Source: Octopus vulgaris
Lineage: Eukaryota
Assembly (NCBI GenBank): GCA_951406725.2
Contig: OX597820.1
Coordinates: 37,014,001-37,078,000, forward strand
Direction: 5' to 3'
Length of the DNA stretch: 64,000 nt
Shown: positions 1-64,000 of the stretch, piece after piece
Layout: each line of letters opens with the position of its first letter
How positions within the stretch are numbered: the stretch's first letter is position 1
The notes under the pieces: generated by a model
What the model saw: the letters and a program-made list of their open reading frames with translations, nothing else
Databases searched by the model: none
Told to the model about the DNA's origin: nothing
Translations under genes and position numbers: made by a program

Positions 1-462
1 GGTAAATATTTAAAAGAAGGCATAGATAGGATAATATAAGGAAATATGAATGATAAACCATAGCATGAAATTGCCGATTTCATTTAGATAATCTGCTTTT
101 GATTTATTTAATTTGTAAAATATGGGAGGAGGTGTGCCATTTGGAGGAAAGGAGCATTAAGCTACAAAATGATGAAAAGCATTGAATTAACTGATCAAGT
201 TCCACCACTTCTGAGACAACTAAATATATATGTAACTAACACCATCTTCCAAACTATACGCCTTTACATTCCTCATACAACTAAATCTTTTAACTCTCAA
301 ATGTTTTTTTTTTATTGCTACTGAGTTGTAGTAATATTATCAGTGAACACTGCAAACAATTCCTGGAGGAAGACACTGGTACCAACCTGATTATCAAACT
401 TTAACAACCTTTTATTAATTATATATATGTTCTGTTTATTCTATCATTCATAGACATTGCTT

Positions 463-828
463 CATCATCATCGTTTTAATTTTTATGGATGGATACTCTT
501 TCTGTTGCAAACTTACAAGCAAGCTAATTTCCCTATGGCCATTTTCACAAAAGATTGGAAATGAAAGAACTGCTTTTATGATGGTGATGCTCATTTGCAA
601 CTATCACATGATGTCGAGACAAGGCAATACAAACACACACTCTCTCTCTCACACATGCACACACACACATACATACACAACAGATTTCTTTCAGTTTCTG
701 CCTACCAAATCCACTCACAAGATTTTGGTCATCTCTGGATGACACTTTCCCAAGGTGGCATGCCATGGGACTGAACTTGAAACTGTGCTTGGGAAGCAAA
801 TTTCTTAACCACACAGCTATATCTGTGC
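463..828 (-). mobile_element. tRNA-derived SINE (abundant family in this window)
   Basis: Reverse complement carries the recurring head GCTGTGTGGTTAAGAA..TTGCTTCCC..GTTCAGTCCC..CACCTTGGG..GTGAGTGGATTTGGTAG..GAAACTGAAAGAA seen in more than 8 places in the window; (CAT)n tail at the left end. Confidence 0.7.
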
Positions 829-1080
829 CATAAATACATAAAGAAGATTTCACTCTGTGTTTGTCTATATTTATTATATTCTGCTTCCCTTAACTTCTCA
901 TCCCATTTCACATGATGACCAGTTCTCTGCCTCTGGTCTGTCCTCTCAAACTTCTATTCTTATCTATCATAAATCTCATGATATTTTTCCATAGTTTTCT
1001 TCAGTCTCTTTCTTCCAGTTCTATCTTTCATTATCTCTGATGTCTCTTCTTTGTTCATATATAATTATCTCTCATTTTTT

Positions 1081-1570
1081 ACTATCTCTTTTTTTTTTAG
1101 TGTATCTGGTAATAACTGAGTTGACAATTTCTCACACAAGACACATCAAGAGATTTATGAAAAATATGAAAAGCTGAAGAATGACTTAATAGAAAAAATA
1201 TAAAAATATAATATTTCAACATTTTTTGAAAATGAATGGAAAATTTAGCACAGTTGATGTAAATATTAGCCACATGTTGTATGCTTGAGCTGAGTCATAT
1301 AAATTCAAGGATTAAATCTTGGAGAAGAAATCTGTCCTCAAACATACTTGAAAGATGTTATGTATAACTGAGACAAAAGTACAAATATTTTCAAATATTT
1401 ATGTCAGATAAAATAGACTGTATTATCAGTAAGTTTTGATCTCCTGATTATTCAGTAGTCTAGCATGTTAATCACAGTGTCTCTTTGCCTTCTAACCACA
1501 CAATTTATTTTCACAAAATTATATAATAATAATAAAAAGGAATAATATTTTATGACCGACAAATCACATA
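1081..1570 (+). other. 3' splice acceptor (AG at 1099-1100) and ~470-nt untranslated leader of the ZNF coding exon
   Basis: Polypyrimidine tract CTCTTTTTTTTTTAG. Sequence after the AG aligns by eye with the paralogous exon start at 14722. Confidence 0.6.
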
Positions 1571-2845
1571 ATGGAGGAGAGACTGTCTGAGAATCAGGTT
1601 TCTAACGAAACACAATGTGAGAATAATGAGTTTAATCACCAAACTGAAGAAGATGTAGGGAAGAAATCATACCACTGTGACATCAAAGGAAAGACATTCA
1701 TGAAAAGTAAGGACTGCAATGAAGACAAACCATTTCAAGCAGGTTCAAATGTTTACTGTTCTAAAATATGTGGTAAAGGATTTATCAGAAGTTGTTCTGT
1801 ATCTCCACATCAATGTATTGAGACATGTGAGAAACAATATCACTGTGATATGTGTGGTGAAGCATTTTCTTGGAATGAAGATGAACATTCAGCTAGTCAT
1901 GTATGCACTCACACAGGGGAAAAATCATACTGTTGTGAATTCTGTGGCAAAACATTTGCGTACATCGGAATTGCAAATACCCACAAACGTACACACACAG
2001 GTGAGAAACCATTCCGCTGTGATATCTGTGGGAAAGTATTCTCTCGTAAGGGTATCTTAACTGTTCACAAGCGTACACACACTGGTGAGAAACCATACCA
2101 CTGTGATATCTGTGGCAAAACATTCTCTCGTAATAGCCAAGTGATTGTTCATAAACGTAGTCATACAGGTGAGAAACCATACCAATGTGATATCTGTGGT
2201 AACAAATTTTCTATGCATGTACATTTAGTTAATCATAAGCGTACTCACACAGGAGAAAAACCCTTCCACTGTGATATCTGCGGTAAAACATTCTCTCGTA
2301 ATGCTGAATTAACTATTCATAAACGTAGTCATACAGGTGAGAAACCATACCAATGTGATATCTGTGGGAAAACATTTCCTCGTAAAAATACCTTGACTAT
2401 TCACAAACGTACACACACAGGGGAGAAACCATACCACTGTGATATCTGTAGTAAAACATTTTCTTGTAATAGTGACTTGACTGTTCACAAACGTATTCAC
2501 ACAGGTGAGAAACCATACCATTGTGATATCTGTGGTACAACATTCTCTCGTAATGATAAATTAACTATTCACAAACGTAGCCATACTGGTGAGAAACCAT
2601 TCTCCTGTGATATCTGTGGTAAAACATTCTCTCAGAAGCCTAGTTTAACTTCTCATATACTTACTCACACAGGTGAGAAACAGTACCCTTGTGATATCTG
2701 TAGTAAAAGTTTTTCTACAAATTCTAATTTAACTATTCACAAACGTATTCATACAGGTGAGAAACCATATAATTGTGATATTTGTGGTAAAAAGTTTTCT
2801 CGTAATTTTCATTTGACTAGACACATAAGCATTCACACAATTTAA
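1571..2845 (+). CDS. C2H2 poly-zinc-finger protein, 424 aa (ZNF-A); 11 canonical fingers, 1 atypical, 2 degenerate N-terminal fingers
   Basis: Repeated CxxC-x12-HxxxH with TGEKP linkers, uninterrupted ORF, short acidic N-terminus MEERLSEN. No KRAB, SCAN or BTB domain recognisable. Confidence 0.95.
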   Translation: MEERLSENQVSNETQCENNEFNHQTEEDVGKKSYHCDIKGKTFMKSKDCNEDKPFQAGSNVYCSKICGKGFIRSCSVSPHQCIETCEKQYHCDMCGEAFSWNEDEHSASHVCTHTGEKSYCCEFCGKTFAYIGIANTHKRTHTGEKPFRCDICGKVFSRKGILTVHKRTHTGEKPYHCDICGKTFSRNSQVIVHKRSHTGEKPYQCDICGNKFSMHVHLVNHKRTHTGEKPFHCDICGKTFSRNAELTIHKRSHTGEKPYQCDICGKTFPRKNTLTIHKRTHTGEKPYHCDICSKTFSCNSDLTVHKRIHTGEKPYHCDICGTTFSRNDKLTIHKRSHTGEKPFSCDICGKTFSQKPSLTSHILTHTGEKQYPCDICSKSFSTNSNLTIHKRIHTGEKPYNCDICGKKFSRNFHLTRHISIHTI

Positions 2846-3066
2846 AAACTATAATACTGTAAAATCTGATAATTCAGTTTCTAATTATGGTAAATTGACT
2901 GTTCATATACCTACCTACACAAGTAAGAAACCTTCGTTTTTTACCTGTGAGTTGCTTGGTGAAAACATTCTCTTGATTGTTCATATATAACTTGAGAATT
3001 GATACCACAGGGAATTCTGTGGTCAAACAGTCTCTCAAAATGTTAATTTGACTTATAGACATATTT

Positions 3067-3422
3067 ACATCATCCACATCATCATTGTTATTGTTTCAAT
3101 GCCAGATTTACCATGCTTTCATGGGTCATATCGAATTCATTGATCAGATTTTCTATGGCTGGATGCTCTTCTTGTCACTAACCCTCATCATGGCTGGACA
3201 TGTTTTCATGAAAGACACCACTTGTATGATGGTAGTGCTTGTTTGTAATTGACACCAAATTTCCAGAAAGGGAGAGACACACACATATGCATATGTAAAT
3301 ATATAATAATCTTCCAGTTTCTAACTACCAAATCCACTCATAAGGCTTTGGTAGGCTTGGAGTTATAGTAGAAAATACCTGCTCAATGTGTCACAGTGGG
3401 ATTGAACCCAAAACCACTGTGT
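3067..3422 (-). mobile_element. SINE copy in ZNF-A 3' region
   Basis: Same family motifs (TACCAAATCCACTCA.AAGGCTTTGGT; GGGATTGAACCC). Absent at the equivalent position of the paralogue. Confidence 0.65.
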
Positions 3423-3752
3423 AATAAATCAAACCATTGAGTAAGCATTTCCCTGATATCTATGGTTAAGTTATTTGAAAGATTAGGTTGATTAATCACA
3501 AATTAATCTACTCAGGTGAAAAAGCAATCCACCATGAATTCTATGGGCATACATTGCCTCAGAATGCTCATTCAGCACATGATATATTCATGTATATAAT
3601 AACCAAACCAATGTGAGATTTGAGGGAAAACATTATCTCAGTACTAATTTAATTAGTCACAAATATACTTAAAACTCATGAAAGATATTATCACAAAATT
3701 ATATCAAACCACAGAAAAGTAGTTGGGGAGATGTACTTCAGTAGAATATTTG

Positions 3753-4152
3753 TCATCATCATCATCATTTAATGTCCATTTTCCCATGCTTCCATGGGTC
3801 AAATAGAACTTGTCGAGGCAGATGCCCTTCCTGTTGCCAACCCTCACCTGTTTCCAAGCAAGGTAATAATTTCCCTGTAGCCAGACATATTTTCAAGGAA
3901 GACTGGAAATGAAGGACACCGTTTGTATGCTGGTGACATTTGTTTACAACCATTGTGATAACCAAACAAATGAATACTAACACACACACACATACACATT
4001 TATGATAGGCTTTCAGTTTCTATGCACCAAATACACTCACATGGCTTTGGTTGGCCCAGGGCTCTAGAAGAAGAGACACTTGCCCATGGTGCCATGCAGT
4101 GGGACTGAACCCAAAACCATATAATTAGAAAGTAAATTAAATTACATAGCTC
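3753..4152 (-). mobile_element. SINE copy in ZNF-A 3' region
   Basis: (CAT)n tail, GGATGCCCTTCCTGTTGCCAACC-like segment, GGGACTGAACCC B-box-like segment. Confidence 0.65.
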
Positions 4153-4871
4153 CCACCCTCTGGGAAAATGGGTAATATGAGAATTTATTCATTTTGATTG
4201 TGAAATACTATATCATTTCAGAAATTTTTGTCGTATTTGAATTTTATTGAAAAATTACTAATACACAACTGTCATGTTTAGCATCAATTATTCTTATAAG
4301 TTTGTCGTACAACTCATCTCTGTGGGTGAGAACCTTTTTGAAAATATCCACACATTGACCTTTTCTTCTAATTAAAATATACTTTTTATATTTTTCAAGT
4401 GATTAAATTTTAACTTTTATGAAAGACAGTAATTTCAATTTAATTATTTAAACCTTGTCTCAGAATCTGAATTTTATACACACACACACAGAGTTTTAAA
4501 ATTAGCATTAAAAATATTTGGCTGATATGTTTCCTAATTATTTATTTGAGAATGATTTGATTACAAACTCACAATCATCAGTTTTGTTGCTACGAGCATT
4601 TAAAAATTCATATTAAGTGTACTTTTTACTGTGATGTAATAACACCGGAATTATGTTTGGTGGGTGCTTATGTTAATAGCTGCCATTTATTCTATATTAG
4701 ACTTTGCCAAAATATATTATCCTCTATTTAAGACACATACAAAAACAGTAGAAAAATAATGAGTTGCAGTTAACTTGTCAAAGGCAGAGGTCAAGAAGCT
4801 AATTTTACCTCAGTTATAAAAACTCTGAGAACTTCTGTAATTTCTGTTTATATATATCAAAAAAGGATCAA

Positions 4872-5056
4872 AGGCTCTTCATGAGCCATAAGCTCATAAG
4901 GCTAGTTTCCCAGATTCTATTGCGTATACATTCCCCACTGGACGGACACCATTGCAGGATTTCTCATTTTAACAGTCGAGTGCACTAGCACAATATGAAA
5001 TGTGTTTTGCTGAAGATTCTAATGCATTGCCCACTCCAGCAATTGAAACCACTATA
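4872..5056 (-). mobile_element. Second SINE family, degenerate
   Basis: Reverse strand reads GGTTTCAATT..GGGCAATGCATT..AGCAAAACACATTTCA..CCTGCAATGGTGTCCGTCCAGTGGGG, resembling tRNA-head plus conserved-core SINEs. Confidence 0.45.
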
Positions 5057-5486
5057 AGTTTTCTTAGATACCAATTCAATTAATAAACATTAAAAGCTGA
5101 TTGAGCAACTATTTTTAAACTAACAGTGTATAGTTGGATGAAATGGTGATTGTAATGGAACAAAATATAGGTGGGCAGGGCAGTAAGGAATATTTACTGC
5201 ATTTTTGACTTTAAGAAAAAAAATTTTTTACAAATGGCAGAGTTTCTACAGCTGGATGCCCTTCCTAACGCCAACCACTCCGAGAGTGTAGTGGGCGCTT
5301 TTTATGTGCCACTGGCACAGGGGCCAGCCAGGTGGTACTGGCAACAATCTCACTCGAATAAATATATAAATTCTTTTAAAACTGTCTTGCAGTTATATTT
5401 CCAACATGGTTTATTTGAGAATATTTAAAATATCTTATGTGGTTGCATATGCTTATCAGTATCTTACTGCTGTGAACAGCTGACAA

Positions 5487-7021
5487 CACTGGGGAACATG
5501 GTTTTTGTTGTCTGATGTTAGAGACATATTCCCTAGTAATTTTTGGGTGGTGATTTCAAAAAGGAAATCCATTTTGCTCTATCATATCAAGATTTTTCAT
5601 AAACTCAGAAGTCCATTCTTCAACATTTCCAATAATGTTACAATTTCTAAGGATATTTGGCTTCATCAAATGCCAACCCATGAAATATCCTGAAATGACT
5701 TTGAAAACAGTTTTTCAATGTCATTTTAAATAAATGCAACTACGAAAGTGAAAAAAGTTATGATTTAATATCTTCAGTAATTATGATCCATTACATTATA
5801 CGTCTCATACTTGTGGAATCTGCTGTATGTCAGTAGATATGTCCATGCTGTGCTTGATTTCATGTGACTCATTGCAAAACAGGTGAGATGTGTTTTGTTG
5901 GACCTTTAATTATTTATGAAACTTGGTACTATGAATGCTCTCTTAATGTTGTAATTGTTAAGTCACATAGGTCAAGGTCACTTTTTGTCAAGCATGGTCT
6001 AAGAACTGTAGAAAAAACTTCATGCTATGTATACTCGTCATGGAACTTTGCCATCACAAATCTGCATTTGCTTACTTTATAATTGCTGACAATTCTGAGA
6101 ATATTTTCTCGTGTAACAACTGGCTTGAATATATGTTTCATATTTCAGAAATATGACCAGTTGTGAGAGAGAAAAAATGCAAAACAGCCCAGATGTCTTA
6201 CCTTACTTTTACATGAAACTGGGTGATCAAGATAAAGCCTGGGCATCCTATATAGTGTGTAAAACATGTAACACTGAGACTGCATAAGCAAAGAATTTCT
6301 GGCCTTGTCTTGTGAGAAAATTAAGGTTGGTGTTTGATGGGCCACAGATTAGGTGACTATTGCAAGACAAGCAGTATTTAGAGACCATGTCTGGCATTTA
6401 AAAAGCATGGAATGCTTTTGCTGCATTTGTGTCTGATTTCGTGAGAAACAGACAGTCATAAAATTATGAAGAATTTGTGCAGACCCTATTAACCAGTTTT
6501 TAAGCACTGGACTGCAACACGAAAGTAAATGTGCATTTCCTGCAGTTGTCTGATCTACTTCCTTGAAAATCTGAGTGCTATGAGTGATGAGCAAGGAGAA
6601 TGATCTCATCAAGACCATAGAGACTAGGTATCAAGGCAGGTGGAACATAAACATGATGGCTGACTATTGCTGGGGTCTACAGAGACTGTCATGATGCAAG
6701 TTATTCACACAAAGCAGCAATGAAAAAGTTCACTTCATGAGTAGCTTAAACTTCAATTTGCCAGAAATATTTATCCTAAAATGTGTAATATATTTGTTAA
6801 ACAATAAAAAGTAGTTTGATTTGTGTCAGTTTCTTATTTCAGTATTGCATTTAATGGTAAAATTTACATTTTTTGGAAAAAAAAAAAAGAATTTTTGTTT
6901 TACAAGAAACCTTGAAGTGACTGGACATTTCTGGAGGCATTTCTGAACTCAGCACCATCATATTAGCTAGTTGTAAAAAGCAAGTCAACTAAAAATTTTT
7001 TTTCGAATATGTTCCTCAGTA
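5487..7021 (+). mobile_element. Chapaev3-like (CMC) DNA transposon, internally deleted and degenerate
   Basis: Short TIRs CACTGGGGAACAT (5487) and ATGTTCCTCAGTA (7009-7021). Frameshifted transposase C-terminal motif SDEQGE..HQD...RYQGRWN.NMMADYCW at ~6582-6673, and LGDQDKAWAS-like N-terminal motif at ~6219-6250. Confidence 0.7.
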
Positions 7022-7199
7022 TAATTCATCTAAAATGATGGAATTATTGCAAAATATGTCTCCTGTAATTTCTCTCTCAATATGCTCCTAGATATTTGAG
7101 ACCACTTAAAGAAGCATTCTCTGTAATAAGTGAGGTGAATACAGTTAATATTCCCTTTGAACTGTAGTGAATTAATATTTGAATAGTGTTATTAGGAAT

Positions 7200-7610
7200 A
7201 AAGACATCAAAAGGACATGCTCATGTAAATACCCCAGACAACTTCTACTGTGTCTGCACACAATATACACCTATACTATAGCAAAGGAATGTAGCCACAG
7301 CATCAAGGATAAAACTTGTCTACAAGTACTATTTTGGTTGTAAAGAGGAACATACGAGTAACTGGACATTACATATTTGCTGTGCACTGTTTAATACAAT
7401 GTTAACAGATTGATTGAATTGGGAAAGAAAAGTTATGCCATTTGCATTCCCATGATTTGGTGTGAACCCACAAATTACATGATGATTGTTATTTTTGATT
7501 GATAAGTAGCTAATTTCACGAAGAAAAATAATTCAAAGATCAACTACTCATACTGCTGATTAGCCTTAAAGTCTATACTACATGATGAAGCAAACCCATT
7601 ACCAGTTCCC
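7200..7610 (+). mobile_element. Second Chapaev3-like transposase 5' fragment
   Basis: Frameshifted translation CVNTPDNF..VC..YKYYFGCK..W..HICC..MPFA.PMIW.EPTN..DDCYF, characteristic of the Chapaev3 N-terminus. Confidence 0.65.
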
Positions 7611-8649
7611 TAAAGAACAATTTTGAAGATTTAGCAGTGGTATGGAAGCAGAGAAAGGTAGCTTGCATGTTCCAGATGCAGATAGTTCTTCACATTTGCT
7701 AGTTCAAGCATAGTTTGTGGTTGAGCCTGTGGCAGTGGATACCTCCAGTGTTCTTCGCTCTTGGATCTCATCCCTGCTCTCTACTATTAGTATGGTTATG
7801 GTTATCCACAAGTTTGAGCCCCATGATTCAGAGTGGTTGTAATGTGTCACACAGAAGTTTGAAAAAAAAAAAAAGAAGACCCGTCAAATCAAGAACTAAC
7901 AAACGTCTCCCCTGGGATGACCATGAGAAAGCATCTCCAAACTAACAAGCACAATACTAATGAGAATCTTCAATACTTTTAGCCTATGCTGCTAACATTA
8001 TTTACATATCTAACCCTTGCTAACAATAAAAGTAGCATACTTTGCTTAGGCATTAGAAACCATGAAAGAAAAGAAACAAGGAGTTACAGAAAATCTGCAA
8101 CTAAGAGATAAATTTGGTTGTAAGATCTGAATTGAGCATAGCTGATTTAATTAGAAACAGTGGTCCACTTGTGTGTAGCAGAAAAAGTCATTTGCTGCAT
8201 AGCAAATTCGGTGTTAAAATTTTTTAGTTAACTGTAGAATTATGTCCCCTGACAATTTGTTAAATCCCTATTCCGTTCAATTGCTGCAGTTGTTTGGTTT
8301 AAATTGATATTCCTTTGTCAGTTTTAGTCTAAAACTGCTACATAGTTGGATCAAACTAAATATAGTTGATTGGTATTTAACCGAGTATGGTTTCTTTATT
8401 ACGTTGAGCCAAAAATGGAAATCAAGTTTTGTTGTAGAATCCTGAAGCTGTTATTGTTCACAAGCACTTAGGTTGTTAATGCTTAAGCAAATTTAACATC
8501 TTCCATATTAAGTCTATATTAACATTTATACCCAGCAATATTGTATACATGTCATTTTTCATGCATCTTTTTGTTTTGATATTGCTTATAATTGAAATAA
8601 AAGAAAGAAGCTGAAAGAACATAACATGAATTTTACGAAACTAATTGTT

Positions 8650-9085
8650 ATGACATCTCACGAGATTCTCGTGTTGGACCAAGGTTGCCGTTATCTTCTC
8701 CTACTTTATTAATTCTGCACTTCATAACAAAACATGAAAGTTCATAGAAAATTAAAAAGAGAAAAAAAATTGCAGTGAATTGATTTTGTGGTGAGGTATG
8801 AAATGTCTAATGTCTCGAACATTCGTATAGAAAGAATATAGAGGCTAATACCACGATCGCAGGCTGACAAGGCAAACTGCTACGCTTAGGAATTTTATGG
8901 ATTAACTTTTGCCAACACAGACCACTACCACCAACAACACCATTCCCTTGGATTTAAGATCTTAGCTTCTCATAAAATATGGCGGACATTGGGGAATTGA
9001 ACCCCTACTCTCTGACAAAACTTATAGCTTCTCGTTAAAGTGAGAGCGTTTCATTATTTTTGTGAGATAATACATTTTTCTTGGT
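8650..9085 (+). promoter_or_regulatory. Candidate promoter / first exon upstream of the TIGD-like ORF
   Basis: Local CpG retention; TCTCACGAGA and palindrome CACGAGATTCTCGTG (8656-8673); YY1-like AAAATATGGCGG (8974-8985); weak donor G|GTAAAA at 9084 and acceptor TTTTTCAG at 9271-9278. Direction is inferred. Confidence 0.35.
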
Positions 9086-9139
9086 AAAATGAAAAATTAG
9101 TATTGACTTGCTTTCTGCATATATATGTATATATATATA

Positions 9140-9200
9140 GAGAGAGAGAGTCGCTTATTATAATCACGGATTATGTTATCAAAGGTTATTGTCATCAAAA
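9140..9200 (+). mobile_element. Degenerate 5' terminal repeat of a pogo/Tigger element
   Basis: GAGTCGCTTATTATAATCACGGATTATGTTATCAAAGGTTATTGTCATCAAA has the short-period internal repetition typical of pogo-like ends. It follows a TA/GA run. No matching 3' TIR found downstream. Confidence 0.45.
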
Positions 9201-9393
9201 TGAAACTTTTCTAAATACTTTATTTAATGTAAAGAGTTATTCACTTACTGCTCTAGAGATTGTTATCAAATTTTTCAGTTAAGCTGTTTTCGTTGACATT
9301 TGTCAGAGACCAAACAAAGTTGTGATATTGATATTTATTTATATTGTTTCCTAATTAAATAAAGTGAGCATAGGCGACTATTAAAACTTCATC

Positions 9394-10932
9394 ATGATGA
9401 AAGAGGTAAATAAGAAACGTAAAGATTTGTCTTTACAAGAAAAACTAAACATATTGGGGTGTTATGATAAGTTACCGAAAATGAGCCAGCGCAGTGCTGC
9501 TGTTTACTTAAATATTTCTCAACCACTATTGTGTAAGATTTTAAAAAACAGATCTAGTATTGAGAAATTAGCACTTTCTAATGAGAACATAGATCGTAAG
9601 AGAGTACGGTCTGGCAAAGATAGTCAAATTGAGTCAGCATTGAAAATTTGGTTTGGCAATGTTCGTGAAAAGAATACAACAATTAATGGCCCGCTGATGC
9701 GCCAAAAAGCAGAAGAGTTTGCAAAAGAAATGGGTAAAACAAATTTCACACCAACTGAAGGTTGGTTTAACAGATGGAAAAGACGAGAGAATATTGTATA
9801 CAAACGTGTTCATGGCGAGGGGAAAAGGGCTAACGTTTCATCAGCTGAAATGTGGATTAAGACAGAATGGCCAAAAATTATTGCTGAATATTCTCCGGAA
9901 GATATTTACAATGCAGACGAAACAGGGATTTATTTTCGAGCAATGCCGGAACATACTTATTCGTTAAAAAATGAAAATGCCAAAGGATTTAAATGTTCAA
10001 AAGAGCAAGTGACAGTTCTATGTTGCGCTAATATGAAAGGGCAGAAACGAGAGCTTGTGGTTATTGGAAAAAGTAAAAATCCTGTGTGTTTTAAAGGTGT
10101 CAAAAGTTTACCTGTTCGTTACTGTTCAAATGCTAATGCTTGGATGACTACAGATATTTTTAACAACTGGTTACTTATGTGGGATTTGGAATTAAAGCGA
10201 AAAATTGTATTGTTAGTTGACAATTGTTTGGCACATAGAAATAATTTGTCATTAAAGAACATCAAATTAATTTTACTACCTTCAGATACAACATCATTAA
10301 TTCAGCCATGTGACCAAGGCATCACACGGGCTTTAAAAGCTTATTATCGTAGAGAAATTTGTACAAGAATTTTACCTGAAATTGATGATAGTCAAAGTCA
10401 GTCGGATGTAAATGCAATCGCAAAACAGATTTCCCTTCTTGATGTATTGCATATGCTAGCAATGTCATGGGACCAAGTATCAGTGAAGACTATTGAAAAC
10501 TGTTTCAAAAAAAGTGGATTTTGTAAAACAAACACAGAAACCCTTGTTAACAATGAATTAGAACTTATTACAAACGAAATTCTTGACAGAAACCCAGATG
10601 AAATGCAAAAAGAAGAGTTTGACTATTGGTTGGCTATCGATGACAAAGTGGAAGTGGAGGCTACAATGACAGTGTCAGAAATATGCCAGGCTGTTACTGA
10701 TACAGATTCTAAATTAGAAGAGAATGAGCTGAATCCTGAAGAAGAAATTCCAGAAGTTCCAACCAATGCTCAGATGCGAGAAGCTCTAAAAATACTTCGT
10801 CGTGGTGTGCAACATCGATCAGTAGAATTTCAAAAGCAGTATGAGTATGAGCGGTTTGTTAATGAACTACTAAATGTAAACAGTATGCACAATCAACAAT
10901 GGGTAAGTTATTTTTCTTCTTTAAATAAATAA
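9394..10932 (+). CDS. Tigger/pogo transposase-derived protein (TIGD4/TIGD6-like; HTH + CENP-B-type HTH + DDE_1), 512 aa
   Basis: Uninterrupted ORF with KRKDLSLQEK HTH, GPLMRQKA..EGWFNRWKRR, and catalytic motifs IYNADETG, LLVDN and IQPCDQGI (DD30D spacing). Confidence 0.92.
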   Translation: MMKEVNKKRKDLSLQEKLNILGCYDKLPKMSQRSAAVYLNISQPLLCKILKNRSSIEKLALSNENIDRKRVRSGKDSQIESALKIWFGNVREKNTTINGPLMRQKAEEFAKEMGKTNFTPTEGWFNRWKRRENIVYKRVHGEGKRANVSSAEMWIKTEWPKIIAEYSPEDIYNADETGIYFRAMPEHTYSLKNENAKGFKCSKEQVTVLCCANMKGQKRELVVIGKSKNPVCFKGVKSLPVRYCSNANAWMTTDIFNNWLLMWDLELKRKIVLLVDNCLAHRNNLSLKNIKLILLPSDTTSLIQPCDQGITRALKAYYRREICTRILPEIDDSQSQSDVNAIAKQISLLDVLHMLAMSWDQVSVKTIENCFKKSGFCKTNTETLVNNELELITNEILDRNPDEMQKEEFDYWLAIDDKVEVEATMTVSEICQAVTDTDSKLEENELNPEEEIPEVPTNAQMREALKILRRGVQHRSVEFQKQYEYERFVNELLNVNSMHNQQWVSYFSSLNK

Positions 10933-10942
10933 TTGTTAATAA

Positions 10943-12128
10943 GAGGTGGGTGTGTGGTTAAGAAGTTTGCTTCCCATCTATATGGTTTCAAGTTCCACCC
11001 CACTACATGACATCTTGGGCAAATGTCTTCTGCTATAGCCTTGTGAGTAAATATGGTAGATAAAAACTGAAAGAAGTCCATCATTTATACACACACATAC
11101 ATATGTCCATGTGTATGAGTCTCCTCTTCACATCACATGCTAGTTATAAATGAGTGTTACTCATTTACTGTGAAAACATTCTTTTTTCAGTCATTTGACT
11201 GTGGCCATGCTGGAGCACCACCTTTGGTCAAACAAATGAACCCCCCAGGACTTATTCTTTGTAAGCCTAGTACTTATTCTATTGGTCTCTTTTGTGAAAC
11301 CACTAAGTTACAGGGACATAAACACACCAACATTGGTTGTCAAGCGATGGTGGGGGTGACAAATACAGACAGACAAACATATACATCAGGCTGTTGCTGA
11401 TGCAGATTCTAAATTAGAAGAGAATGAACTGAAGATATTCCAACCAATGCTCAGGTGCCAAATCCACTCACAAGGCTTTGGTTGGGCTGAGGCTGTAGTA
11501 GAAGACATTTGCCCAAGGTGCCACACAGTAAGACTGAACCTGGAACCATGTGGTTGAAAAGCAAGCTTCTTACCATACAGCCACGCCTGTGCTTATTTAC
11601 CATGTGGAAATATCTTGCTTGGAAACAAGTGAGGATTGGTAACAGGAAGGGTATTCAACTGTAGAAAATCTGCTTCCACAAACACTGTCCAACCCATGCA
11701 AGCATGGAAGAGTGAATGTTTAAACAATGATGTCAGTTTCTAATTCATTTAAATAATAATTTGAAGTTAATTAATTTCATATCCTGGCATAGCTGTGTGG
11801 TAAGAAGCTTGCTTCCCATTCACATGGTTCCAAGTTCAGTCCCATTGTGGTACCAATCTTCTATAGCCTCGGGTCAACCAAAGCCTTGTGAGTGGATTAT
11901 GTATATATGTATGTATATTTGTGTTTTTGTTTTTGTGTTTGTTTTTCCACCATCGCTTGACAACCGATTTCAGTGTGTTTACGTCCCAATAACTGAGTGG
12001 TTTGGCAAATAGACTGATGGAATAAGTACTAGGCTTACAAAGAATAACTCCTAGGGTTGATTTCTTTCACTAAAACCCTTTAAGGCAGTGCTCCAGCATG
12101 GTCACACTCAAATGACCAAAGCAAGTCA
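10943..12128. mobile_element. Cluster of SINE copies in alternating orientation (+ ~10943-11160, - ~11180-11592, + ~11783-12128)
   Basis: Family head TGTGTGGT(T)AAGAAG.TTGCTTCCC on + at 10951 and 11794; reverse-complement head at 11555-11592. Confidence 0.7.
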
Positions 12129-12429
12129 TTATATATATATATATATATACACACATTATGTGTGCAGCTCAGTGGAAATAGGTAGTGTACTTTATTCACT
12201 GATCTTGTTGGTTCAAGTCTTGTGTGTGCTTTTCACCTTACCATTGCCACCATAACAACTGCCACTGATCATTACCAATGCTACTTAGAACTAGCATTAC
12301 TAGTTCCAGTACTACTATCACTGTTAATTATGTGTTGCCAGGACCAATACAGATGATGGCAAGATTAAAGCTGCAGGTATATTAGCTACAGAGAGTTTCT
12401 AGTTGTATGGTGTTGGTGGTGTATAGCAG

Positions 12430-13140
12430 TTGTGATGATGGTGCAGTGTAAAAGCATGTTGGTGTTTGGAATGGAGATAAGTTGGTCCATGTGGCTGGGT
12501 ATACATATATACGACAATGATCTCATTGTTGCTGCTAGGGACTTCAATGACAACCTCATGGCATCTTTCAAAATATACATAAAACTTTGGATATGGTACA
12601 AGGGATCAAGGCTTCGTGAGTTTTGAGATGCAAATGACCTAACCATTTACAACATAAACTTCTGGAAACCTACCAATCCAATGAACACAAAACCCAGATA
12701 GACTTCATTCTCACCAGTAAATGGAATAAACAGATGGCTGTGAATTCTAAGCTTCTCTTGGTTGAGAATGTTACTCTCAGCAGAGGTTAGTGATTTTTGA
12801 TTTTAAAGTAAGAGCTAGATGGAATCAGAAATTCGAGTCAGCTTGGTAAAAAAAGATATAAAAGCTCAAAGAGCCATCAAATAATCAGCAGTTTAGAGAA
12901 GTACTCTTCAAATTATTTGACAAGTGGGAAGAGGAGATAGAGATCTATAACATAGAAAAAAAACAACTTAGAGTTTCTATGTGACATTCTGCTGAAAACC
13001 ACAAACTAGTTATGTGGCCAATAAAAGTTGGAATGTGTTGAAAATAGGGCTATAAATGATAAGATACAGGCTGGATTGACTGGAAGAAAATAGATAACGT
13101 AGAAAAATATAATATAGTTAGAAGAGACACTAGATATCCA
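12430..13140 (+). mobile_element. Old LINE (RTE-like) AP-endonuclease fragment
   Basis: Degenerate DLIVA.DFN, GYG, RL.EF.DANDL and TQIDFIL motifs with stops and frameshifts. Confidence 0.6.
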
Positions 13141-13998
13141 ATTTGTCCTTTCCCACCACCCAGGAAATTCTCATTACTTTTATCCTCTACTGTAGAGACT
13201 GAGTTTTGTGATGTTTGCCCAAAACATGGTGTCAGAAAGGGATGAATATCTCATGCATATATAGATAAGTTGTCAGGATAGGAGATTAACAGTAACTTTA
13301 TAGCAAGCTGTCAAAGACACCACATCAAAGTATGAGAATCTTGTTGTACTTTGATGTCATAACATCATTTTTACTTTAAATTAAGATAGTGGCTTTTATA
13401 AATCTTTACAAAAAGTAATGCCTAAGTTTTGTTATAAACACAGAGTCTTGTATTTCTATTGAACTTATCTATGCAATGCAAATTATCGTGAAATTCTTGT
13501 AATTCTTTGTGTTCTGTCATAACAGTGTTGATAGATTACGAAAAAGTTCACATATATATATATCTAATAAACATAAGGTAGTGCTCTAGCATGACCACAG
13601 TCAAATGACTGAAACAAGTGAAAGAGTAAAAGAATACATTTAGCCTTACTGTGAAAATAGACCCTTATGGTTTGCTGTCTTGACAAAAGTTGTCAGTGAG
13701 AGAGAAAGTAAGCAACTTACAATTACTTTCAGAAACTGCATTGTGTAACATGTACCAATTTACATTCACTGGCAGTGTATATTAAATAAAGTATCGACAC
13801 AGCTTGTTTGAGGGTAAACTGAATGAATTCAAATACACACATTTAATCAACATAGCTATGTGTTTAAATGACGAATCTCCCTCCAAGATGAGCCTAAGAA
13901 TAAATTGACTTTGATTCTTAAGTACAGTTCCATACATACTTCAACTTTGTATACTGTTAGCAGCTATTTATTGTGCTGTACAATATGTTAAAAGCTTT

Positions 13999-14220
13999 AG
14001 GACGGCAAGCTAGCAGAATTGTTAGCATGCCGGGCGAAATGCTTAGCAGTATTTTGTCTGCCATTACACTCTGAGTTCAAACCGCTGAGGTTGACTTTGT
14101 TTTTCATCCTTTTGGGGTCAATTAAATAAGTACCAGTTATGCACTGAGGTCAATATAATTGACTTAATCTCTTTGTTTGTCCCCTCTATGTTTAGCCCCC
14201 TGTGGGCAATAAAGAAATAA
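13999..14220 (+). mobile_element. tRNA-derived SINE with conserved core (TTTCATCCTTTTGGGGTC..TAAGTACCAG)
   Basis: Head GGACGGCAAGCTAGCAGAA, B-box-like GAGTTCAAACC, core resembling Meta/Nin-type SINE domains, A-rich tail. Confidence 0.65.
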
Positions 14221-14721
14221 ATATATTAAAAGCTTCATCATGTTTGAATGAAGTCCTCCTCTTCATACCTACACCCAGTCACATTTGGGAAAAATGTAGT
14301 GTCTCGTTGGTAGCAGGTAAAATATTTTAGACTGGACAACAGCAGTAGCTGTTTGCACAGATCTTCAGATACTTCAAGTTAGCTGACTGGTTGATAAAAA
14401 ATGTGACCTGCATAATTATCAAACCTTGATAACATATTGTTATTGATTACATGAAGGCTTCACTTACTGTCTGAAGTGAGTTGGGACAAACCTCTCATCC
14501 TAACTCACTTGCTACATCTGGCTGTCTTCCTTTTCTCTATCATGCTCAAACTTTCAAGCTTTTTCTGTCTTAAATCTTATGATTATTTTTCACATGGTCA
14601 TACAAAGTGTCTTTTCTCTAGAGACTTTTTCTGTCACTTTTCAATGTCTTCAGTAAAATCTATTCTGTTATATCTTTGTATTGAAATGTGTTTCATTGTT
14701 TTTACTTTCTCTTAATTTTAG

Positions 14722-16800
14722 TGTGTCTGGTATTACTGAGGTGATCATTTCTCACACAAGTCACATCAACAGATCCATGAAGAATCCAAAAAATTGAAGA
14801 ACTGGTTTAATAAAGAAGACATCACAGTGGTTATCTAAGTTAATGAAAGTAATTTGAAATAATCTCCTGAGTGATATTGCAATGGAAACACTTGAGAAAG
14901 CCATTATTATATAATGTGTTACATATCTGGATATATTTTGAGAAATGGAGCAAATGCAGTTATGTTAAAGTTGATTAGCTTTAATTACAAAATTAAAATC
15001 TGAGGGAATAAATTTATCCCTTAATATATTTGAAAAGATTTATTTATACTTAAGACATAACTACAAATATTTTCAAATATTCATTATTTGAAGAGAAAAT
15101 AGACTATTATAATCTGTAAGTTTTGATCTCATGATCTTGTGCTCAATAGTCTAGCACATTAATCACAGTGTCATTTGCCTTATAAAACATTATATTTGTG
15201 TTCTATGAACAACAAATCACATTATGGAGGAGAGGCTGCATGAGAATCAGTTTTATAAGGAAATACAATGGGGAAATAATGAAATTTCCTTACCAAACTG
15301 AGGAAGATGAAAAGAAGAAATTATATGTCTGTGATATCAAGGGAAAGACATTTAGAAAATGTAAGGACATCAGTGAACACAAATCACTTCACACAAGTTC
15401 AAATATTTACTTTTGTAAAGTTTGCTGTAAAGATTTCATTATAAATGGTTCTTTGTCAGTGCACAAATGTACTTACATAAGTAAGAAACCACACCATTCT
15501 ATTAACTGCAGTAAGACATACTCTTGGAGTGATTATTTGACAAGTCACAAACATATTCACACAGGTAAGAAAGCATAATGTTGTATTTGTGGTTAAACAT
15601 TTTCTTATCGAAAATCAACTCCTCACAATATTTACTCAAGTGAGAAAACTTGTCTGTGCTACGTGGTAAAACATTCTTTCTTAATAGTGAATGTTCATAG
15701 GTGTCATACAGATGAAAAATTATACCACTGTTTCTTATTTAAAAAAAACTCTGGTTAAGATCACTTGACAAGTCACAACATACACGTACAGGTGAGAAAC
15801 AATATCACTGATATCTGTGGTATAAAATTCTCTCAATAATACCTGACTGATTGCAAATGTACTCGTGCAAGGGAGAAACCATACTACTGTGATGTCTATT
15901 ATGAAATATTCATTTATAGCAGTGAACTGATTATTCACAAACATAATCACACAGCTGAGAAACCATATCACTATGATATATGTGGAAAAAATATTCCTTC
16001 AGAAATCTTAACTCCCCATATAAATATTGATATAGACAAGAAAATGTAACTTTGTGATATCTTTTGGTTATAGATATTCTGGTCCTCATACATGCGAGAA
16101 ACCTTACCACTGTGATATCTATAGAGAAAAGTTTTAGACATATCTGTAGTCTCACTCATTTATGTCAGGAACTGAACCATTGTGATGTCCATGGTAAAAC
16201 ATTCTCTTATATTAGGAATATAAACTAGTCACAAACAAATCCCCTCAGATAAGAAACCAAAACCTTGAATTCTGTTGTCAAACATTCTTTAAGAATGCTT
16301 ACCCAACTCATAGACATATTCATACATTAAATAAACCAAACCATTGTGCTGTCTGTTATTAAACATTATCTCAAAATACTGATTTAATTGGTCACAATTT
16401 ACTCAAGAAACTGAAAACTGTTATTACAATAATATATCAAGCTACAGTAGGATGGTCATGATGAAAGTTCACTGGAGCTTCTGGTTTACTTCAGGAAATG
16501 GATGAATGTTGTATTTATAGAGTTTCATTGTGAAATATTACCATTTTGTTTCAGAATTGTTTCCCATATTTATGATTTTTTATATAAAAATTTTAATTTA
16601 CACCTTTAATATTTTGCATCCATCATTCTCTGCAATAGTCCTTATTGCATGAGACATTTGTAGTTCAAAAATTTTGGAAATATCCATATACAGATTACAA
16701 ACTTTTTTTTTTTACTATTGTAATATTTACATTTTCCCAATGGTTTAAATTTTTATGGAAGTCAGAAGCTACAATTCATTTTTACAACTTTCATTTCAGA
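14722..16800 (+). pseudogene. Decayed paralogue of ZNF-A (ATG at 15224; frameshifts and stops)
   Basis: Acceptor AG at 14720-14721 with leader homologous to 1101-1570. Reads MEERLHENQ, then frameshifts into QTEEDEKKKLYVCDIKGKTF, sharing the unusual CDIKGKTF with ZNF-A. Stop at 15576-15578, eroded fingers to ~16400, and 3' flank homologous to ~3600-3715 and ~4180-4466. Confidence 0.88.
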
Positions 16801-16858
<58 letters not shown>

Positions 16859-17029
16859 TCCCTCATATTATTATTATATATATATAAAACTTACTTGGAA
16901 AAGGATGCGTGGCATTCGATCATAATAATATAAATATATGCACATACCTACATATATATATATATATATAAAGTAATAAACTGAGGAAAAGAAATCCTTC
17001 AAAGGGGTGTGTTAAACATCCAATTCACT

Positions 17030-18530
17030 GGTACTTCAGTTGGATACCATATAAATATTGGTATAATTCAAAAATAAAGATAAATTAAGTATTGAGATAT
17101 TCTTTTCACATTCAACAGACAAAAGCGAAATCCCACAAAAATTACCACACAGATCCTTTGGCCCTGATTTATACAATGAGACTAAAATGTCAGTCTGCAC
17201 TTTCCTTTTCAGCTTTCTGTAAGCTTTATTTGAGTTGGGGTTCAAGGACTGAAAAAGAAGTGTATTGACTTAGTTTTTTTTTTTCTAAAAGTAGATCATG
17301 AATTTCTGCTGATCTATCTGAGAACCAGTCACTGGACTTATGTGATTTAAATCCCACACAAGAACTAGCAGCCTGAAATACTTTTGTTTTGAAATCTTCC
17401 CATAGATTGCTTGGGTCAAGATTACTACTTTCTATAGCATCTTGGAGTCTTCGCAAATTGCTTGATAATTTAAAGTTTGCAACATTTAACTTCTTGGGTA
17501 CCTTAGAACCAGACTGTGAATTTTTAGGCATTATCGAAAAATCTATTTTTCCACGCACTAGGTGATGGTGAGTCCAACTCTCTGCTCCTCTCTTGGCCCA
17601 AACATTAGAAACGTCTTTCATATCATGTTTTCTGATCAGAATATAATCTATGAGATGCCAGTGCTTAGGTCTTGGGTGCATCCAGGTGGTTTTATATTAT
17701 TCTCAGTACAAAACGTCAAAAGAGCTACTCCATTTTTATAACATTTTCCAATCCCATGTCAACCTAAAACAGAGCAAACCCAACACCAGATTCTCTACGT
17801 TGACCCTTAGGTAGGCCTCTCCAAAAGATAGTACATCCATAAGTAGGTTCATTTACTTGAACCTTACCAGAGAGACGAGTTTCAGAGAATGCAATTATAT
17901 CAAAGGAATATTTCTTAAGCTCACATGCAATATGTGCAGTATATCTTTCTGGCCTCATGTTGAAATTATCATCAAGAAGTGTGTGCACATTCCAACAGCC
18001 AAAATTCAAAGGATGTTTATTTTCACTTTTCCTTGAAGATTGTTGCACCACAGTGGCAGGATGACGACCAGGCCCAGCCTGTGATACACTGGAACACCTG
18101 TCAAGCCAGACCTGTTCCCCTGATGTTCCCAAGCCTTTTTCCCCATTTACTGAATCTGTTTGAGACATTTTAGAGTAAGTTACAAGTGCATTTTTAAGTT
18201 TCTACCAACCAACCAATTCGATGATTTTACATAAGATTTGGTGTACAGGAAGTACCTGTGCAGATGAATAATTTTCAGTGAGTGTAGCTTGCACTGCACT
18301 ACCCCCACCTATTGGTCCAAGAAGACTTTCACCAGTGTGACATGAAAATTGACAAAACGAGGAACTTCCAAGGCCTCAGGTTTTATTTCGGAGATTTCCT
18401 TCTAGGTATTTTACCAACCAAGGTTAAATAGCTTCTACCTGCCCATATGGTAAGCTATCCCATTCCAGACACCAAACCAACACTCACTCTATAAAGTGAT
18501 CAAATATCACTCTGGTGACTGACGCGGAGT
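17030..18530 (-). mobile_element. RTE (BovB-like) LINE 5' part: 5'UTR, endonuclease, fragment of the RT region
   Basis: LNFGCWNVHTLLD..RPER..IIAFSETRL..ESGVGFA; HPRPKHWHLIDYILIR; GISLLS. Interrupted by stops and deletions. Confidence 0.85.
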
Positions 18531-18735
18531 AATTCATTCATACATTAAAAAAAAAAAAAGTATGATGTGTGATTTGCAAATATAAATAGGAATTAAATAT
18601 AAATCTAAAAAAGTAAAAGATGCGCAATTTAAAAATATAAAGTAAGATTTAAATACAAATAATATGTATATAAAAGTAAAAATATACACATATGCCTATT
18701 AGAATTTTAAAAATACAATATGTGAATATATATAT

Positions 18736-19282
18736 CAGGTCATCCCGTAAGTTCTGTCTGAATTTTTTAATAAAGAAAACAAGTGATTGAATATTATATT
18801 TAATCATCAATGTACTTTCCCTGATTATCTATGACTTCCTTCCATTGATGGGATTAAAAAGCTTGTAGCTTTCTAATCCCATGAATGTAAAATACTTTTG
18901 GTTTCAAAGTGAAGAACTCTGTAATGTCAGTTTCGACCTATCCTGGTTTACGAAACAATCTTCTGCAAGTTCTTTCATTCAAGCATTCTTTCCCATAAAC
19001 TGAGTGTATGTTTCAAGTTGCTTCAGCTGCAAAGTTTCCTTTTTTGTACTCATAAAGCATTATGTGCCTCAAATGCTCTTTGGATACTTCCATGTTAGAA
19101 AGGGTTTTAATCTAAAAAATTTTAATTCTATTATTCTGTAAAATAATATTTAATTAGTTTAAATGTACACAAATGCATAAAAATAATTTTAAATTCCATT
19201 AGACATTAGACATTCTAAAATACTATTAAATTCTATTCAATTTTAAAAAAGGTAAAATCAGACAGAACTTATGGGATGACTG
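18736..19282 (-). mobile_element. Mariner deletion derivative (~545 bp)
   Basis: TIRs GGTCATCCCGTAAGTTCTGTCTGA and TCAGACAGAACTTATGGGATGAC. Minus-strand remnant EFFTLKPKVFYIHGIRKL..QWKEVIDNQGKYID is a mariner C-terminus. Confidence 0.8.
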
Positions 19283-20381
19283 TCCTTGCACAGAGGCTAT
19301 CCGACTCCCGTTTGTGCCGTGAACAGGGATTAATCTCTCTTTGCTCCTTTGTGCCACATAGGCTCAACTCTCCTCTCTCTCCCGCCCACCTCTTCTCCTT
19401 TCCCCTTCATCGTCACCCCTCTCTCATAAGCCCACCTCACCCCTACACATTCCACCCCCACTCATCGATTTTTTTTTTTTCGTTTTTGGAGAACTTATGG
19501 CATTCAAAGGTCCCATGAGTCCTAAGTGATGCTGGCATCAAGGTTGAACAAAATACATCAAAATTGTTAAAAGTTATGGTTGAAAATGTAGCCAGTTTTA
19601 TTTAAAAATCCTATAAGGAATCGGTTTATCGATTGATTTTTTTTTTATCCTGATTAAATGGAAAACCCCATAAGGAATCAGTTTATTGATTTTTCACCCG
19701 ACTTAACCGAACACAATATTGCTGATTCAAAACATCTGGTTTTCACACCCAACCCAGTTCTGCAGAATCAGTATCACAATGGGAGCACATGGGTTGGGAG
19801 TTTGATCAGGCTGAACATACCAGCCCTTTGAAAACCCCACCCCCATCATCTAACCCCACTTTGCCCATGGGTTTGGAACCCTTCCAGCAAGGAAAATAGA
19901 ATGCCAAAAGGGCTTCCGATTCTGTCAGAAGCAGTTATGTTTAGATCACAACTAAGTCTTAAGTATATATATATATATATAGGCAACACACACATGTACA
20001 TACATACACCTATTGCATACATGTTTGTGTGTGTGTTGCCCATATATCAATAAAACACTTTTTTTCCTCAATGGAGAAAAAAAATAAAAGAAGTCGTAAG
20101 AAAAACCTACTCATCACTAGAAAGGGACTTAACTCCTGATTATAAACAATGTTGATTTCTCCGACTTGAAAATTGTTAAAAGTTTTGGTTGAAAATTTAT
20201 TTTTACTGCTATTTGCTGGTGCCTCTGGGAAAAATAAATTAAGGAAAATACAGCTAGGGTCGTGATGGATGTCCTAAAATTGGAGCGACATGTGTGCTAA
20301 TTTGTGGACATGCATAAATTACATTCATGTACACATACACATCCTTCTTTTTATATATATAGATGTGTATATCCTATACAA

Positions 20382-22330
20382 ATGGATTTGAAATGCTATG
20401 ACCTGGGATATTCAGCAAAGAATATCCTTACACCACCAAATGAGCTCTACGCAAAGCTACTGCTGGAGAAAATTATTGATTTGATCAAGCAGATGAGATG
20501 GAAGGCTTTTTAGTTTAACCAACCCAAACCACCAATGGAAGCCAAATAGTGTGGGCTTAAATCCAGGAAGTTCCCACTGAAGATCAGGGAACTAGAAGCC
20601 TTTGAGAATAACCTGCAGAATATAATACTCTGCCTGAAACTCCATAAGTCCTCAAACCCTTTCCAAGATAAACTTTGAGTAGACACCTGCATGCTTAAAT
20701 CTTCTGATAGGACTATTCTCTTCTCCGACAAAATAAAAAATCTCTATAGGATAGTTAGTGACACACATACACAGCTCTTTAATAACAGCATCACACAAAC
20801 ATACAGGAGAGTCAACCCCCACACATATGCATCTAACCCCAAGTGCAAGCTGATAAACCCAGTGAAGTCTGAGATCAGCCAGGTGAGCAAGCAGCTTATC
20901 AGGAAGATCTGTAATAGCATCAGAAATGCCTCTGATCTCACCCTATAGTGCAATTCTAATGAGATCATTACCTGGTTTAAGGACAGCAGCAGCAAGGGTA
21001 GAGCTATGTTTACCCAATTTGATATAGTGGACTTCTACCCATCTATATCAAGGAAGCTCCTATCAAAGACACTCAACTTCACCAGAACCTTTACTGAGAT
21101 CAACAACAAGGATACGCACATTATCATGCACGCCAGGAGAACTATTCTCTTTAGTAAAGGGTCCACTTGGACCAAACACACTGGCCCAGAGGTCTCCTTT
21201 GATGTGGCAATGGGTGCTTTTGATAGTGCAGACGTGTGTGACCTTGTTGGTTTATTTATCCTGGACATACTTAAAAAGAAATTCCCCTCTACTAGCTTTG
21301 GCCTATATAGTGATGATGCACGGGCATTTTCAAGATGTTCTAATGGCCTTACACTAGATAGGCTCTGAAAGGATCTCACAGCCACCATGAACTCCCTCAG
21401 ACAGAAGGTCATTATAAGAGACCGACCTGAAAATGATTGATTTCCTTGACATGATTCTGATTGAACCTAGATTCAAGTGCCTATAGGTCTTTTAGAAAAC
21501 CAAACGAGAAGTTATCTTATATTAACACAGGTTCCTACAATACTGCCTTAGTTTTGAAGAACCTGGTTAAGAGTGTCTGCAGGAAAATCTCCAACTTGTC
21601 TTCAAGCAAGAGACCTTTGATGCTGCCTCCCAACCGGGCTCTGGCTGCCAGCAGTTTCAAGGATAGGATTAGTTACATGCCAGACCCTAGCCCCACCAAG
21701 AGAAAACACCACAGGAAAGTATTGTGGTTCATGCAGCTTTTCTCTTTAAATGTTAGGACCAGAGTAGGTAAGATCTTTCGTAGCTTAATTAACAGACTCT
21801 TGGTTTGGACCAATAGATTCTATAAAATATTTAATAGGCATAGCTTGAGATTATCCTTTAGCTGTGCTCCTAGTGTAAAAAAGGTTCTAGTAGGTAGACC
21901 CAGACCCAAGACTGAGGCTAGATGCTCATGTAGGGGTAACACTAAACGGGCAATGCAATATGAAAACAGTTGTCTACAAGGTAGCAGGACCCAGTGAACA
22001 ACAGAGCATGCGGAAGTATGTGGGGGCAACAGAAGCCCCCTTCAGAACCCACTTTAACAACCACAAGTTCTCTTTTAACATTCCAGAGATGGAATGCCAC
22101 AATCCTAGCCAAGCACATCTGGGTTTTAAAAGAAAGCACCACACAGAATACAGCATCAAGTGGAAGATCTTAGAAAGATGCAAGCCATACTTCAATATTA
22201 GCAGCAAGTGTAGATTGTGTCTGGCCAAGAAGAGGGTAATCTTAAAAAGGCACCCAACACCCAGATATTTACCTCAATAGCAAGAGTGAGGTGTTTAATC
22301 CTTGTCCACATGAAAGAAAATACATTCTGT
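20382..22330 (+). mobile_element. Near full-length degenerate Penelope-like element (Naiad-type RT + C-terminal GIY-YIG)
   Basis: YSAKNILTP..IKQMRWKAF; PKCKLINPVKSEI; FDIVDFYPSI; GLYSDDA; VVYKV..YVGATE..NHKFSF..KCRLCL. Multiple stops and frameshifts. The clade call is from motif memory. Confidence 0.85.
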
Positions 22331-22870
22331 CATATCTGCATGACCCACCATGACTGTAATCACGGGTCCCCTGCCTCATCCTCCCACCAAGGCCCTTGGG
22401 GCTGTCATAAAGAGATTGACCAAGGCATACACCAAAACACCCATGTTCACAAATACACACCCATAAGACAGACATCCCGTAGATAACCACCCCCAGCACA
22501 TACCCCTTCATACAAATTCTACTCCCACATAAACAAACCAACACACAGTACTCTTACACATTATACATTACACACCGTATGCCCTACACTTTACGCATCA
22601 CATTATACATTTCACACCATGCAGTTATATATAAAAAAAAAACACAACTTTATCCTTTAGACGCACCCCACCTCCGCAGAGAAACCACACAATTTTAATG
22701 CAACCTTTCCCCATTTCCTTTTGCCAACTCAACAGCAAACATAACCAAAGGATATAACTCATAATAGACTCCACTGGAACTTTTTTCAGCCTACCACCTT
22801 TACACAGCAGACGCCGACCGGTCGTGCTCATTTCCACCTCCAGCAGTGGAGAGCGGTCGCTATTTCCCAT

Positions 22871-22966
22871 TCCATGTTGGCTATCTCTGACGAGAACTGG
22901 TTTGTTGCCTAACACTCCATTATATAATTTCACGTGAAATCGATTGGTAAGACCAGCCGTGATGGA
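22871..22966 (+). ncRNA. Type I hammerhead ribozyme motif (degenerate) downstream of the PLE
   Basis: CTGACGA (22887-22893) .. GAAA (22936-22939) TCGATTGG TA. Flanking stem I TCCATGTTGGCTATCT / AGACCAGCCGTGATGGA. Confidence 0.55.
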
Positions 22967-23014
22967 TAATTAACACTATAAAATTCAGACACTATATATA
23001 TATATATAAAAATG

Positions 23015-23388
23015 CACAGGAGTGGCTATATCATAAGAAGCTTGCTTCCCAACTACATGGTTGCTGGATCAATCCCACTTGGACAAGTGCCTTCTACTAT
23101 AGCCTTTGGCCGACCAAAGCCTTTTGAGTTGATTTGGTAAAGAAGCTCGTCGTGAATCAACCTCAGCACACATAGACACACATATGTGTCTGTGCTTGTC
23201 TCCCATCACCGCTTGACAACCGGTGTTGGTGTGTTTCTGTCCTCGTATAATAGCGGTTCGACAAAGAGTTCAGTTAAATAAGTACCAGACTTTAAAAAAG
23301 AAGTACCGGGTTTGATTCATTCAACTAAGAATTCTCCAATGTGGTGCCCTTGCATAGCCGCTGTCTAATGACTGAAACAAATAAAATG
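23015..23388 (+). mobile_element. SINE, near full length
   Basis: Family head AAGAAGCTTGCTTCCCAAC, core GCTTGACAACCGGTGTTGGTGTGTTT, tail ATGACTGAAACAAATAAAA. Confidence 0.7.
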
Positions 23389-23429
23389 ATATATGGAGAG
23401 ATAGGGGTAGGGTGCAAACAGCTGTATTA

Positions 23430-23660
23430 ATTTACTCTTTACGTCACTTCCTTTCCTTTTCTTCCGGTAGCGAAGGTAACAAAGAAATTAGTTGTGGTTC
23501 GCCATTATTGATTAATCTTGGAAATTCTTGACGATAACTTATAGAACCTGGCTATTTCGTTGAACAGCTCAGTGGTAAATGGACTGGTTTCATCCTCACT
23601 AGGCAAAACTTCTCTGCACATTCGACAACTTTTGTATTCACCCTATATTGATATGTAAGT
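23430..23660 (+). promoter_or_regulatory. Candidate promoter and non-coding exon 1 of ZNF-B
   Basis: CRE-like TTACGTCA (23439-23446), ETS-like CTTCCGG (23461), YY1-like CGCCATTAT (23500-23508), consensus donor AT|GTAAGT at 23655; CpG-retaining. Confidence 0.55.
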
Positions 23661-24437
23661 ATTAAAAATATCGACCTATGCAGTCAATATTTTTTCGAAA
23701 ATAAAGCTACATTTTAGTCTGCAGGTGTTTAGTTCCAGATCAGAATTGGTCTGGCAGACTTATTCTAAAAGTTGTTCCAGCTGTGATCATCCCCACCAAA
23801 TTTTCAGCTAGAACATGCTGTCTCTAGTATTAGTTTGACAACCGAATGGAGGTGATAATGACACATAAACATAGTGATTGAATATTTGCGAAGATTATGA
23901 TTACTATTAGTAAACAGTATGTTCTGAAATTATGTATTTCATCATAGATTTATTCTCCCTCGATTTGCTGTAAATGACGATGATCGTGTATTGGCTAAAA
24001 GTATTAAATCATTTGTTTACAATTATTGATACCAGTGTTACCCCTTCACCTGACGGGAGTATGACAGTAGTATCGAGAGATGGCATACATACAATAACTA
24101 TAACTTCATTTTTATCAAATTTCTGAATGCATTTACAAAATGATGAAATGAATACTAATTTTCAGAAGAAAAATATTTAATACTTTCAAAATTAAATGAA
24201 ACATAAGGTTGTTCAGAAAGTGAAAAAAAAGGTTGAAAGCAAAAAATAAAATTCTGTGTTGATTTTATATTATGAAGTTCTCTCTCACCTTGTATGTATA
24301 TTCCCTCCCATGCTTTGTCTTTTATTCTTTCAGTATTTGTAGTGTTCATTTATTTATTGCTTGCTATGTTAATTGTCTTTTACTATCACTTCCTCTCTGT
24401 ATATACAGTGTAAATTGTGTAAACGAACCATCATTCA

Positions 24438-25468
24438 TGTCATAACTACAGATTTCTGTCCCCTCTCCCGGACTTCGGATGATCATAACTTTCAGAATAA
24501 AGGATATTTTTTTAATGAAATTTTCTACGAATATGTGTTATATCAAGTAGATTCCAAATATACAAATTTGGGGGGTGGGGGTTTCGGAAATTCACCGGAG
24601 TCCACTTCAATTCGTCTTAACTTTCGAGAAAATGAATATTTTTTTAATGAAATTCTCTACAAATATACATCGGACTATGTAGATTCCAAGGACATAGGAA
24701 TTTTGGGGGAAAACAATTGGGGTTTATTTTTGAGAACCGTTCCCCACTCGGGTGTTTCGGAACGTGCGTTTGTGCATCCGTGGATTTCCACACACACTTG
24801 TAATTAAAAAAGTTAAAACGGGGAATTACTTAATTCGCTATCGTGTTTATTATAGAGAGTATGTAACAAATTACACTTGTGCGTGTATATTCCTTATTTT
24901 TGCTTCTGGTGTCTTCTGCCTTTCTATTAGAAACGTTTACTTGAGAATTTACTTAAAGTAATAAAAAAATCGTATGCCACAGATAAGTCGTCTTAAAAAC
25001 ATATTTCTCTGTACCAGACATTTAACTTTTATTTTTAGCTCAACGAATTTTCTGGTGAGGGCTTCATTGCCTGTTTGTTGCTTCAGTAGAAATCTACAGA
25101 TGCACAAAACTGAGAAAATGAAACAAATATGGACGACTTGTTCCGAAACACTCCCAAATGAGGAACGGTTCTCAAAAATAACTCCCAGTTGCCCCCCGCC
25201 AATTCCTGTATCCTGAGAATATACATAGTCAGAGGTATATTTCTAGAGAATTTCATTTAAAAAATATCCATTTTTTTTTAAAAGTTAAGATGACTTGGAC
25301 TCCGGCGAATTTTCCGAAATCCCCCCCCCCCCCGGAAAATTTTGTGTATTCGGAATCTACATGATATAACACATATTTGTAGAAAATTTCATTAAAAAAT
25401 ATCCATATTTCTGAAAGTTATGATCATCCAAAGTCGGGGGAGAGGGCGAAATCTGTAGTTATGCTACA
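24438..25468. mobile_element. Non-autonomous DNA transposon (MITE) with ~320-bp TIRs, possibly Ginger-like
   Basis: 24441-24762 is the reverse complement of ~25140-25463. Termini TGT..ACA flanked by TTCA on both sides (alternatively a 6-bp ATTCAT TSD). No coding capacity seen. Confidence 0.8.
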
Positions 25469-25900
25469 TTCATATCATCTATAGAAATGTGAATTAAATA
25501 TTTGATCACATTTCATCTTAAAAAGAAAACAAATAAAAATAAAACAATTTATAATTACAACCCAAAATATCCCGTGTGACAAACAAGCTGGCTGCTGCAC
25601 AATATTATAAAATAGATAACAATTTTGAGTTTTGGAATACAGACATCACTACCTTATGGGGAAGGGACTACCAAAACAGATGCAGAGTTTAGCTATTATT
25701 TCACCAACTTTTATTTTCTGATATTTTCTTCAGAATGCTGTTTTAAATATGGAAGATTGCAATTTATTTTTGTAAATGTATATTTCAGGTTCTTGATGCA
25801 GTGACTTTTTCAATTTTGACTTAATATTATCTAAGGATGGTTGGTCATGATAGAACTTACTTTGAAATACAAAAACTGAATTGGACTCTCAAGTAATGTT

Positions 25901-26128
25901 ATCATCATCATCATCATCATCGTTTAGCGTCCGCTTTCCATGCTAGCATGGGTTGGACGGTTCAACTGGGGTCTGGGAAGCCAGAAGGCTGCACCAGGCC
26001 CAGTCTGATCTGGCAATGTTTCTACGGCTGGATGCCCTTCCTAACGCCAACCATTGCATGAGTGTAGTGGGTGCTTTTTACGTGCCACCGGCACGAGGCC
26101 AGTCGGGCCGGCGCTGGCAATGGCCACG
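25901..26128 (-). mobile_element. 3' tail fragment of the RTE-like LINE family
   Basis: (CAT)n CGTTTAGCGTCCGCTTTCCATGCTAGCATGGGTTGG.. matches the 3' end of the LINE at 32492 and 49810. Confidence 0.75.
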
Positions 26129-27518
26129 TTATGTTTATGAAAATTTCTGATTCAGACCATCATGAGGTATATTAAAAATAAAAATGAGACTAGGATAATA
26201 TAGTCTAGAATACATTTGGCTTTAAAAATGTAAGAAAAATTAGAATAGTCACATTTGGGATGTCTTTTATCATATGTTTTCTCAGTCAGGGCTGACTTGG
26301 ACCTAAACATATTTCTGCAAATTTGAATATGAATTGCACGTGTGCAAAATTCAAATTTGAAATAGACTATCCAGTTAAAATTTTTGAAAATGTCTAATTT
26401 AAGTACATAATAAGAATAGTATTCAAGATATTCATAACCACCTATCAGTTTAACTGCTATTAAATGAGATTTATGTTTTTCTTAGTTCAGTCATCTTTAC
26501 TTCATTTATCAATATAATACCTTCTTGTTTGGTGTGTCATAAAATTCATAGCATCCCTGAAAACAATTCAAGTAAAGAGAGACCCTCTAACATCTAGAAA
26601 TAGCAGTTCATCAGATTTCCATCATTTCACACCAATCTGTCTTAAAAAAGGTCATATTAGAAAAGGATGTTGTCCTTGATACACTGTCTGAATAAAAATC
26701 GAAGTGATTATGGCTGGAATGCTTTTCATCACAGATCTAACCTTTCACTGCAACAACCAAGCCACAATGAATAACATATCTGGAATAAGAATTTTATGGT
26801 TCGCTATTGTTTAGTTAAACAATCTGGCATAGTACACACTCTGACATTGTTGTATTTTACAAATGAAAAGAGTTCACACAAAGTTGTGTGAAGTTATGTC
26901 AATAATAAATTAGAAATTAAAGCTTAAATATTCAGGTAAATGTTTATATTTATTGTTTAGAAATGTTTCTAACACTGTTTCTTTATAATTTCAGCTGACA
27001 TTGGCATAAAATGATTCTCTCCTTCATATAAATCACCAATGTTTGTCATCCTTTTCAAAGATGTTATACAGAACTGATGAGACTTTGTTTATATAAATCT
27101 ATGGTGGAATTACCGTGAAATAATTCCTTTGACCTGATATTATTAATAATATTTCTCTACTTTCTGGAATAAATACAAGATAATTTTGCATTCTAATTAA
27201 ACTTGAACAAATTTACCTCAGAGACATAACTGGCTTCTCTTGACAGAAATTTCATGTATATCTAGGTAACTGGATCTATTTTAGTGTTACCATATGCATT
27301 GATTTCTTACTACAAGACAGACTTCTGTAATAAAACAATCTTGGAATACTTGCACAGAAATCATTTCTTATGATAAATCACCATGTAAGTAACCATTTGT
27401 TGCATCTTCAGACATCATCAAAGATCAGAGTTGATGGAAATAAAGTTCAAGAAATGTTTGTTGAAATATAAAGCCTAACACAAGAAAACTTTGTATATTG
27501 TGGTAAGAGAAGAAAATT

Positions 27519-28721
27519 ATGGAAAATGAATTATGTGACAACCAGGATGAATATAAAATACAGTCAAGGACTGATTTTCCTGATAAGACACTGAAACAAA
27601 TAGAAAAGTTATCAAAACACAGTGATGTTTCTAAGCTATTATCTGAAAAAGGTACCTTAACTAAACATAAACCTATTCATGCTGGAGGGAAACCATATCA
27701 CTGTGATATCTGTGGTAAATCATTTTCTCAGAAGGGCTCCTTAACTACACACAACCGTATTCATACAGGAGAGAAGCCATATGACTGTGATATCTGTAGT
27801 AAATCATTCTCTACAAAAGTTCATCTAGCTACTCACATACGCATTCATACAGGAGTGAAACCATATCACTGTGATACCTGTGATAAATCATTCTCTCAAA
27901 GCAGTTATTTAACTACTCATAAACGTATTCATACAGGGGAGAAGCCATATCACTGTGATATCTGTGGCAAATCATTTTCTCGCAATGGCAAATTATCTAC
28001 TCACAAACGTATTCATACAGGAGAGAAGCCATATGACTGTAATATCTGTGGTAAAACATTTTCTAGAAGTGATTATTTAACCACTCATAAACATATTCAT
28101 ACAGGAAAGAAGCCTTATGACTGTGATATCTGTGATAAATCATTCTTTCGATATAGTGAATTGACTACTCACAAACGTATTCATACAGGAGAGAAGCCAT
28201 ATCACTGTGATATCTGCGGTAAATCATTCTCTCGAAGTGATCACTTAACTACTCACAAACATATTCATACAAGAGAGAGGCCATATCATTGTGATATCTG
28301 TGGTAAATCATTCTCTGTAGATAGTCACTTAACTACTCACAAACGCATTCATGCAGGGGAGAAGCCATATCAGTGTGACATCTGTGGTAAATCATTCTCT
28401 CAAACAAATATCTTAACTACTCACAAACGTATTCACACAGGAGAGAAGCCATATCTCTGTGATGTATGTGGCAAATCATTCTCTGTACCATGTAGTTTAA
28501 CTAAACACAAACGTATCCATACAGGAGAGAGACCATATCGCTGCAGTATCTGTGGTAAATCATTCTCCATAGATAGTCACTTAACAACACACAAACGCAT
28601 TCATACAGGAGAGAAACCATATCACTGTGATATCTGTGGTAAATCATTCTCTCGAAGTAGTTATTTGAATACTCACAAACGTGTTCATACAGAAAAGAAG
28701 CCAGATGACTCTGATATATAA
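27519..28721 (+). CDS. C2H2 poly-zinc-finger protein, 400 aa (ZNF-B); 12 canonical fingers plus 1 degenerate
   Basis: Tandem CxxC-x12-HxxxH with TGEKP linkers; N-terminus MENELCDN; acceptor TTTCAG at 26989-26994, about 520 nt upstream. Confidence 0.95.
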
Positions 28722-30249
28722 AGTAAATAATTCTCTTTAACCATTTGGAAACACATTCACATATTTGTTGCTGGGTTTAGCATGACAATCTGGCTGTTGT
28801 GTTATTTTAGTGAAGACTACTGTGTTTGCATTCAGGACAGGTGTTAAATCTGAGAATACTTATCTATTTTCATTTGAGTGAACTATGAAAAGTCTGTCCT
28901 ATAAGAGAGAATCTATATCTCTGTTGAAAATACTTCTCTCTAAAATGTTGAGTTAATGAGATACAAGAAAAAATACGTCACTCTCACTTGCATTAAATCA
29001 TTCTCATAAAATTATATAGCCATATTTTCATATTACAACAAATATATCTATATTGGTGCTGTTAAAACTTATCAGTGTGATATTTCTAATAAATACTTGC
29101 TTTCAAAATGCTCATATACATATATATATACATTTTAGAAATGCCTAGAAAAGAGAAAAGATACTCTTGGTTTATTTGAAATTGAGAGTAAATAATATGG
29201 AAATGTATTTACTGATTAACATTACACAAGCCTTAATAAAATGCATTTCATTATAGGATAATATGTATTAGATCTTATATTCTAGTTCTTTTTATGCAGT
29301 CAGGTCTTGGAACCTATTTTGATAAAAGAAATTTAAAGTATATGTCTTTAAGAAACTGATTTTGTTTGGAAAATCCATCTAATTTATCATTTCTCTTATG
29401 CTTAAGCAAATGTTAATTTGCATGTATCAAGGTCTATGATACAGCAGATCACTCTGATTTGACTTTTGACATCTCATCTGTAATGCCTTGCACCCTGAGA
29501 TCTGACTGCATCACTCTATTGTTTATATGTGTGGTTGTTTTAAATAAAGAAACTAAATCTCTTTATGAAGATGTAAATATTTCTATCTGAAAAATGTATG
29601 ATGAAGATAAATTTTAGATTAAATTATTTTTAATCTCCTAACTTATGAAGGCAGTAACTGCATTACTCTGTTGTTACTTAATACTGTTGCATATACTATT
29701 GATAGTATACATCATTCTATGCACACTTAGTCATGCAGGAGAGAAGCTATACATTTGTGGATCTTGTTTTCTAAGCAGTAAATTAAACAAACATCAGCAC
29801 ATTCAGAAAGAGAAGCAATATCTCTGAAATATCTATTGTGTATCATACCCTAAAACTGGTAACTTCATGAGACAGGAGAGGAGCTGTATTTCTATGACAT
29901 CTTTGGACATATTCACCACAACTATGTTTTTATTGAAGTAAAGTATGTGTAACAGGGTTCAGCACATATTACGTGTAAACCACTAATGCGTTGGTAATTT
30001 CTAAAAATACTTTCCACACATGTGCATTATCTACCTAAATACCTTACCCCCAATCACTCACTGAATCTAGGAACAGACCTTAAAAGCATCTTCCAACTAA
30101 GTCATGACATCCTTGTCACTTTAACAACACACTAAATTACTAGACTTATCAATAAAACATGTTATACCACATAGTTTGTAGTCATGAATAACAAATCCCT
30201 CAGTTACACTTGTTAGGTTTTGCTATCTTTGATGTCATCATATTGTATT

Positions 30250-30660
30250 TCCACATATATAACATTAATAAACTATCACAAATACTAGGATTCTTGTTTA
30301 GAACCAGGAGATTAACAACCTCAGATCAGTTGTTAAATCTATACAAAGCTCAAGTAAGACAAACATTGAAGCGGTGTGTATATCTATGGGATGGAATCCT
30401 AGAGCAAATTCAGAAGAAAGTAATTTAACTGATTCAATCACAAAGAAGCTTCAACCACTATCTCATGGAAACAATTTGTTCTCTCTCTGTTGTTACTGCA
30501 GTGGTATCTCTGAAATATCTGAACATCTTCCCTTTCACATTACCTTTCTGCCCATGTTTTTCCCAATGAATCTTCAAACTGAATATCAAAATATCAACCC
30601 TACCAATCTCACCAGTCTGGAAGCACCTTCAAAGATCAATAACTGACAAAAACATCAACA
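30250..30660 (+). mobile_element. Very old LINE (CR1/L2/Jockey-group) 3' RT remnant
   Basis: LGFLFRTRR..QLLNLYKAQVR..LWDG..IQKKV resembles the post-RT region of these LINEs. Confidence 0.5.
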
Positions 30661-31894
30661 AATAGATAACTTACCACTGTGATATTTTTAATAAAGCACT
30701 CTTAAAATATTTATTTTCTCTCTTAACATAAGAAACATACTCTCACAACTTGATGATAGCATCACTGCACAGTTATATAAATAAATGTGTGTACCTGTTT
30801 TCACTTCACTTTGCACCAGTTCTGATTGTTGATTAAAAATATTGAGTAAAACAATCATTGAAAAAATATTTCTTGGCTAAAAGCTATTGAATTAGATTAA
30901 TCTCAGGAGTGTCATAAGATGTATTATGTATATTTATCTGAATGATAAAAAAAATCATTTTAAAACTAGAAAACTTCAGTGTACATAAATATTATTAATA
31001 TTTTTTTTTAACAGTGATATACTTGCTACACTTTATTCTTGATAGAGCTACATGCATATAAATAGCTTGGTGTGGAAGAATGGTATTATTTTACTACTCA
31101 GTGATACTAAAGATTATTGACAGTCATTGTGAAAGCCACTCAGACTGATAGCTGTGATTGCCACTAGAATAAGAATGTCTCGGTTTCATTCTTTGCACCA
31201 GGACATGTTTTGTATAATGTTCACCTCTAACAATGGTGTCTTTAGTCATATCAGATAAGCATGAGTTCAAATCCTATGGCTTATTTAAATTTCACAATAT
31301 CATGACGCTCATCCAATTTTCAATATCAAGCTATTGTGGTGTGCAAGCAGTCCACTGAATCTACAACTGTTTTAGTTAATTGAAAAGACATACTTGATGT
31401 CTGTCCAATGCATAGATTCATCTGTAGAATTCCTTTAATTATATATAAACCTTACATTAAGTAACTACAGTGGTAAATGCTGGAAAAGCAAAAGAAACAT
31501 AGAAAACTAAAACCTGCAGCAGATCCAGCCAATTCCATGGAATAAATTTACCCATATATTTCTAAACATTCTTATGACATTCACTTTTGTAACTAATATA
31601 GATCTAATCATGAGCACAAGATAGTAGCATTCATTTCATAAGTAGTATTTCTGGTTCAAGAAACACGGAAATAAGCTTTTTGACACATACATGGGGAATA
31701 TCATTGGTGCAGAAATTTCATTATTAGATACTTTTTCTACCTTATATGCAAAAATGTTCAGAACTAGTAGAAGTCTAATTTACATATATTATTCAACAAT
31801 AAATTTTCAAATTACAAATCAAAAAGTCATAAATTTCATAAACATCGCATGACTTACACACAGGAGGTTAAAGTATGTTCCGGAGACTAGGTGT

Positions 31895-32180
31895 TGAAAT
31901 GGCTGTGTAGTTAAGTTCACATCCTAACCACATGGATTTGGGTTCAGTCTTACTGAGCAGCACTCCAGATGTCTTCTACTAAAGCCCTGGGCTAACCAAA
32001 ACTCTAACTGAGTTTAGTAGATTGAATCTAAAAGAAGCCTGTCGTGTATAAATATATTTATACGTATCTTTATCTGGACATTGCATGCTATTTGTAAATA
32101 ACTATCACTGTTATTCATTTGAACTCTGCCATGGGGAAATGTTATCTTGCTTGGAAATAGGTAAGGGTTGGTGAAAGAAG
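31895..32180 (+). mobile_element. SINE copy, degenerate
   Basis: ATGGCTGTGTAGTTAAG..GGGTTCAGTC..GTCTTCTACTA..AAAGAAGCCTGTCGT family motifs. Confidence 0.55.
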
Positions 32181-32289
32181 CACATCTTGATAATGTTGAC
32201 GTCACCCTTCAGTCAAAATTCACAAATCAAAGGATATAAACAGAAAAATGTTAAATTTATCAGCTGACAGCCATCTTCTTAGAGGGAAT

Positions 32290-32475
32290 GAACAACTGAA
32301 GTACATGAAACAACGCAAAAGACATTAAACCCAGGAAGACTAATATCAGCTCGTACAACCCTCCATACAATCTGCCTGTGACTGGAAATGTAACAAGTAA
32401 CTTACTGACATTGGTCACCTAATGATTTTGCAGCAACAGAAATACCACAGTACCCCTGATAGAAGTGTAAATATA
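32290..32475 (+). mobile_element. Old Penelope-like remnant cut by the RTE insertion
   Basis: RKTNISSYNPPYNLPVTGNV matches the post-RT 'WFNPPFS.NV.T' motif; the element at 20382-22330 has RKVLWF...FSLNVRT. Confidence 0.45.
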
Positions 32476-32491
32476 TACAGCTATATAGATA

Positions 32492-34810
32492 ATCATCATC
32501 ATCGTTTAACGTCTGTTTTCCATGCTAGCATGGGTTGGATGGTTCGACCGGGATCTGGGAAGCCAGAAGGCTGCACCAGACTCCAGTCTGATCTGGCAGT
32601 GTTTCTACAGCTGGATGCCCTTCCTAATGCCAACCACTCCATGAGTGTAGTGGGTGCTTTTTACGTGCCAGGCAACGGCCACGATCGGTTGGTGCTTTTT
32701 ACGTGCCACCAGCCCAGAAGCCAGTCAAGGCGGCGCTGGCATCAGTCACGTTCGGATGGTGCTTTTTACGTGCCACTGGCACAGGGATCACAGCTGCATT
32801 TTACATTGATTTTTGATGTTGATGTACTTGACTCAGTAGGTCTCCTCAGGCACAGGGTCGAAACGGTGTTTCTTTACTTGCCACCTGCACAGGAGTCAGT
32901 CTAGCGGCACTGGCAACTGCCGGGTGCCAGTCATAGGATTGGTTTAATTTCAATTCCAATTTCACCTGCTCTAACAGGTCTTTGCAAGTAGAGTTTAGTG
33001 TACAATGAAGGGAGGTTGGCATGGGTGTCAGTTGTCGGATAAGGTTCAATTTCGACTTCACTTGCCTCAATAGGTCTTCACGTGTCCAAGGAAGGAAAGG
33101 CATGCATAAGTGGGCTGGCAAAGGACATGGGATAGACTCACTTGTCCTGCCGGGTCTTCTCACGCACAGCATATTTCTAAAGGTCTCGGTCAATAGTCAT
33201 TGCCTCAGTGAGGCCTAATGTTCAAAGGTCGTGCTTCACCACCTCATCCCAGGTTTTCCTGGGTCTACCTCTTCCACCGGTTCCCTCAACCGCTAGGGAT
33301 TGGCACTTTTTCACACACCTATCTGCATCCATTCTCGCCACATGACCATACCAACGTAATCGTCTCTCTTGAACACCACAGCTGATGCTTCTTAGATCCA
33401 ACTTATCTCTCAAGGTACTTACACTCTGTCGAGTATGTATACTGACATTACACATACATCGGAGCATACTGGCTTCATTCCTCATGAGCTTACGCATGTC
33501 CTCAGCAGTCACGGCCCATGTTTCACTGCCATGTAGCATGGCTGTTCGTACACATGCGTCATACAGTCTGCCTTTTATTCTGAGCGAGGGGCCTTTTGTC
33601 ACCAGCAGAGGTAAGAGCTCTCTGAACTTTGCCCAAGCTATTCTTACTCTAGCAGTTACACTTTCAGCACCCCCGTCCTGCTACTGACTTGGTTACCTAG
33701 GTAACGGAAGCTATCAACTACTTCTAGTTTTTCTCCCTGGAAAGTGACGGGAGTTGTTTTCTGCACATTTTCACTGTTTATCGCTCCTGAGCATCTGCCA
33801 CATGCAAAAACTATCTTCCCAGATAGCCTTCCTTTGACATTGCTGCACCTCTTATGTGTCCATAGCTTACACTGGGTACATCTTATAGAGTTTCTACCTA
33901 CGCCTTTTCTACAGATTGAGTAGGGCCATCTACCTGAAGGCGTTTGTGGTTTGTCTACCTTCCAACTTATTAGGACTTTTGTTTTACCAAGGTTGACTCT
34001 AAGGTCCTTCAATTCTAATCCTTGCTTCCACACCTGAAACAACTCCAGTTCTGATAGTGACTCAGCAATTAGAGCAAGGTCGTCAGCATAGAGGAGCTCC
34101 CAGAGGCATCCAGTCTTGAATTCCTCTGTTATTGCCTGGAGAACTATGATAAATAGGGGGGGGGGCTGAGGACTGAACCTTGGTGGACTCCTATCTCTAC
34201 CGGAATTCTTCACTGTACTCGTTGCCAACCCTCACCTTACTAGCAGCATCCCTGTACATGGCTTGCATGGCTCTCACTAACCATTTATCTATCCCTAGTT
34301 TCCTCATTGACCACCAGATAAGGGATTGGGGGACCCTGTCAAAAGCTTTCTCCATGTCAACGAAAGCCAGGTACAGAGGTTTATCTTTGGCTAGGTATTT
34401 CTCCTGTAGCTGTCTTACCAGGAATATAGAATCAGTGGTGCTTTTCCCTGGCACGAACCCAAACTGCATTTCATCTAAACTGACTCTCTCTCTCTCTGAT
34501 TAGTTGGGCTATGATCCTCTCCGTAACCTTCAATACTTGATCCAGCAACTTGATACCTCTGTAATTATTTGTACCTAAGGCGTCACCTTTACCTTTGTAG
34601 TAGTTGACTATTATGCTGCTACACCAGTCATTGGGTATGACTCTTTCGTGTATCACTTGGTTAACTATACGGGTGACTAAGAAATAGCCGACACTGCCAG
34701 ATATTTTGAGCATCTCTGCAGTAATTCCTGATGGGCCTGGGGCTTTCCCTGTCTTCGTGCTTCTAATTGCCTTAACTACCAAGGAACTGTGAACTCGGAT
34801 AGCTGGTCCC
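32492..34810 (-). mobile_element. 5'-truncated RTE-like LINE with Cys/His finger after the RT
   Basis: KAPGPSGI, NYRGIKLL, QFGFVPGKST, AFVDMEKAFDRV, LLYADDL, CTQCKLWTHKRC, RLRWYGHV and GRGRPRKTW in several frames; 3'UTR ending in (GAT)n. Confidence 0.92.
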
Positions 34811-36329
34811 TATACACTTAAATCTCACACAATAACAAAATGCTCAGAAATCTGAATATAATTACAAAACTTCACTCAATGGAAAATATCTATTGAATTT
34901 TATACATAAAACTGTAGTAAAAACAAGCTAATATTAAAATGGCATATATACAGCTAACAGAAAACACTTGAAATATACTTGGTGCGTTTCTTCAAATCTA
35001 CAACTTTATATTGCTGTCAAAAGACATGTAGAGGCTAAAAGTTGGAGGAATTAACAATATATGAACAACAATGTTGAAAACATTAAATCATACATCAATG
35101 CCGGTAAGAGGTGCAACTGGTGAACCATTAAAAAATTCAATATAGTTATAACATCAAATAACAAGAGTTATTTAGAGCATGTCCATTCTGGAAAAAAAAC
35201 TTACAATAAATATGATGGATAATACTGGGTGGCAGTAGGAGATGCACTATATGCTGTGTGATTTTACAATCATCATCGTTTAATGTCCATGTTCCATGCT
35301 GGCATGGGTTGGATAGTTTGACAAGATTCAGGGTGTCAAAGGACTGGATTGTGCTCCAGTGTTTGCTTTGGTATGGCTTCTATGGTTGGATGTCCTTCCT
35401 AACATCGACTTCATAATGTGCATTAGATACTTTTTTGTTTTTTTATCATGCCACCAACACTTGTGAGGTTACGTACAGCTTGCAAGACTACAAACCCCAA
35501 GGGAGAAGCTTTATGCTCAGTGATGAGAAATTAAAATGTGAGAGAAGAGGTCAGAGCAGAATCTACAATCATTGTGGATGTAGTTATTTCTTATGCAATT
35601 ATAGGTAACTATATAAGTAACATGAAGAAAAACATTATTAAAGCACATGATCTGATGTGGCTAATGAAAATAACGTGATAATTCTGTTTAACTTCCAGCA
35701 GATTCTCCATCTTACTGGAGTTTTTCCAATAGTAAGGTTATTGCAAATCCCAGACAAAACTGAGTTAAACAGAAAAATAAATATAGCCTGTGAAACTTCA
35801 ATGAACTGATAAATGTTATTGTATCTGGTGGTTGCAGGAGGGTTATCATACCAATGAATGTATGTAAATATATATTCATGTGAATCTTTACGTGTGTGTG
35901 TGTGTATGTTTAATGTTTAGGTTGTAACTGGTAAAAGGTTTGGGTTAGGCAGTATGTGGCAAGTTGAGAAGGCTGATTGAGAAAAAGTTGCATATTGCAT
36001 AGTCAATCATTCTCCGGTGCATTGAAAAAAAAATTGATGCAAGAAATAGTTCATACTTATTAGAGATTTTATTCAATTGTTACAAAGTTTTCCCCACCTC
36101 TGATGAACTGGAAGTAAATACAAATGTTAGTAAGTTTTGTCAAGAGAATTTCTTATAGTTGTACAAATCTACTACTAAGTTTTGTGAAAGGAGGAAAGTA
36201 ATGGTATGAAGCTTGCCATTGATGACAACTTACTTGTCTACTAGTAGCAATCAGAAAAAGAGAATGGCATTCTACCCAATGTATTGAATTCTATATCAAA
36301 TAGTTTGATATACATTAGAATGCTTATAA

Positions 36330-36960
36330 TTGTCATCATCATAATTTAATATCTGTTGTTTGTGTTAGCATGGGTTGGACAATTTGACTAGAGCTGGCAA
36401 GCTGAGGGGCTGCACCAGACTCCAGTCTGATTTGGCATGGTTGCTACAGCTGGATGCCCTTCCTAACACCAAACACTCTGAGAGTGTAATGGATGCTTTT
36501 ACATGGCACAACTACGATTTCACTTGGCTTAATGGGACTTCTTCTCAAGCATGGCATATTGCCAAAGATCTCAATCATTTGTCATTGCCTCCATGAGGTT
36601 CAGCACTCGAAAGGTGCTTTTTATGTGCCACTGGCATGGGTTTCAGTTACATGACACCAGCATCAGCCACAGCTACGATTTCATTTGGCTTGATGGGTCT
36701 TCTCAAATACTTGTCTTAGTCACTAGTCATTGCCTCTATGAGGCCCAACATTCAAAGATCATGCTTCACCACCTCGTCCCATGTCTTCCTAAGTCTACCT
36801 CTACCACAGGTTTCCTCCACAGTTATAGATTGGCACTCCTTTACAGAGCTGTCCATGTCCATATGCATCACATAACCATACCAGTGCAGTCATCTCTCTT
36901 GCACAACACATCTGGTGCCTCTTATGCCCAACTTTTCCCTCAAGATGCATACACTTTATC
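36330..36960 (-). mobile_element. Older 3' fragment of the same RTE-like LINE
   Basis: Aligns with 32492-33420 (CATGCTTCACCACCTCGTCCCA.., ACCATACCA..). Confidence 0.75.
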
Positions 36961-37299
36961 TATCTCTCTCCCATTTATAAAAAACAAAAGATCTTGAGTA
37001 AGTTGAGAAAGAAAATATTTTGAAAGATCAATCATAAATATCAGGCAGTGACAACGGAAAGCACACTTGCCTTTTGTATGTGCCACTATTTGAGCAATTA
37101 AAAATAAGGAAAAGAAGGATTTCTTTGTTAAATTCAGTACTTATTTCGTGAATTTTTCGACAATTGACCATGCAAATGAAAGCTCTAAACACGGGCTACA
37201 TGCAGCTGTAAATTTCTTTCAGAGAAAATGAAAACTGTAATCAATAAAAAATGAAAGGCAAAAATACGAAAAAATGAGAAATTTTTTTCTACTTCAAAA

Positions 37300-37865
37300 A
37301 TCTTGCCTTAAATTTCAAAATTTCGAACCCATTTTCCATGCTTAAATTACAAATCCACTTCCACTTTACCATGTTGGAAATTTAATTGAAATTGGGCAAA
37401 AGGTGTCCAATTTAGACCCCCAAGTGTCTCCAAACATCAATAAAATCCCCATTTTCATAGCAAAGCAACCACTGTAGCACCCCAAAACGTCTCCCAATCA
37501 ATTTCTCACCTCAAGTTACTCCCACCTGTAAATTGTTATCCCCTTCCAGCCCCATTTAGACCCCTTTTTACAGAAAAATCCAATTTATATCAACATTCGC
37601 CTTCTTCATTTTATAGATTAGATACCTGGACTTGCTCGGGATTAAAATAGTTTATTATTGTTTTACTTGTTTCGGTATTATAACCTGATTTCATTCGGGT
37701 CTATGCAGGCCACATTTTAAAAGATGAGGAATTTTACCCTAGAGGCCATGCCTTTCAATTGAGCAAATTCAAAGTTGCCATGCAAATTCGCTAGCACTTT
37801 TAACATAGGTGTGCATATTTTCAGCTCAATCCGACCACATATGCACACATTATATATATATATAA
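37300..37865 (+). mobile_element. Two adjacent putative non-autonomous Helitron-like elements
   Basis: The first ends ..TTTTATAGATTAGAT. The second starts ACCTGGACTTGCTCGGG and ends TTTCAGCTCAATCCGACC..(TA)n. These are typical terminal patterns, but classification is tentative. Confidence 0.35.
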
Positions 37866-38799
37866 AGTTTCACTGCAGACATTAATATATTTTGTTTCAT
37901 TAAATATTTTTTCATCTTTAATCAGATGAACATCCCAGACTAGCTGACAATCTCAATTGCCATGTAATTTGTATGTTTTCACTACAATCAATTGAAACCA
38001 TCTTGATTAGGGATACAATTTGCACTGCATCACAAAATTTCATAGTAAATTTTAATTTGTAGTTTTCTTTTATTAAATATTTGCATCCTTAAAGATTTTG
38101 AAAGATTTTTATCATTACTCAAAAAATAAATTATGATTTTCATCACCTCATGTCTTGAAGATAAAATATTTTTTTAAAGTTGCTTTCTATAAACATCACC
38201 AGTGTGCAGAGAATTGCTGGATAAATTTGGTTAAAATTATTTTTTTTTTGTCCTTAAAGGTTCAAAATTTTTATTATTTACTTCTTTAAAAAAAAAAAAG
38301 TGAAAACAAATGATAAAGGAATGAAGTTATATTTATTGTATGGTAACAGTTGTCTGAAATTCTGCCTTCAGAACTGTTCCCAATGATATATATAGAAATA
38401 ATTTTTGTTGCTTATGCTTGTAGTCTGTATTGTTCTCATCTGGAAGTGTAGACATAGAAAGTAGGGCAATTCTTAAATTGGTTGAAATGAGAAAACTTAT
38501 GTAAATAGTAAAAGATAATGAAGAATATATACCTTACAATAAAATTTCTTGTGATTGATATTGTAATCCCTCCATGTGTTTTTTTCTTTTTTTTTTTTTG
38601 TGCTACCAGCATTTGTGAGATTGCCAACTTTTGATCAAGGAAAGGAAAAGGAAAATGCTCCTATTACTAAATGGGTGAGCAGGGTATTTGAAAAGGGCAG
38701 ATGACTTTATGCAGAATACTGAAAGGTTAAAGTAAGATAGTAAGACAAGCACTGGTGTCTTGCGACACACAAATATAAATAAACAAATAAATATATATA

Positions 38800-39035
38800 T
38801 ATCATCATCATCATTGTTTAATGTCCGTTCTCCATGCTTGCATGGGTTGGACAGTTCAACCAGGGATCTGGGAAGCCAGAAGGCTGCACCAGGCTCCAGT
38901 CTGATCTGGCAGTGTTTCCACAGCTGGATGCCCTTCCTAACGCCAACCACTCCATGAGTGTAGTGGGTGCTTTTTACGTGCCACCGACACAGGTGCCAGG
39001 CAAGGCTGGCAACGGCCACGATCAGATTGGTGCTT
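38800..39035 (-). mobile_element. RTE-like LINE 3' tail fragment
   Basis: Same tail as 32492-32760, inserted in a TA run. Confidence 0.75.
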
Positions 39036-40413
39036 TATATATATATATATATAATGTATATTATTTACAAAAAAATGTGTATATAAATTGTGTTATATAT
39101 ATATATGAACAACAGCCATTTACAATTCATAAAAATTGTTCCAATAAGAAAGCAAAAGATACATTTTAAATTTAAACAAAATATATTGTTTATTATAAAA
39201 TTTTAAAATATACAATTACAATTGTAAAAAATTACAATCAGAAATTTTATAGTTAATTAACCTAAATTTGTAATCATTACTTATAACCTACAAATTAAAC
39301 TATTTTGACGTTATCACCAAATATCATTACAAAATATCTGGAAATATTGATTACTCTTTTAAACATTTTACAGGTGTTCATATAGTGTTTAATAATGTTA
39401 CTATGATTCTATATAAATACATTTGTTAGTGATTAATAATTATTACGCTGATAACAAACATTTGTTTGTTTGATAATGTTATTATGGTGATAGTCAACAT
39501 TTACTGTTAAAGAAAATAGCTAATATCTTAGCTAAGTCAGTACAGGATAATGTTAGCTTGGATGTAATTCATGTTCATGTGTAGATGTAGAGTCAGAGAT
39601 GCCATGTTTCTATAAGGACAACTGCAAAAGGTTTTAAGAATAAACCACTAAATCAATCTGAAGAATACTTCTAACAGGATCTCACCTTATGCAGTCTTGT
39701 GTGTGTACTAACACTAGGTACAGATGTAGCCTTGTGAGAGACACTTCACACCAAATATGTACAAAAGTAATTGAAAGAAACAAAGGTTTTGTGGAAGGCT
39801 GACTAAGGACTGAAACATCAGATGCTCTATAAGTACATGAGTAGTTAAAAGTAGCAGGAGCTATAAAACAACTGGAAAATAACAACTTGCAGCAAATTAA
39901 GCATATGCAAGCCTTCACCTAGAATTTGTCTAATTCCACTTCTGTTCATTATAGTTCTGTGTTACAGAATTATAACGAATTCAAACTATCATAACACAGA
40001 GTTCAAAATTATTGAAAATCTGGTTGTAGAAGCAGAATTTGTCAAACAAGTCATGGAATATTTTTTGTAATTTGGGAGAATGATCAGGAGTATAGAGACC
40101 TAAAACGTGGCAAAATTCAAAAATCTACTTAGAAACACAGAGTACAAAATGTGTAGGTTGCTCAACATATAGGTGGGAGTTCAGTATTATGCCTAAAAGT
40201 TTATGAAGGTTTCTGGCAGATTGACTGAGGTTGGGGCATAAGATGCTCTTTAAATACTACATTAGTTAACAGTAGTAGCATCAGCTATTGAATATTCAAC
40301 TGGCCAGAAACTCAGTGCAAATAAATGATGCTAAGTACCTCAGAAAAGCTGCAAGCATTGAAGATTAAAATACAAATAATGTTGATGAGAACTGTATTCT
40401 AGAAAAAATCCCT

Positions 40414-40575
40414 ATCATCATCATCATCGTTTAACGTCCGTTTTCCATGCTAGCATGGGTTGGACGGTTCAACCGGGGTCTGGGAAGCCAGAAGGCTGCA
40501 CCAGGCTCCAGTCTGATCTGGCAGTGTTTCTACGGCTGGATGCCCTTCCTAACGCCAACCACTCCGTGAGTGTAG
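40414..40575 (-). mobile_element. RTE-like LINE 3' tail fragment
   Basis: Near-identical to 25901-26068. Confidence 0.75.
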
Positions 40576-41292
40576 TTATTATTATTATTGTTATTATTAT
40601 TATTCATTTTGTTCAACGTGTACAAGTACGTATGTGTTCAATATTGTTTTATTCAATTTTAGAAAAACTGAAACATGTCATGGACAATTCTAGAACATAT
40701 TGAATTTTGTGCATGACCTTTGGCTCATCCAGTATGTATGTATATGTATGTATGTATGTGTGTGTATGTATATATATATATATATATATATGTATATGTA
40801 TGTATTTTGGCCTGCTGACTTAGTCAGTAGAGTGGCCTCATTAGAAAGCTAAAACGATGCAAAGTGCATTGTGACTAGCGATGTATAACAGCATTCAACA
40901 GCCTGCTCAATCACATGATCATGTGATATATATATGTGTATGGGACACTGCCTTTGTGTGTGTGTGCATGTATGTGTGTGTGGTGGGAGGAAGAAGGAGC
41001 ACACGGATTAGGTGTATATATGCAGGGTTTTTTGGGGAACAAGAATGAAAACGTGTTTGCATGATTAAGTACGCACGTACGTGCATGCGTGTGTGCATGT
41101 ATTTGTGAGTGTGGGTGTGTTAGTCCATATTGATTGTCATGGGGTGGTTTATGTGAGTGTGTAGGTGTTAATGTGTATGTGTAAGGGCATGTGCTTGTTT
41201 GTGTATACATGCCTCTACATGAAACTGTGTGCAGAGACTGTGTGTATGAGAGACAGAGAGAGAGAGAGAAGAAGAGGAAGAAGCAATATGTT

Positions 41293-41716
41293 TTAGTTCT
41301 TGGTGTCATCTCCATTCTTTTGTTGATTATATTGGCGGTGCCACTCCATGTTGGTCTTTGACACTCCTTCGCCCCGTTTTGCAGCCTGTCTCCCGCTGTA
41401 CATCACAATGATGCAAAGGACAATGGTGACAGCAACCATGCAGAGGCTGACATAGACACGGCTCAAGTCTTTGGCTTTGTTGATCACTGATATCGAAATG
41501 TATTCGGGGACATCTTCAACAGATTTATATTTCTTATGCCAAACCAAAACGCGTTTATCAAAATTAGTTGCTCTCTTAAGGTTGGCAGGAGTTCCTTGAA
41601 GTTGTGAAGAAGTACGGATCCCAGGAGTTGAAGCGATTGCCGACGAAAGAATTAGAGCATCGAAGAGAATGTGACAACCGAAGGAGCCGACAACAGAACA
41701 GAAATGATGAAGACAT
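41293..41716 (-). pseudogene. FAM162: Intronless FAM162/UPF0389 (DUF1075)-like sequence with one frameshift; probable retrocopy
   Basis: Core frame LKRATNFDKRVLVWHKKYKSVEDVPEYIS..RVYVSLCMVAVTIVLCIIVMYSGRQAAKRGEGVSKTNMEWHRQYN matches the FAM162/CG9231 family pattern. ATG at 41716 opens an Arg/Ser/Leu-rich presequence-like peptide (MSSSFLFCCRLLRLSHSLRCSNSFVGNRFNS) in a different frame. Confidence 0.8.
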
Positions 41717-42039
41717 ATTTTCTTAATAAATGTTTGGATGTCAATGACAGACGGTGTATAGCGAAACGTAGTTCCCCTGAATAAAATTATTCCGCGTTGC
41801 TGGCCGGTTCCCCCCTTTCTCCTTTCCTATATATGTATATATAAATTTATCATAAAATATATTGTTGATTGTAGAAAACATTTTGCCAAAGCATCTATGG
41901 AATTTTCACCTATAAATAATTTCTAAATAAAGTTCCACTACAGGTACCACAATGGTATGGTCTTTCACTTGTCTGAGCTAAGTTTGTGTTAAAATAAAGA
42001 ACTGCCTTAAGAGTATGTTTTACTACAAATATCAGAGTT

Positions 42040-43203
42040 TTATGGGCTTTCTCCTGTATGAACACGTATGTGAGAAGACAAATGACCTCTTTTAGAAAAT
42101 GTTTTACCACAAATATCACAGTGGTATGGGCTTTCTTCTAAGTGAGTGTGTTTGTGGGAACATAGCTCAACATTTGTAGAAAATGATTCACTACAGATAT
42201 CACAGTGATATGGTTTCTCTCCTGCATGAATATGTTTGGGAAAAGATAAATCATCACTTCTAGAAATTGTTTCATCACCAGTATCATACTGGTATGTTTT
42301 CTCTCCAGTGTGGATACGTTTGTGGGAAGATAAATTACTATTTTGAGAAAATTTTTTACCACAGATGTCACAATGATATGGTTTCCCTCCTGTGTGAACA
42401 AGTTTGTGGCAAGACAAATCACCATTTCTAGAAAATGTTTTACCACAGATATCACATTTAAATGGTCTTTCTCCAGAGTGAATATGTTTGTGGCGAGTCA
42501 ATGAACTGTTTCTAGTGAATCTCTCATCACAGATATCACAGTGATATGGTTTTTCTCCTGTATGAGTAAGCTTGTGAGAAGACAAATGACTACTAACAGA
42601 AAATGTTCTTCCACAGATATCACAGCGATATGGTCTTTCTCCTGTATGAATACGTATATGACAAGACAAATGACCCCTTGTAGAAAATGTTTTATCACAG
42701 ATATCACAGCGGAATGGGCTTTCTCCTGTGTGAATTCGTTTGTGGGTAAATAAGCTACGATTATCAAAGAAGGCTTTACCACAGTCACTACATTGGAAAG
42801 GTTTTTCTCCTGTATGAATACGTTTGTGAGTAGATAAATTACCTTTCTGAGAGAAGTTTTTACCACATGTGTCACAGTGGTATGGTTTTTCTCCAGTATG
42901 AATACGTTTGTGGGCAGATAAACTGCCACTTGTAGAAAAGTTTTCATCACAGATATCACAGTGGTGTAGTTTTTTCCCTGTATGAATACGTTTATGGCAA
43001 GATAACAAATTTCTTGTAGCAAATATTTTATCACAAATTTTACATTGGTACAGCTTTTTGACAGAGTGGATTAATTTATGCTGAATTAAATTCTTTCTTG
43101 TTGTAAATAATTCCTCACAGATATCACAAGGATGTGATTCCTCTTCTGTATTTTCCTGTGTCTGAGTTGATGAATCAATATTTTCAGACTTTTTCTCATC
43201 CAT
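42040..43203 (-). CDS. C2H2 poly-zinc-finger protein, 387 aa from ATG 43203 (ZNF-C); 12 canonical fingers plus 1 internal degenerate finger
   Basis: Tandem C2H2 with TGEKP linkers; N-terminus MDEKKSEN; acceptor TCTTCTTATTTCAG ending at 43747, about 540 nt upstream. Confidence 0.95.
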   Translation of the reverse strand: MDEKKSENIDSSTQTQENTEEESHPCDICEELFTTRKNLIQHKLIHSVKKLYQCKICDKIFATRNLLSCHKRIHTGKKLHHCDICDENFSTSGSLSAHKRIHTGEKPYHCDTCGKNFSQKGNLSTHKRIHTGEKPFQCSDCGKAFFDNRSLFTHKRIHTGESPFRCDICDKTFSTRGHLSCHIRIHTGERPYRCDICGRTFSVSSHLSSHKLTHTGEKPYHCDICDERFTRNSSLTRHKHIHSGERPFKCDICGKTFSRNGDLSCHKLVHTGGKPYHCDICGKKFSQNSNLSSHKRIHTGEKTYQYDTGDETISRSDDLSFPKHIHAGEKPYHCDICSESFSTNVELCSHKHTHLEESPYHCDICGKTFSKRGHLSSHIRVHTGESP

Positions 43204-44142
43204 AACTTTCTCTTTTAATCTATATGATGTGATGATGTTTTGGCTGTTAAGAGAGAACTTCAAGTGGATTTATTATAAAAGAATTTTATAGTAACTAACT
43301 AGTAACTTAAGTGTTATCAAATTGGATCATTTAACTAACAAGATATTTCTAGATATACCAATCCTAACACATGACAGTTTCAATATCATAGTGATTAATC
43401 CCTGTTAAATCAAAATTTCTGAACATAATTTTCCAGTTCATGTCAGCATGGAAGATGATTGTTAAAAGATGATGATTTTTCACAATAGTACAAATTCCTG
43501 CCTGAGGATTGTGGCTGTGCTGCAGCACTACCTATACTAGTGAGGCTGTTACAACAGCCTTCTTCTAAAGATGGCTTACGTAGTTTTGCTACTAATCTTA
43601 ATCCAAAGGAAATATTTTACATTCATTCAACAAAGAGTTGTAGAAATAGGCTGACATTAGCTTGATGAAGTTCTTTTTAGTCTTCAAAAGTTGATAAACA
43701 TGTTGATCTCCAGTGAAATATTAGTATCTCAATGTCATCAGATAATCTGAAATAAGAAGACAACATAAGATATAAGGGACAATGAAGTGTAAACAGAAAT
43801 ATTATTGGAGAGAAGATATTTGACCACAGGCAGCAAAATTAGATTAGCAAGAAACAGCCAGAACATATTTACAGAAGAGAAAAGACTCTGATAAAAAACA
43901 AGATGTGGTGGACTCAATGATAAGGACTATGAATCCAGATCTTAGAATGAAGACCTTCAAATATGACCAGTCTATGGAACATTACCAAATCATTATATAA
44001 ATATTATATCTTCTGATCAAAACAAACATACATATCTACACTATAATAATAACAAAACAGATTACTTCATTTGGTTCAAACTTTTGGTTGTTAGTCTCTT
44101 TGGATATACCTCGATCAATTCTAAAAAACAAAACATTGTATA

Positions 44143-44300
44143 ATGGTGTGGCTGTGTAGTAAAAAGTTGGCTTTCCAACTACATGATTCTGGGTTCAGTC
44201 CAACTATGTCACACTTTGGGCAGGTCTCTTCTACTATAGCCCCGGGCCAACCAAAGTCTTGTTAGTAGATTTGAAACTGAAAGGAGCCTATAATGTGTAT
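44143..44300 (+). mobile_element. SINE 5' part
   Basis: GTGGCTGTGTAGTAAAAAG..GGGTTCAGTCC..CTTCTACTATAGCC family head. Confidence 0.6.
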
Positions 44301-44303
44301 ATA

Positions 44304-44627
44304 TAACTATATAAAAGCATTATTGCTGTTCAAAACAGTAAAAATGAGGCGGTTAGCAAGACTTCTACCATAATAGGTATAATATTAAATATTTGAATAA
44401 AAGAAGGGTAAAAAATACTGCTTGCCAGAGATGAAAGCGAAAGCTTCAAAACCACCTATGATAAATACACACACAAGCAATGCAATGAACACTTTAAAAA
44501 TAGGCCTACCTTCAGGATGTAATTTGAAGATAGTTAACATATTTAATATTATACCTATTAAGGTAGAAGTCTTGCTAACTGCCTCATTATTACTGTTTTT
44601 AACAGCAATAATGCTTTCATATAGTTA
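44304..44627. repeat. ~95-bp inverted repeat with ~130-bp spacer
   Basis: 44304-44399 is the reverse complement of 44531-44627 with few mismatches. Confidence 0.85.
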
Positions 44628-45021
44628 CTTTCTAATTGCTTACAATAGTTTTCTCTTTAAACGGAGCGGGACATTTAAAGTTTGAAATGCACATGTGTTG
44701 ACATAGTGGATATTTTGGAAGTAGATGTTACTATCTCCAACTGAAAATTGAAGAGCATGTTTTCTCATGCACAGCATGAAATCAATCGAAATTGTGGTAC
44801 GTAAACTGTCTTCAAATTCCATCCTCAATCTTTAAACTTAATACATAGGACTTAAGTTTAAAGATTTTTGTTAAGATATTTTGTGTTTGTATTTTATGGT
44901 ATATTATTGCATTTTCTTCGATTTTTCTTGCAAGATTATGTATTTTTATATATATTTATATTTTCTTACAAGATTATATACGTATATTTATATATTTAAT
45001 AATTTTACTGTTTTTATCTTG

Positions 45022-45102
45022 GACCTGAAGAGTGATTATATTTAAATTGAATTGATTTTACTGTTATCAGTTTGAAAATATAGCCAAGAAACATGTGTAG
45101 TC
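45022..45102 (+). ncRNA. Type I hammerhead ribozyme motif
   Basis: GAC CTGAAGA GTGATTATA..TATAGCCAA GAAA CATGTG TA GTC: 3-bp stem I GAC/GTC, minimal near-palindromic stem III, GUA cleavage triplet. Confidence 0.7.
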
Positions 45103-45344
45103 TTTTTACCAATTATATACTTTTTATTTATTTTGTACTTTACTTAATTATTGGTATATGTTTCATCGTATATTTAATTTTTTCTATATGGTATAATTTA
45201 ATTAAATCATTATTTCATTGTTGAATAGCTAAAAGGTGGTTCTTCTCTAATTTATATACATATATATTGTGAAATTTGATTCAGTATTACTAAATTAAAT
45301 TTTTCCCTGTAAGTTTGGAATAATATTTCCTAATATTATTATTA

Positions 45345-45722
45345 TATATACATACATATATATACACACACACACACATATATACACACACACATATATA
45401 TATACACACACATATATATATACACACACACACATATATATATATACACACACACATATATATATACACACACATATATATATACACACACACACACATA
45501 TATATACACACATATATATATATATATATATACATATATATACACACACACATATATATATACACATATATATATACACACACACATATATATATATACA
45601 TACATACATATATATACATATATAAATACATACATACATATATATATACATACATACATATATATATACATACATACATATATATACACATACATATATA
45701 TATACATACATATATATATACA
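45345..45722. repeat. Compound (TA)/(CA)/(TACA) microsatellite
   Basis: Direct reading. Confidence 0.95.
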
Positions 45723-46377
45723 TTAGAATTAGATTGTAAATTTTTTTAGTATAGGTAAAGTATTTAATACTATTGAATTTAATAATAATAATAATAATAA
45801 GTACTTTTTTCACAAATAATTTTATAAACGATAAGTAATACATTATTAGTTTTGGATTTTCTTTTATTTCATTAATTTTTTCGGAATGATAAGTATAAAA
45901 TTTATTTAAGAAATAATGGAGTCATTTATTTATTTATATGTTTATATTGAAAAAATTTTGATTTCTAATAGCTATATTTGTTAATTATAATTTAGATACG
46001 TACTTTTATTTAATTATATAATTTTATTATTTTATAATTATTATATGTGAATAAAAATCTAAAAGTATTAAGTGATTGTTTTGTATAATAATTTGTAACG
46101 TAAAATATTAGAGTATAGCTAGTGAAAAGATATTCTATAGTTTGTTAATGTTATTCTCAAAGCTAAATTATATCTTCACAGATAAATACATTTTTCTATC
46201 TATTTACTCTATTTTTTTACCTTAGGTTTTTAACATGATAAATGTATTATAGGCACATGGTCCTACTTTTTAAGTTTCAAATTTAGTTACGGGGTGTCTT
46301 CTATAAGAACAATTATGATTTTATTTCTTTAAGAAATATTGTTTAATTCTATTTGATTATATTTAACTATTATTGTT

Positions 46378-46479
46378 GACCTGAGGAGTGACTACACTTT
46401 TAAATTGAATTGTTTTTCTATTAGATTTAAATCTAATTGAAATTCGATTTGAAATTATAGACATGAAAATTATATAGTC
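46378..46479 (+). ncRNA. Type I hammerhead ribozyme motif (more degenerate copy)
   Basis: GAC CTGAGGA GTGACTAC..TATAGACAT GAAA ATTATA TA GTC, followed by the same downstream tail as the 45022 copy. Confidence 0.55.
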
Positions 46480-46699
46480 TTTTTACTTATTATATATTGC
46501 TTATTCATTTTTTGCACTTTTTGTGACATAGATATATTTTATTTTTTCTTTATGATTTGGTTTGTGTCTATCATTGTTTGAATTGCTTAATAGTGGTTTT
46601 TCTCTAACTTATATATATTATATATTTATATTGTGAAATTTGATTTAATACTAAATTGAATCTTTTCCCTGTCAGTTTGGAATTATACTCCCTAATATT

Positions 46700-47073
46700 A
46701 TTATTATATATATATATAGAGAAACATATATATACACATATATAGACACACACATATATATATATATACACACATATATATGCACATCTATAGACACACA
46801 CACACACACACATATATGCACATCTATAGACACACACACACACACATATATGCACATCTATAGACACACACACACACACACATATATGCACATATATAGA
46901 CACACACACACATATATATGCACATATATAGACACACACACACATATATATACACATATATAGACACACACACACACACACATATATGCACATATATAGA
47001 CACACACACACACACACACACATATATGCACATATATAGACACACACACACACACATATATGCACATATATAG

Positions 47074-47110
<37 letters not shown>
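46700..47110. repeat. Higher-order minisatellite: (CA)n-TATATGCACAT(C/A)TATAGA units
   Basis: About 10 units of ~32-40 bp with variable CA run length. Confidence 0.9.
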
Positions 47111-47111
47111 C

Positions 47112-48086
47112 ATTATCACGCAATACAAAACCCTGAAAATATTGCGCATCTGCAACATGAGCTGGACACAATATACAGGTGGGCTGAGGACAACAACATG
47201 CAGTTTAATGCAAGTAAGTTCCAGGCCCTGCGCTACTGGCACACAAAGGTAAATGACGTGAAGACTGGATACACTGGCCCAGGAAGAATTGCAATCCCTG
47301 AGTCAAAATCAGTGCGTGACCTGGGCATTGACATGAGCAATGATGCATCTTTCCAAATGCATATTGCTAATCTGGTGATAAAATGCAGACGGCTAGCTGG
47401 ATGGATTCTCCGAACTTTCAGAACAAGAGAGAAGGAGACACTGATGGTCCTATGGAAAACATTCGTCCTCAGCCGCTTGGACTACTGCTCCCAACTTTGG
47501 TCACCACACAATATAAAACAAACAGCAGAACTCAAAGCAATTCAGAGAAGCTACACAAAGAAAATCGTCTCAATGCAAAATGTCAGCTACTGGGAAAGAC
47601 TGAAGGTATTAAACCTCTTCTCCCCGGAGCGGAGGCAGGAGAGATATGCAGTGATATACATCTGGAAAATCCTGGAGGGTCTTGTCCCAAACTTTGGCAT
47701 TCAAAGTTACTCCAACCGCAGAACGGGGCGCCGCTGCGTGGTGCCAAGGATTCCAACATCACCATCAAAATACAGGTCCAGATACTGCAACAGCTTGGGT
47801 TTCAGAGGACCACAGCTCTTTAACATCCTCCCTAAATGCCTGAGAGACTTACATGGTGTGGATGTGGGTTTCTTTAAAAGTAAACTGGATCTCTTCTTGT
47901 TGGGAGTCCCAGATGAACCTACCTCACGACAGGAGACACGGATGCGGGCAGCAGCATCGAACTCTCTTGTTGATCAAGTGCCACGTATCAGAGGTGGATT
48001 CACAAACTAGTGTAGCTCATTCAGCGGTGGTGCCCCAGCATGGCCGCGGCCTTCGGGCTATAACATTTTTAAGGATTTTAAGGATT
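47112..48086 (+). mobile_element. 5'-truncated CR1/L2-group LINE 3' end, open reading frame retained
   Basis: LQHELDTIYRWAEDNNMQFNASK..VRDLGI..LDYCSQLWSP..GPQLFNILP; ~300 codons without stops; short TTTAAGGA tail; embedded in microsatellite. Confidence 0.85.
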
Positions 48087-48895
<809 letters not shown>

Positions 48896-49810
48896 GAATA
48901 GCCTGGGCAAAATTTAGAAAGCTTCTACCTCTACTGATGACAAAGGGCCTCTCGCTCAGAGTGAAAGGTAGATTGTACAATGTATGTGTGCGAACTGCCA
49001 TACTTCACAGCAGTGAAACAGGGGCCATAACTGTGTAGGCTCGAAAGAAATGAAGCTAGCATGATCTGCTGGATGTGTAATGTCAGTGTGCACACATGAG
49101 AGACTGTAAATGCCCTGAGAGAAATGTTGGACATAAGAAGCATTGGATGTGGCATACAAGAGAGATGTCTGCGCTGGTATGGTCATGTACTATGGATGGA
49201 TGAGGAGAGATGTGTGAACAAGTGCCACTCACAAACAGTTGAAGGAATCCGGGGTAGAGGTAGACCCAGGAAGACATGGGATGAGGTGGTCAAGCATGAC
49301 CTTTGAACGTTGGGCCTCACGGAGGCAATGACGAAAGATCGAGACCTCTGGAGATATGCTGTGACTGCGAAGACCCGACAAATAATGTGAGTTCATGGCT
49401 GTTTCACATAGAAGCCCCAGCCCATCCAAAGTGCCTTGGATCACAGGACGGCCTGCTGTGCTTACCTTGGATCATAGAGTGACCTGCTGTGCTTGAGGAG
49501 ACCTATTAAGTCAAGTACATCAACATCAAAAAATCAAATGGAAATTGTAGTTGCAATACTTGTGCCGGTGGCACATAAAAAGCACCAACCAATTGAGGCC
49601 GTTGCCAGCCTACCCTGGCACCTGTGCCGGTGGCACATAAAAGGCTCCCACTACACTCACAGAGTGATTGGCATTAGAAAAGGCATCCAGCTGTAGAAAC
49701 AGTGCCAGATCAGACAGGAGCTTGGTGCAGCCTCCTGGCTTCCCAAACCCCGGTCGAACCGTCCAACACATGCTAGCATGGAAAACGGACGTTAAACGAT
49801 GATGATGATG
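48896..49810 (+). mobile_element. RTE-like LINE 3' fragment
   Basis: [34 protein letters not shown], then 3'UTR and (GAT)n tail. Confidence 0.9.
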
Positions 49811-49842
49811 ATATATACATATATATATACATATGCATACAT

Positions 49843-49882
<40 letters not shown>

Positions 49883-49897
49883 CATATGCATACATTA

Positions 49898-49929
<32 letters not shown>

Positions 49930-49951
49930 CACACACACACACATACATATA

Positions 49952-51233
49952 CAGGGTGTCTCAATAATATGCATACACACTTTTAATACCTATAAAGGCA
50001 ATAATTATTAGTATACATAGGTTTTTTTTTATAAGTATTATGATCTACAAACATAATTGAAACACATTTAAATACCCGAAAATAATTTATATTCAACAAT
50101 TTATACAAAGCAGAATCCCTTTTAATACAATTTGTTAAGGATTTTGTGATCGTCTGTTTTCAAACTGATATCCATTCTGATTCAGACATTTTTGTCAATG
50201 GGAAGTGATAGAATTAATAACAGCTAGTTAGTTACTTGAGTGCATTCGTTTTCATTGCCATCTCTCAGTTCAGCAATTGTTGTTGGTGTCGTAGCATACA
50301 CTTTATCTTTTAAGTATCCCCATAAGAAAAAATCTAAAGTGAGTCTGGTGAATGAGGAAGGTATTTTACAAAAGCTCTTCTTCCAATCTACCAGGGTGGC
50401 AAGATTTCATTAAGGTAGGACTGTACATCACGATGGCAGTGTGGTGGTGCTTCACCTTTCAACACATTTCTAATGCTTGAAATGATAGACTGTTGCAGCA
50501 TTATCAAGTAAATGAGACCAGTCACTGTAGCATCAAAAAGGAATGTTCCAATTAATCCTCTGGATGTAGTAGCACACCAAACTGTACTTCCTGGTAAATT
50601 AACTTCTTGTTCCACTGTAACATGCAAATTTGAGTCCCCCCACCCCGCCCAAATGAACAGTTGTGACAAACCATTTAATTTAAATGTAACTTCATCACTC
50701 CACACTTTTGTCGCAAAATGTGCATCTTCTGAGCATTTTGCCAAGTACTAAGCATGGGTGAATGTAGGGATATAACTTTCCCATTTCTAGTAATTTAAAA
50801 TGGACAGATGCACTTGAAATCCCCATGTCTCAGCTTGCATGCCGCAAAGATTTTTGGGACTACTTTGAAAATTTTCCTTTACCATTTCTTCCTTTATGGG
50901 GATCTTTGATGTCCATGGTCTTCCAGAATGGTTCTTATGCACATCCTGCACTGTTCCATCAGATTCAACCTTATTAAAGATTTGAGAGATGGTTACACGC
51001 ATAGGTGGATTCTGAATGAAATTGTCTTTTATAATGTCTTTGGACTTAAACTGTTTTCATATTTCCAATAGCGTTTTAGGATGAATGTCCTTTGTTCAAA
51101 GCTAATGCATCATGCCATCGCCTATTCTTATAGACATATCTGAAAATAAAATAAAAAGTATTTGAGTTATCTACTAATAATTATTGCCTTTATAGGAATT
51201 CAAAGTGTGTATATATTTTATAGACACACCCTA
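49952..51233 (-). mobile_element. Tc1/mariner-superfamily element (DD37D/maT-like), degenerate
   Basis: ~62-bp TIRs CAGGGTGTCTC..CCTATAAAGGCAATAATTATTAGTA flanked by TA; [16 protein letters not shown], (G)APPH and DFFLWGYLKDKVY remnants. Confidence 0.85.
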
Positions 51234-51488
51234 TATCTATATTTGTGTGTATGTAGAAAAACACACACACACATATTTACACATATGTATACACACACAT
51301 ATATATGAATATAAATATACATATATACATATCTATATACACACGCACATATGAATATAAATATATATACATATGTATATATACATATAAACACAAACAT
51401 GTATATATATATAGACATAAATATATACATGAATATAAATATATATACATATATAAACATATATATATATATATGTGTGTGTGTGTTC

Positions 51489-51521
<33 letters not shown>

Positions 51522-51744
51522 GAATATATAGCTGAAAAAATATATATGCATAGATATAAATATCAATATCAATATATATACATTTATATATGAATATCAA
51601 TATATATATACATTTATACATGAATATGTATATATATATATACAATAAAAGGTTAAAATTAATTAATCATTTGATTAATTAATAATTAATAATTTTACCA
51701 AATAGATTGGTACGTTAAAATAACCTTTTCAGGTAAAATTATAT

Positions 51745-51969
51745 AAATATTCTATAATTATAAACATAATTATAATTAGGGGTCAGCTAATTGCTTCACC
51801 ACACACCAAATTTAGAGATTGGAGTTAAAATTCCTTTTCTGCTACCGTAAAGATCTCCCCATATAGTAACACACTTTTTGGCAAAATGGAAAAATAACAA
51901 ATCCACAGGACAACATATGTAGCTATTCTGACCCCTAATAATAATAATGTTTATAATTATAGAATATTT
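51745..51969. repeat. ~42-bp inverted repeat with ~140-bp spacer
   Basis: AAATATTCTATAATTATAAACATAATTATAATTAGGGGTCAG versus CTGACCCCTAATAATAATAATGTTTATAATTATAGAATATTT. Confidence 0.8.
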
Positions 51970-52028
51970 GTGTATGTATGTATGTATGTATGTATGTATG
52001 TGTATATATGTACATGTATTAATATAAA

Positions 52029-52061
<33 letters not shown>

Positions 52062-52065
52062 GGAT

Positions 52066-52305
52066 ATGGTGGCATGTAAAAAACACCATCTAAGCATAGC
52101 CGTTGCCAGTACCACCTGACTGGCCCTCGTGCCGGTGGCACATACAAGCACCAACAACACTCAGAGTGGTTGGTGTTAGGAAGGGCATCCAGCTGTAGAA
52201 ACTCTGCTAGATCAAGATTGAGCCTGGTGCAGCCATCTGGTTCACCAGTTGTCAGTCAAATCGTCCAACCCTTGCTAGCATGGAAAGCGGATGTTAAACG
52301 ATGAA
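52066..52305 (+). mobile_element. RTE-like LINE 3' tail fragment
   Basis: GTTAGGAAGGGCATCCAGCTGTAGAAAC..GCTAGCATGGAAAGCGGATGTTAAACGATG. Confidence 0.7.
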
Positions 52306-52364
52306 TATAAATATACATATATATATATAAATATAAATACATATATATATAAATGCATATATGA

Positions 52365-52395
<31 letters not shown>

Positions 52396-52575
52396 CATGA
52401 ATATAAAAATACGTACATATACGAATATAAATATACATACATATATGAATGTAAATATATACATACATATATGAATGTAAATATATACATACATATATGA
52501 ATGTAAATATATATATATATATATATAAATATAAATATATATATATATATGAATATAAATATATATATATATATA

Positions 52576-52615
<40 letters not shown>

Positions 52616-52791
52616 TATAAATATATATATATATACACACATATATATATGAATATAAATTATATATACAAATACAGATATTTATATGAATTTAAATATA
52701 TATATATATATACGAATATAAATAAATATATACAAACACACACACATATGTATATATATATATGAATATATACATATATATATATATATAC

Positions 52792-52822
<31 letters not shown>

Positions 52823-52828
52823 CATACA

Positions 52829-52876
<48 letters not shown>

Positions 52877-52877
52877 C

Positions 52878-52919
<42 letters not shown>

Positions 52920-52950
52920 GTATATATATATATACATACATATGTATACA
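52305..52950. repeat. (TA)n / ATGAATATA compound microsatellite
   Basis: Direct reading. Confidence 0.9.
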
Positions 52951-53124
52951 TAGAATATTGCATTGTTTTACATTATTTTATTCTTTCCAGAATAATACCA
53001 ATGCTTTTTTCTTTGAAACATGTCGGAAGGATGAAGATTTGAATAACACCTGCGTTTAACTCTGTTTTTTTATATATATACAAACATATATATATATATA
53101 TACACGTTTACATACATACATACA

Positions 53125-54730
53125 TGGTGTGTGGACCTACACAGAGAGGAAGTGCTCAGCCAGCTTCAAAATCCCCTCTTCTATCGCCTCCTCTCCTCTG
53201 ACCCCACCTCCTCCTACCAACAGTGCATGTGCTCCACCATCCATTACCTTGTCTCCACTTCTGCCCTCCCCCCAACCTCATCATCCGAACACCTCGTAAT
53301 TCCACCATCTATTTCATTCCCAAAATACATAAACCCGACAACACTGGCTGCCCCGTTGTTTCTGCCTGCAATTGCCCCACAGAACTCATTTCAAAATACC
53401 TCAACCGCATCCTGTCCCCTTCAGTTGCTGCCCTCCCATCCCATATACATGACACCAATCACACCCTTCGCCTTTTCAATTCCTTCTCCTTCTCTTCTGG
53501 CCCCCCACACCTCTTCACCTTGGACATCAAATCCCTATACATGGCGATTCCCCACAACGACGGTCTCTTTGCTCTCCAATACTTCCATGACTGTCGCCCT
53601 GACCCTACACCCAGTACTTCCACACTTCTCCATCTGGCAGAGCTCATACTCACCCTCAACTGCTTTATGTTCATTGGGGAGATAAACCAATAGAATGGGC
53701 CCCAATTTTGCCAAACTATTTGTTGATTGATCACATTGAGGCCCAAGTATACAGAACTATACAGCTGCTACATTGATAACTGTATAGGCGCCACCTCCCT
53801 CTCCCGCTAACAACTCTGCCACTTCATCTCTTTTCTCTCTAACTTTCACCCTTCTCTCCAATTTACCTCTACCATCTCTAACACCTCAGTTAACTTCCTA
53901 GATATCTCTTACCATTGACCTCTTCACCCACTCTCTCACTACCTCTGCCTTCTTCTAACCCAGATTCTCACCTCTACCTCAACCTTTCTTCCTCCCCTAC
54001 CTCCCACACCAAATGGGCCATCTCCTACTCCCAGTTCCTTTGCCTCTGACGCTTGTGCAGCCGGGACCAGGATTTCGGGACCCAGTCCCAGAACCTTACC
54101 TGCCTGCTCATGCATCAAGAATACCCCTCAACCCATATCCAAACCACCCTTGCCCACACTTGTCTAATCAATTGCACCACTTCCTCTTCTCCTTCCTTAA
54201 ACCACACCCCCTTTCCGTTCCTTTTCCACCCCACCCCTTCAGAGGATACTATGTACCTTCTTTCGTCGGTTCTTCTTTAAACACACCTATAACCTATGCA
54301 ATCTACTGGTCTGTACCGCTTTCTCCTCTTTTCCCCCAGTCCCACCCAGATCCTTCCCTTGCTCAAGACCCTGCTGACACACCTGCCCTTTCATCACTAA
54401 CACCACTTCCCTCACTAGATCAAACCAGCACACTCTCCAAATTAGAAACTCCTTCCCCTGCACCTCTTCAAGCCTTATCTATTGCATTAGATGTAATCTC
54501 TGCAATAAACTCTACATCTAACAGATGTTCAGCTACACATGAACACCCCCATCACCTGTCATTTCTGCTTGGCTAACCACTCCACCTCTAATATCTCCAT
54601 TTTTGTCCTCATCTCGCACCACAGATCCACACATTCAAGACTCTGCCTGGAACAGCATTACATTTTCAGTCTACACACACAAATTCCTTTTGGACTCAAC
54701 ACAACCCCATCCTCTTAACAACTGTCTCGA
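53125..54730 (+). mobile_element. Degenerate Penelope-like element (Neptune-type RT, GIY-YIG remnant)
   Basis: YFIPKIHKPDNTG.PVVSACNCPTELISKYL..LPSHIHDTNH..FTLDIKSLY, and F.CTSS.LIYCIRC near 54455-54500. Strongly pyrimidine-skewed plus strand. Confidence 0.8.
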
Positions 54731-55401
54731 CAAATTCCTTAAAGAAAAAAGCAACTTTTTTATTTTATTTTATTTTACCTTATTTTATCCTCTCTTAAAC
54801 CTACTTACTTTTTTTACGGTCACACTTTTTTTGAATTTTTATCACTTTCTTTCTGTCAAATTGTTTAACCTTTTACTTGCATTAATTTTTTTTATAATTG
54901 TATTAATTTCTATTCTATCCCTTTAATTTTAATTATTTTATTTCTTATTTTTTATCATGTATCTGCTATCTTTTATAATTTTTATTCATTTATTTTTACA
55001 TCTACCCTTCCCCCTTTTTTATTGATCTTATTTTATATTTTATTTTAGTTTACCCGCATACATACACACGTACATATACACACACATACCTCCCATGCAC
55101 ATACATGCACACACACACACACACACACAAACAATGTATATACCTCCAGTGAACCCCACTCACACATATATACACATGCACACACACGCATACATACACA
55201 AACGCATGAATGCAAATATACCTCCCCACAAACACATGAACATGCATACACACATACCTAATACACACCTACATGCACACACACAACACACACTCATATA
55301 TACACGCACACAATTATACATATATAGGCATGTACACACACAAGAACACACATATGACTCCACACACAACCCCACACACACACATGCAGACACATTTTGC
55401 T

Positions 55402-55746
55402 ACCAGTGGCCTAGCATGTATAAAATAATCAATAGACAATATATTATTCATATAAAATTAGTGTATATTTAAGCACAAAAGAAGTGACCCTAACAGGACA
55501 CATAACATGCTAGAAGGAACAGTCAAAATCCAAACCATGGTTAAAAGCAATTTTGAAGGGAATGAAAAATAAAAACATTTACCATATTTTTCCCTATATT
55601 TTGTTACCGTATGGTAAATGTTTTTGTTTTTCATTCCCTTCGAAATTGCTCTTAACTGTGGTGTGGATTTTGACTGTTTCTTCTAGCATGTAAGGTGTCT
55701 TGTTCGGATCATCTCCTTTGTGTTTAAATGTACACTAATTTTATAT
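55402..55746. repeat. Fold-back module 1: 40-nt tag plus ~135-bp-arm hairpin
   Basis: Arms ~55450-55586 and ~55610-55746 are reverse complements, preceded by ACCAGTGGCCTAGCATGTATAAAA. Confidence 0.85.
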
Positions 55747-55769
55747 TTATAATTATATATATATATACA

Positions 55770-55905
55770 CGTTAGGAAGGGCATCCAGCCATAGAAACAC
55801 TGCCAGATCAGACTGGGCCTGATGCAGCCTTCTGGCTTCACAGACCCCAGTTGAACCGTCCAACCCATGCTAGCATGGAAAGCGGATGCTAAATGATGAT
55901 GATGA
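55770..55905 (+). mobile_element. RTE-like LINE 3' tail fragment
   Basis: Same tail motif and (GAT)n end. Confidence 0.7.
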
Positions 55906-55944
55906 ATGATACACATATATACATACATATACACACATATTTAA

Positions 55945-57141
55945 AAAAATTTTTTTAAAGGTTTAATAAAAACTAACTAATTAATCAATGATGTATTCAC
56001 CCTTGTTGTTTACAACTTCTTCCCAACATTCAACAAGATTTTCAATACCTCATTGGTAGAAATCACCTGATTTTGACTTGAAAAAATGATCCAACCAAGC
56101 TCTCAATTCTGCATCAGTATTCAACGAAACTCTGCACATAGCTTTTGAAAGACATAAAAAGAGGTGGAAATCCATTGGTGCCAAATCAGGAGAGTACGGC
56201 GGGTGTGGCAGCAATTCCCAGCCATGTGTTTGAAAGGCATCCTTGGTCATATTGCCAATATGAGAACAGTCGTTGTTGTGCAGCAGAAGAACTCCATGCT
56301 GCTGATTAGGTCTTTTCTCTTGAATAGCCATGTTGAGCTGTTCCATCTGTTGAACAGAGTTTGCATTGACCGTTCAAGCAATTCCATAATGGATCATCCC
56401 TTCCAGTCCCACCATATGCACAAGCATCGTTTTACGCAGATGAAGATCTTGTTTCATGCACAATGTCGCTTGTTTACCGGGGCTAAACCATTCCTTATGC
56501 TACTTCATATTGATGCACAGGCACCATTTTTTGTCGCCAGTAACAATTCAGTAAAGAAATCGTTGCTTGTGTCCATGAGTTGAATGGTGACGAGCAAGCA
56601 AACCAGCAGAGATTGTGGCTCGTTGATTTTTCTTGTTGTCACTTAAAGCATGCAAAACCCATGCTCCATACTTCTGAAACTTCTCCCATGTGTGAAGATG
56701 CTTCTCTATTACAGTGTGGGAGCATTCCATTTTCTCTGCCAGTTCCCTTGTCGTATGACGAGAATTTTCGTGCAAAAGTTTGTTTAATCGCTCTTCATCT
56801 AACTCAACTGGATGACCAGAACGAGGTGCGTTTGAGATTAAAATTTCCATTTTTGAACTTGGCATACCAATCACGAGCGGTTCTTTCAGCTATGGCACCC
56901 TCTCCATCCACAGTACAAATGTCACGAACAGCTTTTGCAGCCTTAGAACCTTGATTAAAAGCAAAAAGAAGGAGGTGTTGAAAATGTTTGTTTTTCTTAA
57001 TGTGACATTCCATTTTAATGATCTGAAAATTAACTAGAAAAAAAAAAAAAATAGATTCCAAAATGATTCAAAAATAGAATTCTTGAAAAAAAATACATTC
57101 CAAAATTTAAAAACACAGCAGGAAATTAGTTGCCAACTCAA
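55945..57141 (-). mobile_element. Mariner (Mos1/SETMAR-like DD34D) element, frameshifted
   Basis: WYAKFKNGNF, PRSG.P, AWVLH.L, HPPYSPDLAPMDFHLF; one TIR-like end GAAATTAGTTGCCAACTCAA followed by TA. Confidence 0.88.
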
Positions 57142-57155
57142 TATATAAACATCTT

Positions 57156-57186
<31 letters not shown>

Positions 57187-57783
57187 GTGTATATATATAT
57201 ATATATACACATATAAACATATAAGCTTATATATATAGATGTGAATGTTACATGTAAAATACGAATGAAGATATGAAAAAATATAAAGGGAAAAACATTT
57301 AAAAATGAAAAATTTATAGATACAGGATTTAATTTATAAATTAACATAATTAGAATGAATATACTAAACTTAATTTAAAATGTAAAAGTTAAAATGTAAA
57401 AGAAGAATATTTTCCATCTACCCCTGGATATCATGGCACTAAATTGAACTAGTTCCAATTTCACTGGAATTTTTGTCATTCGTATTAGTTTCCATTTGTC
57501 TCTTAATTATCTTCATTAGGATATATGTATCTCTTATAATGCTATATTTTCTTCTCATTAGTATATATTTTTTCAGCATTCGTATATATCTTTCATTATA
57601 TATATATTTTTTAGGCATAATTCACATTTAATTCTTTAATTATGGCTTAAACTGCAGGGTTCAATAAATTTAACACATCTATTGTTTTGACATACTAGGA
57701 ATTAATTTATACATGTTTAGTTTCATACACTTTAAAATTGGAATATATAATGATTAGATAAAGTTATAAATGGGGGATAGGTG

Positions 57784-57877
57784 GACCTGAAGATTGGGGT
57801 TGTATATAAGGGGAGGTTCTGTATGAGACTACTTATCTCAGAAACATAGTATACAACCTCATGAAACACGTGTAGTC
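57784..57877 (+). ncRNA. Type I hammerhead ribozyme motif, best preserved
   Basis: GAC CTGAAGA T TGGGGTTGTATA..TATACAACCTCA T GAAA CACGTG TA GTC: 12-bp stem II, palindromic stem III, stem I GAC/GTC. Confidence 0.78.
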
Positions 57878-58002
57878 GAAAACTTTGAAAACGAATAGTA
57901 AGTATTAAATATAATATTCTATGATATGGTTGAATTTGTATTCTGATTTGTTTAATTTTATGGGGGATTCCTGTCTCTAATTGATATACATACATGTATA
58001 TA

Positions 58003-58294
58003 TATTTCAAAATAGAAAATTACCCTTTAATAGGTAATTTTACATGCTAGAAATAGCAGCCAACACGGCCCAAAAACCACAATTTTATAGCAAATTTTGA
58101 AGTAAATGAAAAATAAAAACCTTTACCTTAAGGTTTTTATTTTTCATTTACTTCGAAATTTGCTATAAAATTGTGGTTTTTGACCGTGTTGGCTGCTATT
58201 TCTAGCATGTAAAATTACCTGTTAAAGGGTAATTTTCTATTTTGAAATACAAATATGTTGTCTATTGACTTTTTATACATGCTAGGCCACTGGT
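58003..58294. repeat. Fold-back module 2: ~120-bp-arm hairpin plus the same tag in reverse orientation
   Basis: 58003-58123 pairs with 58130-58249, followed by TTGTCTATTGACTTTTTATACATGCTAGGCCACTGGT. Confidence 0.9.
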
Positions 58295-58349
58295 GATGAT
58301 ATTTATAACGAGTATTTGCCACCCATATATACATATATATATATATATA

Positions 58350-59430
58350 TATTGTTATTTACTGTATCTGTAATTGTGGTGGATGTTTGGGTGCTAGTAT
58401 TCTGGTTAGTGTTAGGATAGGTAGGGTTTACATTATGGTTTAAAGTATTGTGTTCGATGTTGGAGCTATGTATGTGTTGGGTGCTCATACATTCAGAGTT
58501 TTTTCGGCGTATATTTCGATAATAGAGAGTTTTTCTCTTTTAGAGGCTATTATGATAGACTTAAATTTATGAGGGGAGGAGCAGGATAGCTTTGAAGTAG
58601 ATCTATTAAAGATAGAGTAATATTTATATTGACGAAGGAAGTAGGAGTCTAGTATATTAAAAAAGGATTTGGCTAAATTTTTAACAGTTAGTGAAGAGGT
58701 GTATACCATGGGATAGAGCATCCACCACTTTTTTCTGGTTGCTTAGGGGTAGTATAGTCAATATTTTTAGAAATTAGAGGGGGTTATATGGCCCAATATT
58801 GTTAGCTGTTTTAACTTTTGACCTGGTGTTATGTGTATATGTGGGGTCTAAGCTGTCTTAATCTGGGTTCTCCTGAGGCTCTTGTATAGTGTATCTATAG
58901 TCTGTTATGATTATGATGGTTAGCATACGAGTTGAGATATATGTTGCTTGACCCTCATATTAAAGATATATTTTATTTGTTAGGTGAAGCTGCTGGCAGT
59001 GAGTGCTTGGTTGTAATATGGGGTGTGGTTATTGAATATTTCTTCAGTGGATGAGAGGTCAGATATACGAATCTAGAAACCCATAACTATATTACATAAC
59101 TACATAACTATATTACATAACTACATAACTATATGGATTTGTGGTGATTGGAATTAATGTTTAAGTACTTAAGGAACTGGTTGGGTTTGTGATATGGGAT
59201 ATTGGGAGGTTTCTAAGTTTAAAGTAACATCTAAAAAATTAGTAGTTTTGTAAGAATTTTCAAAAGTAATGGATAGGATGAGGTTAGAAATTTGTGTAGA
59301 TCTTTTCTAATTCGTTCTAAAGAGGATTTATTAATGCCCCTGGTGACTAGCAAAGCGTCATCTCTGTATAGACCTCTCTTGATGTTAGGGAAGAGTATAT
59401 GGAGCTGATGGAGTAGGTATAGTTCAAGGT
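58350..59430 (-). mobile_element. Degenerate Penelope-like (Naiad-type) RT remnant
   Basis: GLYRDDALL..LERIRKDLHKF; NLAKSFFNILDSYF..YYSIFNRST.KLS.S. Confidence 0.7.
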
Positions 59431-59508
59431 CCGTGACTTGGGTGGAGTGGGATGATCGAAATATACAAATATACATATACACAAATATATACATATATGC
59501 ATACACAC

Positions 59509-59551
<43 letters not shown>

Positions 59552-60964
59552 CATATACACACATATATGCATACACACACATATATATATACATATACAC
59601 ACACACACGTGTTTGTTCCCTAACCACTACTAGACAACTAATGCTGGTTTATGTCCCTGTAACTCAATGGTTTGGTAAAAAAAAAGCCCAATAGAATAAA
59701 TGCCAGGTTTAAAAGTAAGACAAAAAAATAAGTGCTGGGGTCAATTAAATCAACTAAAACTCTTCAAGATAGTGCCCTGGCATGGCTACAATCCAATGAT
59801 TGAAATAAGACTTATATGACTTTCAACCAATGTATGCAAGCATGAAATAGGGGACATTAAAATGATGATGACAATCAGTTACTGCTGTTAAGAAAACACT
59901 GCTGTAATATCCAATACTGACAACTCTATTTCCCTTCTTTTCTCAATAACTTCTGAAAACATAACTTGAAACCAATAGCAGTTAAGTTATTGTGAGGTTC
60001 CCTTTATAGTACAACGACCTTCCTCATTGGTAACAAAAGAACACATGAGTTTTACATATATACACACACACAAACTACAGATGTACACTGTATCTTTATA
60101 TACAATACTGATGATGACTTTCATGGGCACACAAAGGGGGAGAGGATCAGACAGGCTAGTTTCAATCACCTTTTCTAGCAACTGCTTCCAGTGTTGTTGA
60201 ATTAACATAGGTTTCTAAGTAGTTTCCCTTTAATTGAATAAACTACCATAATTTCTAGCTTGTGCAAATATTGTACAAGGCCAACAATGATCATATTCTC
60301 ACATTATTTTTGGTGGTTTTTTTTTTAAACCCCATATTCACTACTATCCTAATATTCCACCAACTTCTCTTTATGTATAAGACTCAAAAAACTTCATTGC
60401 AACTAGGAATAATGTGAAATTCAGTCTACTCAGCTGAAAATGAAAACCAGCCTGATGACGTAGTTGACAAAGGGAGTTGAAGTAATTAACTGAACCCTCT
60501 GCCCAAATATTTATTGATCCTATTCCATGCTTTGTAACAATTTTTATTCTTGTAACTTTTATAAATGTTATCATTATTATAACTATTCTTCAAACTGAAT
60601 ATTCATTAGGAGCTGACACACATGCAAGTTTGTTAATATTATTAGTAATAGTTTGTTTTATGTCATGTGTGGTCCAAAAGGCCTTCTTTACTTCCTCCCA
60701 TCACACTCCTCTCATGCACTTATCCCCTCTTCCTTCTCCTTCTACTGTATTCTTTTAAACTGGTGTATATGAAGGCTCTCTTTTGTCTTATACTGCCTAT
60801 GAATGGACCAGCGAATTTCTTCAATAGAACTGGGTTTTATATTCAAGTAATTGATGCCTGCCAATCTAATAGAACATGTATACAATATATAAGGCATTAA
60901 ACCAAATACGCTTTGTGTGTACCTTATATATATGCATATGATGTATGTTTATGAAAAAATGGGA

Positions 60965-62181
60965 AGGGTGATTAGGTAAGTGAGGCAAAATGAGTAAATT
61001 CTGATTTCTTTTCTCCTTACCTGTTTGAAACTATTGCATTGCAACATCGTTTTGCACTGTTGCATCATCTTCAGAAGTAAAAATCGGTCAGAATAGTGAT
61101 TATTGAAGTTGAGAGAGCTTGAAACATAGTCAGCTGACAGGTGCATTTTTTTTCAAGAAATTTTTCTTCAGCTTTGACCTGATTGTAATTAAAGTTGCTA
61201 ATAAAATATCTGGATAATTTTTGACATTTAACAATCAACATTCATTTGTCTTTTGGATGCCAAATCAATTTTTTCCCATGCTAATGTCTGATTTGATCAT
61301 TATCAATTTTCAGAAAAATTATGTTTAAAGTGAGGCAAAATAGATAATGACTAATTTCAACAATTTCTTTTGTTTAATAAGCATGGTGCATAAATATATC
61401 AGGAAGAGAGCCACTCTAGCAGATCATGAAGAAGCTATAGAGAAAGCTTGTGACATGATACCTAAAGGTGTATCAACCTATCATGCAGCAACTACAACTA
61501 ATGTCCCATATGAGAAACTTCAAAGACGAGTCAACAGTATCAACCACTCTGACTGAATTGGCAATGGACGTGTGCTTTTGAAGAAAGAGGAGGAAGACAG
61601 TCAATACACTCTTGCTTTCATCTAGGTTAGTTTGGCCATGTGGGACACAGGAAATTCAGAAAATAGATGTATCTAGACACAGCTGAGAAGAAAACCGTTT
61701 TTAAGAATAATGTACTGTGGGAAAAACTGCTTGACTAAGGCTCACAAGAAGAACCTTTCTGCAGAAAACACTAGCAAAGTTTTTTTATGTTGGCAGATGT
61801 TTTTTAAGAAGCTGGAATTTCTAATGACCAAAATACTAGAAGAAGGAACTTTAAAGATGAAAGTGACTTTAATACAAACCCAGCCCAACGAAAACTTGAA
61901 TGCACTTCTGATCTTTCTGATGTCTAAAGATAGATGTTGATGTGCAAGTCTTTTTTCAAGTGTAATTCAAAAAAAGTAAAAAGGCAAATTTATCTTACAT
62001 TGTTTTACTCATTTTGCCCCACATAATCTCTCTTTTGTATGCTCAAAGACAATGGAGATAGTTTTCTGAAAGTGCTCTGAATATGTTATAGTTTTAAATG
62101 CATTTAGAGAAGGTCGTTGTAAATTTTTTTCGCTCCAAGAAAAAAAATGCAGTGTTACTCATTGTGCCCCACATATCCCCC
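60965..62181 (+). mobile_element. Degenerate pogo/Fot1-like DNA transposon
   Basis: psq-type HTH remnant MVHKYIRK..AIEKA..GVSTYHAA..NVPY.KLQRRV. Subterminal repeats GTGAGGCAAAATGAG (left) and CTCATTTTGCCCCAC / CTCATTGTGCCCCAC (right). Confidence 0.6.
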
Positions 62182-62498
62182 ACAGGAAAGTGAAGACAAT
62201 AACAAACTATGTCGTTGTAGTGGAATACGAGATAAAAACATGGAACAAGAGTGGATGAAAAAATAATAGAAGGGGAGGAGTTTGAAAGAGCTAGAATAAA
62301 AATAAAATAGAGTCCCTGAAAATTGGATTAACTTTGGTATTTCAATGAACGTAAACATCAGAGAGCATGAAGAAAATATAAATGAAGAGGTAAAAGAAAA
62401 CAGGACTTTGTAGGGAACAGACATGGTGTAGATGAAATAGAAATGTAAATATGAGAGGTTTAATATAAATGTAGAAATATATTAAATCTATAGATGAT

Positions 62499-62760
62499 AC
62501 TTACATAATAATGTAGTTATATGAAATGAGTGATGTACTGAAGTAGCGATGAGGACATTGGTAAATTGAGCAGAACTTTCAACTACTTCTTGCAGGACAT
62601 CTTAAATTTCTTCTTCTGGTTATTAAATAATCAATTTTTTATGTTAATTTGTGATTACTGATACAGTCTAAATAGGTTAATAGAAAGAATACTATATCTA
62701 CAATATTTATAAATATAATGGCGAGTGAAGGTAGACATACCGGAAGTCACTGATAACGTT
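62499..62760 (-). promoter_or_regulatory. Candidate promoter and non-coding exon 1 on the minus strand (probably of ZNF-C)
   Basis: On the minus strand: ACTTCCGGTA (62738-62747), TCGCCATTAT (62715-62724) and donor AT|GTAAGT at 62504. Same motif order as 23461-23660. Confidence 0.55.
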
Positions 62761-63308
62761 GGAAGAATTGATTTCCAATCACTGGAGAGTTCTTTGCAAA
62801 TCTTGGTGATTGTGTTTTTAGTGTCATAACATTCATCAAGTATTCTCTCGTCTTTACCATCTATATTAAGACATACTACATTTTCCATTTTGGCCTTCTT
62901 TATTCCTGCTGTTTAATCCCAAGTCAGCACTGATCCGGTGTTTTGATAAAGGACAGTTGATTGGTAGATCTGTTTGCCCGTTGGGCAACATGCTTATGGA
63001 ATTTGTCACGACCATTTCCATTTTGCATTCAATGACGTTGAGATTAACTTTTACTCTTCATCGTTTCTTTTTTGGAATGGGTTTATCTTCTTTAATGCTT
63101 GTGTGGCGGAGATAAAGAATACGGAAACACCTCACCACCCACCCCCATTTTCTTTCAAATTTGTTTGTTTAAAAAATGGGGGGGGGGGGGGCAAAAACCC
63201 CCGTTTTCGGATAGAGGTTCCGGAAAACTGCAAAAAATCGGCATTGTTAAATTTCTGCCTCCCCCTTTCCACCCTCAAATTCTTCAATTTTGACTTTTTT
63301 CCCCAACA

Positions 63309-63345
63309 CTAACCCTAACCCTAAAACCCCAACCTTAACCGTAAC
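63309..63345. repeat. Short degenerate (TAACCC)n telomere-like tract within an unclassified repeat (~63100-63740)
   Basis: CTAACCCTAACCCTAAAACCCCAACCTTAACCGTAAC; second GTAACCCTAACC near 63695. Confidence 0.6.
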
Positions 63346-64000
63346 TACAAAAATGCTTTGAAATTTTTGTCCGAATTATAATGTCCGTATTTTTCCGCAT
63401 ATTTAGAAAAAAAAATTCTAAAAAAAAAAATTTTACAAAAATTTTTGGAAATTTTTTCCATAATCATAATCTGCGTATTTTTCCGCATATTTTGAAAGAA
63501 AGAAAAATTTCTGAAAAAAGTAACAAATGAAGGAAATGGGGGTCGTAATTAAAAAATGCCGATCTTTGCCAATTTTTTTGCAGAATTGTATTTCCTCGTA
63601 GCCGAAAAGGGGTGTTTGTGTCGAAAAAGAAAATTTTAAAAGAAAGGGTGGTGGTGGGGTCTTGCCAAGAATACACACACCATCTGTTTTCGGCGTAACC
63701 CTAACCTCCAAAAACGGGTGGTGTGCATATTTTTCACCTTCGCCCAAAAGGCTGCCCAAATTCTTATCAAGGTTTATTGTGTTGAAGTAGATAACTTTTA
63801 ACAAGCTGCACAGACTTTAATGTGAGGTGTATGAAGTTGTCCTATTTCTTATTTGAAAAGCGAGAACAACTGATGTGACACGTCTGTTTTCAAATGTATA
63901 TTGAAACCTTTTCAGGTGCTGAATACCATCCCTCCTTCCCATATTCCCACCCACACCCCTTTCCCAGTTCTCAGAACTGACCCTGTCAATGTAGGCACAT

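Follow-up and report, generated by a model that had tools for sequence, protein, structure and literature searches.

A pogo-type transposase gene spliced onto a decayed zinc-finger exon in Octopus: evidence for domestication and a proposed takeover of a duplicated host gene

Introduction

KRABINER/ZNF112, SETMAR and PGBD3-CSB are known as host-transposase fusion genes and, in the part of the paper drawn on here (10.1101/2020.05.07.082677), resemble the octopus gene of this study in that an element lies in or beside a host gene and supplies a splice site (0-1 changes from the consensus), with a small frameshift and displacement of the parental transcript. They differ in architecture; in 8/9 of the cases in that part of the paper, a host domain, often KRAB, stands upstream with the acceptor before the transposase, whereas in the octopus gene the donor belongs to the 3′ end of the element, five codons that were once 5′ UTR come from the host, and the host frame is dead. 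A second precedent is ZBED6. As far as the consulted sections of PMC5834713 describe it, intron 1 of the zinc-finger gene ZC3H11A contains this complete transposase, which is expressed when transcription from the host promoter reads into the intron; ZBED6 is, however, derived from a hAT element, is intronless, and resides in a functional host gene, while in octopus only a pseudo-exon represents the host copy and the transposase ends in a spliced 3′ end of its own. In protein terms, the closest are the pogoR-derived TIGD3, TIGD4, TIGD6 and CENPB, for which the portion of PMC7386202 used here gives a size of ~510 aa, HTH_Tnp_Tc5 and DDE_1 domains, a 30-residue spacing (DD30N in TIGD6), dN/dS of ~0.1-0.2, and loss of mobility. 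The octopus gene is distinguished from them by an independent origin, an invertebrate host, a full DD30D triad, a TIR remnant in the mRNA, and a zinc-finger (ZNF) terminal exon.

The gene itself is already annotated, including its splice, as LOC106881326/XP_014787158.1 in Octopus bimaculoides, XP_029638673.1 in Octopus sinensis, and CAI9725523.1 in Octopus vulgaris, and is listed among CENPB-type transposon-derived transcription factors in the supplement of PMC10027918; as far as the consulted portion of that supplement goes, the entry does not say that exon 2 comes from a ZNF, where the donor came from, or whether the gene is under selection. Capture via transposon splice sites has also been published, and the surprise is limited because both the annotation and the general mechanism were available. 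In the octopus case, the coding role of the host gene is wholly gone.

Results

We analysed a 64-kb stretch of O. vulgaris DNA (the window), in which the ORF at 9394-10932 on the plus strand encodes a pogo superfamily transposase. Codons 1-503 (9394-10902) contain HTH_Tnp_Tc5 (residues 77-137, E 4e-14) and DDE_1 (residues 203-371, E 6e-42), and the catalytic triad (D175, D276, and D307) is an intact DD30D, which falls within the DDxD spacing of 29-59 given for this superfamily, with CENP-B_N as an optional domain, in the consulted portion of PMC7386202. CENP-B_N gave no Pfam match at E 0.001; the modelled N-terminus is helical, and the best Foldseek matches of the model were Mos1 transposase complexes (E 1e-4) and CENP-B(1-129) (E 8e-3). 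Assignment to pogoR is suggested by the TIGD4/6-like names of the matches and the triad spacing, the tree having contained no curated references.

The left boundary of the element is marked by a (TA)n microsatellite at 9119-9139, as aligned with four related copies (L022, L035, L074, and L002), and this repeat is likely the TA target site. It is followed by a left terminal and subterminal repeat remnant (9142-9272, plus strand; 70% identity to related copies), so that the TIR remnant proposed in the first-pass annotation is borne out by alignment, and directly after the remnant ~680-720 bp of the 5′ region of the element are deleted in the alignment. The related copies are 75-79% identical over the ORF, and their left end aligns too. 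For a right TIR or right end, no match in 10903-24000 beat shuffled sequences. The locus thus has a left remnant only, not the two TA-flanked TIRs of an intact mobile element, and the persistence of this remnant departs from the working rule for domesticated genes by Gao et al., which in the consulted portion of the paper asks for no TIR on either flank (PMC7386202). A short internal duplicate of 10687-10775 in the ORF, with a deletion, was also found at 11387-11455 on the plus strand. In run X15, one long contig covers the ORF at a depth of 6.9, compared with 6.5-10 in unique flanks, which hints at a low copy number.

At the 3′ end of the transposase, a splice donor TGG|GTAAGT (10900-10908, plus strand) cuts at 10902/10903 directly after codon 503; GGTAAGT occurs twice on the plus strand in the whole window. 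The donor lies within the codons of what was once a PCNA-binding (PIP) box, now shifted out of frame by a 2-base insertion (~10883-10884), and the old C-terminus, QSTMGKLFFFFK-stop, can be followed in the alignment up to 10928. TAAGT of the donor aligns to element DNA, while the preceding GG differs from related copies; on this alignment, the donor is one supplied by the transposon. We also considered the read-through tail QQWVSYF as an in-frame ancestral PIP box, but this was wrong, with the DNA alignment placing the old box in another frame. The tail after splicing, QQWCVWYY, fails the PIP consensus Qxx[ILM]xxF[FY] (PMC5371812) with C at position 4 and Y at position 7, and retains the spacing alone.

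The donor in phase 0 after codon 503, together with an acceptor TTTTAG|14722, had been noted from the sequence with a predicted product of HNQQW-CVWYY-stop and conversion of the ZNF exon to 3′ UTR; both sites are as described, and the junction is present in assembled contigs running to ~16600. Indeed, single contigs join 9157-10901 to 14721-16597 in X1 (record 7) and 9157-10901 to 14721-16603 in X13 (record 13), and because both flanks are G, the cut at 10901/14721 is the same junction as 10902>14722. These two contigs come from two studies with two organism labels. In X9 (record 28), 230 extra letters follow 10901 and its depth of 21.1 recurs at 14845, so this contig probably carries the same join, as judged from tail length and matching depth. 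None of the runs is recorded as RNA, and we call three of them RNA-type by guess, a call supported by the GT-AG join and a near-empty intron; the depth in the intron bin 12340-13006 was 0, 1.6, and 0.9 in these runs versus 12.4 in X15. Furthermore, HNQQWCVWYY is the C-terminus of the annotated protein in each of the three species O. vulgaris, O. sinensis and O. bimaculoides. The transposase gene is transcribed and spliced in the RNA-type contigs, and we regard the splice 10902>14722 and the domestication of the transposase as nearly certain.

By these contigs, exon 1 spans 8664-10902 on the plus strand with an uncertain 5′ end, the 5′ end of the O. bimaculoides cDNA being equivalent to 8222, and the 5′ UTR is long with 11 upstream ATGs in 8665-9393. 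The intron (10903-14721; 3819 nt) has many short repeats, no right TIR was found in it, and its final 230 nt are homologous to the intron of the parent ZNF. Exon 2 (14722-16604, plus strand) consists of the CVWYY codons, the stop TGA at 14737-14739, and 3′ UTR; RNA contigs stop at 16597, 16603 and 16604, and X15 continues to 16793. An alternative model, P0123, includes an extra decayed finger piece, for which no RNA support was present among the contig pieces listed. An Rfam search of 8000-17500 returned 0 matches. As a separate observation, AATAAA occurs at 10924 and the relative P0001 has a read-through tail; from these sequences, an unspliced short form may exist.

A small intron at 9084-9278 had also been suggested to excise the TIR remnant, but the remnant stays in the mRNA. 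All three RNA-type runs read through both 9083/9084 (contigs from 8668, 8664 and 8689 to 9112) and 9278/9279 (contigs from 9157, 9172 and 9157), leaving the proposed 9083>9279 junction unspliced in 3/3, and the microsatellite 9113-9156 is the sole point at which their contigs are interrupted. In O. bimaculoides, the cDNA length is 4583 nt, where 4564 would be expected with the intron retained and 4369 without it. The main transcript does not use this intron, whereas a minor spliced form, of a kind that contigs tend to lose, may exist. The weak donor at its start, TTG|GTAAAA (9081-9089, plus strand; cut at 9083/9084), which the main transcript reads through, is a candidate for the original first-exon donor of the host gene, and no parental splice 9083>14722 was found among the joints listed.

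Exon 2 arose as a copy of the intact ZNF exon 1101-2845 and has since decayed; the copy includes the acceptor (1100/1101 in the intact gene) and ~230 nt of intron. The intact segment (892-4469, plus strand; ORF 1571-2845) is homologous to 14489-16805, and in the dead copy the C2H2 zinc-finger frame at 15222-16450 (plus strand), now 3′ UTR, has 5 stops in 245 aligned codons and 12/16 indels that shift the frame. The first-pass annotation had proposed a takeover of the ZNF terminal exon, with the ZNF frame decaying while the transposase stayed open; both are seen, in the alignment of exon 2 to the intact gene including its acceptor and in the contrast between these lesions and the open 503-codon frame. 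No in-frame fusion to a protein domain of the host was found, the host share being CVWYY from a former UTR. Between the dead and intact copies, dN is 0.31 and dS is 0.71, which fits death at or shortly after the duplication, irrespective of the insertion. A further match to the parent (40-114 versus 11706-11777) is of borderline quality and coincides in part with a repeat, and firm homology begins at 14489/892. No orthologue of the intact or dead ZNF was found among sets of 1 and 37 candidates, and a wider scan gave, among the 150 matches listed, generic multi-finger proteins only (≤46% identity). When the acceptor exon was compared with the DNA in front of the ZNFs at 27519 and 43269, the acceptor had no homologue there, and one AT-rich match was seen between 14988-15084 and 26345-26435.

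In terms of conservation, the transposase differs from that of O. bimaculoides at 6/503 residues with no indel, and rough dN/dS is 0.10 (range 0.06-0.17). The two species split 34 My ago (10.1101/2023.05.16.540928). With a neutral rate from one count by eye over 394 nt of non-coding DNA at the 5′ side (22 substitutions, 3 indels), ~60 changes over the 503 residues, 4-5 stops and 11 indels would be expected, against the 6 changes seen. Synonymous divergence of the transposase from its relatives is 0.7, and a fourth orthologue, P0001, is 94-95% identical with an open frame and keeps the donor-spelling codons W-V-S. The open frame is under purifying selection, which may be weaker on the O. sinensis branch and in X13, because O. 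sinensis P0121 has 5 residue changes, two of them at near-invariant sites (F181V and K226E), and all three differences in the X13 exon 1 contig are non-synonymous. The gene is an immobilised transposase gene, and its conservation extends to three Octopus species.

Upstream of the element, promoter-like motifs had been placed at 8656-8985, and both are present on the plus strand: the palindrome-like TCTCACGAGA at 8656-8665 and AAATATGGCGGAC at 8975-8988, neither pattern matching anywhere else in the window. We take these to be BANP/ZBTB33-like and YY1-like, respectively. CpG o/e is 0.77-0.83 for 8656-8988 and 0.77-0.99 for the stretch around the motifs, compared with 0.35 window-wide. A transcription start upstream of the left end of the element, in non-element DNA, is supported. 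For 8200-9139, no homologue was found elsewhere in the window, so that no sequence within it links the promoter to a ZNF gene; comparison with its CpG-rich and upstream stretches gave one TA-repeat match and otherwise nothing that scored higher than shuffled sequence. The parent ZNF has its first exon upstream of the window.

Discussion

We propose, with reasonable confidence, that a pogo element landed behind the first exon of a ZNF duplicate, took over its promoter and terminal exon, and became a DNA-binding regulator of the CENP-B/TIGD type. The route begins with tandem duplication of the ZNF segment, seen as the homology of 14489-16805 to 892-4469. By alignment, the element has its left end at the (TA)n, 55 nt past the weak donor 9083/9084, presumably in what was intron 1 of the duplicate. 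About 700 bp of the 5′ region have been deleted, and because of this deletion and the undetectable right end, the element can no longer excise as a unit and is transcribed from upstream host DNA. The alignment also shows that the 2-base insertion misframed the PIP box and that its codons now contain a GT donor. As the main transcript ignores the weak donor and joins 10902>14722, the host exon supplies the acceptor, five codons, stop, 3′ UTR and 3′ end, and the ZNF frame would have decayed untranslated behind 503 transposase codons and a stop. That this promoter is the ZNF duplicate's own is a point toward which we lean only slightly.

As to function, the two N-terminal helix-turn-helix units would bind the subterminal repeat motif of the family, a motif still present in three copies in the 5′ UTR of the gene, with autoregulation as a possible consequence; the retained DD30D triad could be either structural or still catalytic. 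We hold DNA-binding regulation to be the main role of the protein with moderate confidence.

The order of events might have been different. It is possible, albeit rather unlikely, that only the ZNF terminal exon with nearby intron was duplicated and was dead on arrival, and that the transposase gene formed first on an unrelated or new CpG promoter and acquired the exon later, in which case no gene was taken over. This would accord with the start of firm parent homology only at 14489/892, the borderline, repeat-overlapping match at 11706-11777, a ZNF decay compatible with early death, and the frequent recruitment of nearby CpG promoters by domesticated genes (PMC3369469). Promoter homology is likewise absent within the window, but this is no test of inheritance because the parent promoter lies outside it; furthermore, the promoter-like stretch, the weak donor located 55 nt ahead of the insertion site and the downstream ZNF acceptor, all on one strand, form the layout of a two-exon gene, which argues for the takeover. 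That the locus is a recently broken or still selfish transposon without a function for the host, its transcription due to read-through and its splicing accidental, is hardly credible. The non-synonymous differences in X13 (3/3), the five changes in O. sinensis and the long 5′ UTR with its 11 ATGs might be so explained, but the right end is missing, the left end has decayed to 70%, relatives are at a synonymous divergence of 0.7, and the frame has stayed open over 34 My with a tenth of the changes and none of the stops and indels expected; this explanation is largely refuted already.

The protein might instead be kept for chemistry or PCNA binding, with an active DD30D and with QQWCVWYY restoring a PIP-like box that has the same register as the one lost; we consider this unlikely. 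In its favour, the three aspartates are kept in 4/4 Octopus-clade proteins while the sister pair P0002/P0125 lost two, and the tail has Q at position 1 and aromatics at positions 7 and 8 followed by a stop. Two aromatics at 7-8 would be given by only 7/485 local AG sites, the parent ZNF has two stop codons where the tail aromatics stand, and P0001 retains Q-Q-W though the preceding three residues vary. The pattern was, however, spotted post hoc; among 120 relatives, 63 have the spacing in their last 16 residues but 0 have C at 4 or YY at 7-8, and the isolated relatives P0002, P0007, P0009, P0012 and P0017 just lost the PIP box. For the triads of mammalian JRK, JRKL and POGZ, we know of no requirement. 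These proteins retain them nonetheless, according to the consulted portion of PMC7386202, and the octopus tail misses the PIP consensus (PMC5371812). More improbable still would be the elaborate version in which a horizontally acquired pogo replaced the ZNF gene, lost its PIP box to the frameshift and new donor, and rebuilt a working PCNA-binding Q..C..YY from five former 5′-UTR codons as a fork-tethered, catalytically intact transposase.

In conclusion, under the proposed takeover, the locus would document at single-base detail how a new gene can form when a ZNF duplicate serves an incoming transposase as a shell providing the acceptor, stop, 3′ end and probably the promoter. Octopuses have large tandem zinc-finger clusters, and such clusters would on this view foster the domestication of transposons as well as the birth of new finger proteins. 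The case adds a dated, selected invertebrate example to a mostly vertebrate literature, and yields a defined protein together with a candidate DNA motif and a tail of five residues.

Splicing of the TIGD-like gene onto a dead zinc-finger exon

Codons 1–503 of the pogo transposase ORF starting at 9394 are identical to O. vulgaris CAI9725523.1, and the donor (10902/10903) directly follows codon 503, so that joining to the acceptor at 14722 gives HNQQW-CVWYY-stop. The ORF, donor, acceptor, and join were found in the sequence as the first-pass annotation had described them, and its proposal that this TIGD exon is spliced onto an exon of a dead zinc-finger (ZNF) gene holds: when contigs of four of the 24 listed runs were aligned to 1001–21000, one contig of ~3.66 kb from each of X1 and X13, RNA-type runs of separate studies with separate organism labels, spanned 9157–10901 and 14721–16600 and thus crossed 10902>14722. 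Also, three of the five proteins in the ORF cluster (O. sinensis, O. vulgaris, and O. bimaculoides; 508 aa each) terminate exactly in HNQQWCVWYY. In the RNA-type run X9, a contig continues for 230 letters past 10901, and the same depth is seen again at 14845. The evidence for the splice consists of aligned contig pieces, the join listing being dominated by repeats, and the RNA nature of the runs was guessed by the tool; nonetheless, the GT–AG join and the near-empty intron bin (depth 0, 1.6, and 0.9 in the RNA-type runs versus 12.4 in the comparison run X15) are consistent with RNA. A single intronic contig at low depth (12238–12598) was present in X9. Contigs end at 16597–16604 in the three RNA-type runs, while those of X15 extend beyond, which weakly hints at a 3′ end of the transcript there. 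Both the splice and the domestication of the transposase are confirmed.

The fifth cluster member, P0001, reads through the donor. An alternative O. vulgaris model (CAI9725522.1), the fourth member, joins an 8-nt exon (14722–14729) to a decayed stretch of the dead finger array that stays in frame (15919–16043) and to a distal exon (23566–23652); no support for this structure was found among the RNA pieces listed. The intron also holds a short, internally deleted copy of ORF 10687–10775 at 11387–11455, flanked by short repeats.

A small intron at 9084–9278 had also been proposed, but it was rejected for the main form, which retains it. Indeed, both of its ends were crossed by contigs in all three RNA-type runs, with a break only at the microsatellite (depth upstream/downstream: 17.8/17.7 in X1, 15.1/21.1 in X9, and 7.0/14.7 in X13, lower upstream), and the O. 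bimaculoides cDNA has 4583 nt, where 4564 would be expected with retention and 4369 with splicing. Exon 1 is hence at least 2.2 kb and includes the TIR remnant as well as 11 ATGs upstream of the ORF. As contigs carry no strand or start information, the start site is given as a range, about 8222–8990.

The host region, 14489–16805, is homologous to the intact ZNF at 892–4469 (71% in the intron end and 79% in the former 5′ UTR). The old ZNF frame begins 500 nt past the acceptor, making an in-frame fusion impossible without additional splicing, and contains five stops over the 245 codons aligned, plus 12 indels that shift the frame. Values of dN 0.31 and dS 0.71 against the intact copy, from an alignment made uncertain by the finger repeats, would fit a neutral decay lasting through most of the period after the duplication but give no order of insertion and ZNF death. 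GTAAGT occurs at the equivalent 5′ UTR position in both copies (1429 and 15116) and is unused in the TIGD transcript; further decayed finger sequence in the 3′ region of the intact ZNF (3493–3714) matches 16226–16447.

The window is AT-rich animal DNA, with intact C2H2 zinc-finger ORFs at 1571–2845, 27519–28721, and 42040–43269. More CpG-rich stretches (o/e up to 1.37) at 24400–25200, 41300–42000, and 62900–63900 are candidate promoters of the other zinc-finger genes. Broken frames at 17226–18201, 20949–22280, 33222–34809, 47000–48010, 53047–53693, and 56050–56889 are, by their motifs, LINE-like (reverse transcriptase, endonuclease) and mariner-like.

Origin of the donor and the promoter

The ORF has the Pfam domains HTH_Tnp_Tc5 and DDE_1 with the triad D175, D276, and D307, and its structure model (mean pLDDT 70) best matches Mos1 and CENP-B. 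Eight of 80 loci kept from metagenome contigs form one family with 75–79% DNA identity to the ORF; in four of the eight the left end is present, aligning to 9142–9272 next to (TA)n. At the window locus, the element lacks ~700 bp of its 5′ part, and no right end was found when related copies were aligned to 10903–24000. Relative to the family loci L016 and L035, the window carries two extra bases near the element's 3′ end, and the old frame reads QSTMGKLFFFFK-stop versus QATLHKFLK-stop in L016, a PCNA-binding (PIP)-type box whose strict form occurs in 48 of the 126 proteins compared. Since the GT of the donor lies on the fifth codon of this old box, the splice donor is element DNA. The vertebrate fusion genes described by Cosby et al. 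(10.1101/2020.05.07.082677) likewise took their splice site from the element.

From the sequence layout, takeover of the promoter from the ZNF gene is plausible, and we lean slightly toward its inheritance from the ZNF duplicate: a weak donor 55 nt ahead of the insertion site is the layout expected of intron 1. The promoter-like region upstream of the element, 8200–9139, is seemingly single-copy (X15 contig 7851–8825) and has no homologue within the 64-kb window, while the first exon of the parent ZNF lies beyond it; no intact orthologue of the dead ZNF copy appeared among the matches listed in the searches. The alternative, that an orphan exon was captured, is a less probable but serious one.

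Selection, relatives, and possible function

The O. bimaculoides and window proteins differ at six of 503 residues with no indel, while the first 394 nt of the O. bimaculoides cDNA show 22 substitutions and three indels (counted by eye) against 8222–8617; at that non-coding rate, about 60 residue changes, 4–5 stops, and 11 indels would be expected. The computed dN/dS is near 0.1, with one short hand-counted region as the neutral rate. Counting against this, the O. sinensis protein has five changes after about 2.5 My, and all three differences in X13 exon 1 (L209I, D438Y, N458D) are non-synonymous; X1 and X9 show one synonymous change. The non-synonymous differences at 10018, 10705, and 10765 are common to X13 and X15, two of them matching the O. 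sinensis protein, which additionally has F181V, V222A, and K226E.

In a quick tree of 39 rows, the four Octopus-type proteins form one clade (support 100), sister (98) to P0002/P0125, which lost two triad residues; the multi-copy family is adjacent and scorpion proteins lie outside. Identities of 59–61% to named scorpion proteins versus 39–45% to the best named molluscan ones, plus a dS of 0.7 to the multi-copy family, suggest that the pogo element may have been acquired horizontally. The 499-aa proteins P0002, P0125, and P0126 of the sister group (67–69% identical; contigs of 3.3–3.7 kb) have no PIP box and lack two aspartates of the triad; they may represent either a deeper orthologue or another domestication event within this family. 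The scorpion (Centruroides) proteins P0007, P0012, and P0017, TIGD4-like and of the same transposase clade (59–61% identical), show triad and PIP losses; parallel domestication and horizontal spread of this transposase family are possible. PMC10027918 places LOC106881326, the same gene, among CENPB-type factors derived from transposons and describes the domestication of pogo elements in Octopus. No account of the locus structure was found in a literature search that covered few subscription papers; similar cases may be listed among the fusion genes tabulated by Cosby et al.

The spliced tail retains PIP spacing, with Q followed by aromatic residues at 7 and 8 and a stop. Among 485 local AG sites, seven would produce this arrangement; at the tail positions the parent ZNF has two stop codons. 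That the tail is a rebuilt PIP box is nonetheless improbable, because neither C at 4 nor YY at 7–8 occurs in any of 63 relatives having PIP spacing and several isolated relatives lost the box outright.

By analogy with CENP-B, TIGD, and JRK, the likeliest main role of the octopus protein would be sequence-specific DNA binding through its N-terminal helix-turn-helix units, with the subterminal motif of its transposon family as the candidate binding site.
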